A DNA stretch of 64,000 bases. Source: Eledone cirrhosa (taxonomy: Eukaryota). The stretch lies in assembly GCA_964016885.1 (NCBI GenBank), contig OZ024742.1:145018001-145082000 (forward strand). The letters are read 5' to 3'. The notes under the pieces are model-generated. The model saw only the letters and a list, made by a program, of their open reading frames with translations, ran no database searches and was not told the origin of the DNA. Shown here piece after piece: positions 1 to 64,000 of this stretch (position 1 is the first letter of the stretch; every line of letters starts with the position of its first letter). A program made the position numbers and the translations under genes.

Positions 1-2984
1 CGAAGTGCGTTCCAGATAGTTCTAGCTATCCCATCGTGTCTCATGGGGAGGTAGTAGCGAGATGACATTCTTTCGCAGCTGGCAACAATGTGGCTTACAT
101 CCTCGATCTTTGTTTTACATAGCCTACATTTATTGTCAGCTGCTGGCCCTCCTCTTTTGTGCAGCAGATATTTGGTAGGGAGTTCTTGTTCCTGTATTGC
201 ATAGAGATATCCCTCAAGGTGTGATGTCATAAACTTGTCGGAACTCCATGCCAGGCTTTTTGAGTGGTTTATCCCCTCTATGGTCTGTGTTTTACGCCTC
301 AAGTATCCATGCACAACTTTCTCTGTAAATTGGTCAATTTTTTTTTCTTGTTTGAACATTGAATAGGATCTTCCGATTTCTCTGGGTGAGAGATTTATAT
401 CAGGCTTTATTCCATATCTCTCCTCCAGATCAGTCGCTATTCTAATGATATTTCTTTTTTCATGCTCATAAACCTGAGCAAGATGGTCGCCAACCTTTTT
501 CCTCTGTTGAAGGTGTTGCTTCAGTGTTACTATCCGGGTCTCATATGTTGTTAATATTGATTTTAGACCCCGGCCACCTTCCTTGCGTGAGAAGTATAGC
601 CTATCCACATCACCATTGATGTTAAAGTTCCCAGTAACACTGAGAAGTTTTCGAGTTCTAACATCCATCTCACTTAGTTCTTGCAATGACCAGTTCAGTA
701 GGCCAAATGTTGGCGTTAGAATTGGCACAGCATAGGTATTGTGGGCAATGTATTTGTTGTATGCTGACAGTTCTGATGACCATATTTTTTTTACTCTTCT
801 GAGGTATTCAGTTCTGGTTCTCTCCTTATTTATGGGTCCATCATATCTGACATTCTCATCCTGTCCAAGATATCTGTAGTTGTCACCTGACTGCAGAGGT
901 TGTATTGTCAGGCCGTTCATCTCTAAATTTCTAGAGGAGGGCACAGCTCTTCCACGTTTTACTGCCAAATATGCACACTTGGACTCACCAAATTTCATTT
1001 TGATGTCGGTTGAAAATTGTGTAATGAGGTCCAATTGTTTCTTGATGTCATTGATATTTGGCCCATACAACTTCAGGTCATCAACAAAGAAAAGATGGGA
1101 GATACTTCTGGGCCCACTTCTTTGTCCACCTTGTTTCCTGAGTAGGTAAGATAGTGGATTCAGTGAGAGAACGAAGAGTAGTACTGACAAGCTATCACCC
1201 TGAAAGATGCCCTTCTGGTAATGTATCCTATCAGTCTTAACCTGCTCCTTCTCACCTCTAAGGATCAAATTGGTGTACCAGTTCTTGGTCAGGCGTTCAA
1301 CAGCAGCTACTAATGGTTGTGGGACTTTAGCTAACTGTAAAGCCTTAATAATCCACCCATGAGGTACACTATCAAATGCTTTTTGATAGTCCAGCCACAC
1401 GACAGTCATGTTTCTGCGATTCTTTGTTGTTTTTTCCTAAATCATTTTGTTAGTTAGTAGGTGATCTATGCAACCCCACACCTCCCTCTTTCCACCAGCT
1501 TTCCCAGGTGTTATGATGTTGTTGGTAGCACAGTGATCCTGTAAGAACAGGTTAAGGCACCCAGTATATAATTTATACATGATGTTTTGGCAGGCAATTG
1601 GGCGGTAATTTTTAGCAAGGGTGGCTATTTTGGGGAATGAGGAGAGTAGTGGCAGTTGATAACCATCTGGGCAGTTCTTGTGTGCCCTTAATGGTTTCTG
1701 TAAACAGCCGTATGAGATCTTGCCGATAGAAAGTGAAATTCTTCAACCAGTTTCCTGTAATGAGGTCTGGGCCTGGCGATTTCCTATTCGACATTTTCTG
1801 TAGAGCTGTTTCCAGTATTGACCCATCTATGTCATATTGTTTTGTCTGGACATGTTGGCAGTAGTCCTGTTCCAGTTGTTTTAGCCAATTAGCTTGTCTG
1901 TTGAATCCGTCATCCGTTTCCCATACAGATCTCCAGTAGTTCTCAACCTGTTCTTTTGAAGGGGTGTCGTTTACAGGGATTGAGCTTTTGCCACCGAAGC
2001 TGCGATAAACTGATTTAGGATCTCTGGCAAACAATCTATTTAGCACTTGTCGTTTATGGGCTGTTGACTTATATTTTAGTCTTTCTGTTGTAGCTGTGAG
2101 TTGTTGTTTCAACTGGTGTAATTTGGAGTTCAAAGTTTTAAATTTGGTATCTCCAAATCGTCTCTCTAACTTTTTCTTTAGGTCTTCCTGGTGTCGTGTG
2201 AAGTTTCTCTCTATGTTGCATTTCATAACGACTGCGATGTGTGAGATACTTCGTCTCAGGGACAAAATTTTGGTTTTTAAATTTCGCATCCATGCTGGTT
2301 CAGGCTTTCTGTTTGTATCTTGATTGCGTGGTTTTAGATGTGTGTTATATGATAGCAATGTGACAGCTGAAACATATAACAAAACATTAAGCGTTTCAAA
2401 TGTCGTTTCTACACCTTTAGATCGTATAGCCTTCAGATAATTGCCAGCTATTTCGTTCACCGCTTCCAATTCCAATTTAGTGGGTTCTTTACTGACTCTA
2501 GTGTTGTATGGTCTGTCACTCACATTAAGGCTGTGTATCTCTTGAAACATATCGTTCCATATCACTTGTAGGGTGCCCACAAGTTTTTGGTGCTCTGTTT
2601 GTTCAGTAGAGTCATGAATTGCAGCCTCGTTGTTGATGTGGTGACAATTACTACTAGAGTCAGCTGACCTTTCTCGCTGTTCTTCAGTGGAAGTGGGATG
2701 GATTTCAGCAAAATTGTTGGTGAGCTGTTCACTGTTAGATTTAGCTGGCCATTCTCTTTGTCTGTCAGTGGAGGTGGGGTGGTTGTCTACAAGGGCTGTA
2801 TTTGTAGTATCACTCGATTCCGTTAGATGTATCAATTTACATCTAATGATACGTTTTGCCTGTTCATTTAGATGCTTTGGAGAAAAGTCTAATTCTGGGT
2901 GTTTGGAGTTCCATAAAGTTATTAGCCTTTGCATAAAACCGAACTTTTGGGGTTCAGATTGTTTGTATGCTTCATATAATTCTA
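1..2984 (-). mobile_element. Decayed, 5'-truncated non-LTR retrotransposon of the restriction-like-endonuclease (R4/Dong-like) type; continues off the left window edge
   Basis: Minus-strand ORF 1612-2934 (KSPGPDLITG..., TLLIP) continues through frameshifts and stops into RT motifs WLDYQKAFDSVPH (~1357-1397), GIFQGDSLS (~1185-1212) and FFVDDLKLY (~1065-1095), then a CCHC knuckle CRLC...HIVASC and YYLPMRHD at 30-130. Homologous to the element at 27240-31346. The 5' break abuts the (TATG)n tract. Confidence 0.9.
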
Positions 2985-3014
2985 TGTATGTATATATATA
3001 TGTATGTATGTATG

Positions 3015-3050
<36 letters not shown>

Positions 3051-3648
3051 TGTATGTATGTATGTATGTATGTATGTATGTATGTATGTATGTATGTATG
3101 TATGTATGTATGTATGTATGTATGTATGTATGTATATATTTATGTATGTATGTATATATATATTTATGTATTTATGTATATATATATTTATGTATGTATG
3201 TATATATATATTTATGTATGTATATATATATTTATGTATGTATGTATGTATATATATATATATGTATGTATGTATGTATATATATGTATGTATGTATTAT
3301 ATATATATATATATGTATGTATGTATATATATATGTATGTATATATACATATGTATGTATGTATATATATATGTATGTATATATATATATAAAAGCTTCA
3401 CGGCACAGGCATTGCTTTATATCTGGAGATCTCTCTGCACTTGTCGTCACATGGTACCATGGACCCAGCACTATGTGTCAATAATTGTCACAAGTGTAGT
3501 GTTTGTACCAGAGTTTTCTAGTCGCTGGCTGGACTAAAAAGTCACAATCGTTCAGCGCATTGGTAGGGGTTCTCCTACATGGATATAAAGTAGTGGCCGT
3601 ACTCGAAAACGAGTTGGCAGCCACCATGTATATATATATGTATGTATG

Positions 3649-3683
<35 letters not shown>

Positions 3684-3974
3684 ATATATATATATATGTG
3701 TGTATGTATATATATATGTATATATGTATGTATATATATATGTATGTATGTATATATATATATATATGTATGTATATATATATATATGTATGTATATATA
3801 TATGTATCTATGTATATATATATGTATGTATGTATATATATATGTATGTATGTATATATATATGTATGTATGTATATATATATATATATATGTATGTATA
3901 TATATATGTATGTATATATATTTATTAAAATAACAGATTAAAGTTTAAGCAAAGAATCGCTGTATGTATATATG

Positions 3975-4007
<33 letters not shown>

Positions 4008-4035
4008 GTATATATATGTATGTATGTATATATAT

Positions 4036-4090
<55 letters not shown>

Positions 4091-4103
4091 TATATATGTA
4101 TGT

Positions 4104-4162
<59 letters not shown>

Positions 4163-4216
4163 TATATGTATGTATGTATACATATGTATGTATGTATGTA
4201 TATATATATATGTATG

Positions 4217-4263
<47 letters not shown>

Positions 4264-4269
4264 GTATGT

Positions 4270-4303
<34 letters not shown>

Positions 4304-4326
4304 GTATATATATGTATGTATGTATG

Positions 4327-4397
<71 letters not shown>
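2985..4397. repeat. Compound (TATG)n/(TA)n microsatellite field, interrupted at 3391-3627 and ~3921-3962
   Basis: Directly visible; it generates the spurious YI/YVCM ORFs. Confidence 0.97.
3391..3627 (+). mobile_element. 5'-truncated copy (3' ~237 bp) of the non-coding retroposon at 46261-46870
   Basis: Close reverse complement of 46261-46497 (aaaagcttcacggcacagg...gagttggcagccacca); flanked by TA/TATG tracts. Confidence 0.85.
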
Positions 4398-4972
<575 letters not shown>

Positions 4973-6620
4973 TACGACAAAATCTGACAACAGGCAAAAT
5001 TCCCCTTGAGGTTCGGTGGCCTTGGCCTCAGCTGAACACCTGATTTGGCACTGCCGGCCTATCTTTCCTCTATCATTTCCAGTCGCGCCCTAATCCATAT
5101 GGTTTTTTTGCAATACATAAGAATCTAATGTTGAGCGGGAACTCGAGTCAACTCTTGCTGTCTGGGTTTCCGATAGTCGATACTGTGCCCAACTATCCGA
5201 ATTGGTTGGCATCAAATGCAGAATACCCAGTACGCGGATCGAGTCTTCTCTTGATCAACACCGTCCCGCTTGTCTTCTATCTTCCAAGCAACCAAACAGT
5301 GGCGCATGGCTCAATAACCGTCTAATGAATTGAACCGAAGTATCATCGACTAAACGCGCTCTTAGCTAAATACGAATTTGCTACGAAGGTTTATGCTTTT
5401 CCTATAAAGTTTCAAAGCTGTTCGTGTTACTATTGGCATTATCCTTCGATCCTGTAAGGGAACTTTTCCGCGGATGCTCAATTTGCTAGAAATATCAGCC
5501 AGGACCTTTCAAATAACATCCTACTACTTTAATTATGGGATGGATAGTGAACTCTTTTTGAGACCCCTTTAAAGAGGGGATGGTCGTGGTTGTAAAACTT
5601 TCGATTCGACTGGTAAAATTTAATCAATTGTTTCAACGTATTTTATTACAACTACTCACGCATTTTCACTCTCGTTTCAAACATAATACCTGCATTTATT
5701 GTTTGCAAATCTTTCTCAATAGTGATTGAATAACTGGAGTACTGGAGGTTTAGAGCTATAAGTTGGACTCAACGCATTTAGTACCAAGAAAGAAAGTATT
5801 TTGATCATTAGCTTCATCTTTTCAATTTATTGATTTCCGTTCACATCAAATCAAATGTTTTCATCAGAATGTTTTGAGTTTATAAGCACTTGCTGTGCTG
5901 ATTCAGTACTGATATCTTTGTAGTATTTGATTAAGTGCAAGAATCCATTATTTGGGAGATTTCATTCTGGGGAAATTTCATTTACGAGAAGAATTCCTTC
6001 TTTGAGAGATTTATGGGTGAAGTTCCATAAACGAATTTATTCCTATGCTTTAGCAAATACTTTATGCAGTTTAGCACAAAGCTCACTGATTAGCTGCAAT
6101 ATCAGAAATAATATAACTAATTCTACATTCCTCGGTAGAAATCTTCTAACACGGATTCTCGTGTTTTAAGCTGGTGGTAATCTTTTGGGAAAGGTATTCA
6201 TGCACATAGCAATATAGTTTTTAAAATGAGATTTTTCCTAAAAGCAAACGTTAATGAGGATAAATGTCTCCGCGTGCCACTGAAGCACACAATAATGACG
6301 CTTAGCTCCAGATTCAGTAGCTTGAAGCAGTTGAGAGAGAGAGATCGCCATTTTGGTCATTACATCATTCTATTACAGAGAGCATTCAGTGAGCCAGTCT
6401 AGAAAACCTCTACGTTGTCGCCCCCATGTGCTAGAAAAAACAGCCAGATAAACCTCAAATAACAATTTTGAATTTTAACAAAGGAATGACATATCCAATA
6501 ATATAGTCCAAGATACATTACGTCTGAAAATTAATAAAGATGGGATGGGCAGAACTGGAACGCTTTTCGTTATGGATCTGTTCAATCAGAGAAGAACTGG
6601 ATTGATCAACAACAACGATT

Positions 6621-6651
<31 letters not shown>

Positions 6652-6667
6652 TAATAATAATTACTAC

Positions 6668-6701
<34 letters not shown>

Positions 6702-6702
<1 letters not shown>

Positions 6703-6898
6703 GGTGAATTGGCAGTGTCGGTAGAGGGTCAGACACCATGCTTTGCAGCAAATAGTTATGGCCCTTTATGTTCAGAGTTCAAATCCCGCCGAGGTTAACT
6801 TTGCCTTTCATCCTTACGGGGTCGATAAAATAAAGTACCAGTAATACACTGGGTTAATTGCTGGCCTTGTGCCAAAAGTAGAAACAATTATTATTATT
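6702..6898 (+). mobile_element. tRNA-derived SINE, family A (gagttcaaatcc...gtcgataaaataaagtaccagt...ggccttgtgccaaaa + ATT tail)
   Basis: B-box-like GAGTTCAAATCC and (ATT)n tail; the same family recurs at ~33018, 33231, 35158, 47960, 57275, 57460 and 62300. Confidence 0.8.
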
Positions 6899-7169
6899 AC
6901 AACAATGATAACAACATATTTAGAAGGTTTGGTTCGAATATATTTGCTCGAAACCAAGTAAAGTAAGGTGTGTATAATTAAATTATGCTATATATATAGT
7001 CGTTACTAAACGCCTACAGCCAATATGAACTCAAAACCCACGATCAGTTAATTCAATAACGCCTTCGTCCATTTTGCTATTTTACAGCATTTACTTTAAA
7101 ATCAATAGTTACGTCACTGGAGATGTGTTGTTTACTTCCTGGTATACAGAGATTCGACACACGCGTATA

Positions 7170-7218
<49 letters not shown>

Positions 7219-7221
<3 letters not shown>

Positions 7222-7457
7222 AACCAGTAAGACCCCGACGGCTGAGCTCAAGCCGTTTCGACGGCTAATTCTGGACTGAGCTCAGCCGTCGGGGTCTTAC
7301 TGGTTCCTATTACCCACTCTGTTACCCACTCTACTATCCTAAGTATTGAGTACTTTGGTGCGTTATGGTCCACCTGGTTCCTTACCACATTTCCTTCGTT
7401 ATATATAGAATTAGCCGTCGAAACGGCTTGAGCTCAGCCGTCGGGGTCTTACTTACT

Positions 7458-7460
<3 letters not shown>
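7219..7460. mobile_element. Short inverted-arm insertion in (TA)n carrying the 3' half of a hammerhead-like motif
   Basis: 7219-7272 is the reverse complement of ~7407-7460; contains GAAA-CGGCT-TGAGCTC-AGCCG-TC (helix III plus GUC) but no CUGANGA. Confidence 0.6.
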
Positions 7461-7494
<34 letters not shown>

Positions 7495-7582
7495 CCCTTG
7501 CTAGCGTGGAAGATAGACGTTAAACGATGATGATGATGATAATGATATATAAATATATAGGGATTCTACGCACACACACGTG

Positions 7583-7617
<35 letters not shown>

Positions 7618-7716
7618 ATGTGTGTGTGTGAGTGGGCGCGCGCGCGTATGTGTGTGTGCCCTTTATATATTTCTACCACACTGAACCGGCTTTTTGAAAC
7701 TTATTGGTCTTTTATC

Positions 7717-7757
<41 letters not shown>

Positions 7758-8153
7758 AATAAACACAAAGAAGTGTGTTTTGAATTACATGGGTTGAAAA
7801 ACCACTTTGGTGCAATGCATATAATCTATGAAGAAACGGAAGATACATAATAACTGGAAAAGATGAATTAAAATGTACTAACCATTTCAATAACTATTAA
7901 ACAGATAGATTTTGTTTCGTCATAAATGACTGGCTGTGTCAGATAACCCTAGGGTTTCTCAACAGGAGTAAGGGTTATATGAACAGCACACCTAGAGATA
8001 ATTTAAGTAACTATATATCGCACATGGTGTATATAGTAAGAAGACAAGTAACACCTCGTGCGACAGAGAACACATGAGTGGATCGTAGAACGGCTAGAAA
8101 GGGCATCCTACACCCACTCAACTTCAAAAGCTCAAGAAAGAACGAGAGAAATC

Positions 8154-8220
<67 letters not shown>

Positions 8221-8225
<5 letters not shown>

Positions 8226-8501
8226 ATATTTGGGGAGGGTCATATTTGCGTAATATTGCCAGAATTAATAACAGAACACACTCACTGTTTGGTTGGTTTT
8301 CGCTTCTCGCTGTCTTTTATATATATATATCTGCGATCTAACTTACTCGGTCCTATATATATAAAAGACAGCGAGAAGCGAAAACCAACCAAACAGTGAG
8401 TGTGTTCTGTTATTAATTCTGGCAATATTACGCAAATATGACCCTCCCCAAATATAACAATATCTGTTTCGACACACGATTTCATATAAAAAACCTCGCA
8501 A

Positions 8502-8505
<4 letters not shown>
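8221..8505. mobile_element. Palindromic 3'-end fragment of PLE family 2 (same as 38785-39997)
   Basis: 8221-8325 is the reverse complement of ~8355-8460; carries the terminal motif atgaccctccccaaatataacaatatc..tttcgacacacgatttca shared with the Neptune-like 3' end; flanked by (TA)n. Confidence 0.85.
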
Positions 8506-8543
<38 letters not shown>

Positions 8544-8546
<3 letters not shown>

Positions 8547-9537
8547 TAGAACACTGGACGGTAATATCAGTAGTGGTAGAGCACTCAGTCCATGGGACGA
8601 GTTAGGTAGAAGTGGTTACACAACAGTTAGTTCACCATACCGAGAACAATTGTTTCACCTTAGCAGATCTTCAGCTCGTAATGGGCATGGTTATACGGAA
8701 CAGGAAGGACAACCGTACGAACGCGCATGCGCAGAAACCGGTCACTTCACACAGGCAATGCTAAAATGCGTGCGAGAGGTGTACGGGAGATAACTGCGAA
8801 AGTCCGAAAAGTGTTGAAGGGGACAAGCTTCGAGCTTACGGCAAGAGCACCCTGGTGAGGTGTTGCTCCTAGGGCTACTGGTGATGTGGGCCTTCATGTT
8901 CTTAGCGCAGGAGTATCCTAGTTTAACTTTGTGTCGGTTAAAGATGGAGCGGTATTTATGACCTATGGGAAAGTGTCTATCTAAGAGGGCTAGAAATTTG
9001 TTTAACGTTGACTGAGAAGGGAGGAGAGAACCAGATAGTTTGTCTATTGTTACGCTTTCTTTTCTTATTGCTGTTGTTGATAGTGGGAGAGTAAGTGATA
9101 GGTTGTGAGAAGCCGCTGTTAGCTAACGCCGTGTTATAGTAGGGTGCCGCCCTGTCAAAGATAGCCTTATTAGAGGAGAGGTTTGAGATTCTAGTACTGA
9201 TATTATTTACGAAGTTTCTAAAAACAGTGGGAGGGTGGCATGAGTCTTTGTGAATGTAATTAACTTTCTCGTTTAGCTTATGGAAGGGTCTGTGGGTGTG
9301 TGTCCGAAGGGCTAAATTAATGTCTAAGAAATCTACGCTAGAGAGGTTGGTAGCTACTGTTATCCTAAGTCCTAACTCGTTGAAGGTAGAAGCTAAGTCT
9401 TTTTTAAACCGGTCGAGGTCGTGACCACTTTTATGGCTCGATAATGTCAATCCATCATCACGGTATATTCCCGTGTGGAAGTCCGGGAATCTAACACGTA
9501 ATATGTCTAAAATAAATAGGCCAACCAAGTCACATAC
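8544..9537 (-). mobile_element. Internally deleted Penelope-like element of the YRDD type (Nematis-like): RT core/thumb, start of the Cys linker, and 3' UTR with an HHR
   Basis: ORF 8977-9528: GIYRDDGL, VDFLDINL, YIHKDSCHPP, IWFSPPFS. After a frameshift it continues LLDRHFP..SIFNRHKVKLGYSC..CSCRKLEACPL; no GIY-YIG domain follows. HHR at 8641-8678. The clade assignment is from memory of the motifs. Confidence 0.78.
8641..8678 (-). ncRNA. Minimal type I hammerhead ribozyme
   Basis: Reverse complement reads CGAG-CTGAAGA-TCTGCTAAGGT-GAAA-CAATTG-TT-CTCG: helix I CGAG/CTCG, palindromic helix III ACAATTGT, weak helix II. Confidence 0.72.
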
Positions 9538-10616
9538 GAGAGAGAGTAAGGGGATGTGAGAGAGAAAGATAGAGAGTAAGGGGATGAGAGAGAAAGACGA
9601 TGAAAGAGAGAGAGAGAGGGAAAGTAACCAGCGTTCTTAAATGTTTATTTATTTATTATTTTTACATACTTTTTAACTCTCCCGCTTCCTTAACGTTATT
9701 TATCTTTTCTTTATTTTTTGGTTCTCTATTTCGTAGAGAGAGTGGGGATGTGAGAGAGAAATAAAAAGAGAGAGAGTAATGGGATGAGAGAGGGGGGGGG
9801 GAAGTGGCTAGCGTTCATTAACTTTTATTTATTTATTAGTTTTACACACTTCTTAACTCTCCCATAGTTATTTATCTTTTATTTATTTTTTGTTTGCTAT
9901 TGTGTAAGGATGAGAGAGAGAAAGAAAGAGAGATGAGAAAGAGAAAGGGAGTGAGACGGATGGGGAGATGAGAGAGAGAAAAAAAAGTAAAGAGGCAGGA
10001 GAGAGGGAGGGTGATTGGAGGGACTCTTTAAATAACGTGTGTCCGCGTTTATATATATATTTACACACACATATGTGTGTGTTATGGGGGGGGGGGGGGG
10101 CTTCTTTAGCAGACGATATATGTTACCATCAAAGCTTATTTTCTACATATGTCTAAAGAAATCACAGATGCTTTTATAGAAGTTGTATCATCATCATCAT
10201 TATCATCATTTTACGTCCGCTTTTCCCTGCTTGCAAGGGTATATATATGTATGTATTTAAGAGACAAAAAAAAACGGTATTTTTAAAAGATATTATTTGA
10301 ATATATTATTTTCCGCTGTTATTTGAATTAACACAGAACATATTTTTTTTTGTAGTGTTTGTCGTTTTTTTGGATACAATCTGAAATCCCAATATTTTCT
10401 ACATATGTCTAAAATTAATTACACCTAATATACATTCATATAAAGAGATCATTTAAAACAACTTTACTGAGTGAACAGTACATTCTATAATTGATTCTAT
10501 TTCGGAAAGAGTGTGGTGTGTAATAATTGTTTCTATGTTTGGCACAAGGCCAGCAATTATTCCAGTGCATTACTGGTACTTTATTTTATCGTGTGATGTG
10601 TAATAATATCACTTCA

Positions 10617-13600
10617 AATACCTAGAAAACGTTCCAGATCATTATATGGAAGGTCATCTTCAGAGGCTAAGAGAAAGAAAACACAACGATCTGAAGAAAG
10701 TGAAGAAGTTCGGCATGCCCGTCTAGCTGCTAACAGAGCCCAAACAGCTTTAGCACGAGCACACAGTTTGGATGAAAGGGAACAAAGGACTGCTGCTACA
10801 CGAGAACAACAAATTAAGGAACAGCAGCAAATCAGACGAAATGCTAAAAACAAAGTGGACATTTGGAGCGAATTTGTGAAACTCATATAGCCTATGATTC
10901 ACTCCAATATCCGCTCATCTTTTGGAATGGTCAAGATGGATATCATTTTCAGCTACGGCAGATCAGCCCAGGAACGAGACAAGAAACTGGCCGATCAATC
11001 AGCTGCAAAGAATTCTATGCTTAACATTTCATGGTACGTGATCACTTCAACCAAGTTCTGCGATTCAAAGAAGTAACCAGCCAGTTCATGGTGGACATGT
11101 ATGCCAAAATTGAAACAGAAAGATTGGGTTTTCTGCGAAGGAATCAAACTAAGAGGGCAGATAACTACATCCACCTTAGAGATGCCATCAATTCTGATGT
11201 TGACCCAAGAAATATTGGCCAGCCAATCATACTACCATCAAGCTTCACGGGAGGACCACGTTACATGCATGAACGCGCGCAAGATGCAATGGCCTATGTC
11301 AGAAAATTTGGTTGGCTAGATCTCTTCATTACATTTACATGCAATTCAAACTGGTCAGAAATATCAAATGAATTATTTCAAAATCAAAAAACCAAAGGAT
11401 CGACATGACCTCATTGCTCGGGTTTTACATGAAAAGCAAAAAAAACTCATCTGGCTCTTAAAAGAAGGAAGAATCTTTGGTGAGCTTAGTGCTTGGATGA
11501 GCACTATTGAGTGGTAGAAGAGAGGTCTTCCTCACTCTCACACACTAATCTGGTGCAAGGAGAAGATAAGACCAGATGATGTTGATAAGATCATTTCAGC
11601 AGAGTTGCCTGATAAAGGTGGTGATCCAGAGCTCTTTGAAACCATCAAGTCCAAACTCAGAGGCTGGATTGATGATTCCACATGGACCCTTCATGGTCCA
11701 TGTGGAGTCATTAATCCAGCCTCTCCCTGCATGAAAGATAAAAAATGCAGCATACATTATCCTAGAGCTTTTATTCGGGAAACTCGGACTGACAATAATG
11801 GATACCCCCTTTATCGTAGGCGTAGACCAGAACATGGAGGCAATATTGCAAGCCTAACAGTTCGAGAAGAGGAGCTGACCATAAGCAATCAGTGGGTCGT
11901 CCCACACAACAAATTGTTGTGTAAACTTTTAAAAGCTCATATCAATGTTGAGTATTGAAGCTCCGTCAAGGCAATCCTATATGTCACAAAATATATCAAC
12001 AAGGGCAGTGACATGGCTACCTTTACTACTGACAAAGAACTCAATGATGGTGGGCTGGATGAGGTCAAACGGTATCAAACAGGTCGATACATCTCCAGAA
12101 ATGAAGCTATCTGGCGAATCTTTGGATTTGATATCCATCAACGCCACCCAACAGAGGTCAACCTTGCAGTCCATCTGGAAAATGGACAGAGAGTGTACTT
12201 CACTGAGATCACTGCTCATCAGTTGGCACAAGCATCACATGACACTACACTAAGTGCTTTCTTTAAACTCTGCCAGAATGATGAATTTGCTCGATCCCTC
12301 CTATATGCTGAAGTCCCAACATTCTACACCTGGACCAATTACAAGACCTGGAATCGAAGAAAGCAGGGTCATTTAGTGGAAGGTCATGAAGTCAAGTCAA
12401 GTGATGCTATTGGGCATGTTTACAATGTCCATCCAAACAACAAAGAATGTTTTTATTTACGGCTACTTCTGCATACTGTTCGAGGACCAACGTCATTTGA
12501 GGATCTTAGGTGCTTCAGAGGAAGGGAGTGCGCAACATACCAAGAAGCATATAAACAGCATGGACTCCTGCATGACAATGGACACCGGAAGAAGTGCCTA
12601 GAAGAAGCAGCAATCACTCAAGTAGCAGGTCAAATAACACAATTACTTGCTATTATGCTCACAGCATGTGGAATTTATGAAGCTCATCTACTCTGGTAGG
12701 AGTACAAAAACAATATGTCGGAAGACTATCTACACCTAGCCCTAAGACATCATGGCAATATGTATATGGAATATACCTCCAGGATTTACAATCAAACTCT
12801 CTGTGACCTGTCCCATCGAGTTCAGGCAATGAATAGCACATTAACTAACTGCGGGATGCCAGAGCGAGATGAAGAAATGGAGGCAGCAAAAGACATTTTT
12901 CAGGAGACAAACTACAATATTCAAGCATTGCGTAAGTTTGTGGATGAAAATGAACCTCGATTGATGGATGACCAGAAATACGCCTACCACAACATCATCG
13001 AAAACATTCAAAATGACAGGAGAGGACTTTTCTTCATCGATGCTCCTGCTGACACAGGCAAGACATTCCTCATAAACCTCCTGCTTGTAAAAGTTCGCCA
13101 AAAGCAACATATTGCCCTTGGTGTCGCTTCAAGTGGCATTGCAGCAACACTTCTGGATGGAGGAAGAACTGTACACTCCATGTTTAAGCTGCCTATAGAT
13201 CTCACACGGCATGAACAACCTTTTTGCAACATCAAGAAAGACTCACCCAAGGGCAAGCTTCTGCAAACATGCAAGATGATAATTTGGGATGAAGCTACTA
13301 TGAGCAATTGAAGCTTTGGAGCGGACGATAAGGGATCTGAGAGAAAATAGTTGCATAATGGGAGGAGTGACAATGGTTCTTGCTGGTGATTTCAGACAAA
13401 CTCTGCCTGTAATTCTTCGAGGGACTCGAGCGGATCAGGTCAATGCCTGTCTGAAAACATCCTATCTCTGGCCCCGATTTCAGCTGCTGAGCCTTACAAC
13501 CAACATGCAAGTGCACTTAACTGGTGACGAAGGTGTCAGTGAGTTTGCCATCCAACTACTTAAATTGGGAAATGGACTTCTTGAAAAGGACTCCAATGAC

Positions 13601-14308
13601 CATATTCAGTTGTCATTTGGCCATATCATTGACACAGAACAAGAACTGTTTGCCAGAGTGTTTCCAAACATTCAGACCTGGCAATGTGATCCGAAATGGC
13701 TCTGTGAATGAGCAATCTTAGCACCTAAAAATGTTGCTGTGAAAGAAATCAACAGAAGGCTGCTGGAGATGTTACCGGGAGAGAAAATATGCTACAAATC
13801 AGTTGACACAATCACTTCTCATGACCAGGTTGTAAACTATCCAACTGAATTTTTGAACAGTCTTGAACAAGCGGCAATTCCTCCACACAACCTGTTACTG
13901 AAGCTTGGAACATCGGTTATGCTACTTCGCAATCTGGATCCTCCAAAACTTTGTAATGGCACAAGACTCATCATCAAAAATATGATGTCCAATGTTCTAG
14001 AAGTTGCAATCATGTCAGGAAAATTTTCTGGTGACAATTGTTTCATTCCCAGAATACCTCTGAAGCCAACTGATTTGCCATTTGAAATTCAAAGACTTTA
14101 ATTTCCGATCAGGCTCAGTTTTACCATGACCATTAATAAATCTCAAGGGCAATCATTGAAAGTCGTTGGGTTGAATCTGGCAGATCCTGTCTTTTCACAC
14201 GGTCAATTCTATGTTGACACAATAGGGGTTGGGAACCCTGATTGTCTCTTCATTGTGGCACCACAGGGCAAAACCAAGAATGTTGTTTATCCAAAGGCTT
14301 TGGAATGA
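10617..14308 (+). pseudogene. Helitron Rep/PIF1-helicase (RepHel) coding region, broken by stops, frameshifts and an N-terminal deletion
   Basis: Rep motifs GGPRYMH..QDAMAYVRKFG..DLFITFTCN, EW*KRGLPHSH (HUH, ~11510-11545), KYINKG; helicase motifs FFIDAPADTGKTFL, IIWDEA, GDFRQTLP, LLRNLDPPKLCNGTRL, TINKSQGQS, FSHGQFYV. Confidence 0.95.
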
Positions 14309-15412
14309 GCAATGTCGTAATTCCTCATTCAATGACAAGACATACAGATCCTAATTCCTTAGTCATGTAGTTTGCAAGGAATTCTGAAGCCGCAAATTTA
14401 CTGCATCGTGTTACTTTGGAAGAATATGCAGGCATTCCCAGGTACCTCTGCTATATAAAGTAGTATACGTTAGGACTTTGTTGGGTATAAATAGCAGCCA
14501 AATTTCCTTCAAATCCCACCTTACTTTCTCAGATATGTATATATGTATGAAGCAAAAAGGAATGGTTCTATGTGATAACTCGATCTACTAGAAATATTAG
14601 CAAAATCCATTTCAAATCACAAACAACTGTCTTACACACATACATGTGTGTGTATGTACCTATGTATGTCACGTGAGCCACTATAACTGTTGGTATAGCT
14701 AATAGAAATAGAAAACGAATCTCCCTCAAACAAGATCCTACTGCCATAGAGGCAAAGATTGGTGAAAGCTACAGTGTACAAATTTAAATACACTTTCACC
14801 CGAATTACAGAAATGAGTAAGTAAATGCTTCATTCAATCATAAACCAATGCTAAATATATTTTATTATTTTATTTATGCCATGGATTGAGGGCGATTGAT
14901 TGGTGATTGATTGAGGGCGATTGATTGGCAGTATTGGTAGAGAGTCGGACGCCATGCTTTGACGTATAGAGTAATTGCTGGCCTTGTGCCAAAAGTAGAA
15001 ACAATCATTTTATTTATGGTTTTTTTTAAATTTCTTTACATGTTGTTTGAATTTCAGAAGTTCAGATTGAGCAAAAAAAAAAAAAAAAAAGAAAGAAAAG
15101 GATAAATAGAAAAAATCTAAATGTATTTTTTTTGGTCATGCCCTGACAACATACCTAATTAATGATTCATCTATGTGTAAAGCATTATATATGCTGACTT
15201 ATATATGCTGACTGAGTAAAGCATTATATATGCTGACTGTATTCAAGAAATCACCACTGGAAAAAACTAATATTTTTATCTAGATGATTTACTTTGACCA
15301 AAAGGCAATAAATATTCTGCTATAATTACTACTTTGGTTAAAATTCAGCAATCATATTTGAACGGTCAAATATTTTGTAATGTGTGCCAAATATATTGTA
15401 ACTTTCATAAAA

Positions 15413-15442
15413 TACCCGGGTATCACCGGGTAGTTCAGCTAG
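15413..15442 (+). mobile_element. Helitron 3' terminus (hairpin + CTAG, followed by T)
   Basis: TACCCGG-gtatca-CCGGGTA hairpin at 15413-15432, CTAG at 15439-15442, then T, downstream of the RepHel ORF. The 5' TC end was not located. Confidence 0.85.
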
Positions 15443-15500
15443 TATATATATATATATAATAAAAATATAATTTAAAAAAATTTCGCTCTACATGGCTGAA

Positions 15501-16042
15501 TACAATAAATGTAATCTGAGTTTTTCGAACATTAATAATAACATTCGATTCGTTTGCAATTATGCAAACAAGCCTCATTTTTAAAGCCATCTCAGTAGAA
15601 TGAATCCTTCATTCTTGCTCTTGTGTTGGCATGCGAACAGAACTGCAGACACTAATGTTTCTGGGTATCACCCTTCATCAGTACAGCTCACTGTTCACCT
15701 GCCAAACTGTCAGAGCTACTGAAAATATATGCTATTTTCTAAAATATACAGTGACTGATCGGCCTGATTTGCATATTAGCAGACTGGCTGATCAGTCAGA
15801 TCTGCATATTAGGAGATCCACTGATCAGCCAGATTTGCATATAAACAGACTGGCCAGTCAGTTTCTTGTATACGAGCGATAAAGGGCCACATTAGTGTCT
15901 GCAGTTCTGTTTACATGCCAACACAAGAGCAAGAATGAAGGGTTCATTCTACTGACATGGCTTTAAAAATGAGGCTTGTTTGCATAATTGCAAACGAATC
16001 GAATGTTGTTATTAATATTCGAAAACTCAGATTATATTTATT
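15501..16042. mobile_element. MITE-like/foldback element with ~155-bp terminal inverted repeats and internal ~33-bp tandem repeats
   Basis: 15501-15658 is the reverse complement of ~15889-16042; three ctgatc..gatttgcatat..agac repeats at ~15753-15860; (TA)n nearby on both sides. Confidence 0.75.
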
Positions 16043-16070
16043 ATATATATATATATATGTATATATATAT

Positions 16071-17930
16071 TGGAATAAATGCTCTGAAATAGCGATATAT
16101 ATGTGAATATAGACATAGAATATTCGAAAATATTCTGTATGTTTATAATAAACATTTTGAAGACCTAATCGCTATAGAATAGAATACGTCACGTATTACA
16201 ATTAGATTCTCGATAAAAGCAAGGGAAGTAATCTACGCGTTTCATTCTCGTTAGAAATCATCAGGACTACATATCCAGTGCTTTTATCGAGAATGACACA
16301 GCTAGAGACTTATAGAATACTTAGCTGTGTACAGGAACTGATTTGAAAGAGCGGTTGCCGGTCCGGCAGAAATTAGAAATTGGAATAAATGCTCTGAAAT
16401 AGCGATATATATGTGAATATAGACATAGAATATTCGAAAATATTCTGTATGTTTATAATAAACATTTTGAAGACCTAATCGCTATAGAATAGAATACGTC
16501 ACGTATTACAATTAGATTCTCGATAAAAGCAAGGGAAGTAATCTACGCGTTTCATTCTCGTTAGAAATCATCAGGACTACATATCCAGTGCTTTTATCGA
16601 GAATGACACAGCTAGAGACTTATAGAATACTTAGCTGTGTACAGGAACTGGTTTGAAAGAGCGGTTGCCGGTCCGGCAGAAATTAGAAATTGGAATAAAT
16701 GCTCTGAAATAGCGATATATATGTGAATATAGACATAGAATATTCGAAAATATTCTGTATGTTTATAATAAACATTTTGAAGACCTAATCGCTATAGAAT
16801 AGAATACGTCACGTATTACAATTAGATTCTCGATAAAAGCAAGGGAAGTAATCTACGCGTTTCATTCTCGTTAGAAATCATCAGGACTACATATCCAGTG
16901 CTTTTATCGAGAATGACACAGCTAGAGACTTATAGAATACTTAGCTGTGTACAGGAACTGGTTTGAAAGAGCGGTTGCCGGTCCGGCAGAAATTAGAAAT
17001 TGGAATAAATGCTCTGAAATAGCGATATATATGTGAATATAGACATAGAATATTCGAAAATATTCTGTATGTTTATAATAAACATTTTGAAGACCTAATC
17101 GCTATAGAATAGAATACGTCACGTATTACAATTAGATTCTCGATAAAAGCAAGGGAAGTAATCTACGCGTTTCATTCTCGTTAGAAATCATCAGGACTAC
17201 ATATCCAGTGCTTTTATCGAGAATGACACAGCTAGAGACTTATAGAATACTTAGCTGTGTACAGGAACTGGTTTGAAAGAGCGGTTGCCGGTCCGGCAGA
17301 AATTAGAAATTGGAATAAATGCTCTGAAATAGCGATATATATGTGAATATAGACATAGAATATTCGAAAATATTCTGTATGTTTATAATAAACATTTTGA
17401 AGACCTAATCGCTATAGAATAGAATACGTCACGTATTACAATTAGATTCTCGATAAAAGCAAGGGAAGTAATCTACGCGTTTCATTCTCGTTAGAAATCA
17501 TCAGGACTACATATCCAGTGCTTTTATCGAGAATGACACAGCTAGAGACTTATAGAATACTTAGCTGTGTACAGGAACTGGTTTGAAAGAGCGGTTGCCG
17601 GTCCGGCAGAAATTAGAAATTGGAATAAATGCTCTGAAATAGCGATATATATGTGAATATAGACATAGAATATTCGAAAATATTCTGTATGTTTATAATA
17701 AACATTTTGAAGACCTAATCGCTATAGAATAGAATACGTCACGTATTACAATTAGATTCTCGATAAAAGCAAGGGAAGTAATCTACGCGTTTCATTCTCG
17801 TTAGAAATCATCAGGACTACATATCCAGTGCTTTTATCGAGAATGACACAGCTAGAGACTTATAGAATACTTAGCTGTGTACAGGAACTGGTTTGAAAGA
17901 GCGGTTGCCGGTCCGGCAGAAATTAGAAAT
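16071..17930 (-). repeat. Left arm: six exact 310-bp tandem units, each with an HHR on the minus strand (retrozyme-like array)
   Basis: tggaataaatgctctg starts at 16071, 16381, 16691, 17001, 17311 and 17621; HHRs at 16228-16270 + n*310. Confidence 0.96.
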
Positions 17931-19886
17931 TGTAATACGTGACGTATTCTATTCTATAGCGATTAGGTCTTCAAAATGTTTATTATAAACATACAGAATA
18001 TTTTCGAATATTCTATGTCTATATTCACATATATATCGCTATTTCAGAGCATTTATTCCAATTTCTAATTTCTGCCGGACCGGCAACCGCTCTTTCAAAC
18101 CAGTTCCTGTACACAGCTAAGTATTCTATAAGTCTCTAGCTGTGTCATTCTCGATAAAAGCACTGGATATGTAGTCCTGATGATTTCTAACGAGAATGAA
18201 ACGCGTAGATTACTTCCCTTGCTTTTATCGAGAATCTAATTGTAATACGTGACGTATTCTATTCTATAGCGATTAGGTCTTCAAAATGTTTATTATAAAC
18301 ATACAGAATATTTTCGAATATTCTATGTCTATATTCACATATATATCGCTATTTCAGAGCATTTATTCCAATTTCTAATTTCTGCCGGACCGGCAACCGC
18401 TCTTTCAAACCAGTTCCTGTACACAGCTAAGTATTCTATAAGTCTCTAGCTGTGTCATTCTCGATAAAAGCACTGGATATGTAGTCCTGATGATTTCTAA
18501 CGAGAATGAAACGCGTAGATTACTTCCCTTGCTTTTATCGAGAATCTAATTGTAATACGTGACGTATTCTATTCTATAGCGATTAGGTCTTCAAAATGTT
18601 TATTATAAACATACAGAATATTTTCGAATATTCTATGTCTATATTCACATATATATCGCTATTTCAGAGCATTTATTCCAATTTCTAATTTCTGCCGGAC
18701 CGGCAACCGCTCTTTCAAACCAGTTCCTGTACACAGCTAAGTATTCTATAAGTCTCTAGCTGTGTCATTCTCGATAAAAGCACTGGATATGTAGTCCTGA
18801 TGATTTCTAACGAGAATGAAACGCGTAGATTACTTCCCTTGCTTTTATCGAGAATCTAATTGTAATACGTGACGTATTCTATTCTATAGCGATTAGGTCT
18901 TCAAAATGTTTATTATAAACATACAGAATATTTTCGAATATTCTATGTCTATATTCACATATATATCGCTATTTCAGAGCATTTATTCCAATTTCTAATT
19001 TCTGCCGGACCGGCAACCGCTCTTTCAAACCAGTTCCTGTACACAGCTAAGTATTCTATAAGTCTCTAGCTGTGTCATTCTCGATAAAAGCACTGGATAT
19101 GTAGTCCTGATGATTTCTAACGAGAATGAAACGCGTAGATTACTTCCCTTGCTTTTATCGAGAATCTAATTGTAATACGTGACGTATTCTATTCTATAGC
19201 GATTAGGTCTTCAAAATGTTTATTATAAACATACAGAATATTTTCGAATATTCTATGTCTATATTCACATATATATCGCTATTTCAGAGCATTTATTCCA
19301 ATTTCTAATTTCTGCCGGACCGGCAACCGCTCTTTCAAACCAGTTCCTGTACACAGCTAAGTATTCTATAAGTCTCTAGCTGTGTCATTCTCGATAAAAG
19401 CACTGGATATGTAGTCCTGATGATTTCTAACGAGAATGAAACGCGTAGATTACTTCCCTTGCTTTTATCGAGAATCTAATTGTAATACGTGACGTATTCT
19501 ATTCTATAGCGATTAGGTCTTCAAAATGTTTATTATAAACATACAGAATATTTTCGAATATTCTATGTCTATATTCACATATATATCGCTATTTCAGAGC
19601 ATTTATTCCAATTTCTAATTTCTGCCGGACCGGCAACCGCTCTTTCAAACCAGTTCCTGTACACAGCTAAGTATTCTATAAGTCTCTAGCTGTGTCATTC
19701 TCGATAAAAGCACTGGATATGTAGTCCTGATGATTTCTAACGAGAATGAAACGCGTAGATTACTTCCCTTGCTTTTATCGAGAATCTAATTGTAATACGT
19801 GACGTATTCTATTCTATAGCGATTAGGTCTTCAAAATGTTTATTATAAACATACAGAATATTTTCGAATATTCTATGTCTATATTC
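17931..19886 (+). repeat. Right arm: ~6.3 tandem 310-bp units, inverted relative to the left arm, HHR on the plus strand
   Basis: tgtaatacgtgacg starts at 17931, 18241, 18551, 18861, 19171, 19481 and 19791; HHRs at 18171-18213 + n*310; junction microhomology AATTG at 17928-17932. Confidence 0.96.
18171..18213 (+). ncRNA. Type I hammerhead ribozyme (representative of 12 copies in 16071-19886)
   Basis: GTAGTC-CTGATGA-T-TTCT-AACG-AGAA-T-GAAA-CGCG-TA-GATTAC: intact CUGAUGA/GAAA core, GUA site, palindromic helix III ACGCGT. Helix I is extended past an internal loop by ATTCTCGATAAAAGCA/TGCTTTTATCGAGAAT. Confidence 0.92.
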
Positions 19887-19900
19887 TCGTATATATATAT

Positions 19901-20672
19901 ATTTCGTTTCTGAATTTGTTTAGCAAGATTCTTTATCTGAAAACGTGTGTTGAAACCGATATTGTTATAGTTTGGGAGGGTCATGTTGCCAATAAGAAAC
20001 ACACGCACCAGTTGCTTTCACTCCAATTTATTATAAATTAAATTAAATTATAATTAAATTATAAATTATATAATTAAATTATAAATTAAATTATAATTTG
20101 ATGTTAAATTAGAACATAAGGGCAAATTAGAGAACATAGAAATAAAAATAAAATCTACACACAGAAAAGACGCAATGTTTAGACAAATCACAGAGGCAAT
20201 AAACATAAATGAACTCCAACCAAAATTAAATAGAAAACATGAATGGAATAGCAACATCACAACTTACAATTAAGGACAAAATGAAACACACGCACACATA
20301 GAACAAACAACCAACTAGTAACATTTAAATAAACAAATAAATAAACAAATAAAAACACACACAGACACCCGGATGTAACACATGCGCAAACTAAACACAC
20401 AACACACACACAAAAACAAGATGGCGTATGACAGAACAAAGGAGAGGCACAAAACAAAGAAAAGAATCCCCAGTCACTGAAGAGGTCACAGAATGTGTGA
20501 CGAAAGAACTTTGACAATATATGAACAACCGTCCGGTTGTGGAACCAACCAACCAACCGGAAATTTATTAATTTTTTTTTAATTTATAATTTAATTTATA
20601 ATAAATTGGAGAGAAAGCAACTGGTGCGTGTGTTTCGTATTGGCAACATGACCCTCCCAAAGTCTAACAATA
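19901..20672 (+). mobile_element. 5'-truncated Neptune-like PLE copy (end of GIY-YIG + 3' UTR + HHR) preceded by an inverted copy of its own 3' end
   Basis: 20110-20272 encodes ...[27 protein letters not shown], matching the end of the 41486 ORF; 19901-20035 is the reverse complement of the 3' terminus (cf. 45105-45233); HHR at 20472-20516. Confidence 0.9.
20472..20516 (+). ncRNA. Type I hammerhead ribozyme in PLE 3' UTR
   Basis: GTCA-CTGAAGA-G-GTCACA-GAATG-TGTGAC-GAAA-GAAC-TT-TGAC. Confidence 0.8.
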
Positions 20673-20787
20673 TATATATATGTGTGTGTGTGTATGTATA
20701 CATGTATATATATATGTGTGTGTGTGTATATATATATATGTGTGTGTGTGTTTGTGTGTGTGTGTGTCTATCTATCTATATATATAG

Positions 20788-20822
<35 letters not shown>

Positions 20823-20831
20823 CACACACAA

Positions 20832-20885
<54 letters not shown>

Positions 20886-21320
20886 GAGAAAGCTTTTTAG
20901 CGATACTCCGGCCAAATTCCAACTCACTCAACAAACATTAGGAAATAAGTGATTATATTTCCAATGCGTTCGGGGTGCTAACTAAAAGTATTGCGTGGAG
21001 AATTGGCTGTATTATTTCATATGAGACATATCTAATATATCTAGTGGTGAAGGTGGTGTACACATATATATATATATATATATATACACCACCTTCACCA
21101 CTAATTGATTTGACAGATGTCTTTAACCCATTGATACCAAATATTATACCACTGATTCCAGCTATTTGCACTATTGTATATTTTGGTTTCTATTAATTCC
21201 CTGGAGAATTGGTTGACCAAACGCTTTGCTTAATTGTTTTATTTATTTATTTTTATAATTTTATTCTTTCTCTTAGATTGCAGGTATTTTTGAAAGCAAA
21301 GCATTGACCCCTAAAATACT

Positions 21321-21414
21321 ACAGTGGGCTCTGCAATGCTACTGTGAGCTCTGGCAATACTACTGTGGGCCCCCTGGGGCCCACATGCCACTGGGCAACC
21401 TGGCCAGTCCACCA

Positions 21415-21417
<3 letters not shown>
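21321..21417. mobile_element. Small MITE-like element with CAGTGG...CCACTG termini
   Basis: ta-cagtggg at the start, ccactg-ta at the end; ~100 bp GC-rich island. Confidence 0.45.
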
Positions 21418-21479
<62 letters not shown>

Positions 21480-21589
21480 CGTATATATATATAAACGTAT
21501 ATATATATATATATACGTTTGTGTTGATATGTATGTTGATATATACATATGTGTGTACATATATATGTATATATGTGTGTGTATATATG

Positions 21590-21639
<50 letters not shown>

Positions 21640-21640
<1 letters not shown>

Positions 21641-21852
21641 CGATCGACTTTCGTCAAATCGGACCGAGGGAACAATGTTTCCGTTGATCTTTCCAATTGC
21701 TAATACTATCTATCGGTCGCAACTCCAGGTAGAAGGAGCAACGTGAAATAAAGTGTCTTGCTCAAGGACATAACGCATCGCCTGGTCCAGGAATCGAACT
21801 CACAACCTTACGATTGCGAATCCAATTCTCTAACCACTCAGCCACACGCCTT

Positions 21853-21854
<2 letters not shown>
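21640..21854 (-). mobile_element. tRNA-derived SINE, family B
   Basis: Reverse complement has A box TGGCTGAGTGG, B box GAGTTCGATTCC, a gtccttgagcaagacact core and an A tail. Confidence 0.85.
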
Positions 21855-21912
<58 letters not shown>

Positions 21913-21940
21913 CACACACACACACACACACACACGAGTT

Positions 21941-22249
21941 TGCAACTGATTTAAATAGCTCCCTTCCTGAATCTTTGATCGCGAGTCAAGCATGGTCGAG
22001 ACTTCGGCAGCTAAATCGACTTCCCTGCCAGACCCTGGTCTGGTGAGGGGGGTAAGTTGAACCCCTCAAGAGCAGATGAATTCCTCAGTGTCAACGGCCA
22101 TCAACACCACCTATGGGTTTAATAACCTCACTAACCTGCAATTGGCCAAGTGTGGTGTGTACGGCGATACGCCTGACATAATCAAACCAAAAGCAGTGGG
22201 GGTCAACCCAGGAAGGGTTCCTCCAAAAGGAGTGAAAAGGCACTGGATT

Positions 22250-22251
<2 letters not shown>
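21941..22251 (+). mobile_element. Non-coding retroelement leader-like fragment homologous to 46680-46870 (minus strand)
   Basis: Shares catggtcg.gac...ggc..ctaaa, tggtgagg.gggt and gtcaa.ggccatc with the 46261-46870 element; flanked by (CA)n and (TA)n. Confidence 0.55.
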
Positions 22252-22340
<89 letters not shown>

Positions 22341-22344
<4 letters not shown>

Positions 22345-22560
22345 AAGCGTGTAGCTGAGTGGTTAGAGAATTGGATTCGCAATCGTGAAGTTGTGAGTTC
22401 GATTCCTGGACCAGGCGATGCGTTATGTCCTTGAGCAAGACACTTTATTTCACGTTGCTCCTTCTACCTGGAGTTGCGACCGATAGATAGTATTAGCAAT
22501 TGGAAAGACCAACGGAAACATTGTTTCCTCGGTCCGATTTGACGAAAGTCGATCGCTAGA
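22341..22560 (+). mobile_element. tRNA-derived SINE, family B (inverted twin of 21640-21854)
   Basis: A box TAGCTGAGTGG, B box GAGTTCGATTCC; near-identical reverse complement of 21640-21854. Confidence 0.85.
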
Positions 22561-22562
22561 AA

Positions 22563-22593
<31 letters not shown>

Positions 22594-23274
22594 GGGGGGG
22601 GGGGGGGGTAAGATGTTTCTGTATTTTGCTCGGATCTTAGTATATATGGATTCACGTCTATATACTGGAACGCAGCTTAATGAAAATCTTCCATTAACCA
22701 TATCCTTCACATTTCATCTGTTGAAACGGGTGTAAGATGAATAAAAGTACCTTAAATTCCTTCTGAATTCCCGAATTTATTATTTCAATACTCCGTATAC
22801 TCTACACTCATTAAATAATCTGGATGTTTTAATTCTTGATTTCGTTTGGATTGCACCTTTGATGAATATATTCGTTCATTTTGAACCACATTGAGTTTGA
22901 AACTTGGCATGACTTTACCAACTTGAACTTTCAACCAACATCCCCTTGTTATATATATACTATAATGCTTTTTAACACGCTGATGCATATGTGTATTGCA
23001 ATGTATTCCTTAAATATGGCATCGATGCCCAATACGTGTCTCTATAGCCGGCTTACGTCACAAGATCATGACACAAGAGATTCGATGGCCTTATCATGTG
23101 TAATTAACATAAAGATGTTCAAGATTTAATAATCAATTACCAAAGGCGATCCATCGATCGGTGCGATCACTGTGTCAGTCGTATTTCACCACGAATAAAG
23201 TATTTAACCCCGTTCCTGCACCAACCACGAGATACCACATATATGATGGATGATACGTATAGCGTCGAGTGCTT

Positions 23275-23530
23275 TTTATTTTGTCCTACACCATCTTGTT
23301 TTTGTGTCAAACACAAAACCAAGATAGTGTAGGACAAAACAAAGGAGAGATACACAAAATAAAAACCGACTCACTAAGGAGGTCACAGAATGTGTGACGA
23401 AAGAGCTTTGACAATATATAAACAACCTTCCGGTTATCGAACCAACCAACCGGAAATTTATAATAAATTGAAGTGAAAACCAACAGGTGCGTGTGTTTTT
23501 ATTGGCAACATGACCCTCCAAAAGTATAAA
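23275..23530 (+). mobile_element. Diverged Neptune-like 3' UTR fragment with a short 5' inversion and a degenerate HHR
   Basis: 23278-23340 is a hairpin; CTAAGGA-G-GTCACA..TGTGAC-GAAA-GAGCTT at ~23370-23412; ends in atgaccctccaaaagtataa followed by TA. Confidence 0.75.
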
Positions 23531-23555
23531 CCATGTATATATATATATGTGTGTG

Positions 23556-23586
<31 letters not shown>

Positions 23587-24389
23587 TTTTTTTTTTTTTG
23601 TGGTTAATTATGCTGATTGGGAGGAGAAATACTGTATATATTTTATCAAATGATTCTATGGACTTACTTTCTTATATATTGCTCTGATTGTTGATTATTT
23701 AATTAATTAATTCGTCATTGAGCCACACCGTGATGGTTGCCAAAAACACATATATATATATATATATATCTGGCTCTGTTTAGTTTATGTATATGTAAAC
23801 CTATATATTTTATATACTCCCGTATGGTCGAGTAAAAATTTAGGCAGTACTCGGCTGCGCTTTCTAACAACCAGCCTACTCGCCGTCAGGCACCAATCAC
23901 AAGCTTTCTAACTTGACCACTGGCCATGTGACAGTTCTTAGCCATTTTGAATTCGTTTCTGGCGGGGATCATTTAAGAAAAATCTTTGTCCAATTCAGTT
24001 TGTTTCCTGATGATTTCGAAACTCGTGAATTTATCCATGATCGGATATTTCCAAAAAGCGAATGAAACCTCATGGGGTAGAAATATAATTTTGGTATGTT
24101 TATGTACATTTTTTCTTCTAACTTTGATTTTGTACCTAATTGTGTATGGTTGGCTATATTTCTAATCAATTTCTACGGGCTATTAGAAATACTAGGTAAA
24201 TCTTCTGTGGCTGTTGTTCGCGGATAAAATAGCTATCATTTATTTATCTATTGTTTCTTCATAGGTACATTTTAAACTTATAGCCTCGTTGATTTTTTTT
24301 GTGTGGTTAATTATGGTGATTGGGAGGAGAAATACTGTATATATTTTATCAAATGATTCTATGGACTTACTTTCTTATATATATATATA

Positions 24390-24439
<50 letters not shown>

Positions 24440-24451
24440 TATATATATATC

Positions 24452-24880
24452 ATTGCTGTAGTGGAGTCTGTGCTGCTGTACGGGTCTGAGACTTGGACAC
24501 TGACCAAGAAACTCACTCAGATGGTGGATGGGTGCTACACGAGAATGTGAGGATGTCTCTGAACATTAATCAGTATACACGGAGGATGAAAAAGTCAGAG
24601 TTGTATGGGAGCCTCCCAAAAGTCAGCTCAAAAGTGACACAGAGGAGATTGAGGTTAGCTGGACATGCTCACCGATATCCAGAGTTGACATTGCACTCAG
24701 TGCTCCTGTGGGAGCCCCTACATGGACACACTGGAAGAGGAAGACCAAGGTTAACGTATGTTGATGCCCTAAGGACAGAGACTGGTCTGTTGGAGACGCA
24801 GGACATGGCAGCGATAATGAGGGACAGAGACCGCTGGAGAGAACTCGTCCATGAATCTCGGGAATTTTACCCGCCCTAGA
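24452..24880 (+). mobile_element. 3' fragment of an RTE-like LINE inserted in (TA)n
   Basis: LLYGSETWTLTK, then ...ELYGSLPKVS..RRLRLAGH..VLLWEP.HG..GRGRPRLTYVD...DRDRWR. Confidence 0.8.
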
Positions 24881-25770
24881 AATATATATATATATATATA
24901 ACGATTAACTGATTAATTTAATTAAATGATTCTATTGATTGATTAATTGTTTATGTTTATTTGATAACTTCTGGTTGAGTGCTTAATTCGATTTGTCTAA
25001 AGGAATTTAATTCCTTTGTCTCAAATTTGAATTCACCGCCAAAGCGGGGGTTCCCTCCCTTGGAGAAAACCACGTGTCCATAGCGAAATTCACTGCTAGA
25101 ACATACCCGCAGAGGCTAAAGAACACAAGACTTGCTGAAGAAGTAAATCCTTTGTTCTGTCGTCAAAAACCATTAACTTGCAGACCCCTGCAAGCGGAAT
25201 TCGTCGATCTTGGATTTGCAGAAACCTAGCGCTGATGATGTGTGCTGTATGTGATGTATATCGTGTGCTATACGATATGAATTATATATTGCATTTGGTC
25301 CCAGCGTTCTCTCCAGGTCAGTCTAAAATCTTTTCCTGAGTCCTGTATTTTCGTTGCTGTGGTAATGCGGCTGGACTGCCGATCGCTATATTTGATTTGC
25401 TAAGCTATCTAAACGTATTGTTATTACTCTGGGGTACTATTCCCATTCGAGTGCTAAAGCTACATACCGAATTTGCATTCGTTAGCTTGGCCGCAAACTA
25501 AAGCTTCGTTAATGCTGTACTAAAATGTGTATATATATATATATATATATACAATATGTATATATACATATATATACAATATATATATACAATATATATA
25601 TATATACGATATATATATATACATATGTATGTATGTGTGTGCGTGTGTGTGCGCGTGCGTGTACTAATCGCTACCGAAATTCCAATTTTAACCCTCTAAC
25701 ACCTAATCTACTCCCAAAAATAGTGTCTCCACAAACTTACTTCCCAAATAAACCGACAAGTTTACAAAGA

Positions 25771-26034
25771 TATTGAGCAAGTTTGAAAATTTGAAATGTA
25801 TTTGCCTTTCTAATGAAAAGCCGTCACAATGAATATATTACCTATGAAATAGACGAATAAATCTAGTAAATTACCCTTGGGGACGGAAAAAAAGTAGACA
25901 GAGACGCCTACAGCCCTGTTCACCTTTTCTTCATATCCAACGGTAATTTACTAGATTTATTCGACTATTTTACAGTTAATGTATTCTTTATGGCACACGT
26001 ATAAAATCAAATGAGTTTTAAATTTGCTCCAATA
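25771..26034. mobile_element. Degenerate foldback/MITE
   Basis: aatag.cgaataaatctagtaaattacc (25848) pairs with ggtaatttactagatttattcg.ctatt (25941); weaker outer inverted match. Confidence 0.5.
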
Positions 26035-26460
26035 TGTTTTACACACCTACACCCAAATGCCATTTAAGAAAGAAATCATTCAACCATAACTAATGCCATT
26101 ACACATACACAAATACAAAGCAATATCAAGCAGACTGACCACTCTCTCTTTACAAGAAATAAATACACACTAATCCTATTTCAAAATACAAAGCTAACCA
26201 TATACCAAAGCTAACCATATACTTAACTAAACCTTCCCTCCCCCTTTCTGACAAGATCCTTTTCAAAATGACATTCATAAATATACATAACAAAAAACAC
26301 TATTTCTGATTTCCAGTTCAAACACAGTTATCGATAATTAAAAGAAACTTGTATTACAAGTAACTATCATTTATTAAGTGAAATTCCAAAGAAACAAGAC
26401 TCACTTAGCCATAATAAAGTTATGTATATATATATACACACATACACACACATATATATA

Positions 26461-26670
26461 CTAGAGTAAAGACCCCCTTCGGTCACGAATGACTATGGTA
26501 TTTGCACCTAGAAAATTCCTTTCCGAGGCACAAGTCCGGACAAAGTTGTTTGTGAAAGACCAGCAGTCTCCAAGCCACCGATGTTGTCCAAAGGTAAGCC
26601 AAAAGCCGATAGAGCTGAGTGAACAGGGCAACATGAAATAAAGTCTCTTGCTCAAGAACACAACGCAAAG
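26461..26670 (-). mobile_element. SINE fragment, family C (gcacctagaaa...aggttgtttgtggaag...aaagtgtcttgctcaag)
   Basis: Homologous to 40822-41083 and shares the cttgagcaag core with family B. Confidence 0.65.
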
Positions 26671-27239
26671 TCCAGTCCATTGACGCTGTCGAAAGACACC
26701 CTATTGTTTTTGTCTCTGTGTTCTGCGCTTTCATATGCATCTTTACGGCGACTTGTTCAAGCCGTAGTGCAACCTAAGCTCAGTAATATGCAATCCGGCC
26801 CTTATGCACAAAATTGCGGTAACAGAGTGTGGTTGACGACGAAGTGGTTGCTTTTGGTTTTTCATCCCATGTGTTTCATTTCATTTTTTTTTTTCGTGCA
26901 ACTCTATGTGAGTGTGTGCAGACCTGTGAACTCTCTCCGTCGGACGGGGAGATCTCCCACCCACTTTGGGGTGGGTGAGAGATGTCTTCTCTTGTGAAAA
27001 TGGGTATAGCTTTCATTATGTAAAATTTCCCTATTTTGTCTAATTTCTCCCCGTTTTGGGGCATTTTTTTTTTTTCATGGTACTCCCCATTTGGGTTTTT
27101 AGCGGTTGGAAGGTCTGATGTGTGTGTAAAATAATTTTGATGATTCGTGTTAAAAGTATCATTAGTTCTCTTTGAGAGTTTTTTTTTCCATACGTCATTA
27201 AATATATTACCACCTACCTCAATTATACATACATACATA

Positions 27240-30200
27240 GACAGACAGTCAACGTGATCAGTCGCATATTTTGGCGTGGGAGACTATTTATTAAATTTAA
27301 GATGAATACTATCTCCGACAGTAATGTCACAACTACAGTCAGGTTGAATAACTGGTTATTCTTCTGACTATCCCTTCTGAAAACACCTTTTATTCGAATT
27401 CGTAGAGATATCCGACTAAATACATAATTCATTTTACAAGGATTTGCTACAAACAGCATGGCTGAACACAACATCAACAAAAAAAATTAAGGAAATATCG
27501 AAGACAAATAACAAGGAAGGTAATCAAACTTTATTCAGTTGTAGCTACAGAAGAAATCGAAATTATAAATCGCATTTCTCTTGGAGTTGCGAACTTAATA
27601 ATGATTTATTTAATTGTTATAAAATGGCAAAAAGCAATCCCTCCATTGGCTATATGAATAGACTGAAGCTACACTGGGACGAAATGCACCCAGAGCTAAA
27701 TTATTTCACAGCGAAACAATTACGCCAACAAGCGACGTTTGTTGAACGTAAAAATAAGATAAATATTATTAATTGTAAGTCCCCCACAACAAACATGGAA
27801 TCAACAACACGTACTACAGGTCGCCATGCTACTAGACTTCCTAGCAGCCAAGTCGAACAGCGCCTTGAAACAACTGTGCCTGTAAGAAACTTGACACCAC
27901 ATGTGCCATTTAAGTCTACCTTGAATGCTGGGGAAAACACTATCGATAATAATAATAATCGAATAAATGTGACACCACGTATACCATCCGAGTCTACCTC
28001 GACACTATCGATAATGATAATCAAAAGTATAAACAATTGAAAATTTCCCTCAACGAAATCTTCCAGAGAGAAATTAACTCATGTATAAATATCTCTCTTG
28101 CTGAACGTGTTAAAATGACAATGGTGAATAAAAAAAACAAATAATGAAATAATATGTGTTATTGACGAAATAGGGGATGAATATTTACGACGGATAAAAA
28201 CCCCAACATTTTGGCAAATCAACGCCTGTTTATATGCCTTAGCAATGACAGTGAAGCATTATCTTGGTGATAGCAGAGATATTAACAAGAACAAAACACC
28301 ACCAAAAATACCATCATATATAACTAAAATAGAAAAGAAGAGTACTGACCTACGAAAAAACATAGGTCATGTGACAATGCTCCTTACATGCAAACAAACA
28401 CAAAAAAACTTCACTCCTCACCAACAAAGAGTGAAAAATAAAATAGAGACGATGTTTGGTAACAGTAGAACCAGAACTCTCCAATAGAAGCTGATCACCC
28501 TCAACCAAGAATTGCGAGCTGTTAGCGAAAAACGCCGATACCTGAAGAAGGTAGATGAGAGAAAAGTGCTTAATAAAAGATTCAGACGAAACCAAACATC
28601 AGTCTATAGAGGTATGAAGGGCAAAATAATAAGTGTCACTGAGGCCCCATCCCAGAAAGACATAGTTTCCTTTTGGAGAAAAATATGGGGTGAAAAGAAG
28701 AATTTCAACTAAAATGCAGTGTGGCTAAGAGAAATCCGAAAGAACTATTGCTCCTACACTACAACAAAAACATACGAAATAAGTGAGGGTACCCTTGAGA
28801 CTGTGATAGGAAAACTCCAAGATAAGAAAACACCAGGAAGAGACATGATTGTCGGCTACTGGTACAAAAAACTAACATTCTATCAGAGGTATCTTACTGA
28901 CCTCTACCAACAAGTTCTTAAGGGAGATACACTTATACCAGTATGGTTGACACTAGCACAAACGTTACTGGTCCCCAAGAACAAAGACACCCACTTGGCA
29001 AAAAACTACCGACCCATTGCATGCCACAACCTGATGTATAAGATGTATACAGCCTGCCTGAACCTGTTCCTCCAAGATCACTGTGAAAATAATAACATCA
29101 TCACAGATGAACACGCAGCTGGAAAGAAAGGGGTTTGGGGATGTGCTGAACAACTCCTAATCAACAAGACTGCGATGTCGGAGGTGCGACAACTTAGGAG
29201 GAATATGGCTACAGTCTGGCTGGACTACAGGAAAGCTTTCGATTCTGTTCCCCACTCTTGGATAATAGAGGCCCTCCAACTTGCTAAAGTCCCAGACATT
29301 ATTGTCAGAGCCATAGAGAGGCTGTCTTCTTCTTGAGCTACTATCCTAAGGTTAAAGACAGAGAGGGAGGACTCTATTTTCACTGATAAAATAAAATAGT
29401 GCAGGGGTATATTTCAGGGGGACAGTCTCGCTGTGATATTGTTCATCTTGTCATTAAACCCTTGTCCTTTCTGCTCAAGAAATGTGAGGGATACATCATT
29501 GGCTCACAGGAGGACAGAAATACGAACCTAACCCATAATTTCTTTGTGGACGACCTGAAACTCTATGCCAAGAACATGGATGGGACGAAGAAAAATCTTG
29601 ATCTGGTTACAACGTTCTCAAAGGATATAGAAATGGAGTTTGGCCAAGATAAATGCTCATACATGACTAAAGCGGGGAAAAACAACAACCCAATCTAGCA
29701 ACATTGTCATCAATGACCTAACTGTTTCACCGATATCTGATGAGGACTGCTACAGATACCTGGGGATAGATGAGAACATATCCTATAATGGTATCTGTAA
29801 TAAAGAACGTGTAACCAGGGAATACTACACCTGATTAAGAAAGATCTGGTCATCGGAACTCTCTGCACAAAACAAAACAGTGGCTCACAATGTGTTTGCT
29901 GTGCCTGTCCTAACACCAACGTTTGGAATACTCAATTGGACGATAGACGAAATCCGAGCAATTGATGTTGGAACTCGAAAAATACTGAACAACACCGGAA
30001 ACTTCCACATCAACAGTGACATAGACCGCCTTTACTTGAAACGTAAGCAGGGAGACAGATGCCTAACATCAGTCCAGACAACATTTGAATGTCGCATCAT
30101 ATCTCTCCGACAACATCTACGAACCTCGAAGCGTAGGAGCCCGTTTCTCGAACAAGTCTATCTGCATGAAACAGATAAAATCATGAGAGTTGGGAAGGAA

Positions 30201-31346
30201 CTCCTTGAGAGATATTCCCTGTGTGATAATCAAAAACTCACACCCAGGGATGTCGCTCAGCAGTATCGCAGTGAATCCATGGATGAAAAACTGCATGCCT
30301 ATCAGCAAAAAATCATGCATGGATATGTTGCCAGGAAGCTCCAGAGTGAGAGTAATATAGATAAGGAAAGTAGTCTATCTTGGACCAACGACCGCTATAT
30401 TCACTCCCACTTTGAAGGATACGCTTTTGCAATCCAGGAACAGGAGATTAGCACGAAATACCTGATTCACAAAAGAGATAGGGATGCAGGCAAAACAGCT
30501 AGATGTAATAACAAGTGCAGACTCTGCAGAACTAACATCGCGGATATCACCCATGTCATCAGCAGCTGTCCAAAGATGTCATCGCGGTACTATCTACCTA
30601 TGAGGCATGATGTAGTGGCCAAAACACTGTACAGTGCAGTTCGTAAAAAAGATAGCCCCGATAATAAACACATTAAAAGCTACAACAATGTGGAAGACAT
30701 CCATGTACATAATATGAAAGAGTACTGGTGGAATGTTCCAGTAAAAACCCCAATAAAAGGCAGGCATAACAGACCAGATATTATGATATGGGACAGGGAG
30801 AAAAAAACATGCACAATAGTGGAAATTAGCTGCCCAGCAGATGCCAATATAATATCAAAGATTAGTGAAAAGGAGAATATTTATGTAGAACTGATGAGAA
30901 ATCTGCAGATACTCCACCCTGATTACACCTTCAGATTTTTGCCTGTGATTATTGGGGCACTGGGATATGTTAGTAACTGCCTCAATACAAATCTTGAGAA
31001 GCTAGGCTTCATAGGAACAGAAAGAACACAACTAGTTAGGAAATTACAAGTACAATCCATTAATGGAACAGTAAAAATATGTAAAACATTCCAAACATTT
31101 TGCATCTAATAACTGCATATACACATGTACAGATACAAAGCATATACACATGCACACATACAACTCAAAACAAACACATCCACACATACAATAACATCCA
31201 TATCTACACATGCATGCATGCAGACATACATACATATCTACCTAGTTGATGTTGTGTAAATTCCAATGAGAGAGTCTTGTGTCTATATTAGAAACCGACT
31301 CTCTCTCTCTATTGGTAAAACTTTGTGAAATTATAAAACCAGAAGA
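27240..31346 (+). mobile_element. Probably full-length but mutated R4/Dong-like non-LTR retrotransposon (RT + CCHC + restriction-like endonuclease) between (ACAT)n tracts
   Basis: ORF pieces 27444-31109: KTPGRDMI, NYRPIAC, WLDYRKAFDSVPH, GIFQGDSL, FFVDDLKLY, CRLC..HVISSC, RHD, RPDIMI..IVEISC. (ACAT)3 at 27227-27238 and (ACAT)n at 31347-31422. Confidence 0.93.
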
Positions 31347-33017
31347 ACATACATACATACATACATACATACATACATACATACATACATACATACATAC
31401 ATACATACATACATACATACATTCATAAGATTGAATAAGTATAAAAGATACTGCACATTTGGTCGGTGGAGTGATGGGCTGGTATTTATTTGAGGTAGGT
31501 ATAGTTATATATAAGGTAATTGTATGTATATCATACCCATGATTTAATATTTTTGATTGGCTGATCTGAATGACACAACAACATCATTAGTGCATTGGTG
31601 GGCGGTAGGAGTATGTTTGCAAGAGTTATGAGGCTTTCCCTGTCTTTCTTCCTTGTTCTAAATAATGTCTTTGTTTCATTCTGATTCAAAGTGACGTTTG
31701 TATTAAGCTTTGAAGCGAACCAGATTCATGTAAAGATCTCACGGCTGCTGCTTGTCTATTATTTCAAAATTGTCTATTATTTTAGCGTTGTGCACTGAGT
31801 GAAGTAAGATGGCAAATAAGCAGAGACGTTAACCTGTCGGTTAAAATGAATGCCGGTTATCTGAGTGCTGGGTCAACAGAATTGCTGGAGCATCGAAAGG
31901 TATGCCTCCCAGTATTTGTTTCGGCCAATAGCAGATTAAATCAAATTCTACCATAATTTAAATCTCACCGATGGCCAACTACGGAACTACAAGTCTTTAT
32001 AGAAGCTACACGGTATGGAACACTGTAGCCGTCAGCTAATGCTTCCGGTGATGATGTGTCCAGCTGGAGCAGCTATCTACAGCTTCTGGTCAACCTGTTA
32101 GTTCGTCCTTGGAATAAAGTAGGGTCCTATCGGTTAAGTTAAATAACCTACTTTCAGAGATGCCATTTACTGCATTATATATATATATTTTTTTATTTCC
32201 ATTAATTTAAATGCTAAGAGTTGTCCCAGCTACCATTCTTAACCAGAATTAGTCATCTAAAGGGAGGAGTGCGGGACAGCGTCCAGAATATATTTTTTTT
32301 ATCCCGTTTGTAAAATAAGTTGGATTACTTTGAATAAATAATGAATGAATATTACATAATGTATCTACTAAATTTCATTAATCTTGATTAAATATAAATA
32401 ATTTTGACGCTTATTTTAAGATTCACTTCTTTAAAAGTTTCAAATGTCAACACTTCCGGTTAGCGATCGCTTCAATAAACAGTCATATATTTCCGTCAAT
32501 GGATTACGTTACTGATTACATAAGACAGTGTAACGCAGTCTTCGTTCAATTTCTGTGTATATTGCCAATTACGATTTTATTTGATGTATCATATCTACAA
32601 ACATATGTAATATATAATATCAATATGCACACTACACAGGCTAGCAGAAAACCACCCGAACGGTGGTTTTTCCGCTAGTTACAATAATGATTTTTTTTTT
32701 CTTCCTCGCTATGAGTGTAATTTTGAATAATTATAAATTCTTGCCTTACTACATTAAGTACTTTACTCATTTTGTTTTCATGCAACAAGCGCCCCTAGTT
32801 ATTTCTTCCCAGACAATATTTTAATTTATCACGCCTCTTAATGTTCATTCACAGACATCCTATATGTTCCAGTCAACCAACATTTGATAGTCACAGTCAG
32901 AATATGCTCCACTGATGAGATCTATTTAAAACAAAACGCTCCCAGAGTTGTCATCTTATTGACAAAAGTCCGACTCAATACCCACTACATTCTATTCTTG
33001 ATTAATTACTAGCATCA

Positions 33018-33455
33018 GAGGCGGTGGATGGGCAGTATCGATAGAGCGTCGGATACCATGCTTCATGACGTCTTTTTTGTTCTGAGTTTAAATCCTACCG
33101 AAGTTAGCTGTGCATTTCCTGCTTACGGGAGGTCGATAAAATAAAGTACCAGTAACGCACTAGGGTAGATTTAATCGACTTTCCCCACCTGCAAAATTGT
33201 TGATCTTGTGCCTAAGTCAGAAACTATTAAGGGCAGTGGATTGGTAGTATCCTTACAACGTCGGAAACCATGCTTTGCAGTATATAGTTACGTCCCTTTG
33301 CGTTCTGAGATCAAATTCCGACGAGGTTAGCTTTGCCTTTCATCCATACGGAGTCGATAAAATAAAGTACCTATAACGGATTGGGGTCGATTTAATCGAC
33401 TTTCCCCTCCCTAAAACTTGTTGGCCTTGTGCCTACATCCGAAATCATTATTTAT
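33018..33455 (+). mobile_element. Two tandem family A SINEs
   Basis: ggcggtgga.tggcagtatc...gtcgataaaataaagtacc...ccttgtgcc occurs at ~33018 and ~33231. Confidence 0.8.
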
Positions 33456-33805
33456 TAGTATCAGTATGCAATCGTGCTTGGGTTTATAGAACGTGTTTAA
33501 AAGAAGTAATACCTCGTTGAAAAATATGACCATATGCAAAATTTCAACTACCTAGGTGTCTACATGTAACATGATTTGCATATAAGATAATTAACTTAAA
33601 TTACAGAGTCGTCTCCCGTATTTTGATCTGAGTTGGTTACTTAAATAATAATTTTTTCCTCCACACTACATATGTAATTTTGATTATTATTATTTCTTTT
33701 ACTCATTTAAATTAAATCTGTTATCTCCAGCTTTACTAAGTTAAATATGATCCGGTATTTATTATTTCATTGTACATTATTGAGTTTGGTATTCTTGAGA
33801 GCCAG

Positions 33806-33866
<61 letters not shown>

Positions 33867-33959
33867 AATGAATAATAACAGGTAGACATCATAAAAAGGT
33901 AATTTATTCCGTGTGCTTACAAGTGTTTCCACGGTGGTACTACAGCCTAGTTATGCTAT

Positions 33960-33996
<37 letters not shown>

Positions 33997-34001
<5 letters not shown>

Positions 34002-34854
34002 TTTCGTATCTCCAAAGAAATACGGTTTTAGGAAGCCGTAGCTATGCAAAAACCGGGGGGCTAACGCCCTCTGGTGATGTCCAGCAGAAGCAAGAGGGAC
34101 AACCGTCTATGCATTTCAGGCTTAACTGGCCATCGTCAGGACGGTCCCTCCCACCGCTTGCGACTGCTGGACTAGAAGACAGGCGAGAATATATAGTTTT
34201 CTAGTCTGTGTAAATGAGGAGATTAATCTCATTTCATATGAAGCTGCATAAGTTGGCTCAACTTATAATAAAAAGAAATAGGATTTCGCTTCAAGCATAG
34301 CTTTATACAATATGTATAAATATTTCGTATCTCCAAAGAAATATGGTTTTAGGAAGTCGTAGCTATGCAAACACCAGAGGGCTAACGCCCTCTGGTGATG
34401 TCCAGCAGAAACAAGGAGGACAACCGTCCCCGGTGTTTGCATAGCTATGGCTTCCTAAAACCGTATTTCTTTGGAGATACGAAATATTTATACATATTGT
34501 ATAAAGCTATGCTTGAAGCGAAATCCTATTTCTTTTTTATTATAAGTTGAGCCAACTTATGCAGCTTCATATGCAAATGAGATTAATCACCTCATTTACA
34601 CAGACGAGAAAAGTATATATTCTCGCCTGTCTTCTAGTCCAGCAGTCGCAAGCGGTGGGAGGGACCGTCCTGACGATGGCCAGTTAAGCCTTAAATGCAT
34701 AGGCGGTTGTCCCTCTTGCTTCTGCTGGAAATCACCAGAGGGCGTTAGCTCCCCGGTGTTTGCATAGCTACGGCTTCCTAAAACCGTATTTCTTTGGAGA
34801 TACGAAATATTTATACATATTGTATAAAGCTATGCTTGAAGCGAAATCCTATTT

Positions 34855-34856
<2 letters not shown>
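33997..34856. mobile_element. HHR-bearing non-coding element (~321-bp unit): ~1.3 units on the minus strand + ~1.3 units on the plus strand, in (TA)n
   Basis: tatttcgtatctccaaag at 34000 and 34321; orientation flips at ~34428; HHRs at 34102-34145 (-) and 34664-34707 (+). Confidence 0.9.
34102..34145 (-). ncRNA. Type I hammerhead ribozyme
   Basis: ACCGTC-CTGACGA-T-GGC-CAGTTAA-GCC-T-GAAA-TGCA-TA-GACGGT; palindromic helix III ATGCAT. The plus-strand twin (34664-34707) has TAAA in place of GAAA. Confidence 0.88.
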
Positions 34857-34889
<33 letters not shown>

Positions 34890-35157
34890 TATTGTCTATG
34901 CTAGACTCTGCTTTGATTTGGAAACTTTTCATTCCACCTAATTTGCAGGGATAAGGATGTAAATGTTCCCAATCCTATCTCACCCAAATGTAAGGTAGCG
35001 TTTGTGAGATCGATTAAGAACCGCTATTAGTCTCCTGAAGACTGTCTATGTTGCAATCTACTTATTTAAGATAGTAGATGTGTGATTTGGCTGTTGCCTT
35101 TAGCAAGTTGAGCTGGTCGTCTTATTTCACAACTGCCATTATTTGTGAGTGAGCCAA

Positions 35158-35376
35158 GGGCGGTGGATTGGCAGAATCAACGGAGCGTCGGACAAAATGC
35201 AATGCAACATTTACTTACGGTCCTTTACGTTCTGAGTTCAAATCCCAGCGGGGTCAACTTTGCTTTTCATCCTTTCAGGGTCGATAAAATAAAGTACCAG
35301 TCACGTACTGGGTCGATATAATCACTTTCCCCTTCCCCAGAGATTGTTGGTCTTATGTCTAAATTAGAAATCATTA
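35158..35376 (+). mobile_element. Family A SINE
   Basis: Head gggcggtggattggcagaatc, B box GAGTTCAAATCC, gtcgataaaataaagtaccag. Confidence 0.8.
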
Positions 35377-36153
35377 CTCGTGAGCAGGCCAGTATAATAC
35401 CAAATTAATGTTAACCAATTATGCCAGTAATTCATTACCAAGGTTATCCAGGGTTAGTAACAAACCTAACAATGGGTTTCTAGTGGTTGTTGTAGATGAG
35501 AATTTGTATTGAATTGGCTAATATTGGATAACATCAAGGTTGATTGAACAGTCCCGCCTTCCCGATGTAAACAGTAAGACCAAAAGATTTGGCTTCAAAA
35601 ACAAAATGATCAACGTTTTATATAACACCTGTCAATGCAGAAGTCCACAAGATCTCACTCGTTATCTGACAATAAATCAATAACCGTTGTTGCTGTGCAA
35701 GTTTTGTAGTGTTGCCAATCACACAAATAGTATCTCGGCGATCACATTAGTGAGGAGAGCAGAGTATAGAAGACAGAACTCCCTTATTTGTAATTGTTTT
35801 AAGGTTGTTATACTAATTTCATAAAACATAGCACGAAATATAAAAAAAAATACCAAAGATATTTTTCTTTATTCTACCAAAGATACACACTCATTTACAA
35901 ACATGTACCTTACAACACGAGAAAAGAATTCAAGCACAAATAACCATTACATAGAAACATGTAATACATATATATGAATCCAAACAGACATACGCACAGC
36001 ATCATATTGCCTATATCTTAGTTCAAACATGCTTTTACACGCGCACACATGACTACACACATGCAGGCACTAACATACAGAGCGCATATATGAATTTAGA
36101 TACCTATGTACATACGCACATGTGTAGTGCATATATATATATATATATATATA

Positions 36154-36202
<49 letters not shown>

Positions 36203-36203
<1 letters not shown>

Positions 36204-37010
36204 AACGGAAAAAATGAAACGAAATTTCATTTCCCACTCTTAGTACGGCTGTTACTTAAATATAAGTATGTACACGTACATACATATATGTATACAGACG
36301 TACAGTAGTATGTATATATATATATACATACATACACACATATATATATATGTACGTATGGATTCACAGAACATTTATTATAATGCTCGGTGTGTTTGTA
36401 AACAAACATCCCGTATTAAGCCGTAGTGTCCAGCAACCATCGTTGCTCGTTTGTTCAACACTGACATATAATAAATGTTCGGTGAATCCATACGTACTTT
36501 AAAAATGTGTGCATGTATGTATATATATACACATACTACTGTACGTCTGTATACATGTATGTATGTATGTATGTGTACATACTTATATTTAAGTAACAGC
36601 CGTACTAAGAGTGGGAAATGAAATTTCGTTTCATTTTTTCCGTTTATCGTTTTCGGTGCACCCGGCCGATTAACCCACCCGATATGCAAATTGGGCTTCT
36701 CAGCTGTTAATATGCATAAGGTAAGTATATACGTTCAACAATCTGGCAGGAAGGAATACGATGCTGACGATAGCTAATAAGCTTGAAACTAGTACAGCGT
36801 TCCTTTGTCAGTGTTGAACAAACGAGCAACGATGGTTGCTGGACACTACGGCTTAATACGGGATGTTTGTTTACAAACACACCGAGCATTATAATAAATG
36901 TTCGGTGAATCCATACGTACATATATATATATATGTGTGCATGTATGTATATATATATACATACTACTGTACGTCTGTATACATATATGTATGTACGTGT
37001 ACATACTTAT
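36203..37010. mobile_element. HHR-bearing non-coding element (~423-bp unit): inverted partial arm + ~1.3 direct units, in (TA)n
   Basis: 36203-36466 is antisense to the unit; ataaatgttcggtgaatcc at 36471 and 36894; HHR at 36758-36800; a related copy lies at 59245-59680. Confidence 0.87.
36758..36800 (+). ncRNA. Type I hammerhead ribozyme
   Basis: ACGATG-CTGACGA-T-AGCT-AATA-AGCT-T-GAAA-CTAG-TA-CAGCGT; palindromic helix III ACTAGT; one mismatch in helix I. Confidence 0.85.
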
Positions 37011-37058
37011 ATATATATATATATAAATGAAGAACTTAAATGCAACAACACAGCTCGC

Positions 37059-37105
<47 letters not shown>

Positions 37106-37800
37106 TAACTAAGACCGTCATTCGCTTTAAACAAATCTACCCCAATCCGAAAGTTATCCACAAATACATTCAAGTGCAAAAACAGTCGATTCCAATGTGA
37201 GACCTATATACAAGTGTCGTACCGATAGGGAACACTGTCCACACGTAATGAAAACTGCTAACTGACTAAACATAACATAAACAAATCTACCCTGACCAAA
37301 ATTAACAGGAAGACGATTAAATGCAATAAACAACCGAACTCAGAGCCTATCAATGGTATTGTAGTGACTAGCGCCACCTTTTCCCGGGGAACAAAACTAA
37401 TTGGAGTTACTTCCCCGTGGCCCGAATATAAGGGAGTGTTCTGGCGCCTCTCTCTCTCTCTCTCTCTTGCAGCTTGACCTTACTAAGGTAAACACCAATT
37501 CTTCTTTTGCACCGCAAGCACGAACAATATGTAACGACATAACATTACTACAGGCCTGACCAATGCCTCAGCCAGTCGACCGTACCTTCTCTTGCAATCT
37601 TAATTGGTTTATTTCATTTCTTTTGGCATGCCAGCTTAATCTACCTCTTAACCTTTGTTAATAAATTATGTAAAAACATGTTAAAGTCTTGGTGATATAA
37701 CTATTATATTTTATTGCTAAAATGGTGAACCCGATGTGATGCTAAATCCATTATTATATTTTATTGCTAAAGTATAAAGGTATGACAAACATATACGCAT

Positions 37801-38040
37801 TTAACCCTTTAGCATTTACATTACTCTATATTTACTATTATATTTTTGTGGTAAAGGTTTTACTTCACATTATTATCTCACATAACATCGAATCTGTGAG
37901 ATTTTGATGGTTTTTTTGTGGGGTTTTTTTTTTAGAACAATACCTTAACATTGTAAGTGTGGCCAGTTATGGCCGGTTTGAACAGAAAGAGGTGAGAGAA
38001 TTCTTGCCGGACATGGCCGGTTTAAATGCTAATGGGTTAA
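37801..38040. mobile_element. piggyBac-type MITE
   Basis: TTAA-CCCTTTAGCATTTA ... TAAATGCTAATGGG-TTAA (TIRs starting CCC with TTAA target duplications). Confidence 0.8.
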
Positions 38041-38784
38041 GACCGTCAATTCCCCAACCTTGAACATAAACGTGGAGGAGAGGTAGATAGCTAAGTACCA
38101 GGGCTTGACCGACACCTTCCTTTTTCCTGCCGGTCACCGTCAAGACCTTAGGAGAGTTCGATCTCCGATCTGTCGTTTCCCTCTGCAAAACTGGGAGGAA
38201 TGCATCTCGCCAGAGAAAGGAGAGCCGTGTGGTAGAGTACATCGCGTGTTGTTGGCCGTTCTCCGCGTCAAGCTTTTTTCCATTTGTCCTCGTGACGCAG
38301 CTGAGATACACCACCTCGTCTGCAATGTTGTGTTTGCCGTTCCTTCCTACCACATTTCATTTACTTTCGCTATTTAATATTTTTTACTCTTTCGTTTTTG
38401 CTTCTTTTGTTAATGCAAGCGTTGATGAATTTTTTAATGAACGGAAATGAATTTTATCGTTTGTCATTAAAAAAAAAAATTATCAAAAGATTTAAAAATT
38501 TGCAGAAAGAAAAAAAGTAACACATATATATGTGTATGTATGTGTGCGCGCACGCGTGTGTGTGTGTCGGGTTCAGTTGGGCTAACCGCAGTTAGTAAGG
38601 TACTCAATACATTAGTAGAGTGTAAACAGGACTAGAACTGCTGCATTCAAAAGATATCAACAGGAAAGCTCTGATGATTTATATATATATGTATATATAT
38701 ATATATATATACATATATATAGATATATATATATATACATATATGTATATAAATATATATATATACATATATACATATATATAA

Positions 38785-39990
38785 CGGCGATGAATTAGTT
38801 TTGCGAGGTTTTTGATATGAAATCGTGTGTCGAAACAAATATTGTTATACTTGGGGAGGGTCATATTTGTGTAATATTGCCAGAATTAATAACAGAACAC
38901 ACTCACTGTTTGGTTGGTTTTCGCTTTTCGCTTCTGTGTCTTTTATATCGGTAATCTAATTTATTCGGTCCTCAATGTTGCCATTGACTGACCAACGGTC
39001 AAAAATAATACAGATACAATATAGACACAAATACATATATATAGTTTATCAACGTTCTTTCGCTGCACATCTGCAACATCGTCAGTGGTGCTATTGTTTC
39101 CTCCCGTTACATTGTATTTTCTACGCTATCTTTATTTAGTCTGTTTATATCTTTATTTATTTGTTTATTTTATTTTGTCTTCTTTGCGCATGCGTTTGCG
39201 TGTGTGTATAGTGTTTTGTTTGATGTGTGTTCGTGATTGGGTGACTGTGTATTGGTTAATGTATTCTATCTTTACTAGTGTGTGTTTACATGTGTTTGTT
39301 GTTATTGTGCTTGTGTATGTATTTATTTATTTATTTATCTATTTATTTATTTATACTTCTCTTAGGTCAGTGTTGTTTGTTTGGGTGTTGTTGTTATTCC
39401 ATTCATTGTTGTTGTTATTCCATTCAATGAATGGAATAACAACAACACCCAAACAAACAACACTGACCTAAGAGAAGTATAAATAAATAAATAAATAAAT
39501 AGATAAATAAATAAATACATACACAAGCACAATAACAACAAACACATATAAACACACACTAGTAAAGATAGAATACATTAACCAATACACAGTCACCCAA
39601 TCACGAACACACATCAAACAAAACACTATACACACACGCAAACGCATGCGCAAAGAAGACAAAATAAAATAAACAAATAAATAAAGATATAAACAGACTA
39701 AATAATGATAGCGTAGAAAATACAATGTAACGGGAGGAAACAATAGCACCACTGACGATGTTGCAGATGTGCAACGAAAGAACTTTGATAAACTATATAT
39801 ATGTGTTTGTGTCTATATTGTATCTGTATTATTTTTGACCGTCGGTCAGTCAATGGCAACATTGAGGACCGAATATATTAGGTTACCGATATAAAAGACA
39901 CAGAAGCGAAAAGCGAAAACCAACCAAACAGTGAGTGTGTTCTGTTATTAATTCTGGCAATATTACACAAATATGACCCTCCCCAAGTAT

Positions 39991-39997
<7 letters not shown>
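38785..39997. mobile_element. ~1.2-kb palindrome of the 3' end of PLE family 2 (ORF tail + UTR + HHR), centre at ~39427
   Basis: Arms ~38838-39427 and 39427-39997 are near-perfect reverse complements. The plus arm starts with EWNNNNTQTNNTDL* (cf. [10 protein letters not shown]). HHR-like motifs at 39047-39090 (-) and 39747-39790 (+). Confidence 0.9.
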
Positions 39998-40038
<41 letters not shown>

Positions 40039-40180
40039 TTGGTGCTCTGAAATAGAATGTGTATATAGCGTATTTTGCAATACACTGTATGCTTAATTAA
40101 AATCATTTTGAAGACCTTACGCTATTGTTTTAAAGTAGTGACAGTGTCACTTACTTCTTTTTTCAACAAACAAAGGGAGA

Positions 40181-40228
40181 TAAGCTGACAGATCTCCGTT
40201 TCATACTGTTGGTATTCCTCAGAGCTTA
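40181..40228 (-). ncRNA. Type I hammerhead ribozyme
   Basis: TAAGCT-CTGAGGA-ATAC-CAACA-GTAT-GAAA-CGG-AGAT-CTG-TC-AGCTTA; GUC site. Confidence 0.87.
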
Positions 40229-40695
40229 TCACTCCCCTTGTTTGTTGAAAATTATGAATGTTGGATTCTTATAGAATTCCACTAATAATCAGGAACTGAT
40301 TATACAGAGCGGTTGCCGGTCCAGCAAAAATTTAAAATTAGAATTGGTGCTCTGAAATAGCGATATATGTATGAATGTATATATATAGTGTATTTTTCAA
40401 TACACTGTATGCTTAATTAAAAGCATTTTGAAGACCTTACGTTATTGTTTTAAAGTAGTGACTATGTCATTTACTTCTTTTTTCAACAAACAAAATGCTT
40501 TTAATTAAGCATACAGTGTATTGCAAAATACATTATATATACATTCATATATACATATATCGCTATTTCAGAGCACCAATTCTAATTTTAAATTTTTGCT
40601 GGACCGGCAACCGCTCTGTATAATCAGTTCCTGATTATTACTGGAATTCTATAAGAATCCAACATTCATAATTTTCAACAAACAAGGGGAGTGCT

Positions 40696-40741
40696 AAGCT
40701 CTGAAGAATACCAACAGTATGAAACAGAGATCTGTCAGCTT
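40696..40741 (+). ncRNA. Type I hammerhead ribozyme
   Basis: AAGCT-CTGAAGA-ATAC-CAACA-GTAT-GAAA-CAG-AGAT-CTG-TC-AGCTT; GUC site; helix III can close intramolecularly. Confidence 0.88.
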
Positions 40742-40821
40742 TGAGGATCGTTCTTTCGAGAGATGCCGCATTAGCTACAACTTCGATTTTACTCACTATC
40801 ATTATTTATATTATATATATA

Positions 40822-41083
40822 TGGGTAAAGCGTATTTGCACCTAGAAAGCTCTCCTCTGAGGTGCAAGAGCGGGCAAGGTTGTTTGTGGAAGCCCAGGTT
40901 GTTGCCCATGCATAATAGTTCCCTCTCTCCACTCCACCGATGTTGTCCAATGGAAAGGCAATGGCCGATACCGTTTGGCACCAGTGACCTCGCAACTCAT
41001 TTCTACAACTGAGTGACCTAGAGCAACGTGAAACTTCACGATTGCAAGCCCAACGCTTTAACCACTAAGACATACACCTTCAC
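40822..41083 (-). mobile_element. SINE, family C (tRNA head gtgaagg..tagtggttaaagcgttggg)
   Basis: tRNA-like head at the right end; body homologous to 26461-26670. Confidence 0.65.
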
Positions 41084-41203
41084 TATATATATATAAGGTC
41101 GAGTGACGTAATTTCTAACGATCAGCGGCTTTTAGACTCACCTGGTTAAAGAAACAATAAATAAACCCTTTTGTACAGCCGACCATGTTATTCTTCATTC
41201 TTT

Positions 41204-41248
<45 letters not shown>

Positions 41249-41485
41249 TATATATATATACATAAATATATATATACATAAATATATATATACATAAATA
41301 TATACATATATATATATATATATAAATATATATATACATAAATATATATATATATACATAAATATATATATACATAAATATATATATACATAAATATATA
41401 TATACATAAATATATATATATATATATATATTTCAACAATGAAAATACCAACATTTATGGAAACACGGAAATAGATAATAATGAA

Positions 41486-44400
41486 ATGTCTGTGTTACGT
41501 CTGCCACCCAAATTTGCGACATTCAAGAAGGTAAATATGATTAGTTGTCTGTCAGAAATAGAAAAATCATTTACGAAACTACGCTGGAGCATCAAAAACA
41601 AAAACAAAAGCAACAATATACGCACACACATATACAACACACATCCCAACAACAACAGACACACAGACACAAACAACAATAACAACAACAATAGCAACAT
41701 ACCCAGATACAACACCAACAATAGCAACATACCCAGATACAACAGACACGCAGACACAAACAACAATAACAACACACACGGAGACAACAATAACAACAAC
41801 ACACACATCAACAACAACAACAACAGCAACATACCCAGATACAACAACAACAGACACGCAAACACAAACAACAATAACAACACACACAACAACGATAACA
41901 CACACACACACGGAGACAACAACACACATCAACAACAACACACATCAACAACAACAACACACACACATTCAATGCCTCTCACCACCACTACAATCTTAAC
42001 AAACACACAGACACAGAAAACAAGTAATGACAGTAGCACAGAAATCAGAGAAATAAGAGAAAGTAATAGGATTAAAAGGAGAAGGGAGACTAAGGACAAA
42101 GAGAATAACCAAGACGAACACACAGACACACAAAATAGGGTAGATAACAACATTGAGCCAGTGGAAAGAGACAGGAGTAATTATGAGAGACATAGAAACA
42201 ACCATGAAGCTGAGGCTGCTGCTGTTGGTGGAAATAGAAACAACACAACTAACAATAGCACTAGTACACATAAAGCAGCAGCCTGGAACTCTCCGTTTTA
42301 TAACCCCTCCGATAAATCATTCGACCTACGACGAGTCCACGCCACGACTTTGCCATTTAACAAACGCACGCAGTTGCCGTCGCAGGTCGATGAACAAACA
42401 GAAGCACAATTTAGTATAGCTAAATCCGAACTTAGAAATATTATAGAACAGTATAGCCAGAAGCATAATAGAATAGAGGCCCAGCAACTGGGAGAAGAAT
42501 CTGCAAATGGCTTGCGTAAGCTCATGCAGCGCTCACGTAATGGAGAGATAGCATGCTTTCCAACAGACAAGTCTGGCAGAATGTCGGTTGACAGCCTGCC
42601 AAACTACATCCAGGCAATGCAACCCCACATCACTAACACAAGAGAGGTAACACCACAGGAGCATGAGGATAGAGAAAAAACCCTCAATGCCCATATGGTG
42701 ATGTGGACAAATATAATGCAGCCCAACAAAAGGACTGCCAACAACTTCCAGGCCTGGAACAATGACGTGCCGGCGTTGTATGGGCTTCGAAAAGACCATA
42801 AAACGGGCTGGGACCCTGTCGCGGGATCACCAACACGGCCAGTCTGTGGGGCTAACATTGCTAGTAACTACAGACTGTCCTACTTCCTCTCCCTGATCAT
42901 ACGCCCCATCATTGAGATGTCCCCAGATGTGTGTGACAGCACGGAGGACCTCCTCAGCAGAATCGGCGCGGGTAACCGATCTGGGGACCTAACAAACTGC
43001 ATAATAGGCAGTATGGATGTTGTGTCCCTGTATCCATCTATTGACGTGGATTTTGCTGTGGAGAAATGCGTCGAAATGATCAGCGAGAGCAAGGTTGAGT
43101 TCCGTGGGATTGATACCAGTGAGCTGGGACTTCTACTTAAGCTTACCCATAGTAATAGTTACCTAGACACTTATGACCTTAGCAACCTGTGCCCTACAAG
43201 ACCAGCAAGAGGCAGACCACCTACCATTACCTCAATGGCCAAGAAAACCCACACAGATAGATGGAACGGGTGGACCAGAGCCATACGGACACCCGAAAAC
43301 CACGATGAACTGAAGAAAATGATTGCACATGCGGTAGGGGCCAGCATAAAATTAAAATTAACCCTTAAGGAACATATGTTCAAATTTAATGGTAAAACAT
43401 ATGCCCAAGAGGAAGGAGCAGCCATTGGTGTTAGCATTGCAGGCGACATAGCTAACCTGTTCATGGTATGGTGGGACAGTAGACTTAAACAAAAACTTAA
43501 TGAACAATTAGAAGACAGCTTAACCCTGATAATGTACTCCCGCTACGTAGATGATATAAACATCGTAGTTAAGACACCCCCACTAAAGAACAGTCAGGAA
43601 CCAGAGAAAAACACAATGGAAAGCATCCAGCAAATAGCAAACTCCATCCACCAGAGCATTAGAGTTACTATAGACTACCCAAGTAGACACCCCAACCATC
43701 GATTACCTGTACTAGACACAGAGCTCTGGTTAGATACTATTAACAACCAAAAACAAATCCTCCATTCCCATTATGCCAAACCCATGACTTCCAAACATCT
43801 GATCCACCGAAACTCGGCCATTTCGGACCATACCAAAATCAACATACTGATTGCGGATTTGGTACGGGTGATGAGAAATGTGTCCCGCATGTGCAACCCC
43901 GAAGAACTAGAGAGACACATACAACACTTCATCCACCGTATGCAGTTCTCTGGCTACAATCAGAGAGATAGAATCAGAGTGTATAAAGGAGCCAGAACCA
44001 AATGGGAAAAAATGGTAAATAATGACATAAATGGGACCTGCCCCTTGTATAGGAGCAAATTTTGGAATAGAATAGAAAGAACTAAGAACAAGGCCAATAT
44101 AATAAACTCATGGTATGATAGCAATAAATACCAGAGTGTAATGTTCATCAATACAACCCCTAGAGGCGAACTAGCCTACAAATTTAGAAGGGCCCTAAAG
44201 AAACATAATCTCAATATTAAGATAGTAGAAAGACCTGGTACCTCCGTAAAAACACTTATTAGCAAGACATACCCGTTCCAAAGACCCTCATGTATAGATA
44301 AGAAATGTATAACCTGTAAAATAAGCCCCCATATCAACTGTAAAACTAGAAATGTAGTATATAGCATAAGATGTACTGAAGGACAATGTAGAAACAAAAA

Positions 44401-44674
44401 TATAGTGTACATAGGTGAGACAGCTCGTAGTATAGGGGAACGAATAAATGAACACTGGCGAGACCTCCAAGATAGTAAAGAATCATCTGTGCTCTACCAA
44501 CATGCTAAGATAGAACACAGGGGTAAATTAGAGAGCATAGAAATAAAAATAGAATCCACACACAAGAAAGACGCAATGTTTAGGCAAATTACAGAGGCAG
44601 TAAGCATAAAAGAATTAAAACCAAAATTAAATAGAAAATATGAGTGGAACAGCAACATCACAACTTACAATTAA
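41486..44674 (+). CDS. PLE polyprotein: Asn/Thr/His-rich low-complexity N-terminus, RT, Cys-rich linker, C-terminal GIY-YIG endonuclease (1062 aa; frame open upstream to the microsatellite)
   Basis: [103 protein letters not shown]. Confidence 0.93.
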
Positions 44675-44973
44675 GGACAAAATGAAAACACACACACACA
44701 CATAGAACAAACAACTTACAATTGAAAACACACACAAAATGAAAACACACACAAGACAAAATGAAAACACACACACACATAGAACAAACAACCAACCAAC
44801 AATAAATAAATAAATAAACAAACAAATATAAATAGAAAAATAGAAAAATGAACACAAACACACACAGACACCCGGATGTGGCGCATGCGCAAACTGAGCA
44901 CGCAACCCACACACAAACAAAATGGCGTAGGATAGAAGAAAGGAAAGGCACAGAAACGAAGAAAGAAATCCCC

Positions 44974-45018
44974 AGTCACTGAAGAGGTCACAGAGTGTGT
45001 GACGAAAGAACTATGACT
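44974..45018 (+). ncRNA. Type I hammerhead ribozyme in the PLE 3' UTR/pLTR
   Basis: AGTCA-CTGAAGA-G-GTCACA-GAGTG-TGTGAC-GAAA-GAAC-TA-TGACT. Confidence 0.85.
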
Positions 45019-45233
45019 ATATATATATAAACAACTATCTGGTTGTGGAACCAACCAACCAACCAGAAATTTATAAATTTGTAAATTTATAAATATATAT
45101 TAAATTAAATTGAAGTGAAAGCAACTGGTGCGTGTGTTTCTTATTGGCAACATGACCCTCCCAAAGTATAACAATATCGGTTTCAACACACGATTTCAGA
45201 TAAAGAATCTTGCTAAACAAATTCAGAAACGAA

Positions 45234-47340
<2,107 letters not shown>

Positions 47341-47341
47341 T

Positions 47342-47503
47342 TGTTGTAATATTGTTGTAATATTGCCAGAAATAATAACAGAACACACTCACTGTTTGGT
47401 TTGGGTTGGTTTTCGCTTCTGTATATTTTATATCTCCATAGTTAATTTATTTGGCAATCAACGTTTATAATTGATTGACCAGCGGTTAAAAATACAGATA
47501 TAA

Positions 47504-47540
<37 letters not shown>

Positions 47541-47640
47541 GTCTATCAAAGTTCTTTCGTTGCACACCTGCAACATCATCAGTGATACTATTATGTTTCC
47601 TCCTATTGTATTGTATGTCTACGCCATTTTTATTTTTATT
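47342..47640 (-). mobile_element. PLE family 2 3' UTR fragment with HHR
   Basis: Homologous to 38870-39150; reverse complement of 47544-47587 reads TATCA-CTGATGA-T-GTTGCA-GGTG-TGCAAC-GAAA-GAAC-TT-TGATA. Confidence 0.82.
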
Positions 47641-47959
47641 TATTTATTAATTTGTTCTTGTGGCCCTAGGGCCACAGGTTGGGCATCCCTGATTTGAAGA
47701 ATTCCTATGTTGTTGCTTTTTTCACACATGGAGTAAATTATCCAAACTGTCCTTTCTTCTTCACGGCATTGGAATGTGTGTAATTTGAGGAAGATTTAGC
47801 CTCTATTTCTAACAAGTTGGACAATCACGTAAAGGGATTGTAGAATTTATAATGGCTAAAACAAGATCTCTTACCGTGTTATTAATGTACACAAGTTGCC
47901 TCCCATGTTTCAATTACGTTATTTTAGTATTTATTATTTAAATAATTTATTATTGAATA

Positions 47960-48152
47960 AATAATTGTTTCTACTTTTGGCACAAAGCCAGCAATTATTT
48001 CAGTGTATTACTGGTACTTTATTTTATCGACCCCGCAAGGATGAAAGGCAAAGTTAACCTCGGCGGGATATGAACTCAGACCATAAAGGGCCGTAACTCT
48101 TTGCTGCAAAGCATGGCATCCAACCCTCTACCAATACTGCCAATCCACCGAC
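47960..48152 (-). mobile_element. Family A SINE
   Basis: Reverse complement of the 6702-6898 family. Confidence 0.8.
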
Positions 48153-48699
48153 CCTTAAATAATGAAAAATTATTATTTATGTCTGATACCTTGACATAAA
48201 TTTTGTTTTGGGTAGAAGCAAGAAGTGAAAATTGAAAATATTTATGCCCTTCAACAGAAGGAAAATATCATAAAAGAACAGAAAAGAATTAAACATGGAA
48301 ATTGAAATCGAAGCTCGAAGCCTGTAGGTCTGGAATCTACCATGGGAAAGTTCAAGTATATGATAGATAACGAATTATAGATTATACGAACTGCTAATAT
48401 GTGTATATGGGCATAAGTCTATCTTTCGATGTGTATGTATGTATGCAATAAATATAACTATATTTATATGGGGTAGGGGGCAAGAGAAGATAACTTGAAT
48501 AGATTAGTTACTAGTTCAAACAACACCAGTGATCAAAGATTCAAACCTTGTGTCTCTACACAAAACTGCTTGATATACATCTAAAACAAAATGATAAAGT
48601 GATATAAATTCATTGTTAAAATTAAGTCATAGTAACAAACAGCAATATTTTGTTCTAATGAGAGGGAAATTACCTTGCGATAGACTAGCGTTCTACATC

Positions 48700-48747
<48 letters not shown>

Positions 48748-50229
48748 TGAGTGAGTGCGTGTGTGAAGTCGTCTGCTTTTCCTTATTATTTTGTTTATTT
48801 TCTTATGGTTTTCTTTTATGTTCACAAATGCCCACACCACAACACACTCACAGATAAACGCATACACACATACACACACACAAACACGTTCACGCACGCA
48901 CAAATACACACACACACACACACACACATTGGGGCTAAAATATCTGGCAAGAGCGTTGAATATCTTTTCGTCTAATTGTGGAGTAGTGAAGGTTGAGTTA
49001 TTTCCCTTACATCTCTCTCGTTCACATGATCAGCGTGAGTGTGTCTGAGTGTGTGTGTGTATGTGGGTGTATGAAAGACACTTTCACAGGATAGCACGCA
49101 GTGATATTATAAACTGGAACAAACCCCATCGCCAAGAGGTAGGATGGAGAGATTACTCCATGGTACTACCGCCCACTTACTTTTCAAAGTTACACCAACA
49201 GAATTTGAAAATACTGTGTATAGAAAAACATCCTGAAAAACAAACGTCACACGTGAAACTCGAATTTTTGAACTTACTAAGTGCCAAGGAAATAAATTTA
49301 TAAGATGTGGGAAGCTCAGGTGCAGACAGTAACTGCAATTACAGCCAGTTGCTATGAATTAGCTTATAAAAATTGGGTAAAGATCCTTAGAGACGGAAAA
49401 AAATGTAGTCAGCAGCAAGAACGATGTTTATTAGCGTTTTTTTTTATAGCAACTGGGTGTATTTGTAGCTATTTTCTGTACCTGAGCTCCCCACATATCC
49501 TGAAATACATTTCTTACGAAAGAATGACCCCTTAGAATAATCTGAAGCCCCCCCCCCCCCCCCAAAAAAAAAAGCCACTAAAAAATATACTCTAAATTAA
49601 GAAAAAGAGAGAACATATGTACATATAAATTTTATTTTTCTTAGATAAAAAAATGTCAGTGATTTCGAAGTTTCATTTGGCTGTGTCTTGTGAAGGCCAT
49701 AAAGGTCTGATATACCTTTATGTAGGTCAGGTTATTGTTAGAAGAGTAAACGAGTTAGACAATCTATTTGATTGTGATTGGGTGGCATAGGAGTGTTTGT
49801 GTCGATAGGTTTCATTGTTGATTAGTAAAATTAGATGTTTTGAGTGCATGCGATGGTGGTGGTGGTGGTGTGTGTGTGTATCATCATCATCATTTTACGT
49901 CCACTAGGAATATAGTAATGGGAGTGGGGAAAATGAAAGTGTGGGATGGGGTGGAAGCAAAGTAGATGTTACTTGCCGGGGGGGGGGGGGCAACAGAGGA
50001 AGTGGATGAGAGGGAGAGAGAAATGTCCAAAAAGACAGTGAGTTTCATTGTGATGTCTTTTTCATAGCTAGAAAGGCATTGATGAGATTGAGTGGGAGCC
50101 TAAGTGTTTCTTGCCAAGGAAAAAGAGAAAAGTCTGAGGTAGCTGTGGGCTCCGTAAGCCATAATGAAGGCTACCCATCTAGGAAAGTAGACGATCCAAA
50201 TAACATCTGATACTAGGTAATACTAGGTC

Positions 50230-52373
50230 GAGGGGACTCTTAAGTATGGTAAAACAACCTCTGTAATGTTGGTGGCATGAACAATGCACCCGGTCCCTGC
50301 TGTAAAGTGGTTGGTAGTAAGAAGAGCATCTACCCAGTAAAACCCACCAAAAATTATAAAAAGCATGACCAATATGACTTCCACGAGTTGCAAACACAGG
50401 GTTAACATTAGTCATGTTAGTGCTGTGCACAGTAGTGGGGGGGGGGGGGGCTAGTATAGCCATGTGCGAGAACCCCTTCACCATCATCAAGAAATTGCCC
50501 AACCAGTTTTGCTTTCAAGTACATAGAAGATCTAACCAAGGAAGTAACAACAACTATCAAGGTACAAATCTCAGGACTGCCACCCTCAATGTAAATCAGG
50601 TGAAATTGTGGAACTGTTAGAGAGAAGAGGAGTAGATGTATGCTGTGTACAAGAAGTGAGATGGAGGCATGCCACAGCAAGACTAATCACGGGCAGACAA
50701 CTTAGGCATAAACTCTATTGAATAGGAAATGACAATGGGGTAGGAGGGCTAGGCATCCTACTAGCTGAGAAATGGATAGATAAGGTGATAGAGGTAGTTA
50801 GAGTAAGTGACAGAATCATCAAGCTTAGATTAACTGTAGGAAATAGACTGGTGACAATCACATCTACCTATGCTCTGCAAGTAGGACTGGGTAAAGAATA
50901 AAAGGACAGGTTCTATGAGGAACTTTTACAGACAACTTCAGGTATTGATGAAAGAGACCTCATCATCCTGACAGGCGACTTTAATGGACATGTGGGACAG
51001 TACCAGGATGGATTCAGCAAAGTTCATGGTGGCTATGGTTATGGCTCAAGGAATGAAGAGGGGCTGAGACTCCTGCAAGTTTGTGATGCAAATGAACTAA
51101 CCATCGGCAACACAAATTTCTGGAAATCAACCAACCACCTGATTTCATATCAATCTGGTGAACACACAAGCTAAATTGATTACTTACTTGTTAGACAACA
51201 AGACAAACAGACTAGTAAATACTAAGGTCTTCCCTGGGGAAGAATGCACTGCCCTGCACAAGTTAGTTATTAGTGACAGTAAAATAAACAAATGACAGAA
51301 CAAGACATACAGGAAAATATAGAGATGGGGGGTGTCAAAGCTAAAGGTCCTCTCAGTTAAATACAGGTTTAGAAAGGCGCTATGTGATGTACTTAATGAG
51401 AGGGATGACGAGCTAGATACATATAACATAGAGGACAATTGGAAATTTTTACATGACAACCTTTTGCGAACTACTGACAAGACTTGTTGTTGGAATAAAG
51501 TGCCACCCAGACAGAGGGTGACTTGGTGGTGGAACAGCACAGTAGATTAAAGCCAAGAGAGAGGCATTGAAAGACTGGAAAAATGAGGTAGCAGAGACCA
51601 GTACCAAGTAGCTAAGAAAGAAGCTAGCCGACATGTGTACACAGCTCAGAGAAAGACTGAAGAAAATAAATTTCCCAATGTCTTGAGACGTGGGGATCAG
51701 AGGTGTGAAATGTTCCATATTGCAAGGCAGTGTGTTAGTGTGAATCAAGATGTTATTGGGGAAAATGTATTAGAAATTATGCTGGTGCACTTAGCACCAC
51801 TGGTGCTCAAAAGAAAGAGGCCTGGAAATATTACTATGAGATTGATGAATGTAGAGAATGAATGGGAAGAAAAGAAACTACCCCCAATTTACCCAAAGGA
51901 AGGACCAGCTATTGAAGTTGATAGTTTTAGAGTCAAAGATGTAATCAAGAAGATGAAGAACGGTAAAGCTGCAGGACTGTCAGAGATAGTTGCTAAGATG
52001 CTAAAATCATCAGGAGAGGTAGGAGTCAAACTAGTAACCTGCATAATCAATCAAGTAATACATGATGGAGGCATGCCCAATGACTGGTGCAGCAGTACAA
52101 TAATAATTGCTACAAGGGCAAAGGCGATGCTCTAGAAAGGAGCAACAACAGAGGAATAAAACTAATGGACCAAGTTGTGAAAGTGACTGAAAGAGTTATA
52201 GTGTAGCTAATTAGGGAAAGAGTCAAAATAGATGAGATGCAGTTTGGTTTCATGCCTAGGAAAAGTACTACAGATGCCTTCTTAGTGAGGCAAATACAAA
52301 AGAAGTTCCTAGCCAAAAATAAGCCACTATATTTCGTCTAAACCCATGCTAGCGTGGAAGATAGATGTTAAAC

Positions 52374-52404
<31 letters not shown>

Positions 52405-53580
52405 CTGATGATTTAGCTTTGGTTGATCTAGAGAAGGCCTTTGACAGAGTACCTTGATCTATTATTTGGTGGTCCTTAAAGAAATTAAGTTTAGAAGAGT
52501 GGCTTGTGAGAGCAGTTCAAGCTATGTAAAGAGGAGCTGCCAGTAAAGTAAAAGTAGGAAATGAGTTTAGTGAGGAAATCAAAGTACAGGTAGGAGTTCA
52601 TCAGGGTTCGGTTCTTAGCCCACTGCTGTTCATCATAGTTCTTCAGGCCATAACAGAGGAATTTAAAATGGGCTGTCCATGGGAACTTCTCTATGAAGAT
52701 GATTTGGTTCTTATAACTGAAACCAAAAAAGAACTAGAAAATAAATTCCGATTATGGAAACTGGATTTGATATCAAAAGGTCTGAGAGTAAACTTGGCCA
52801 AAACTAAACAACTAGTGAGTAGGAAAGAAGATAGGACCCAGATTTCCTCAGGGTAGTAACCATGCTCAATATATAGAAAAGGACTAGGCAGAAACTCCAT
52901 AGAATGTACACAATGTACATCTTGGGTACACAAAAGATGTAGTGGGCTAACGAGTAGACTAACAGGAAGGGAAAACTTTGTGTGTAGTAGATGCACAGAA
53001 GAAATCAAGAGGAAGAGTGCCAATGATATAAATCTTTTCCAGTCACAGGAAGGATCCATAATAGCTAAAATAAGGATAGGATGAAAGAAGTTCACTCTCA
53101 CTGTTGACAAGAAAAGGTTTCTCCCTACGTACAAAAGAAGGCAGTATGATGCCTGCGTGGAGTGTGTGATGCTGCATGGTAGTGAAACATGAGTTATGAC
53201 TGCAGAGGACATGTGTAGACTGGAGAGAAATGAAGCAGCCATGCTTCATTGGATGTGCAATGTAAGTGTGGATGAGCTGAAGGAGAAGCTGGGTTTAAGG
53301 TGAATCCAAGGTGGTGTGCAGGAGAGAAGACTGCATTGGTTTGGACATGTGATATGCATGAACAATGACCGATGGGTGAAGAAATGCTAGGAAATCCCAC
53401 TGAAAGGAAGCCACAAACCAAGAAATATATGGGCAGAGGTTGGGATAGCTGACCTCAAATTGCTAAGACTGGCAGAGGAGATGATGATGGAATGCAACAG
53501 ATGGAAAGATGCCATGCTGAGACGGACCCAGCCAACCCATGCAAGCATGGAAAAGCAGATGTTAAAACGATGATGATGAT
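50230..53580 (+). mobile_element. Decayed near-full-length RTE-clade LINE (APE endonuclease + RT) with (GAT)n tail
   Basis: NLRTATLNV, DVCCVQEVRW, GDFNGHVG..GGYGYGSRNEEG, QFGFMP, DLEKAFDRVP, GVHQGSVLSPLLF, LLYEDDLVL; 3' end aacccatgcaagcatggaaaagcagatgttaaaac(gat)n. Confidence 0.92.
52335..52411 (+). mobile_element. Short RTE-type 3'-tail insertion nested in the RTE RT region
   Basis: cccatgctagcgtggaagatagatgttaaac(gat)n splits ccactatattt|agctt, which is contiguous in the antisense fragment at ~56480-56495. Confidence 0.75.
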
Positions 53581-54714
53581 AGGCACACACACACACATGT
53601 GTATCATCATCATCATCATCACCATTTTACGTCCGTTCTTCCATGCTAGCATGGGTTAGATGGGTTATCCTGTTGTGAGCAGTGTCCGGTCGGCTGACCT
53701 TGTCTTGCTCATATGGGAACTGATTCTGGCTTGATTTCTACAGCTGGATGCCCTTCCTAACACCATATATATATATTTATAAATACATAAATACATGTCA
53801 TCATCGTCATTAAACGTCCATTTTCCATTCTTGCATGGGTTAGAGGAGTTGTCCTGTTTTGAGTCAAGTCAGGTCCAAAGATCATGTCATGTTCATACGG
53901 TGGAAACAGCTCATAGTGGATGACACCTTTCCAGTCCCATTAGATACTCAGTAAGGCTTTGTGAGTGAAGAGGCCAGCCTTTGCTTGCTGTTGTGACATA
54001 CTCTTTTTATGAACCTATGATCACTTGCAGATTAATGTAAAGACAGCATTTTTCATTACCAGTAATGAAATATAACCAGTTAGTTGTGCGATGGCAGGAG
54101 AACAGAGAAGTTGCGACTGCCATCCGGCATTCATATACATACATGCATACATGCATACATACATACACACACACATACACTTATACATACATACATACAC
54201 ACACACAGACACATACATGCATACATTGATACATTGATACATGCATACATACATATGCACATACATACATTCATACATATGTACACACACTCACACAAAC
54301 ATACATACATACTATCAATCATCTTTCTGCTCAAAGAATATTGGCAAGGTCTTCTATATACACATAAGACAACAGATCTGCAATGGTTTACATATTGTTT
54401 AAGTTTCATACACACACACACACAAAACGTACTCTTACAAAACAAAAGCAGATGTTATCACCATCATCATGTTTGTAGTCAGTAATATTACAATATTATC
54501 ATTGTTTTCCTAATCTCTAAGTATTTATGTAATCATTAAAATAAAAGAAACCTAATGATTGCTATTCAATAAAACAGTTTATCATAAATACATATTAAAG
54601 TTCACTATTCTCCAGACTTTCCGGCATCAGAAGAAATTTTCTAGAGAAGTTTGCAACTAATAGTTTACTGAGTTAAATAAATGTTCAGGCAAAGTGTTAG
54701 CACATAGGTTAACT

Positions 54715-54878
54715 CAGTCATGGGCAAACTGTGACCCACAAGCCGCATGCAGCCTGTTTGGCTTCCTGAATGGCATGCCTAATTTCAAATTTGCCTTGAA
54801 TTTTTTAGTAGTGTGGCCTGACTTATGATAAACCACATCCTAAGCAACCCTCTGCTCAAAAAAGGTTGCCCATGCCTG
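54715..54878. mobile_element. hAT-type non-autonomous DNA transposon
   Basis: TIR-like ends CAGTCATGGGCAA and TTGCCCATGCCTG; 8-bp TSD only partly conserved. Confidence 0.6.
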
Positions 54879-55689
54879 GGTTTCAAAAGTCCATCATTGT
54901 TACACAATGTCATGCTTATTCAATCATTACAGGTACACATGTTTGTAGAATATTCAACCATTTACACATTAATTTAACAAGCAGGCAGCTGAATTGATTA
55001 AACAGTTGAATGTCCATTGTTAAAACAAACGGAGGGTCTATCTTTACTCTTAATCATCAATGTTGGATGCCAATTCTTTTTCTCTTCACCAAGACCTTGG
55101 GTGTCTTTAACAGAGTTCACTCTTCAGTAAGCATTTAAACCAGAACCCCACATCTCTTCAATTCTGGGCCCCTCTCCACTTGAACCTTGGTATTTTTAAC
55201 AGATGTTACTACAAATATTCAGACCAGTACCACACCTGACAACCCATGGTTCCTCTCTTCCCACATTCCCCTTACAGACATTGGCCTAAAAAACGTCCAG
55301 GCAAAGGTCATGTGTACTGTCCCCACCCATACACCGACCACCACTCATTAATTTATTAAAGGAATATACAAGCTACTAGATTATATTTGCTACAATTGTT
55401 ACACTGGCAAAGTACATGATTACATTTACCAAAACTATGTTTATCAAATTATATTTTACGTGTCTAATAAATACAATTAGTTGAATGTATGTTTTATCAA
55501 CAAGAGAATATGTAATCAATGAGGAAGAGAAGCTTCAGTCATTGTGAAATCCTTATTGTTGGACTTCTTTCAAGAACCAAAGATTGATAATTATAATAGT
55601 GACCATATTAGTAATACAGATGACTAGACAAGATAATTGATTAATAGTCAGTTTTGGCAACCTCAAACAAAATCCTGTCTATATCATTT

Positions 55690-56012
55690 CATCATCATTT
55701 CATTTTACGTCCGCTTTTCCCTGCTTGCAAGGGTGGGACGGGAACTGGTTCTGGCTTGATTTCTACAGCTGGATGCCCTTCCTAACACCAACCTCATTTA
55801 CAGTGAGTGCTGGGTGCTTTTTTGCTGTGGCACCTCCACGACCACTTTGCAGTGGAATGATAGGGACCCCAGTCCCTATCATCTCATTTCTACAGCTGAG
55901 TAAACTGGAGCAATGTGAAATAAAGTGTCTTGCTCAAGGAAACAACACATCACCTGGTCTGAGAATTGAACTCACAACCTTTCAATTGCAAGGCCAATGC
56001 TCTAACCACTAA

Positions 56013-56015
<3 letters not shown>
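55690..56015 (-). mobile_element. tRNA-head SINE with RTE-derived body and tail; near-identical copy at 57760-58105
   Basis: Antisense tRNA head (tggcttagtggttagagc..gagttcaattc), gttaggaagggcatccagctgtagaaa body, (GAT)n tail. Confidence 0.8.
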
Positions 56016-56044
<29 letters not shown>

Positions 56045-56047
<3 letters not shown>

Positions 56048-56530
56048 TCATCATCATCATCATCATTTAACATCCATTTTCCACACTAGCATGGGTAGGA
56101 TGGGTTGAACCTTTGACAGAATCAGGTCAGAGGACCGTGTTTCATTCACCCAGGGCTGATTTTGGTTTGGTTTCTACAGCTGGGTGCCCTTCCTAACACC
56201 AACCACATTTACAGTGTGTACTGGGTGCTTTTTGTCATGTCACCTACACGACCACATTACAGTGTGGACTGGGCACATTTAGTCTGAACCCTGATGAACT
56301 CCTACCTGTACCTTGAATCCCTCACTACACCCACTTGCTACTCTCACTTTACTGACAGCTCCTCTGTACATAGCTTGCATTGCTTTCACAACCATTCTTT
56401 TACACCTAATTTCCTTAAGGACCACCAGATAATAGATCAAGGTACTCTGTCAAAGGCCTTCTCTAGATCAACAAAAGCTAAATATAGTGGCTTATTTTTG
56501 GCTAGGAACTTCTCTTGTAGTTGCCTCACT
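56045..56530 (-). mobile_element. RTE-derived short element plus RTE RT fragment
   Basis: RTE tail and leader motifs at 56045-56280; antisense KFLAKNKPLYLAFVDLEKAFDRVP at ~56440-56515. Confidence 0.75.
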
Positions 56531-57759
56531 TTGCCTTTCATCCTTACAGGGTTGATAAATTAAAAAAATAGTAATGCACTGGGGTCAATTTAAATGACTT
56601 TCTACTCTCCTAAAATTGTTGGCCTTGTGCCTACATTGAAAACAATTATAGATATGCATGTGTGTAAGTGTGAGTGTATGTGCATACATGTATACGTGTG
56701 TGAGAGAACTGACTGGATATAATGATTTAACAATTAGCTAGAAAAACTATTGCTATATGCAACACTGACCAATTCCTGACAGGTTTTACAAGCTATAATA
56801 CTAAAGCTTTGTGTATGTGTTTGTTTGTAAGTTAACTGTATCTCACAGATCCCATTATCCACTAAAATGTTTTGATTTAGGTACTCTTTTTACAGAAAAT
56901 TCATGTACTCTTTTTACAGAAAATTCATGTACTCTTATTACAGAAAATTTATGTACTCATTTTGCATAAAATAAGTTTCACAAAATTCTATGAACCTCAA
57001 CTCTTGCAAGAAAATATATTTTAATTATATAAATCAATGTGTAGGTAACCTAGTAAAAAGCTCCCAGTCCCCACTGTAAATGTGGTTGGTGTTAGGAAGG
57101 GCATCCAGCCGTAGAAAACCTGCCAGATAGTCCTATATGAGTGAGACACGGTCACCCGACTAATCTTGCCTCAAGTGGAACAATTCTCGTCTAACCCATG
57201 CTAGCGTGGAAGATAGACTTTAAATGATGATGATGAATAGAGAAAAAGTTTTTACCTCTATTATGTGCAGACATAACTGTTTCTACTTTAGGCACAAGGC
57301 CAGCAATCACCCAGTGCAGTACTTTATTTTATCGACCCCGTAAGGATGAAAAGCAAAGTCAACCTCGGCGGGATTTGAAATGTGCAGACATAACAAAAGT
57401 TTATCTTTGCCACACACATAATAAAAGTTGCATGTATGTGCACACAAACATACACACATATAATTGTTTCTACATTTGGCACAAGGCCAGTAATTTTGAG
57501 AAAGTCGATTATATCAACCCAGTGCATTACTGGTGCTTTATTTTATCAAACACATAAGGATGAAAAGCAAAGCTAACCGTGTCAGGATTTTAACTCAGTG
57601 TTTAACAGTGTTCCAAATGTGACCATCCATCCTCTTATTAACAGTACTCCAACTGTGACTAGTTACTCCTTTTCCTGATGCAGCACCCATAACCATACAC
57701 CATCTTTTTCAATTGTGATCATCCAGACATTTTAAGTGTTCCATCCATGATGATGATGA

Positions 57760-58105
57760 TCATCATCATCATCATCATCATCATTTTACGTCCGCTTTTC
57801 CCTGCTTGCAAGGGTGGGACGGGAACTGATTTTGGCTTGATTTCTACAGCTGGATGCCCTTCCTAACACCAATCTCATTTACAGTGAGTGCTGGGTGCTT
57901 TTTTGCCGTGGCACCTCCACAGCCACTTTGCAGTGGAATGATAGGGACCCCAGTCCCTATCATCTCATTTCTCCAGCTGAGTAAACTGGAGCAATGTGAA
58001 ATAAAGTGTCTTGCTCAAGGAAACAACACATCACCCGGTCTGAGAATTGAACTCACAACCTTTTGATTGCAAGGCCAATGCTCTAACCACTAAGCCATGT
58101 GCCTC
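57760..58105 (-). mobile_element. tRNA-head/RTE-tail SINE (copy of 55690-56015)
   Basis: Near-identical sequence. Confidence 0.8.
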
Positions 58106-58254
58106 CATCTAGCAGAATTTCCAAGATTTTTATTTAACAAAGTAGCCACCAATTCAGTGCATCATTTCCTAGGTAATGTCGAGGACCCTTCCAGTTACTG
58201 CAAAATGTTTCTTTTCATGTTTCACTATATTCAATTATTGCATTTCTTTAAGTG

Positions 58255-59090
58255 CCAGTGTATATTTTTACTGATTCTACTCTCCAGTACTTTTTAACAA
58301 CTTCGTGGAGAAAATCATGCAAGAGACACTCCAAGACTTCAACACCAGTCTCCATTGGAGGATGGCCCATTGCCAACCTGTGCTTTGCTGGTGGTATTAA
58401 CTTATTAGAAAGCAGTAAAGCAGAACTCCAAGAGCTCACCATCAGACTTGAAAATGTATCAGGAGCATATGGAATGGAGATCAGCTCAGAAATGAGCAAG
58501 ATTCTGGTTAACAGTCATAACAGTCATGTTGAATGGAGGAGACTTGAAGAAGTGTACACTTTCAAATACCTAGGATCCACTCTGACCAAGGATGGCAGAT
58601 CTCAAAAGGAGATGATGAAGATGGCCTCTTCTGTCATGATAAAGCTGAACATCATATAGATAAGTAACTCCTAAGCACAAATTGCATAAGTGACTTCAAT
58701 CCTTCCGTATAGGTATAAAAGCTGGACTCTTACAACTGATATAGAAAAAAGAATCCAAGCATTTGAACATCATTGCTTCAGAAAGCTGCTACACATCCTG
58801 TACATGGAATGTAAAACAAGCAGCTTTGCCAGGTAGTAAGTCAACAAATACACTAGCAGACAGCAACCATTCTTGGCGACAGAGAAAAGATGGAAGCTTG
58901 CTTGGTACGGTCATGTATCTCACTACAACTCTCAGGACACAGTTGAAGGAGGGTAAATAAAATCCTGGTCTGACAACATCAAAGACTGGACAGGTCACAA
59001 CACCACAACTCTTCTGTACAGAATGAGGAATAGATACCAGTGGTGGTGATAGCTGAAACAGTTCTGGGAACTTGATGGTGATGATGATGA
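58255..59090 (+). mobile_element. Old RTE-clade LINE 3' fragment
   Basis: VSIGG.PI.NL.FA, YGMEISSE.SKILV, LEEV.TFKYLGS, RIQAFE..CFRKLL; (GAT)n tail at ~59075-59090. Confidence 0.75.
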
Positions 59091-59244
59091 TATATTTTCC
59101 TTATATGTGCTTATGATATTTTATTGTGTGTATTATTGATATTACATATTTTTGAGACACAAGTCCCACTTACTTAGCTAGCCATGTTTGTCTTGGCTTT
59201 GATTCTTTTATTTGTTAATTTATCTATTTATCTATATTCATTTA

Positions 59245-59680
59245 AATGTAAGTATGTATGTACATATATGTATACAGGCGCACAGTAGTATGTATATATA
59301 TACATACATGCACACATATATATATGCACGTATCGGTTTACCGAACATTTATTATAATGCTCGGTTTCTTTGTTTGTAAACAAACAAACAGCCCGGATTA
59401 CGCCGTACAGTGTTTAGGCAACCACGTCACCTTTTTGTTCAACACTGACACAGGAACGATGTACTAGTTTCAAGCTTATTAGCTATCGTCAGCATCATAT
59501 ACCTTCCTGCCAGATGGTTGAACGTGCATATATATATATATGTGTGCATGTATGTATATATATACATACTACTGTGCGTCTGTATACATATATGTATGTA
59601 CGTATACATACATACTTACATTTAAGTAAGTGCCGTACTAAGAGTGAGAAATGAAATTTCGTTTCATTCTATTCCATTTA
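59245..59680. mobile_element. Second copy of the 423-bp HHR family, with inverted arms
   Basis: Reverse complement of 59456-59498 reads ATGATG-CTGACGA-T-AGCT-AATA-AGCT-T-GAAA-CTAG-TA-CATCGT; orientation flips at ~59525. Confidence 0.83.
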
Positions 59681-59798
59681 TATTCATTTATGTGTATCAA
59701 AAAACAAAATTTGTTTTTGCTCTAACATGGTGGATACCTAATTGTATTTGTGAGGAAAAAATAATTATATTACAATAATATTATTAATATTTGGTTCA

Positions 59799-60002
59799 TT
59801 TGCAAACAAACGGCTTCATAACACCATGTGTGTTTTAACGATGACTGACATTATCCTTTTGTTCCAGCAGTAGCAGAGAGAAAAGAGTCGACAATTGTTT
59901 CAGAGTTATTGTCAACTATTTTCTCTGCTACTGCTGGAACAGAAGCATGACGTCAATCATCGGAAAAACACACATGGTGTTATGAGGCTGTTTGCTTGCA
60001 AA
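59799..60002. mobile_element. ~200-bp imperfect foldback (MITE-like)
   Basis: tttgcaa.caaac.gc.tcataacaccatgtgtgtttt...gttccagcagtagcagag pairs with ctctgctactgctggaac...aaaacacacatggtgttatga..gtttgcttgcaaa. Confidence 0.7.
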
Positions 60003-60599
60003 CTGGTAACCATGTCTTCTTTTGCAGATGTTTGGTCTACTGAAGATACATTAATGTAAGTTAATGAAGAAGCTTCTAAATGGTCACTCAACTTGCTAGA
60101 AATAACAGTCTATTTAGATTCTTAAAATAGATGAAATAGTCGTGGTTTGAATATCATTGATTATAGGTCTGCTCAATGAGGGTAAACCTAGGAATAAATA
60201 ACAACACACCATATCTCTAGGCAAATCTGCACTTAAGTATGTATATATTCAATCATTTTTTTTTATATAAATATCCATGAAGAAAATAAGTCAGTCAACT
60301 TATGCATACAGGCACTATTGATCTTTGAGAGAAACACTGCATAATTCACATCACATCATCGTTGTTTTACTATTCCTTTGGTTAGGCTTATACAAAATAG
60401 ATATTTCTTTCAAATCATCTCAATCCATATCTTCAACAATATTCTAGTGTTTGCTAGTGTTTCTACATAATACTTATTTACAGAAAATTTTTTTTTTGTT
60501 TGTTTGTTTGTTTAGTTCCATTCCTGACCACTGGAACAAATAGATGGTTTTGTTTCAACTACATCTAATCACTCCTAGTTTTTTACAATACTATAAGAC

Positions 60600-60866
60600 A
60601 GAATTGCCCAGTCCACACTGTAAAGTGGTCGTGTCGGCGACACGTCAAAAAGTGCCCAGTCCACACTGTAATGTAGTTGTGTAGGTGACATGACAAAAAG
60701 CACCCAACACGCACTGTAAATGTGGTTAGTGTTAGGAAGGGGATTCAGCTGTAGAAACCAAGCCAAAATCAGCCTCGAGTAGGCAAAACATGGTCCTCTG
60801 ACCTGCTTCTCTTCCAAAGGGTCAACCCATCCTAATCATAATTGCATGGAAAATGAACGTTAAACA

Positions 60867-60901
<35 letters not shown>

Positions 60902-60902
60902 A
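60600..60902 (+). mobile_element. RTE-derived non-autonomous element with (GAT)n tail
   Basis: Reverse complement of 56045-56280; three cacactgtaa subrepeats. Confidence 0.75.
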
Positions 60903-62299
60903 AGATGTGTATAGACAAGAAAAATGAAGGGTTTTAATAACTCATGAGAATGCTTGAAGAAAACAGCTTAAAAGATATTGGCGCTGTCAGTTGTACCCGT
61001 TTCTGCTACTTACCTAATAGTACAGTGTTTGACTTCTACTACATCATGTGTATCACCATTTTTAGAATAACTACAGCATGACCCTTCATATTTTATGAAG
61101 CAATTAAAAAAGTTGACAACAGGAAGGATATCCAATCATAAAACACTACCTCAGAAAACCCGTCCAAACTATTCCAGATGCAAAACAATGACAATAATGA
61201 CAGCAATGATGATGATGATGATTTTGCTTTTGAGTTGCATGTATTATAGTTCGCCAAACTTGAGGTAAGCTAATAATGAAATCCTGGAATAAAATATTTA
61301 ATGTTGACTTTAAATAGTTGCGGGTTTAATAAATAGACAATGACAGGACAGAAATAGATGAACCATTTTAAAGATTGATAAAATCAAAAAATATTTTGAG
61401 AGATTAAACATTTTTTTATGGTTAAGTCAGAAGAAATGACTGCACCAATAATGTTCATAAGACTTGTGAAACTGGTGAGATCGATACAGCTGATGCTCAA
61501 TATTCATCTTAGACAACTGCAACTTGTTAACTGCAGGATAAACATGGACAGAGAGAGAATTCTTGAAAGTTGATAACTGAGAAAGCAGGATTGGATAAAG
61601 TGGCAAGTGTGAAACCAGAAGGAAGAAACACACTTTGAGGGTCAAAAGCGGGTGGTAGTCAACCAAAGAAAAGAGATTATTGTAGTAGCAACAGAAATGA
61701 TAGTGTGTTTGTGTTCTTGAAGTTGGAATGTATAGAGAGGGGCTTCATGTCAATTAATCTAGTGGATTCTGGTTGGGGACACAGTTCAGGATGTTCGTAT
61801 GTATAAAACAAGAACTCTATCTCAGATATGGAGGTAATATTCCTTTGTTGAACTCTCAAATTAAAATATTGATGATATGGTATCTTGATATGAAGATGCT
61901 TGTCCCTCGGTAATGTGTTTAAGTCATGTCAGAGTAAATATAGCTCTCTGTGGTTTACTCCAATTACAAAGAAGTTTTATAAGACATTAAAGAAATAGTT
62001 ATAAAACTTCATGAAGCTATCGTTATAATTTCATCTTCAAGCAGTGACTGACCCTTGCTAATAGTTTATTGAAATCACCATATATGGTCTGGTTGATGTA
62101 TAGACATGGTGTAATGCAAGATCAGTAGCTAAATCCTGATAAAATATTACCCTATTAGGTTGGAAAATTATTTTTGATATTCAACCTACAATAGAACCTC
62201 GAAATGATCACTCAACCTGCTATTAAACCTGGCCATCTTAAAAAAGAATGAAGGACACATTAGAAAATGTAGTCCTAGATACACACAGTCTGAAAAAAA

Positions 62300-62482
62300 A
62301 TAATTGTTTCTTCTTTTGGCACAAGGCCAGCGATTATCGCAGTGTATTACTGGTACTTTATTTTATCGACCCCGTAAGGATGAAAAGCAAAGTTAACTTC
62401 AGCGGGATTTGAACTCAGACCATAAAGGGGCGTAACTCTATGCTGCAAAGACCCTCTACCGATACTGGCAATTCACTGCCCT
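62300..62482 (-). mobile_element. Family A SINE
   Basis: actggtactttattttatcgacccc...ggatttgaactcag. Confidence 0.8.
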
Positions 62483-63234
62483 GTCTGAAAAAAAATAATG
62501 TTGTGATGGTTGGAACAACTGACTTAAAAATTTTTTTTTTTTTCAAGATGATGAGGTTGGGTGAAGAAATACCAAGAAATCCCAGTGGAAGGAAGCTGCA
62601 GTAGAAGGAGACCAAAACAAAGAAAAACCCAAGCAGAGGTTGTGGGAGCTGATCTCAAATCTCTGAAGCTCAGAGGAAATGGCAAAGAGAGTGCAATTAG
62701 GGGAATTATGCTTTGAAGAAGAAGAAGGAGGAGGAGGAGGAAGAGGTGGTGGTGGTGGTGGAAAGGAAGAGGAGGAGATTCTATGATCTAAGTAATAAAT
62801 TCAAATGATTCTTTGGATTACATTTTTCAGATTTGATTACTGAACAAGCCTTTAAGTCATGACCACCTCTTACTTTTGTAGTGTGTGAAGGTAGCCTCCA
62901 AGACTTGGGGCTGCCTTTACACTTTTACAACAGTTTTTTTACAGGCAGTCACAAAGTCAAATTTCCATTTTCATTTTTCAATTTCTTAGTCTCTTTTCCT
63001 TATCTTCTATGATAAGTATGGGTTCTACATAACCCTGTTCTGTAATTCTGTCAAAGTTACCTGATGAGATCGTCCTGTCTTACATCATAAATGGATAATG
63101 GAGCTGGGCCATTGAAATATGTATAGTAATTTTACGGAATTAAAATTTATAGCATATCTTCCAGCCTGGCCTTCTGTTGTCGTTTTAAATATATATATCT
63201 TGCTAACAAAACTTAATAGCAGACTCGACACATA

Positions 63235-63335
63235 CAAAAAAATAAAAAAATAAAAAAATAAAAAAATAAAAAAAATAAAAAAATAAAAAAATAAAAAAAT
63301 AAAAAAATAAAAAAAATAAAAAAAATAAAAAATAG
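63235..63335. repeat. (TAAAAAAA)n simple repeat
   Basis: Directly visible. Confidence 0.9.
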
Positions 63336-63521
63336 AATAGAAATTTTTGTTTCTTCCTCTTCTCACTATCTTTCTATTTCATCTTTTATTTCTCATTCTC
63401 TCTTCTGATGAAGGATTAGTGTCTGAGACATAAAGACACTTTTCCTAATATATCAATCATTAAACTAATATATTTCTTCATTGTACTGTGTTGTTTTCTT
63501 TGTTGTTTCAGTCTACTTTTT

Positions 63522-63571
<50 letters not shown>

Positions 63572-64000
63572 TTCAAATACTAATATCTAAGGTAATGTAA
63601 CTGGTTTTACAACAGGATAGAATAAAGTAAACTAGTCTTCTGAGTAAATGTTTCGTACAAGTCTGTATTGCATTTAAAAGTAATAAATGTAGTATTACTC
63701 TTTTATCTTCTGAACATCTCAATCAATCTTATTCTTGCTTACACATCAGTAGAACATATGTTTTGTTTTTATTGATTTTATTGGAAGGAAGCGGATGTAC
63801 CTATGACTTTTGCAGCAGGCACTATGAGGCTCATAAAATTTATGAGGTTAATATTCTTCATGAACAGTTGTAAGTTGATGGCTGCAGGAAAAACATGGGC
63901 ATGAAAAGGGATGATGTTTAGGAAATGAAAGACCGGATATTGTAGTTAATGTTTGGCTTGTAGTTGAGTAGAGTAACATAATAAGGGTGATGAGGGACAG

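What the first reader, a model, noticed from the sequence alone, without database searches (positions are those of the whole stretch)
41431..45233. Uninterrupted Neptune-like PLE ORF as the candidate autonomous driver
Seen: this is the only intact long ORF among many decayed elements (RT YVDD + CxxxxCxxC linker + GIY-YIG). It has its own HHR, sits in (TA)n, and has truncated relatives at 19901, 23275, 8221, 38785 and 47342. The reading frame stays open upstream into the microsatellite ([19 protein letters not shown]), so this copy is probably 5'-truncated. Inference: this family or a close relative supplies RT and endonuclease in trans to the non-coding HHR units.
Basis: partly seen in the sequence, partly recalled or inferred. 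Interest (0 to 1): 0.7.

Follow-up and report, generated by a model that had tools for sequence, protein, structure and literature searches.

The report
Truncated Penelope retrotransposon, unclassified telomerase-like lineage
This is a front-truncated, likely recent copy of a Penelope-type jumping gene that probably cannot move anything itself and shows no sequence link to the nearby ribozyme repeats, but it appears to belong to an unnamed lineage whose copying enzyme carries an extra insert as long as the one in telomerase.

Summary
The open frame is real (41432-44674): a telomerase-like RT, a Cys linker and a GIY-YIG nuclease with all catalytic residues, followed by a minimal hammerhead, inserted in (TA)n. 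It is not an autonomous copy. About 170-210 N-terminal codons and the 5' pLTR are missing, the likely true start codon sits in its own 3' end (45152), and it carries a private 2-residue insertion. It does not fit Neptune: the linker is short (Nematis-like), the motifs are DKS/KDHK, and RT motifs A and B' lie 130 residues apart (126-131 in 113 of 113 measurable homologs), against 57-60 in canonical PLEs and 107-149 in TERTs. I found no description of such a C-terminal-nuclease lineage, but could not tree it against named clades. The 310-nt hammerhead arrays do look PLE-mobilised ((TA)n ends, fold-back arms, 35-nt tail), an idea already in print for retrozymes. Nothing ties them to this family: there is no sequence similarity and the hammerhead type differs, and a (TA)n-targeting Hydra-clade remnant in the same window is at least as good a candidate. 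Three of the five listed relatives are a sister family.

The parts
41207..41431 (.). Compound (TA)n microsatellite, target and 5' flank; gives the spurious first 18 codons of the open frame
41432..44674 (+). 5'-truncated PLE ORF (1080 codons plus stop); Met at 41486 is an internal residue of the full-length protein
41594..41971 (+). In-frame Asn/His/Thr-rich low-complexity insert (40% Asn) after the RW motif; the RW-to-PFN span is 254 aa against 30-70 in 29 of 35 measurable homologs
42563..43990 (+). RT core and thumb: DKS motif 42566, motif A Asp 43016, motif B' Gln 43406, YVDD 43544; TERT is the best structural match
43016..43408 (+). Motif A to B' interval of 130 aa, about 70 aa longer than in canonical PLEs; lies at the position of the telomerase insertion-in-fingers
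   Evidence: lengths; published alignment; fold
43349..43360 (+). Private 6-nt tandem duplication adding two residues to a helix whose length is fixed in 120 of 120 homologs
44291..44341 (+). Cys linker C-x4-C-x2-C-x7-C (short, Nematis-type spacing)
44360..44632 (+). GIY-YIG endonuclease with CCHH motif and catalytic Y, Y, R, H, E, N
44974..45018 (+). Minimal type I hammerhead in the 3' pLTR: 5-bp stem I, unpaired base then 6-bp stem II, 2-bp stem III; predicted cut after 45013
45152..45233 (+). Likely true ORF start (ATG plus 27 codons) at the 3' terminus; short end at about 45177, tail end at 45233 (56 nt apart)
45234..46261 (.). Compound (TA)n microsatellite, 3' flank
19903..20673 (.). Same family, older fold-back copy: inverted arm with tail (19903-20067, -) and direct arm with the nuclease C-terminus, hammerhead and short end (20101-20673, +)
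23275..23533 (+). Same family, short 3' fragment with a 5' hairpin and a mutated hammerhead core
38784..39996 (.). Sister family B, fold-back 3' fragment (arms 1.6% apart); shares only the hammerhead type and the ORF-start tail with the element
8222..8504 (.). Sister family B, short fold-back of the 3' terminus
47342..47656 (-). Sister family B, diverged 3' fragment with hammerhead (core 47582)
16070..19886 (.). 310-nt hammerhead (retrozyme-type) array: left arm 6.0 units on -, right arm 6.3 units on +, 12 hammerheads, ends 35 nt apart in unit register
8544..9540 (-). Decayed Hydra-clade PLE remnant (RT C-terminal half, CxCx5C linker, nuclease deleted, own hammerhead at 8674): rival source of trans-acting enzyme

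Best explanation
The locus is a 5'-truncated copy of an endonuclease-bearing Penelope-like retrotransposon sitting in a (TA)n tract, likely young, likely unable to act as a source, and likely of a lineage outside the named clades. Mechanism, inferred from the anatomy and from work on Poseidon of Anolis: the full-length protein would bind its RNA near the start of the ORF, which is carried in the terminal repeat. It would nick AT-rich DNA with the GIY-YIG domain and start reverse transcription internally at one of two sites 56 nt apart (after about codon 8 or codon 27), which gives the short and tailed ends seen. Here synthesis began at the tail site and stopped about 170-210 codons short of the start; other copies folded back to give inverted arms. 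Shown: frame, motifs, truncation, two end classes, fold-back copies, (TA)n flanks. Inferred: nicking, priming, hammerhead cleavage (probably as a dimer or with protein help), inactivity of this copy. The 310-nt arrays are non-LTR retrozymes that were likely inserted by PLE-type machinery as more-than-unit cDNA; which PLE family did it is not determined by this window.
For: Frame and catalytic residues. TERT and I-TevI fold matches. 30 of 58 homologs extend 170-210 aa further upstream, and the N-termini of 41 long homologs hit nothing in the window upstream of 41453. The terminal 27 codons stay in frame between this family and sister family B with 11 of 16 changes at third positions, P=0.004, as pLTRs carry the ORF start in PAc and Pen2a_Av. 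5 short and 4 tailed ends recur among the 9 family ends translated or listed (one of the 9 lacks the ATG). A frame of this length stays stop-free in only 7% of simulations at 2% divergence. Lineage features: DKS in 80 of 84, KDHK in 95 of 120, A-to-B' 126-131 in 113 of 113, CxxC-to-C spacer 5-11 in 92 of 92 measurable homologs; A-to-B' 117-141 in 60 of 61 measurable more distant representatives. Array: 1 substitution in 10 units over both arms, 3' ends pointing outward at (TA)n, 35-nt end offset.
Against: The 27-codon start is only weakly similar to homolog N-termini (phmmer E 0.04 among 41), and a profile of those N-termini did not recover it. No tree against Neptune, Nematis or Poseidon could be made, and Neptune is paraphyletic in the published tree, so the lineage could nest inside it. 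The copy could be transcribed by read-through and translated from Met 41486; expression was not testable. The right end of the array is 3 nt short of the TA tract, and one end of the 15500 element is not at a TA tract. Tandem retrozyme arrays may also grow by unequal crossover.
Confidence: 0.78

Rival explanations
1. One reading: full-length members of this family, elsewhere in the genome, supply RT and nuclease in trans to the 310-nt hammerhead units.
For: Same (TA)n target and tail-out fold-back form. Both are young. The distance from hammerhead cut to 3' end is 164 nt in both the element's short end and the array's left end. A family member (19903) lies 16 nt from the array. PLE pLTRs can mobilise cargo in trans.
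Against: No similarity between the element's 3' region and the unit: scores 28.5 against shuffle means 25-27, 17-27 of 100 shuffles as high. In Xenopus, 24 of 57 retrozyme families match known TEs, 21 of the 22 matched being PLEs, at their termini. Hammerhead type differs. The neighbour at 19903 is older (arms 6.4% apart against 0%). Adjacency in TA tracts also pairs sister family B with the 300-nt relative and with the Hydra remnant. Cut-to-end distances range 101-268 nt over 11 hammerheads, so one match at 164 is weak.
Confidence: 0.27
2. The units are driven by a different (TA)n-targeting PLE, a Hydra-clade (or Naiad) element.
For: The unit's hammerhead has a short stem II flanked by U and U, as do those at 34139, 36764, 59492 and the Hydra remnant's own at 8674, and 14 of 25 Hydra families in the published table (my count). 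Hydra and Naiad families with (TA)n preference are reported from Octopus.
Against: No similarity between the Hydra remnant's 3' end and the unit (35 of 100 shuffles as high). A Hydra N-terminal profile scored the unit no better than an unrelated frame of the element (14 of 500 shuffles each) and missed its positive control. The published Octopus Hydra family has a long stem II, not the U.U type. I did not see how common the U.U type is outside Hydra. The remnant here is decayed.
Confidence: 0.3
3. The element is an ordinary Neptune (or Nematis) member that happens to carry an insert.
For: It has the CX2-5CxxC linker and CCHH motif shared by Neptune and Nematis. Neptune is paraphyletic and diverse. 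The nuclease module resembles Nematis in spacing and C-terminal motif.
Against: The 4 Neptune references have a 25-27 residue spacer after CxxC against 7 here (my count). Neptune and Nematis references have DKG/DKR and 57-60 residues from A to B'. The insert is fixed across hundreds of homologs, not private.
Confidence: 0.15
4. This very copy is active: read-through transcription and initiation at Met 41486 give a shortened but working enzyme.
For: 1062 codons open from that Met with all catalytic residues; confident model of the RT-nuclease part (mean pLDDT 92).
Against: It lacks the pLTR that holds the promoter in characterised PLEs and an N-terminal region that in PAc is the putative nucleic-acid-binding and predicted dimer interface. 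It has a private insertion in a fixed-length helix. An open frame is expected of any young copy.
Confidence: 0.07
5. The 310-nt array grew in place by unequal crossover or slippage from one inserted unit, with no need for a currently active driver.
For: Near-identical tandem units; local amplification of retrozymes is proposed in print.
Against: Both oppositely oriented arms are multi-unit and identical, both 3' ends face TA tracts, and the left arm is 6.0 units, starting where it ends. This fits a single multi-round reverse transcription more simply.
Confidence: 0.15

Closest known systems
Nematis clade of C-terminal EN+ PLEs (as aligned in PMC8557442, Figs S1, S2, S7)
   Same: C-terminal GIY-YIG with CCHH; short C-x4-CxxC-x7-C linker; similar nuclease C-terminal motif; an insertion between the xHK and RP motifs of RT.
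   Different: Motif A to B' is 130 against about 60; DKS against DKR/DKG; KDHK against KTHK; YPS against YTN in motif A; hosts are not limited to the nematode references seen.
Neptune clade
   Same: Cys linker between RT and nuclease, CCHH, hammerhead in the pLTR, microsatellite insertion.
   Different: Spacer after CxxC is 7 against 25-27; DKS against DKG; about 70 extra residues in the fingers; nuclease C-terminus is not of the Neptune type.
Hydra clade
   Same: (TA)n target, RW motif, DK[ST], KDHK and YPS motifs, aquatic invertebrate hosts, hammerhead near the 3' end.
   Different: CCHH present, linker is not CxCx5C, canonical motif B', long insert, longer ORF (about 1000-1200 aa in full-length homologs against about 700); separated from 14 Hydra-type proteins by a long, fully supported branch.
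Naiad / Chlamys clades and TERT
   Same: An insertion between RT motifs A and B'; its length here is in the TERT range; TERT is the closest solved fold.
   Different: Nuclease is C-terminal, not N-terminal; the insert is longer than in Naiad (about 84) and its predicted fold was not shown to superpose on a TERT insertion.
Poseidon of Anolis (PAc; PMC11167929)
   Same: pLTR that carries hammerhead and ORF start; two 3' ends giving a tail; AT-rich target.
   Different: Tail is 56 nt here; the hammerhead lies about 140 nt upstream of the ATG instead of overlapping it; Cys linker and long insert present.
Adineta vaga Penelope families with Asn-rich inserts (PMC3846280)
   Same: In-frame Asn-rich (AAY) insert that keeps the ORF open.
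   Different: Here about 125-220 aa and N-terminal to the RT core; there 460-554 aa, between RT core and thumb, or 1.5 kb between RT and nuclease; different clade.
Non-LTR retrozymes (PMC7229834; bioRxiv 10.64898/2026.07.22.740005)
   Same: The 310-nt units: tandem, low GC, one type I hammerhead with palindromic short stem III per unit; PLEs already proposed as drivers.
   Different: In the passages read I saw no description of fold-back arms, (TA)n ends or a tail offset for retrozyme arrays; no matching pLTR was found in this window.

Membership tests
EN+ Penelope-like elements | Single ORF with TERT-related RT | tested here: met
   telomerases are 15 of the top 16 rows by Z (the other is I-TevI); best Z 10.8, rmsd 4.1, 357 aligned
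EN+ Penelope-like elements | GIY-YIG endonuclease in the same ORF | tested here: met
   I-TevI Z 10.1, rmsd 2.2, 90 aligned; catalytic residues; Pfam did not score it in this protein
EN+ Penelope-like elements | pLTR-type ends: 5' truncation, inverted truncated arm, optional tail | tested here: met
EN+ Penelope-like elements | Type I hammerhead in the pLTR | tested here: met
   (motif and covariation over 6 related copies); not scored by Rfam; cleavage untested
Neptune | CX2-5CxxC linker and CCHH motif | tested here: met
Neptune | Full-length linker (25-27 residues from CxxC to the next Cys in 4 of 4 references) | tested here: not met
   7 here; 5-11 in 92 of 92 measurable homologs; references counted by hand
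Neptune | DKG motif and no insertion in fingers | tested here: not met
   DKS in 80 of 84; A to B' 126-131 in 113 of 113 against 57 in 2 references
Neptune | Placement in the RT phylogeny | not testable with these tools
   No named reference sequences could be fetched; the search meant to bring in canonical PLEs returned none
Nematis | Reduced Cys linker plus CCHH | tested here: met
   spacer 7 as in the references
Nematis | Canonical RT without insertion in fingers | tested here: not met
   130 against 60
Nematis | Placement in the RT phylogeny | not testable with these tools
   as for Neptune
Hydra | CCHH absent, linker CxCx5C, divergent motif B', no insertion in fingers | tested here: not met
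   tree separates 35 lineage rows from 14 Hydra-type rows (two groups only)
Hydra | RWK and DKT motifs, (TA)n target | tested here: inconclusive
   RW and DKS are near variants; target matches
Naiad / Chlamys | N-terminal nuclease linked by a CxC domain | tested here: not met
   nuclease is C-terminal
TERT-type insertion in fingers | Position between motifs A and B' and comparable length | tested here: met
   130 here; 107-149 in 4 TERTs by hand count
TERT-type insertion in fingers | Same fold as the TERT insertion | tested here: inconclusive
   205-aa model: Z 6.3 to two TERTs (136 aligned at 6.1 A; 118 at 3.7 A), tied with RTs lacking it (DRT2 Z 6.2; LINE-1 Z 5.5, 116 aligned); no Foldseek match at E<=0.001
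Non-LTR retrozymes (310-nt units) | Tandem 170-400 nt non-coding units, each with a type I hammerhead | tested here: met
Non-LTR retrozymes (310-nt units) | Self-cleavage and accumulation as circular RNA | not testable with these tools
   needs RNA data or bench assay
Autonomous source copy | Complete ORF preceded by a pLTR | tested here: not met

The most novel reading that the evidence does not exclude
The element marks an undescribed, widespread clade of C-terminal-nuclease PLEs that combines a Nematis-type nuclease module, Hydra-like N-terminal RT motifs and a conserved telomerase-length insertion in the fingers. Published work says canonical C-terminal EN+ PLEs lack this insertion. The clade has at least 169 clusters at 50% identity (E<=1e-30), is recently active in an octopod, and its young copies and the equally young fold-back retrozyme arrays would make a direct test of which PLE drives retrozymes.
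Probability: 0.5. Interest if true: 0.62.

Novelty: new variant of a known kind. Interest (0 to 1): 0.45.

Why it matters
PLE RTs are the closest relatives of telomerase, and the insertion in the fingers has been used to discuss that link. It was reported for N-terminal-nuclease PLEs (shorter) and sporadically in Coprina, not for C-terminal-nuclease PLEs. A large invertebrate lineage with a fixed insert of TERT length would add a clade to PLE classification and a new comparison for telomerase evolution. Second, the arrays show PLE-type insertion marks (fold-back arms, offset ends, (TA)n), which supports PLE mobilisation of retrozymes at the level of mechanism and gives defined RNA ends for an in vitro assay.

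Tried and rejected
Rfam found no hammerhead family in the whole window (150 of 153 rows seen, none reached a gathering score) or in 44900-45240; the miRNA hits reflect fold-backs. Single-strand folding of 8 stretches gave no significant z-scores (-1.2 to 0.6), so fold energy is not used as evidence. Pfam gave only a sub-threshold RVT_1 match and the PDB sequence search only E 0.18 and 0.35. A profile of 41 homolog N-termini did not recover the 27-codon start. A fixed-spacer U.U hammerhead pattern matched once, with 8 of 100 shuffles as high, and is not used. The idea that the 310-nt unit ends in a Hydra ORF start was tested and dropped (no better than a control frame, positive control missed). 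A search of longer proteins meant to fetch canonical PLEs as tree references returned none of 1752 candidates. The tree is the quick version; 2 of 51 chosen rows (P0220, P0204) were dropped by the motif-based trimming, and with two groups only it cannot place the lineage. The isolated RT core gave no clear structural match for the insert; this shows neither a new fold nor a different one. The ESM Atlas returned only automatically named clusters. Source organisms of the unnamed homologs stayed unchecked, so the host range of the lineage is open. Repbase, Dfam, eukaryotic genomes and RNA data were not searchable; the viral and metagenome contig collections were not searched. PMC5850863 was not held. 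ARAGORN found no tRNA genes.
Full report
Observation. The window is microsatellite-rich animal DNA. The best protein hit is 67% identical and named from Octopus vulgaris, so an octopod source is likely (inference). The frame 41378-44674 is open for 1098 codons, the longest in the window. Its first 18 codons are microsatellite; element sequence starts at 41432 and ends at 45233, both ends against (TA)n. The protein has the RT catalytic aspartates, a Cys linker and a GIY-YIG domain, and every catalytic and metal-binding position checked (21 columns) is shared by at least 97% of the homologs that have a residue there. An AlphaFold model of the last 802 residues (mean pLDDT 92) matches telomerases best (Foldseek E 5e-8; Z 10.8, rmsd 4.1, 357 aligned) and I-TevI for the nuclease (Z 10.1, rmsd 2.2, 90 aligned). 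It is an EN+ Penelope-like element.

This copy is not a source copy. The residues just upstream of Met 41486 align to homologs, so that Met is internal. Of 120 homologs, 58 match this stretch, and 30 of those have 170-210 further residues upstream. The first 170 residues of 41 long homologs hit only 41453-41626 in the window. There is no 5' pLTR. A 6-nt duplication at 43349-43360 makes a helix 14 residues long where 120 of 120 homologs have 12. The open frame mainly shows youth: 7% of simulated copies stay stop-free at 2% substitution and 2% at 3%, indels ignored. An in-frame 40% Asn insert lies at 41594-41971, a feature known from Adineta Penelope families.

The likely start is at the 3' end. 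An ATG at 45152 opens 27 codons that run to the last base of the element. The same frame occurs at 19984 and, in a sister family, at 38864 and 8438. Between the two families 11 of 16 differences are at third positions (P=0.004), with 8 synonymous and 6 non-synonymous codons, while the sequence between hammerhead and ATG barely aligns. Against this, similarity to homolog N-termini is weak (E 0.04) and a profile missed it. Copies end either after about codon 8 or in the tail up to codon 27, 56 nt further. This is the tail that two internal RT start sites produce in Poseidon of Anolis, whose RNA needs the first 172 nt of the ORF.

Hammerhead. A minimal type I motif has its core at 44979 and predicted cut after 45013. 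The core pattern occurs 25 times in the window against 0.9 expected (12 of the 25 are array copies). Over 6 related copies 92% of cells pair, with 4 of 13 pairs changed on both sides; the copies are related, so the shuffle control overstates this. The unpaired base before a long stem II and the very short stem III fit the PLE type, which cleaves poorly alone. Rfam does not score it.

Relatives. 19903-20673 and 23275-23533 are the same family (4-13% substitutions). 8222-8504, 38784-39996 and 47342-47656 are a sister family that shares the hammerhead type and the terminal coding stretch only. No other coding piece of this lineage is in the window apart from 56 codons at 20103.

Clade. Published diagnostics and alignments (spacings counted by hand) do not fit Neptune. 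The spacer after CxxC is 7 here and 5-11 in 92 of 92 measurable homologs, against 25-27 in 4 Neptune references and about 7 in Nematis. The DKG motif is DKS in 80 of 84. Motif A to B' is 130 residues, 126-131 in 113 of 113 measurable homologs of 120 and 117-141 in 60 of 61 measurable of 145 more distant representatives (the outlier is 32). Neptune, Penelope, Poseidon, Nematis and Athena references have 57-60, a Naiad 84, Chlamys about 95-119, four TERTs 107-149. The lineage is large: 169 clusters at 50% identity score E<=1e-30. It shares RW, DK[ST], KDHK and YPS with Hydra but keeps CCHH and a canonical B', and a quick tree separates 35 lineage rows from 14 Hydra-type rows with full support. 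I could not obtain Neptune, Nematis or Poseidon sequences, so placement is untested. The insert sits where TERT has its insertion in fingers, but its model aligns no more residues to TERTs at low rmsd than to LINE-1 RT: position and length match, fold is inconclusive. PMC8557442 states that canonical PLEs lack this insertion, apart from sporadic Coprina cases. Seven literature searches showed no paper describing such a lineage; I judged most hits from listings only, and the 2006 PLE survey, the Terminon paper and Repbase were not available, so absence from print is not established.

The driver question. The array at 16070-19886 has 12 hammerheads, 1 substitution in 10 whole units compared, arms whose 3' ends point outward at (TA)n, a left arm of 6.0 units, and ends 35 nt apart in unit register. 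The idea itself is published: PLEs are named as the likely movers of metazoan retrozymes, and Xenopus retrozymes resemble pLTRs. Here no such resemblance exists: 17-27 of 100 shuffles score as high. The unit's hammerhead has a 4-bp stem II flanked by U and U, unlike the element's. That form recurs at 34139, 36764 and 59492, in 14 of 25 published Hydra families, and in a Hydra remnant at 8544-9540 of this window. That remnant is no more similar to the unit than chance, a Hydra start-profile test failed, and the published Octopus Hydra has the long stem. But distances range 101-268 nt, that neighbour is older, and TA tracts here also join other pairs of families. O. vulgaris is reported to have 31 recently active Penelope-like families, and (TA)n-targeting Naiad and Hydra families are known from Octopus. 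The driver is open.

Papers seen. PMC8557442: abstract, sections 3, 6, 11, 12, 15, passages, supplement parts 1, 2, 52-55, 57, 58 of 59 and two supplement searches. bioRxiv 10.64898/2026.07.22.740005: parts 1-3 of 5; its supplements, not seen, list retrozyme-PLE matches and may bear on the driver question. PMC11167929 and PMC4209133: parts 1-2 of 4. PMC3846280: parts 1-3 of 5. PMC7229834: passages. PMC13282606: passages and one supplement search. The hammerhead core consensus used in my scans and the labels R2/R4-like, RTE-like, Helitron-like and SINE-like are recalled, not from a call.

Verdict. A real, young, 5'-truncated PLE, not shown to be Neptune, not autonomous, and not tied to the 310-nt units. 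The point of interest is its lineage, which may be an unnamed PLE clade with a telomerase-length fingers insert. Interest 0.45; new variant of a known kind.

Noticed in passing
window 8544-9540 (-): Decayed Hydra-clade PLE: RT C-terminal half (52% to its best homolog), one frameshift near 9000, CxCx5C linker, nuclease deleted, own U.U-type hammerhead at 8674, 3' end in the TA tract shared with the 8222-8504 element.
   Followed up: yes
window 40032-40741: Sister retrozyme of about 300 nt: about 145 nt are 83% identical to the 310-nt unit and the 3' end is in similar register, but the hammerhead module is different (longer stem III). Suggests ribozyme modules are swapped between families.
   Followed up: partly
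window 34003-34856: Fold-back non-coding hammerhead element (core 34139) with two 3' ends 45-50 nt apart in TA tracts, again a PLE-type tail; its short end resembles the element's tail end over about 10 nt (1 of 100 shuffles as high).
   Followed up: partly
window 15500-16046, 36201-37039, 59215-59683: Further fold-back hammerhead elements; they share weak similarity with each other and with the 310-nt unit in their 3' regions (z 2.7-10.9), suggesting one retrozyme superfamily.
   Followed up: partly
window 17928-17937 and 16070: The array's left arm is 6.0 units and starts within 3 nt of the unit position where it ends; neither arm starts at the hammerhead cut (unit positions 31 and 162). This fits multi-round copying of a circle or of an uncut multimer.
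   Followed up: partly
window 7217-7493, 11659-11724, 21603-22593, 25825-25992, 59799-60002: Fold-back structures with no hammerhead core found by my scans; 21603-22593 encloses SINE-like repeats.
   Followed up: no
window 11959-13311 (+): Broken PIF1 helicase coding region (Pfam E 1.5e-32), probably a Helitron-like remnant.
   Followed up: no
window 27420-31109 (+) and 541-3171 (-): Two related broken non-LTR retrotransposons (RVT_1 E 5e-10 at 28713; C-terminal Cys motif and nuclease-like end, R2/R4-like by recall); 68% similar over 270 nt.
   Followed up: no
window 51587-52135 (+): Fragment that reads like the N-terminal part of an RTE-like LINE RT; no Pfam match.
   Followed up: no
protein P0002 (O. 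vulgaris, best hit): Begins with microsatellite-like residues followed by an Asn/Ser/Gly-rich stretch and lacks the nuclease C-terminus: probably another 5'-truncated copy in a TA-type tract.
   Followed up: no
protein P0298: Starts with the Cys linker and nuclease and continues into a full RT: looks like a read-through of tandem copies or a permuted member of the lineage.
   Followed up: no
window 45018-45030: TATA-like run directly after the hammerhead cut, about 125 nt upstream of the likely start codon; also present in sister family B. Possible pLTR promoter, untested.
   Followed up: no
window 6701-6906, 33020-33450, 35156-35376, 47948-48158, 57259-57598, 62293-62476: Dispersed SINE-like repeat family, 70-90% identical.
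   Followed up: no
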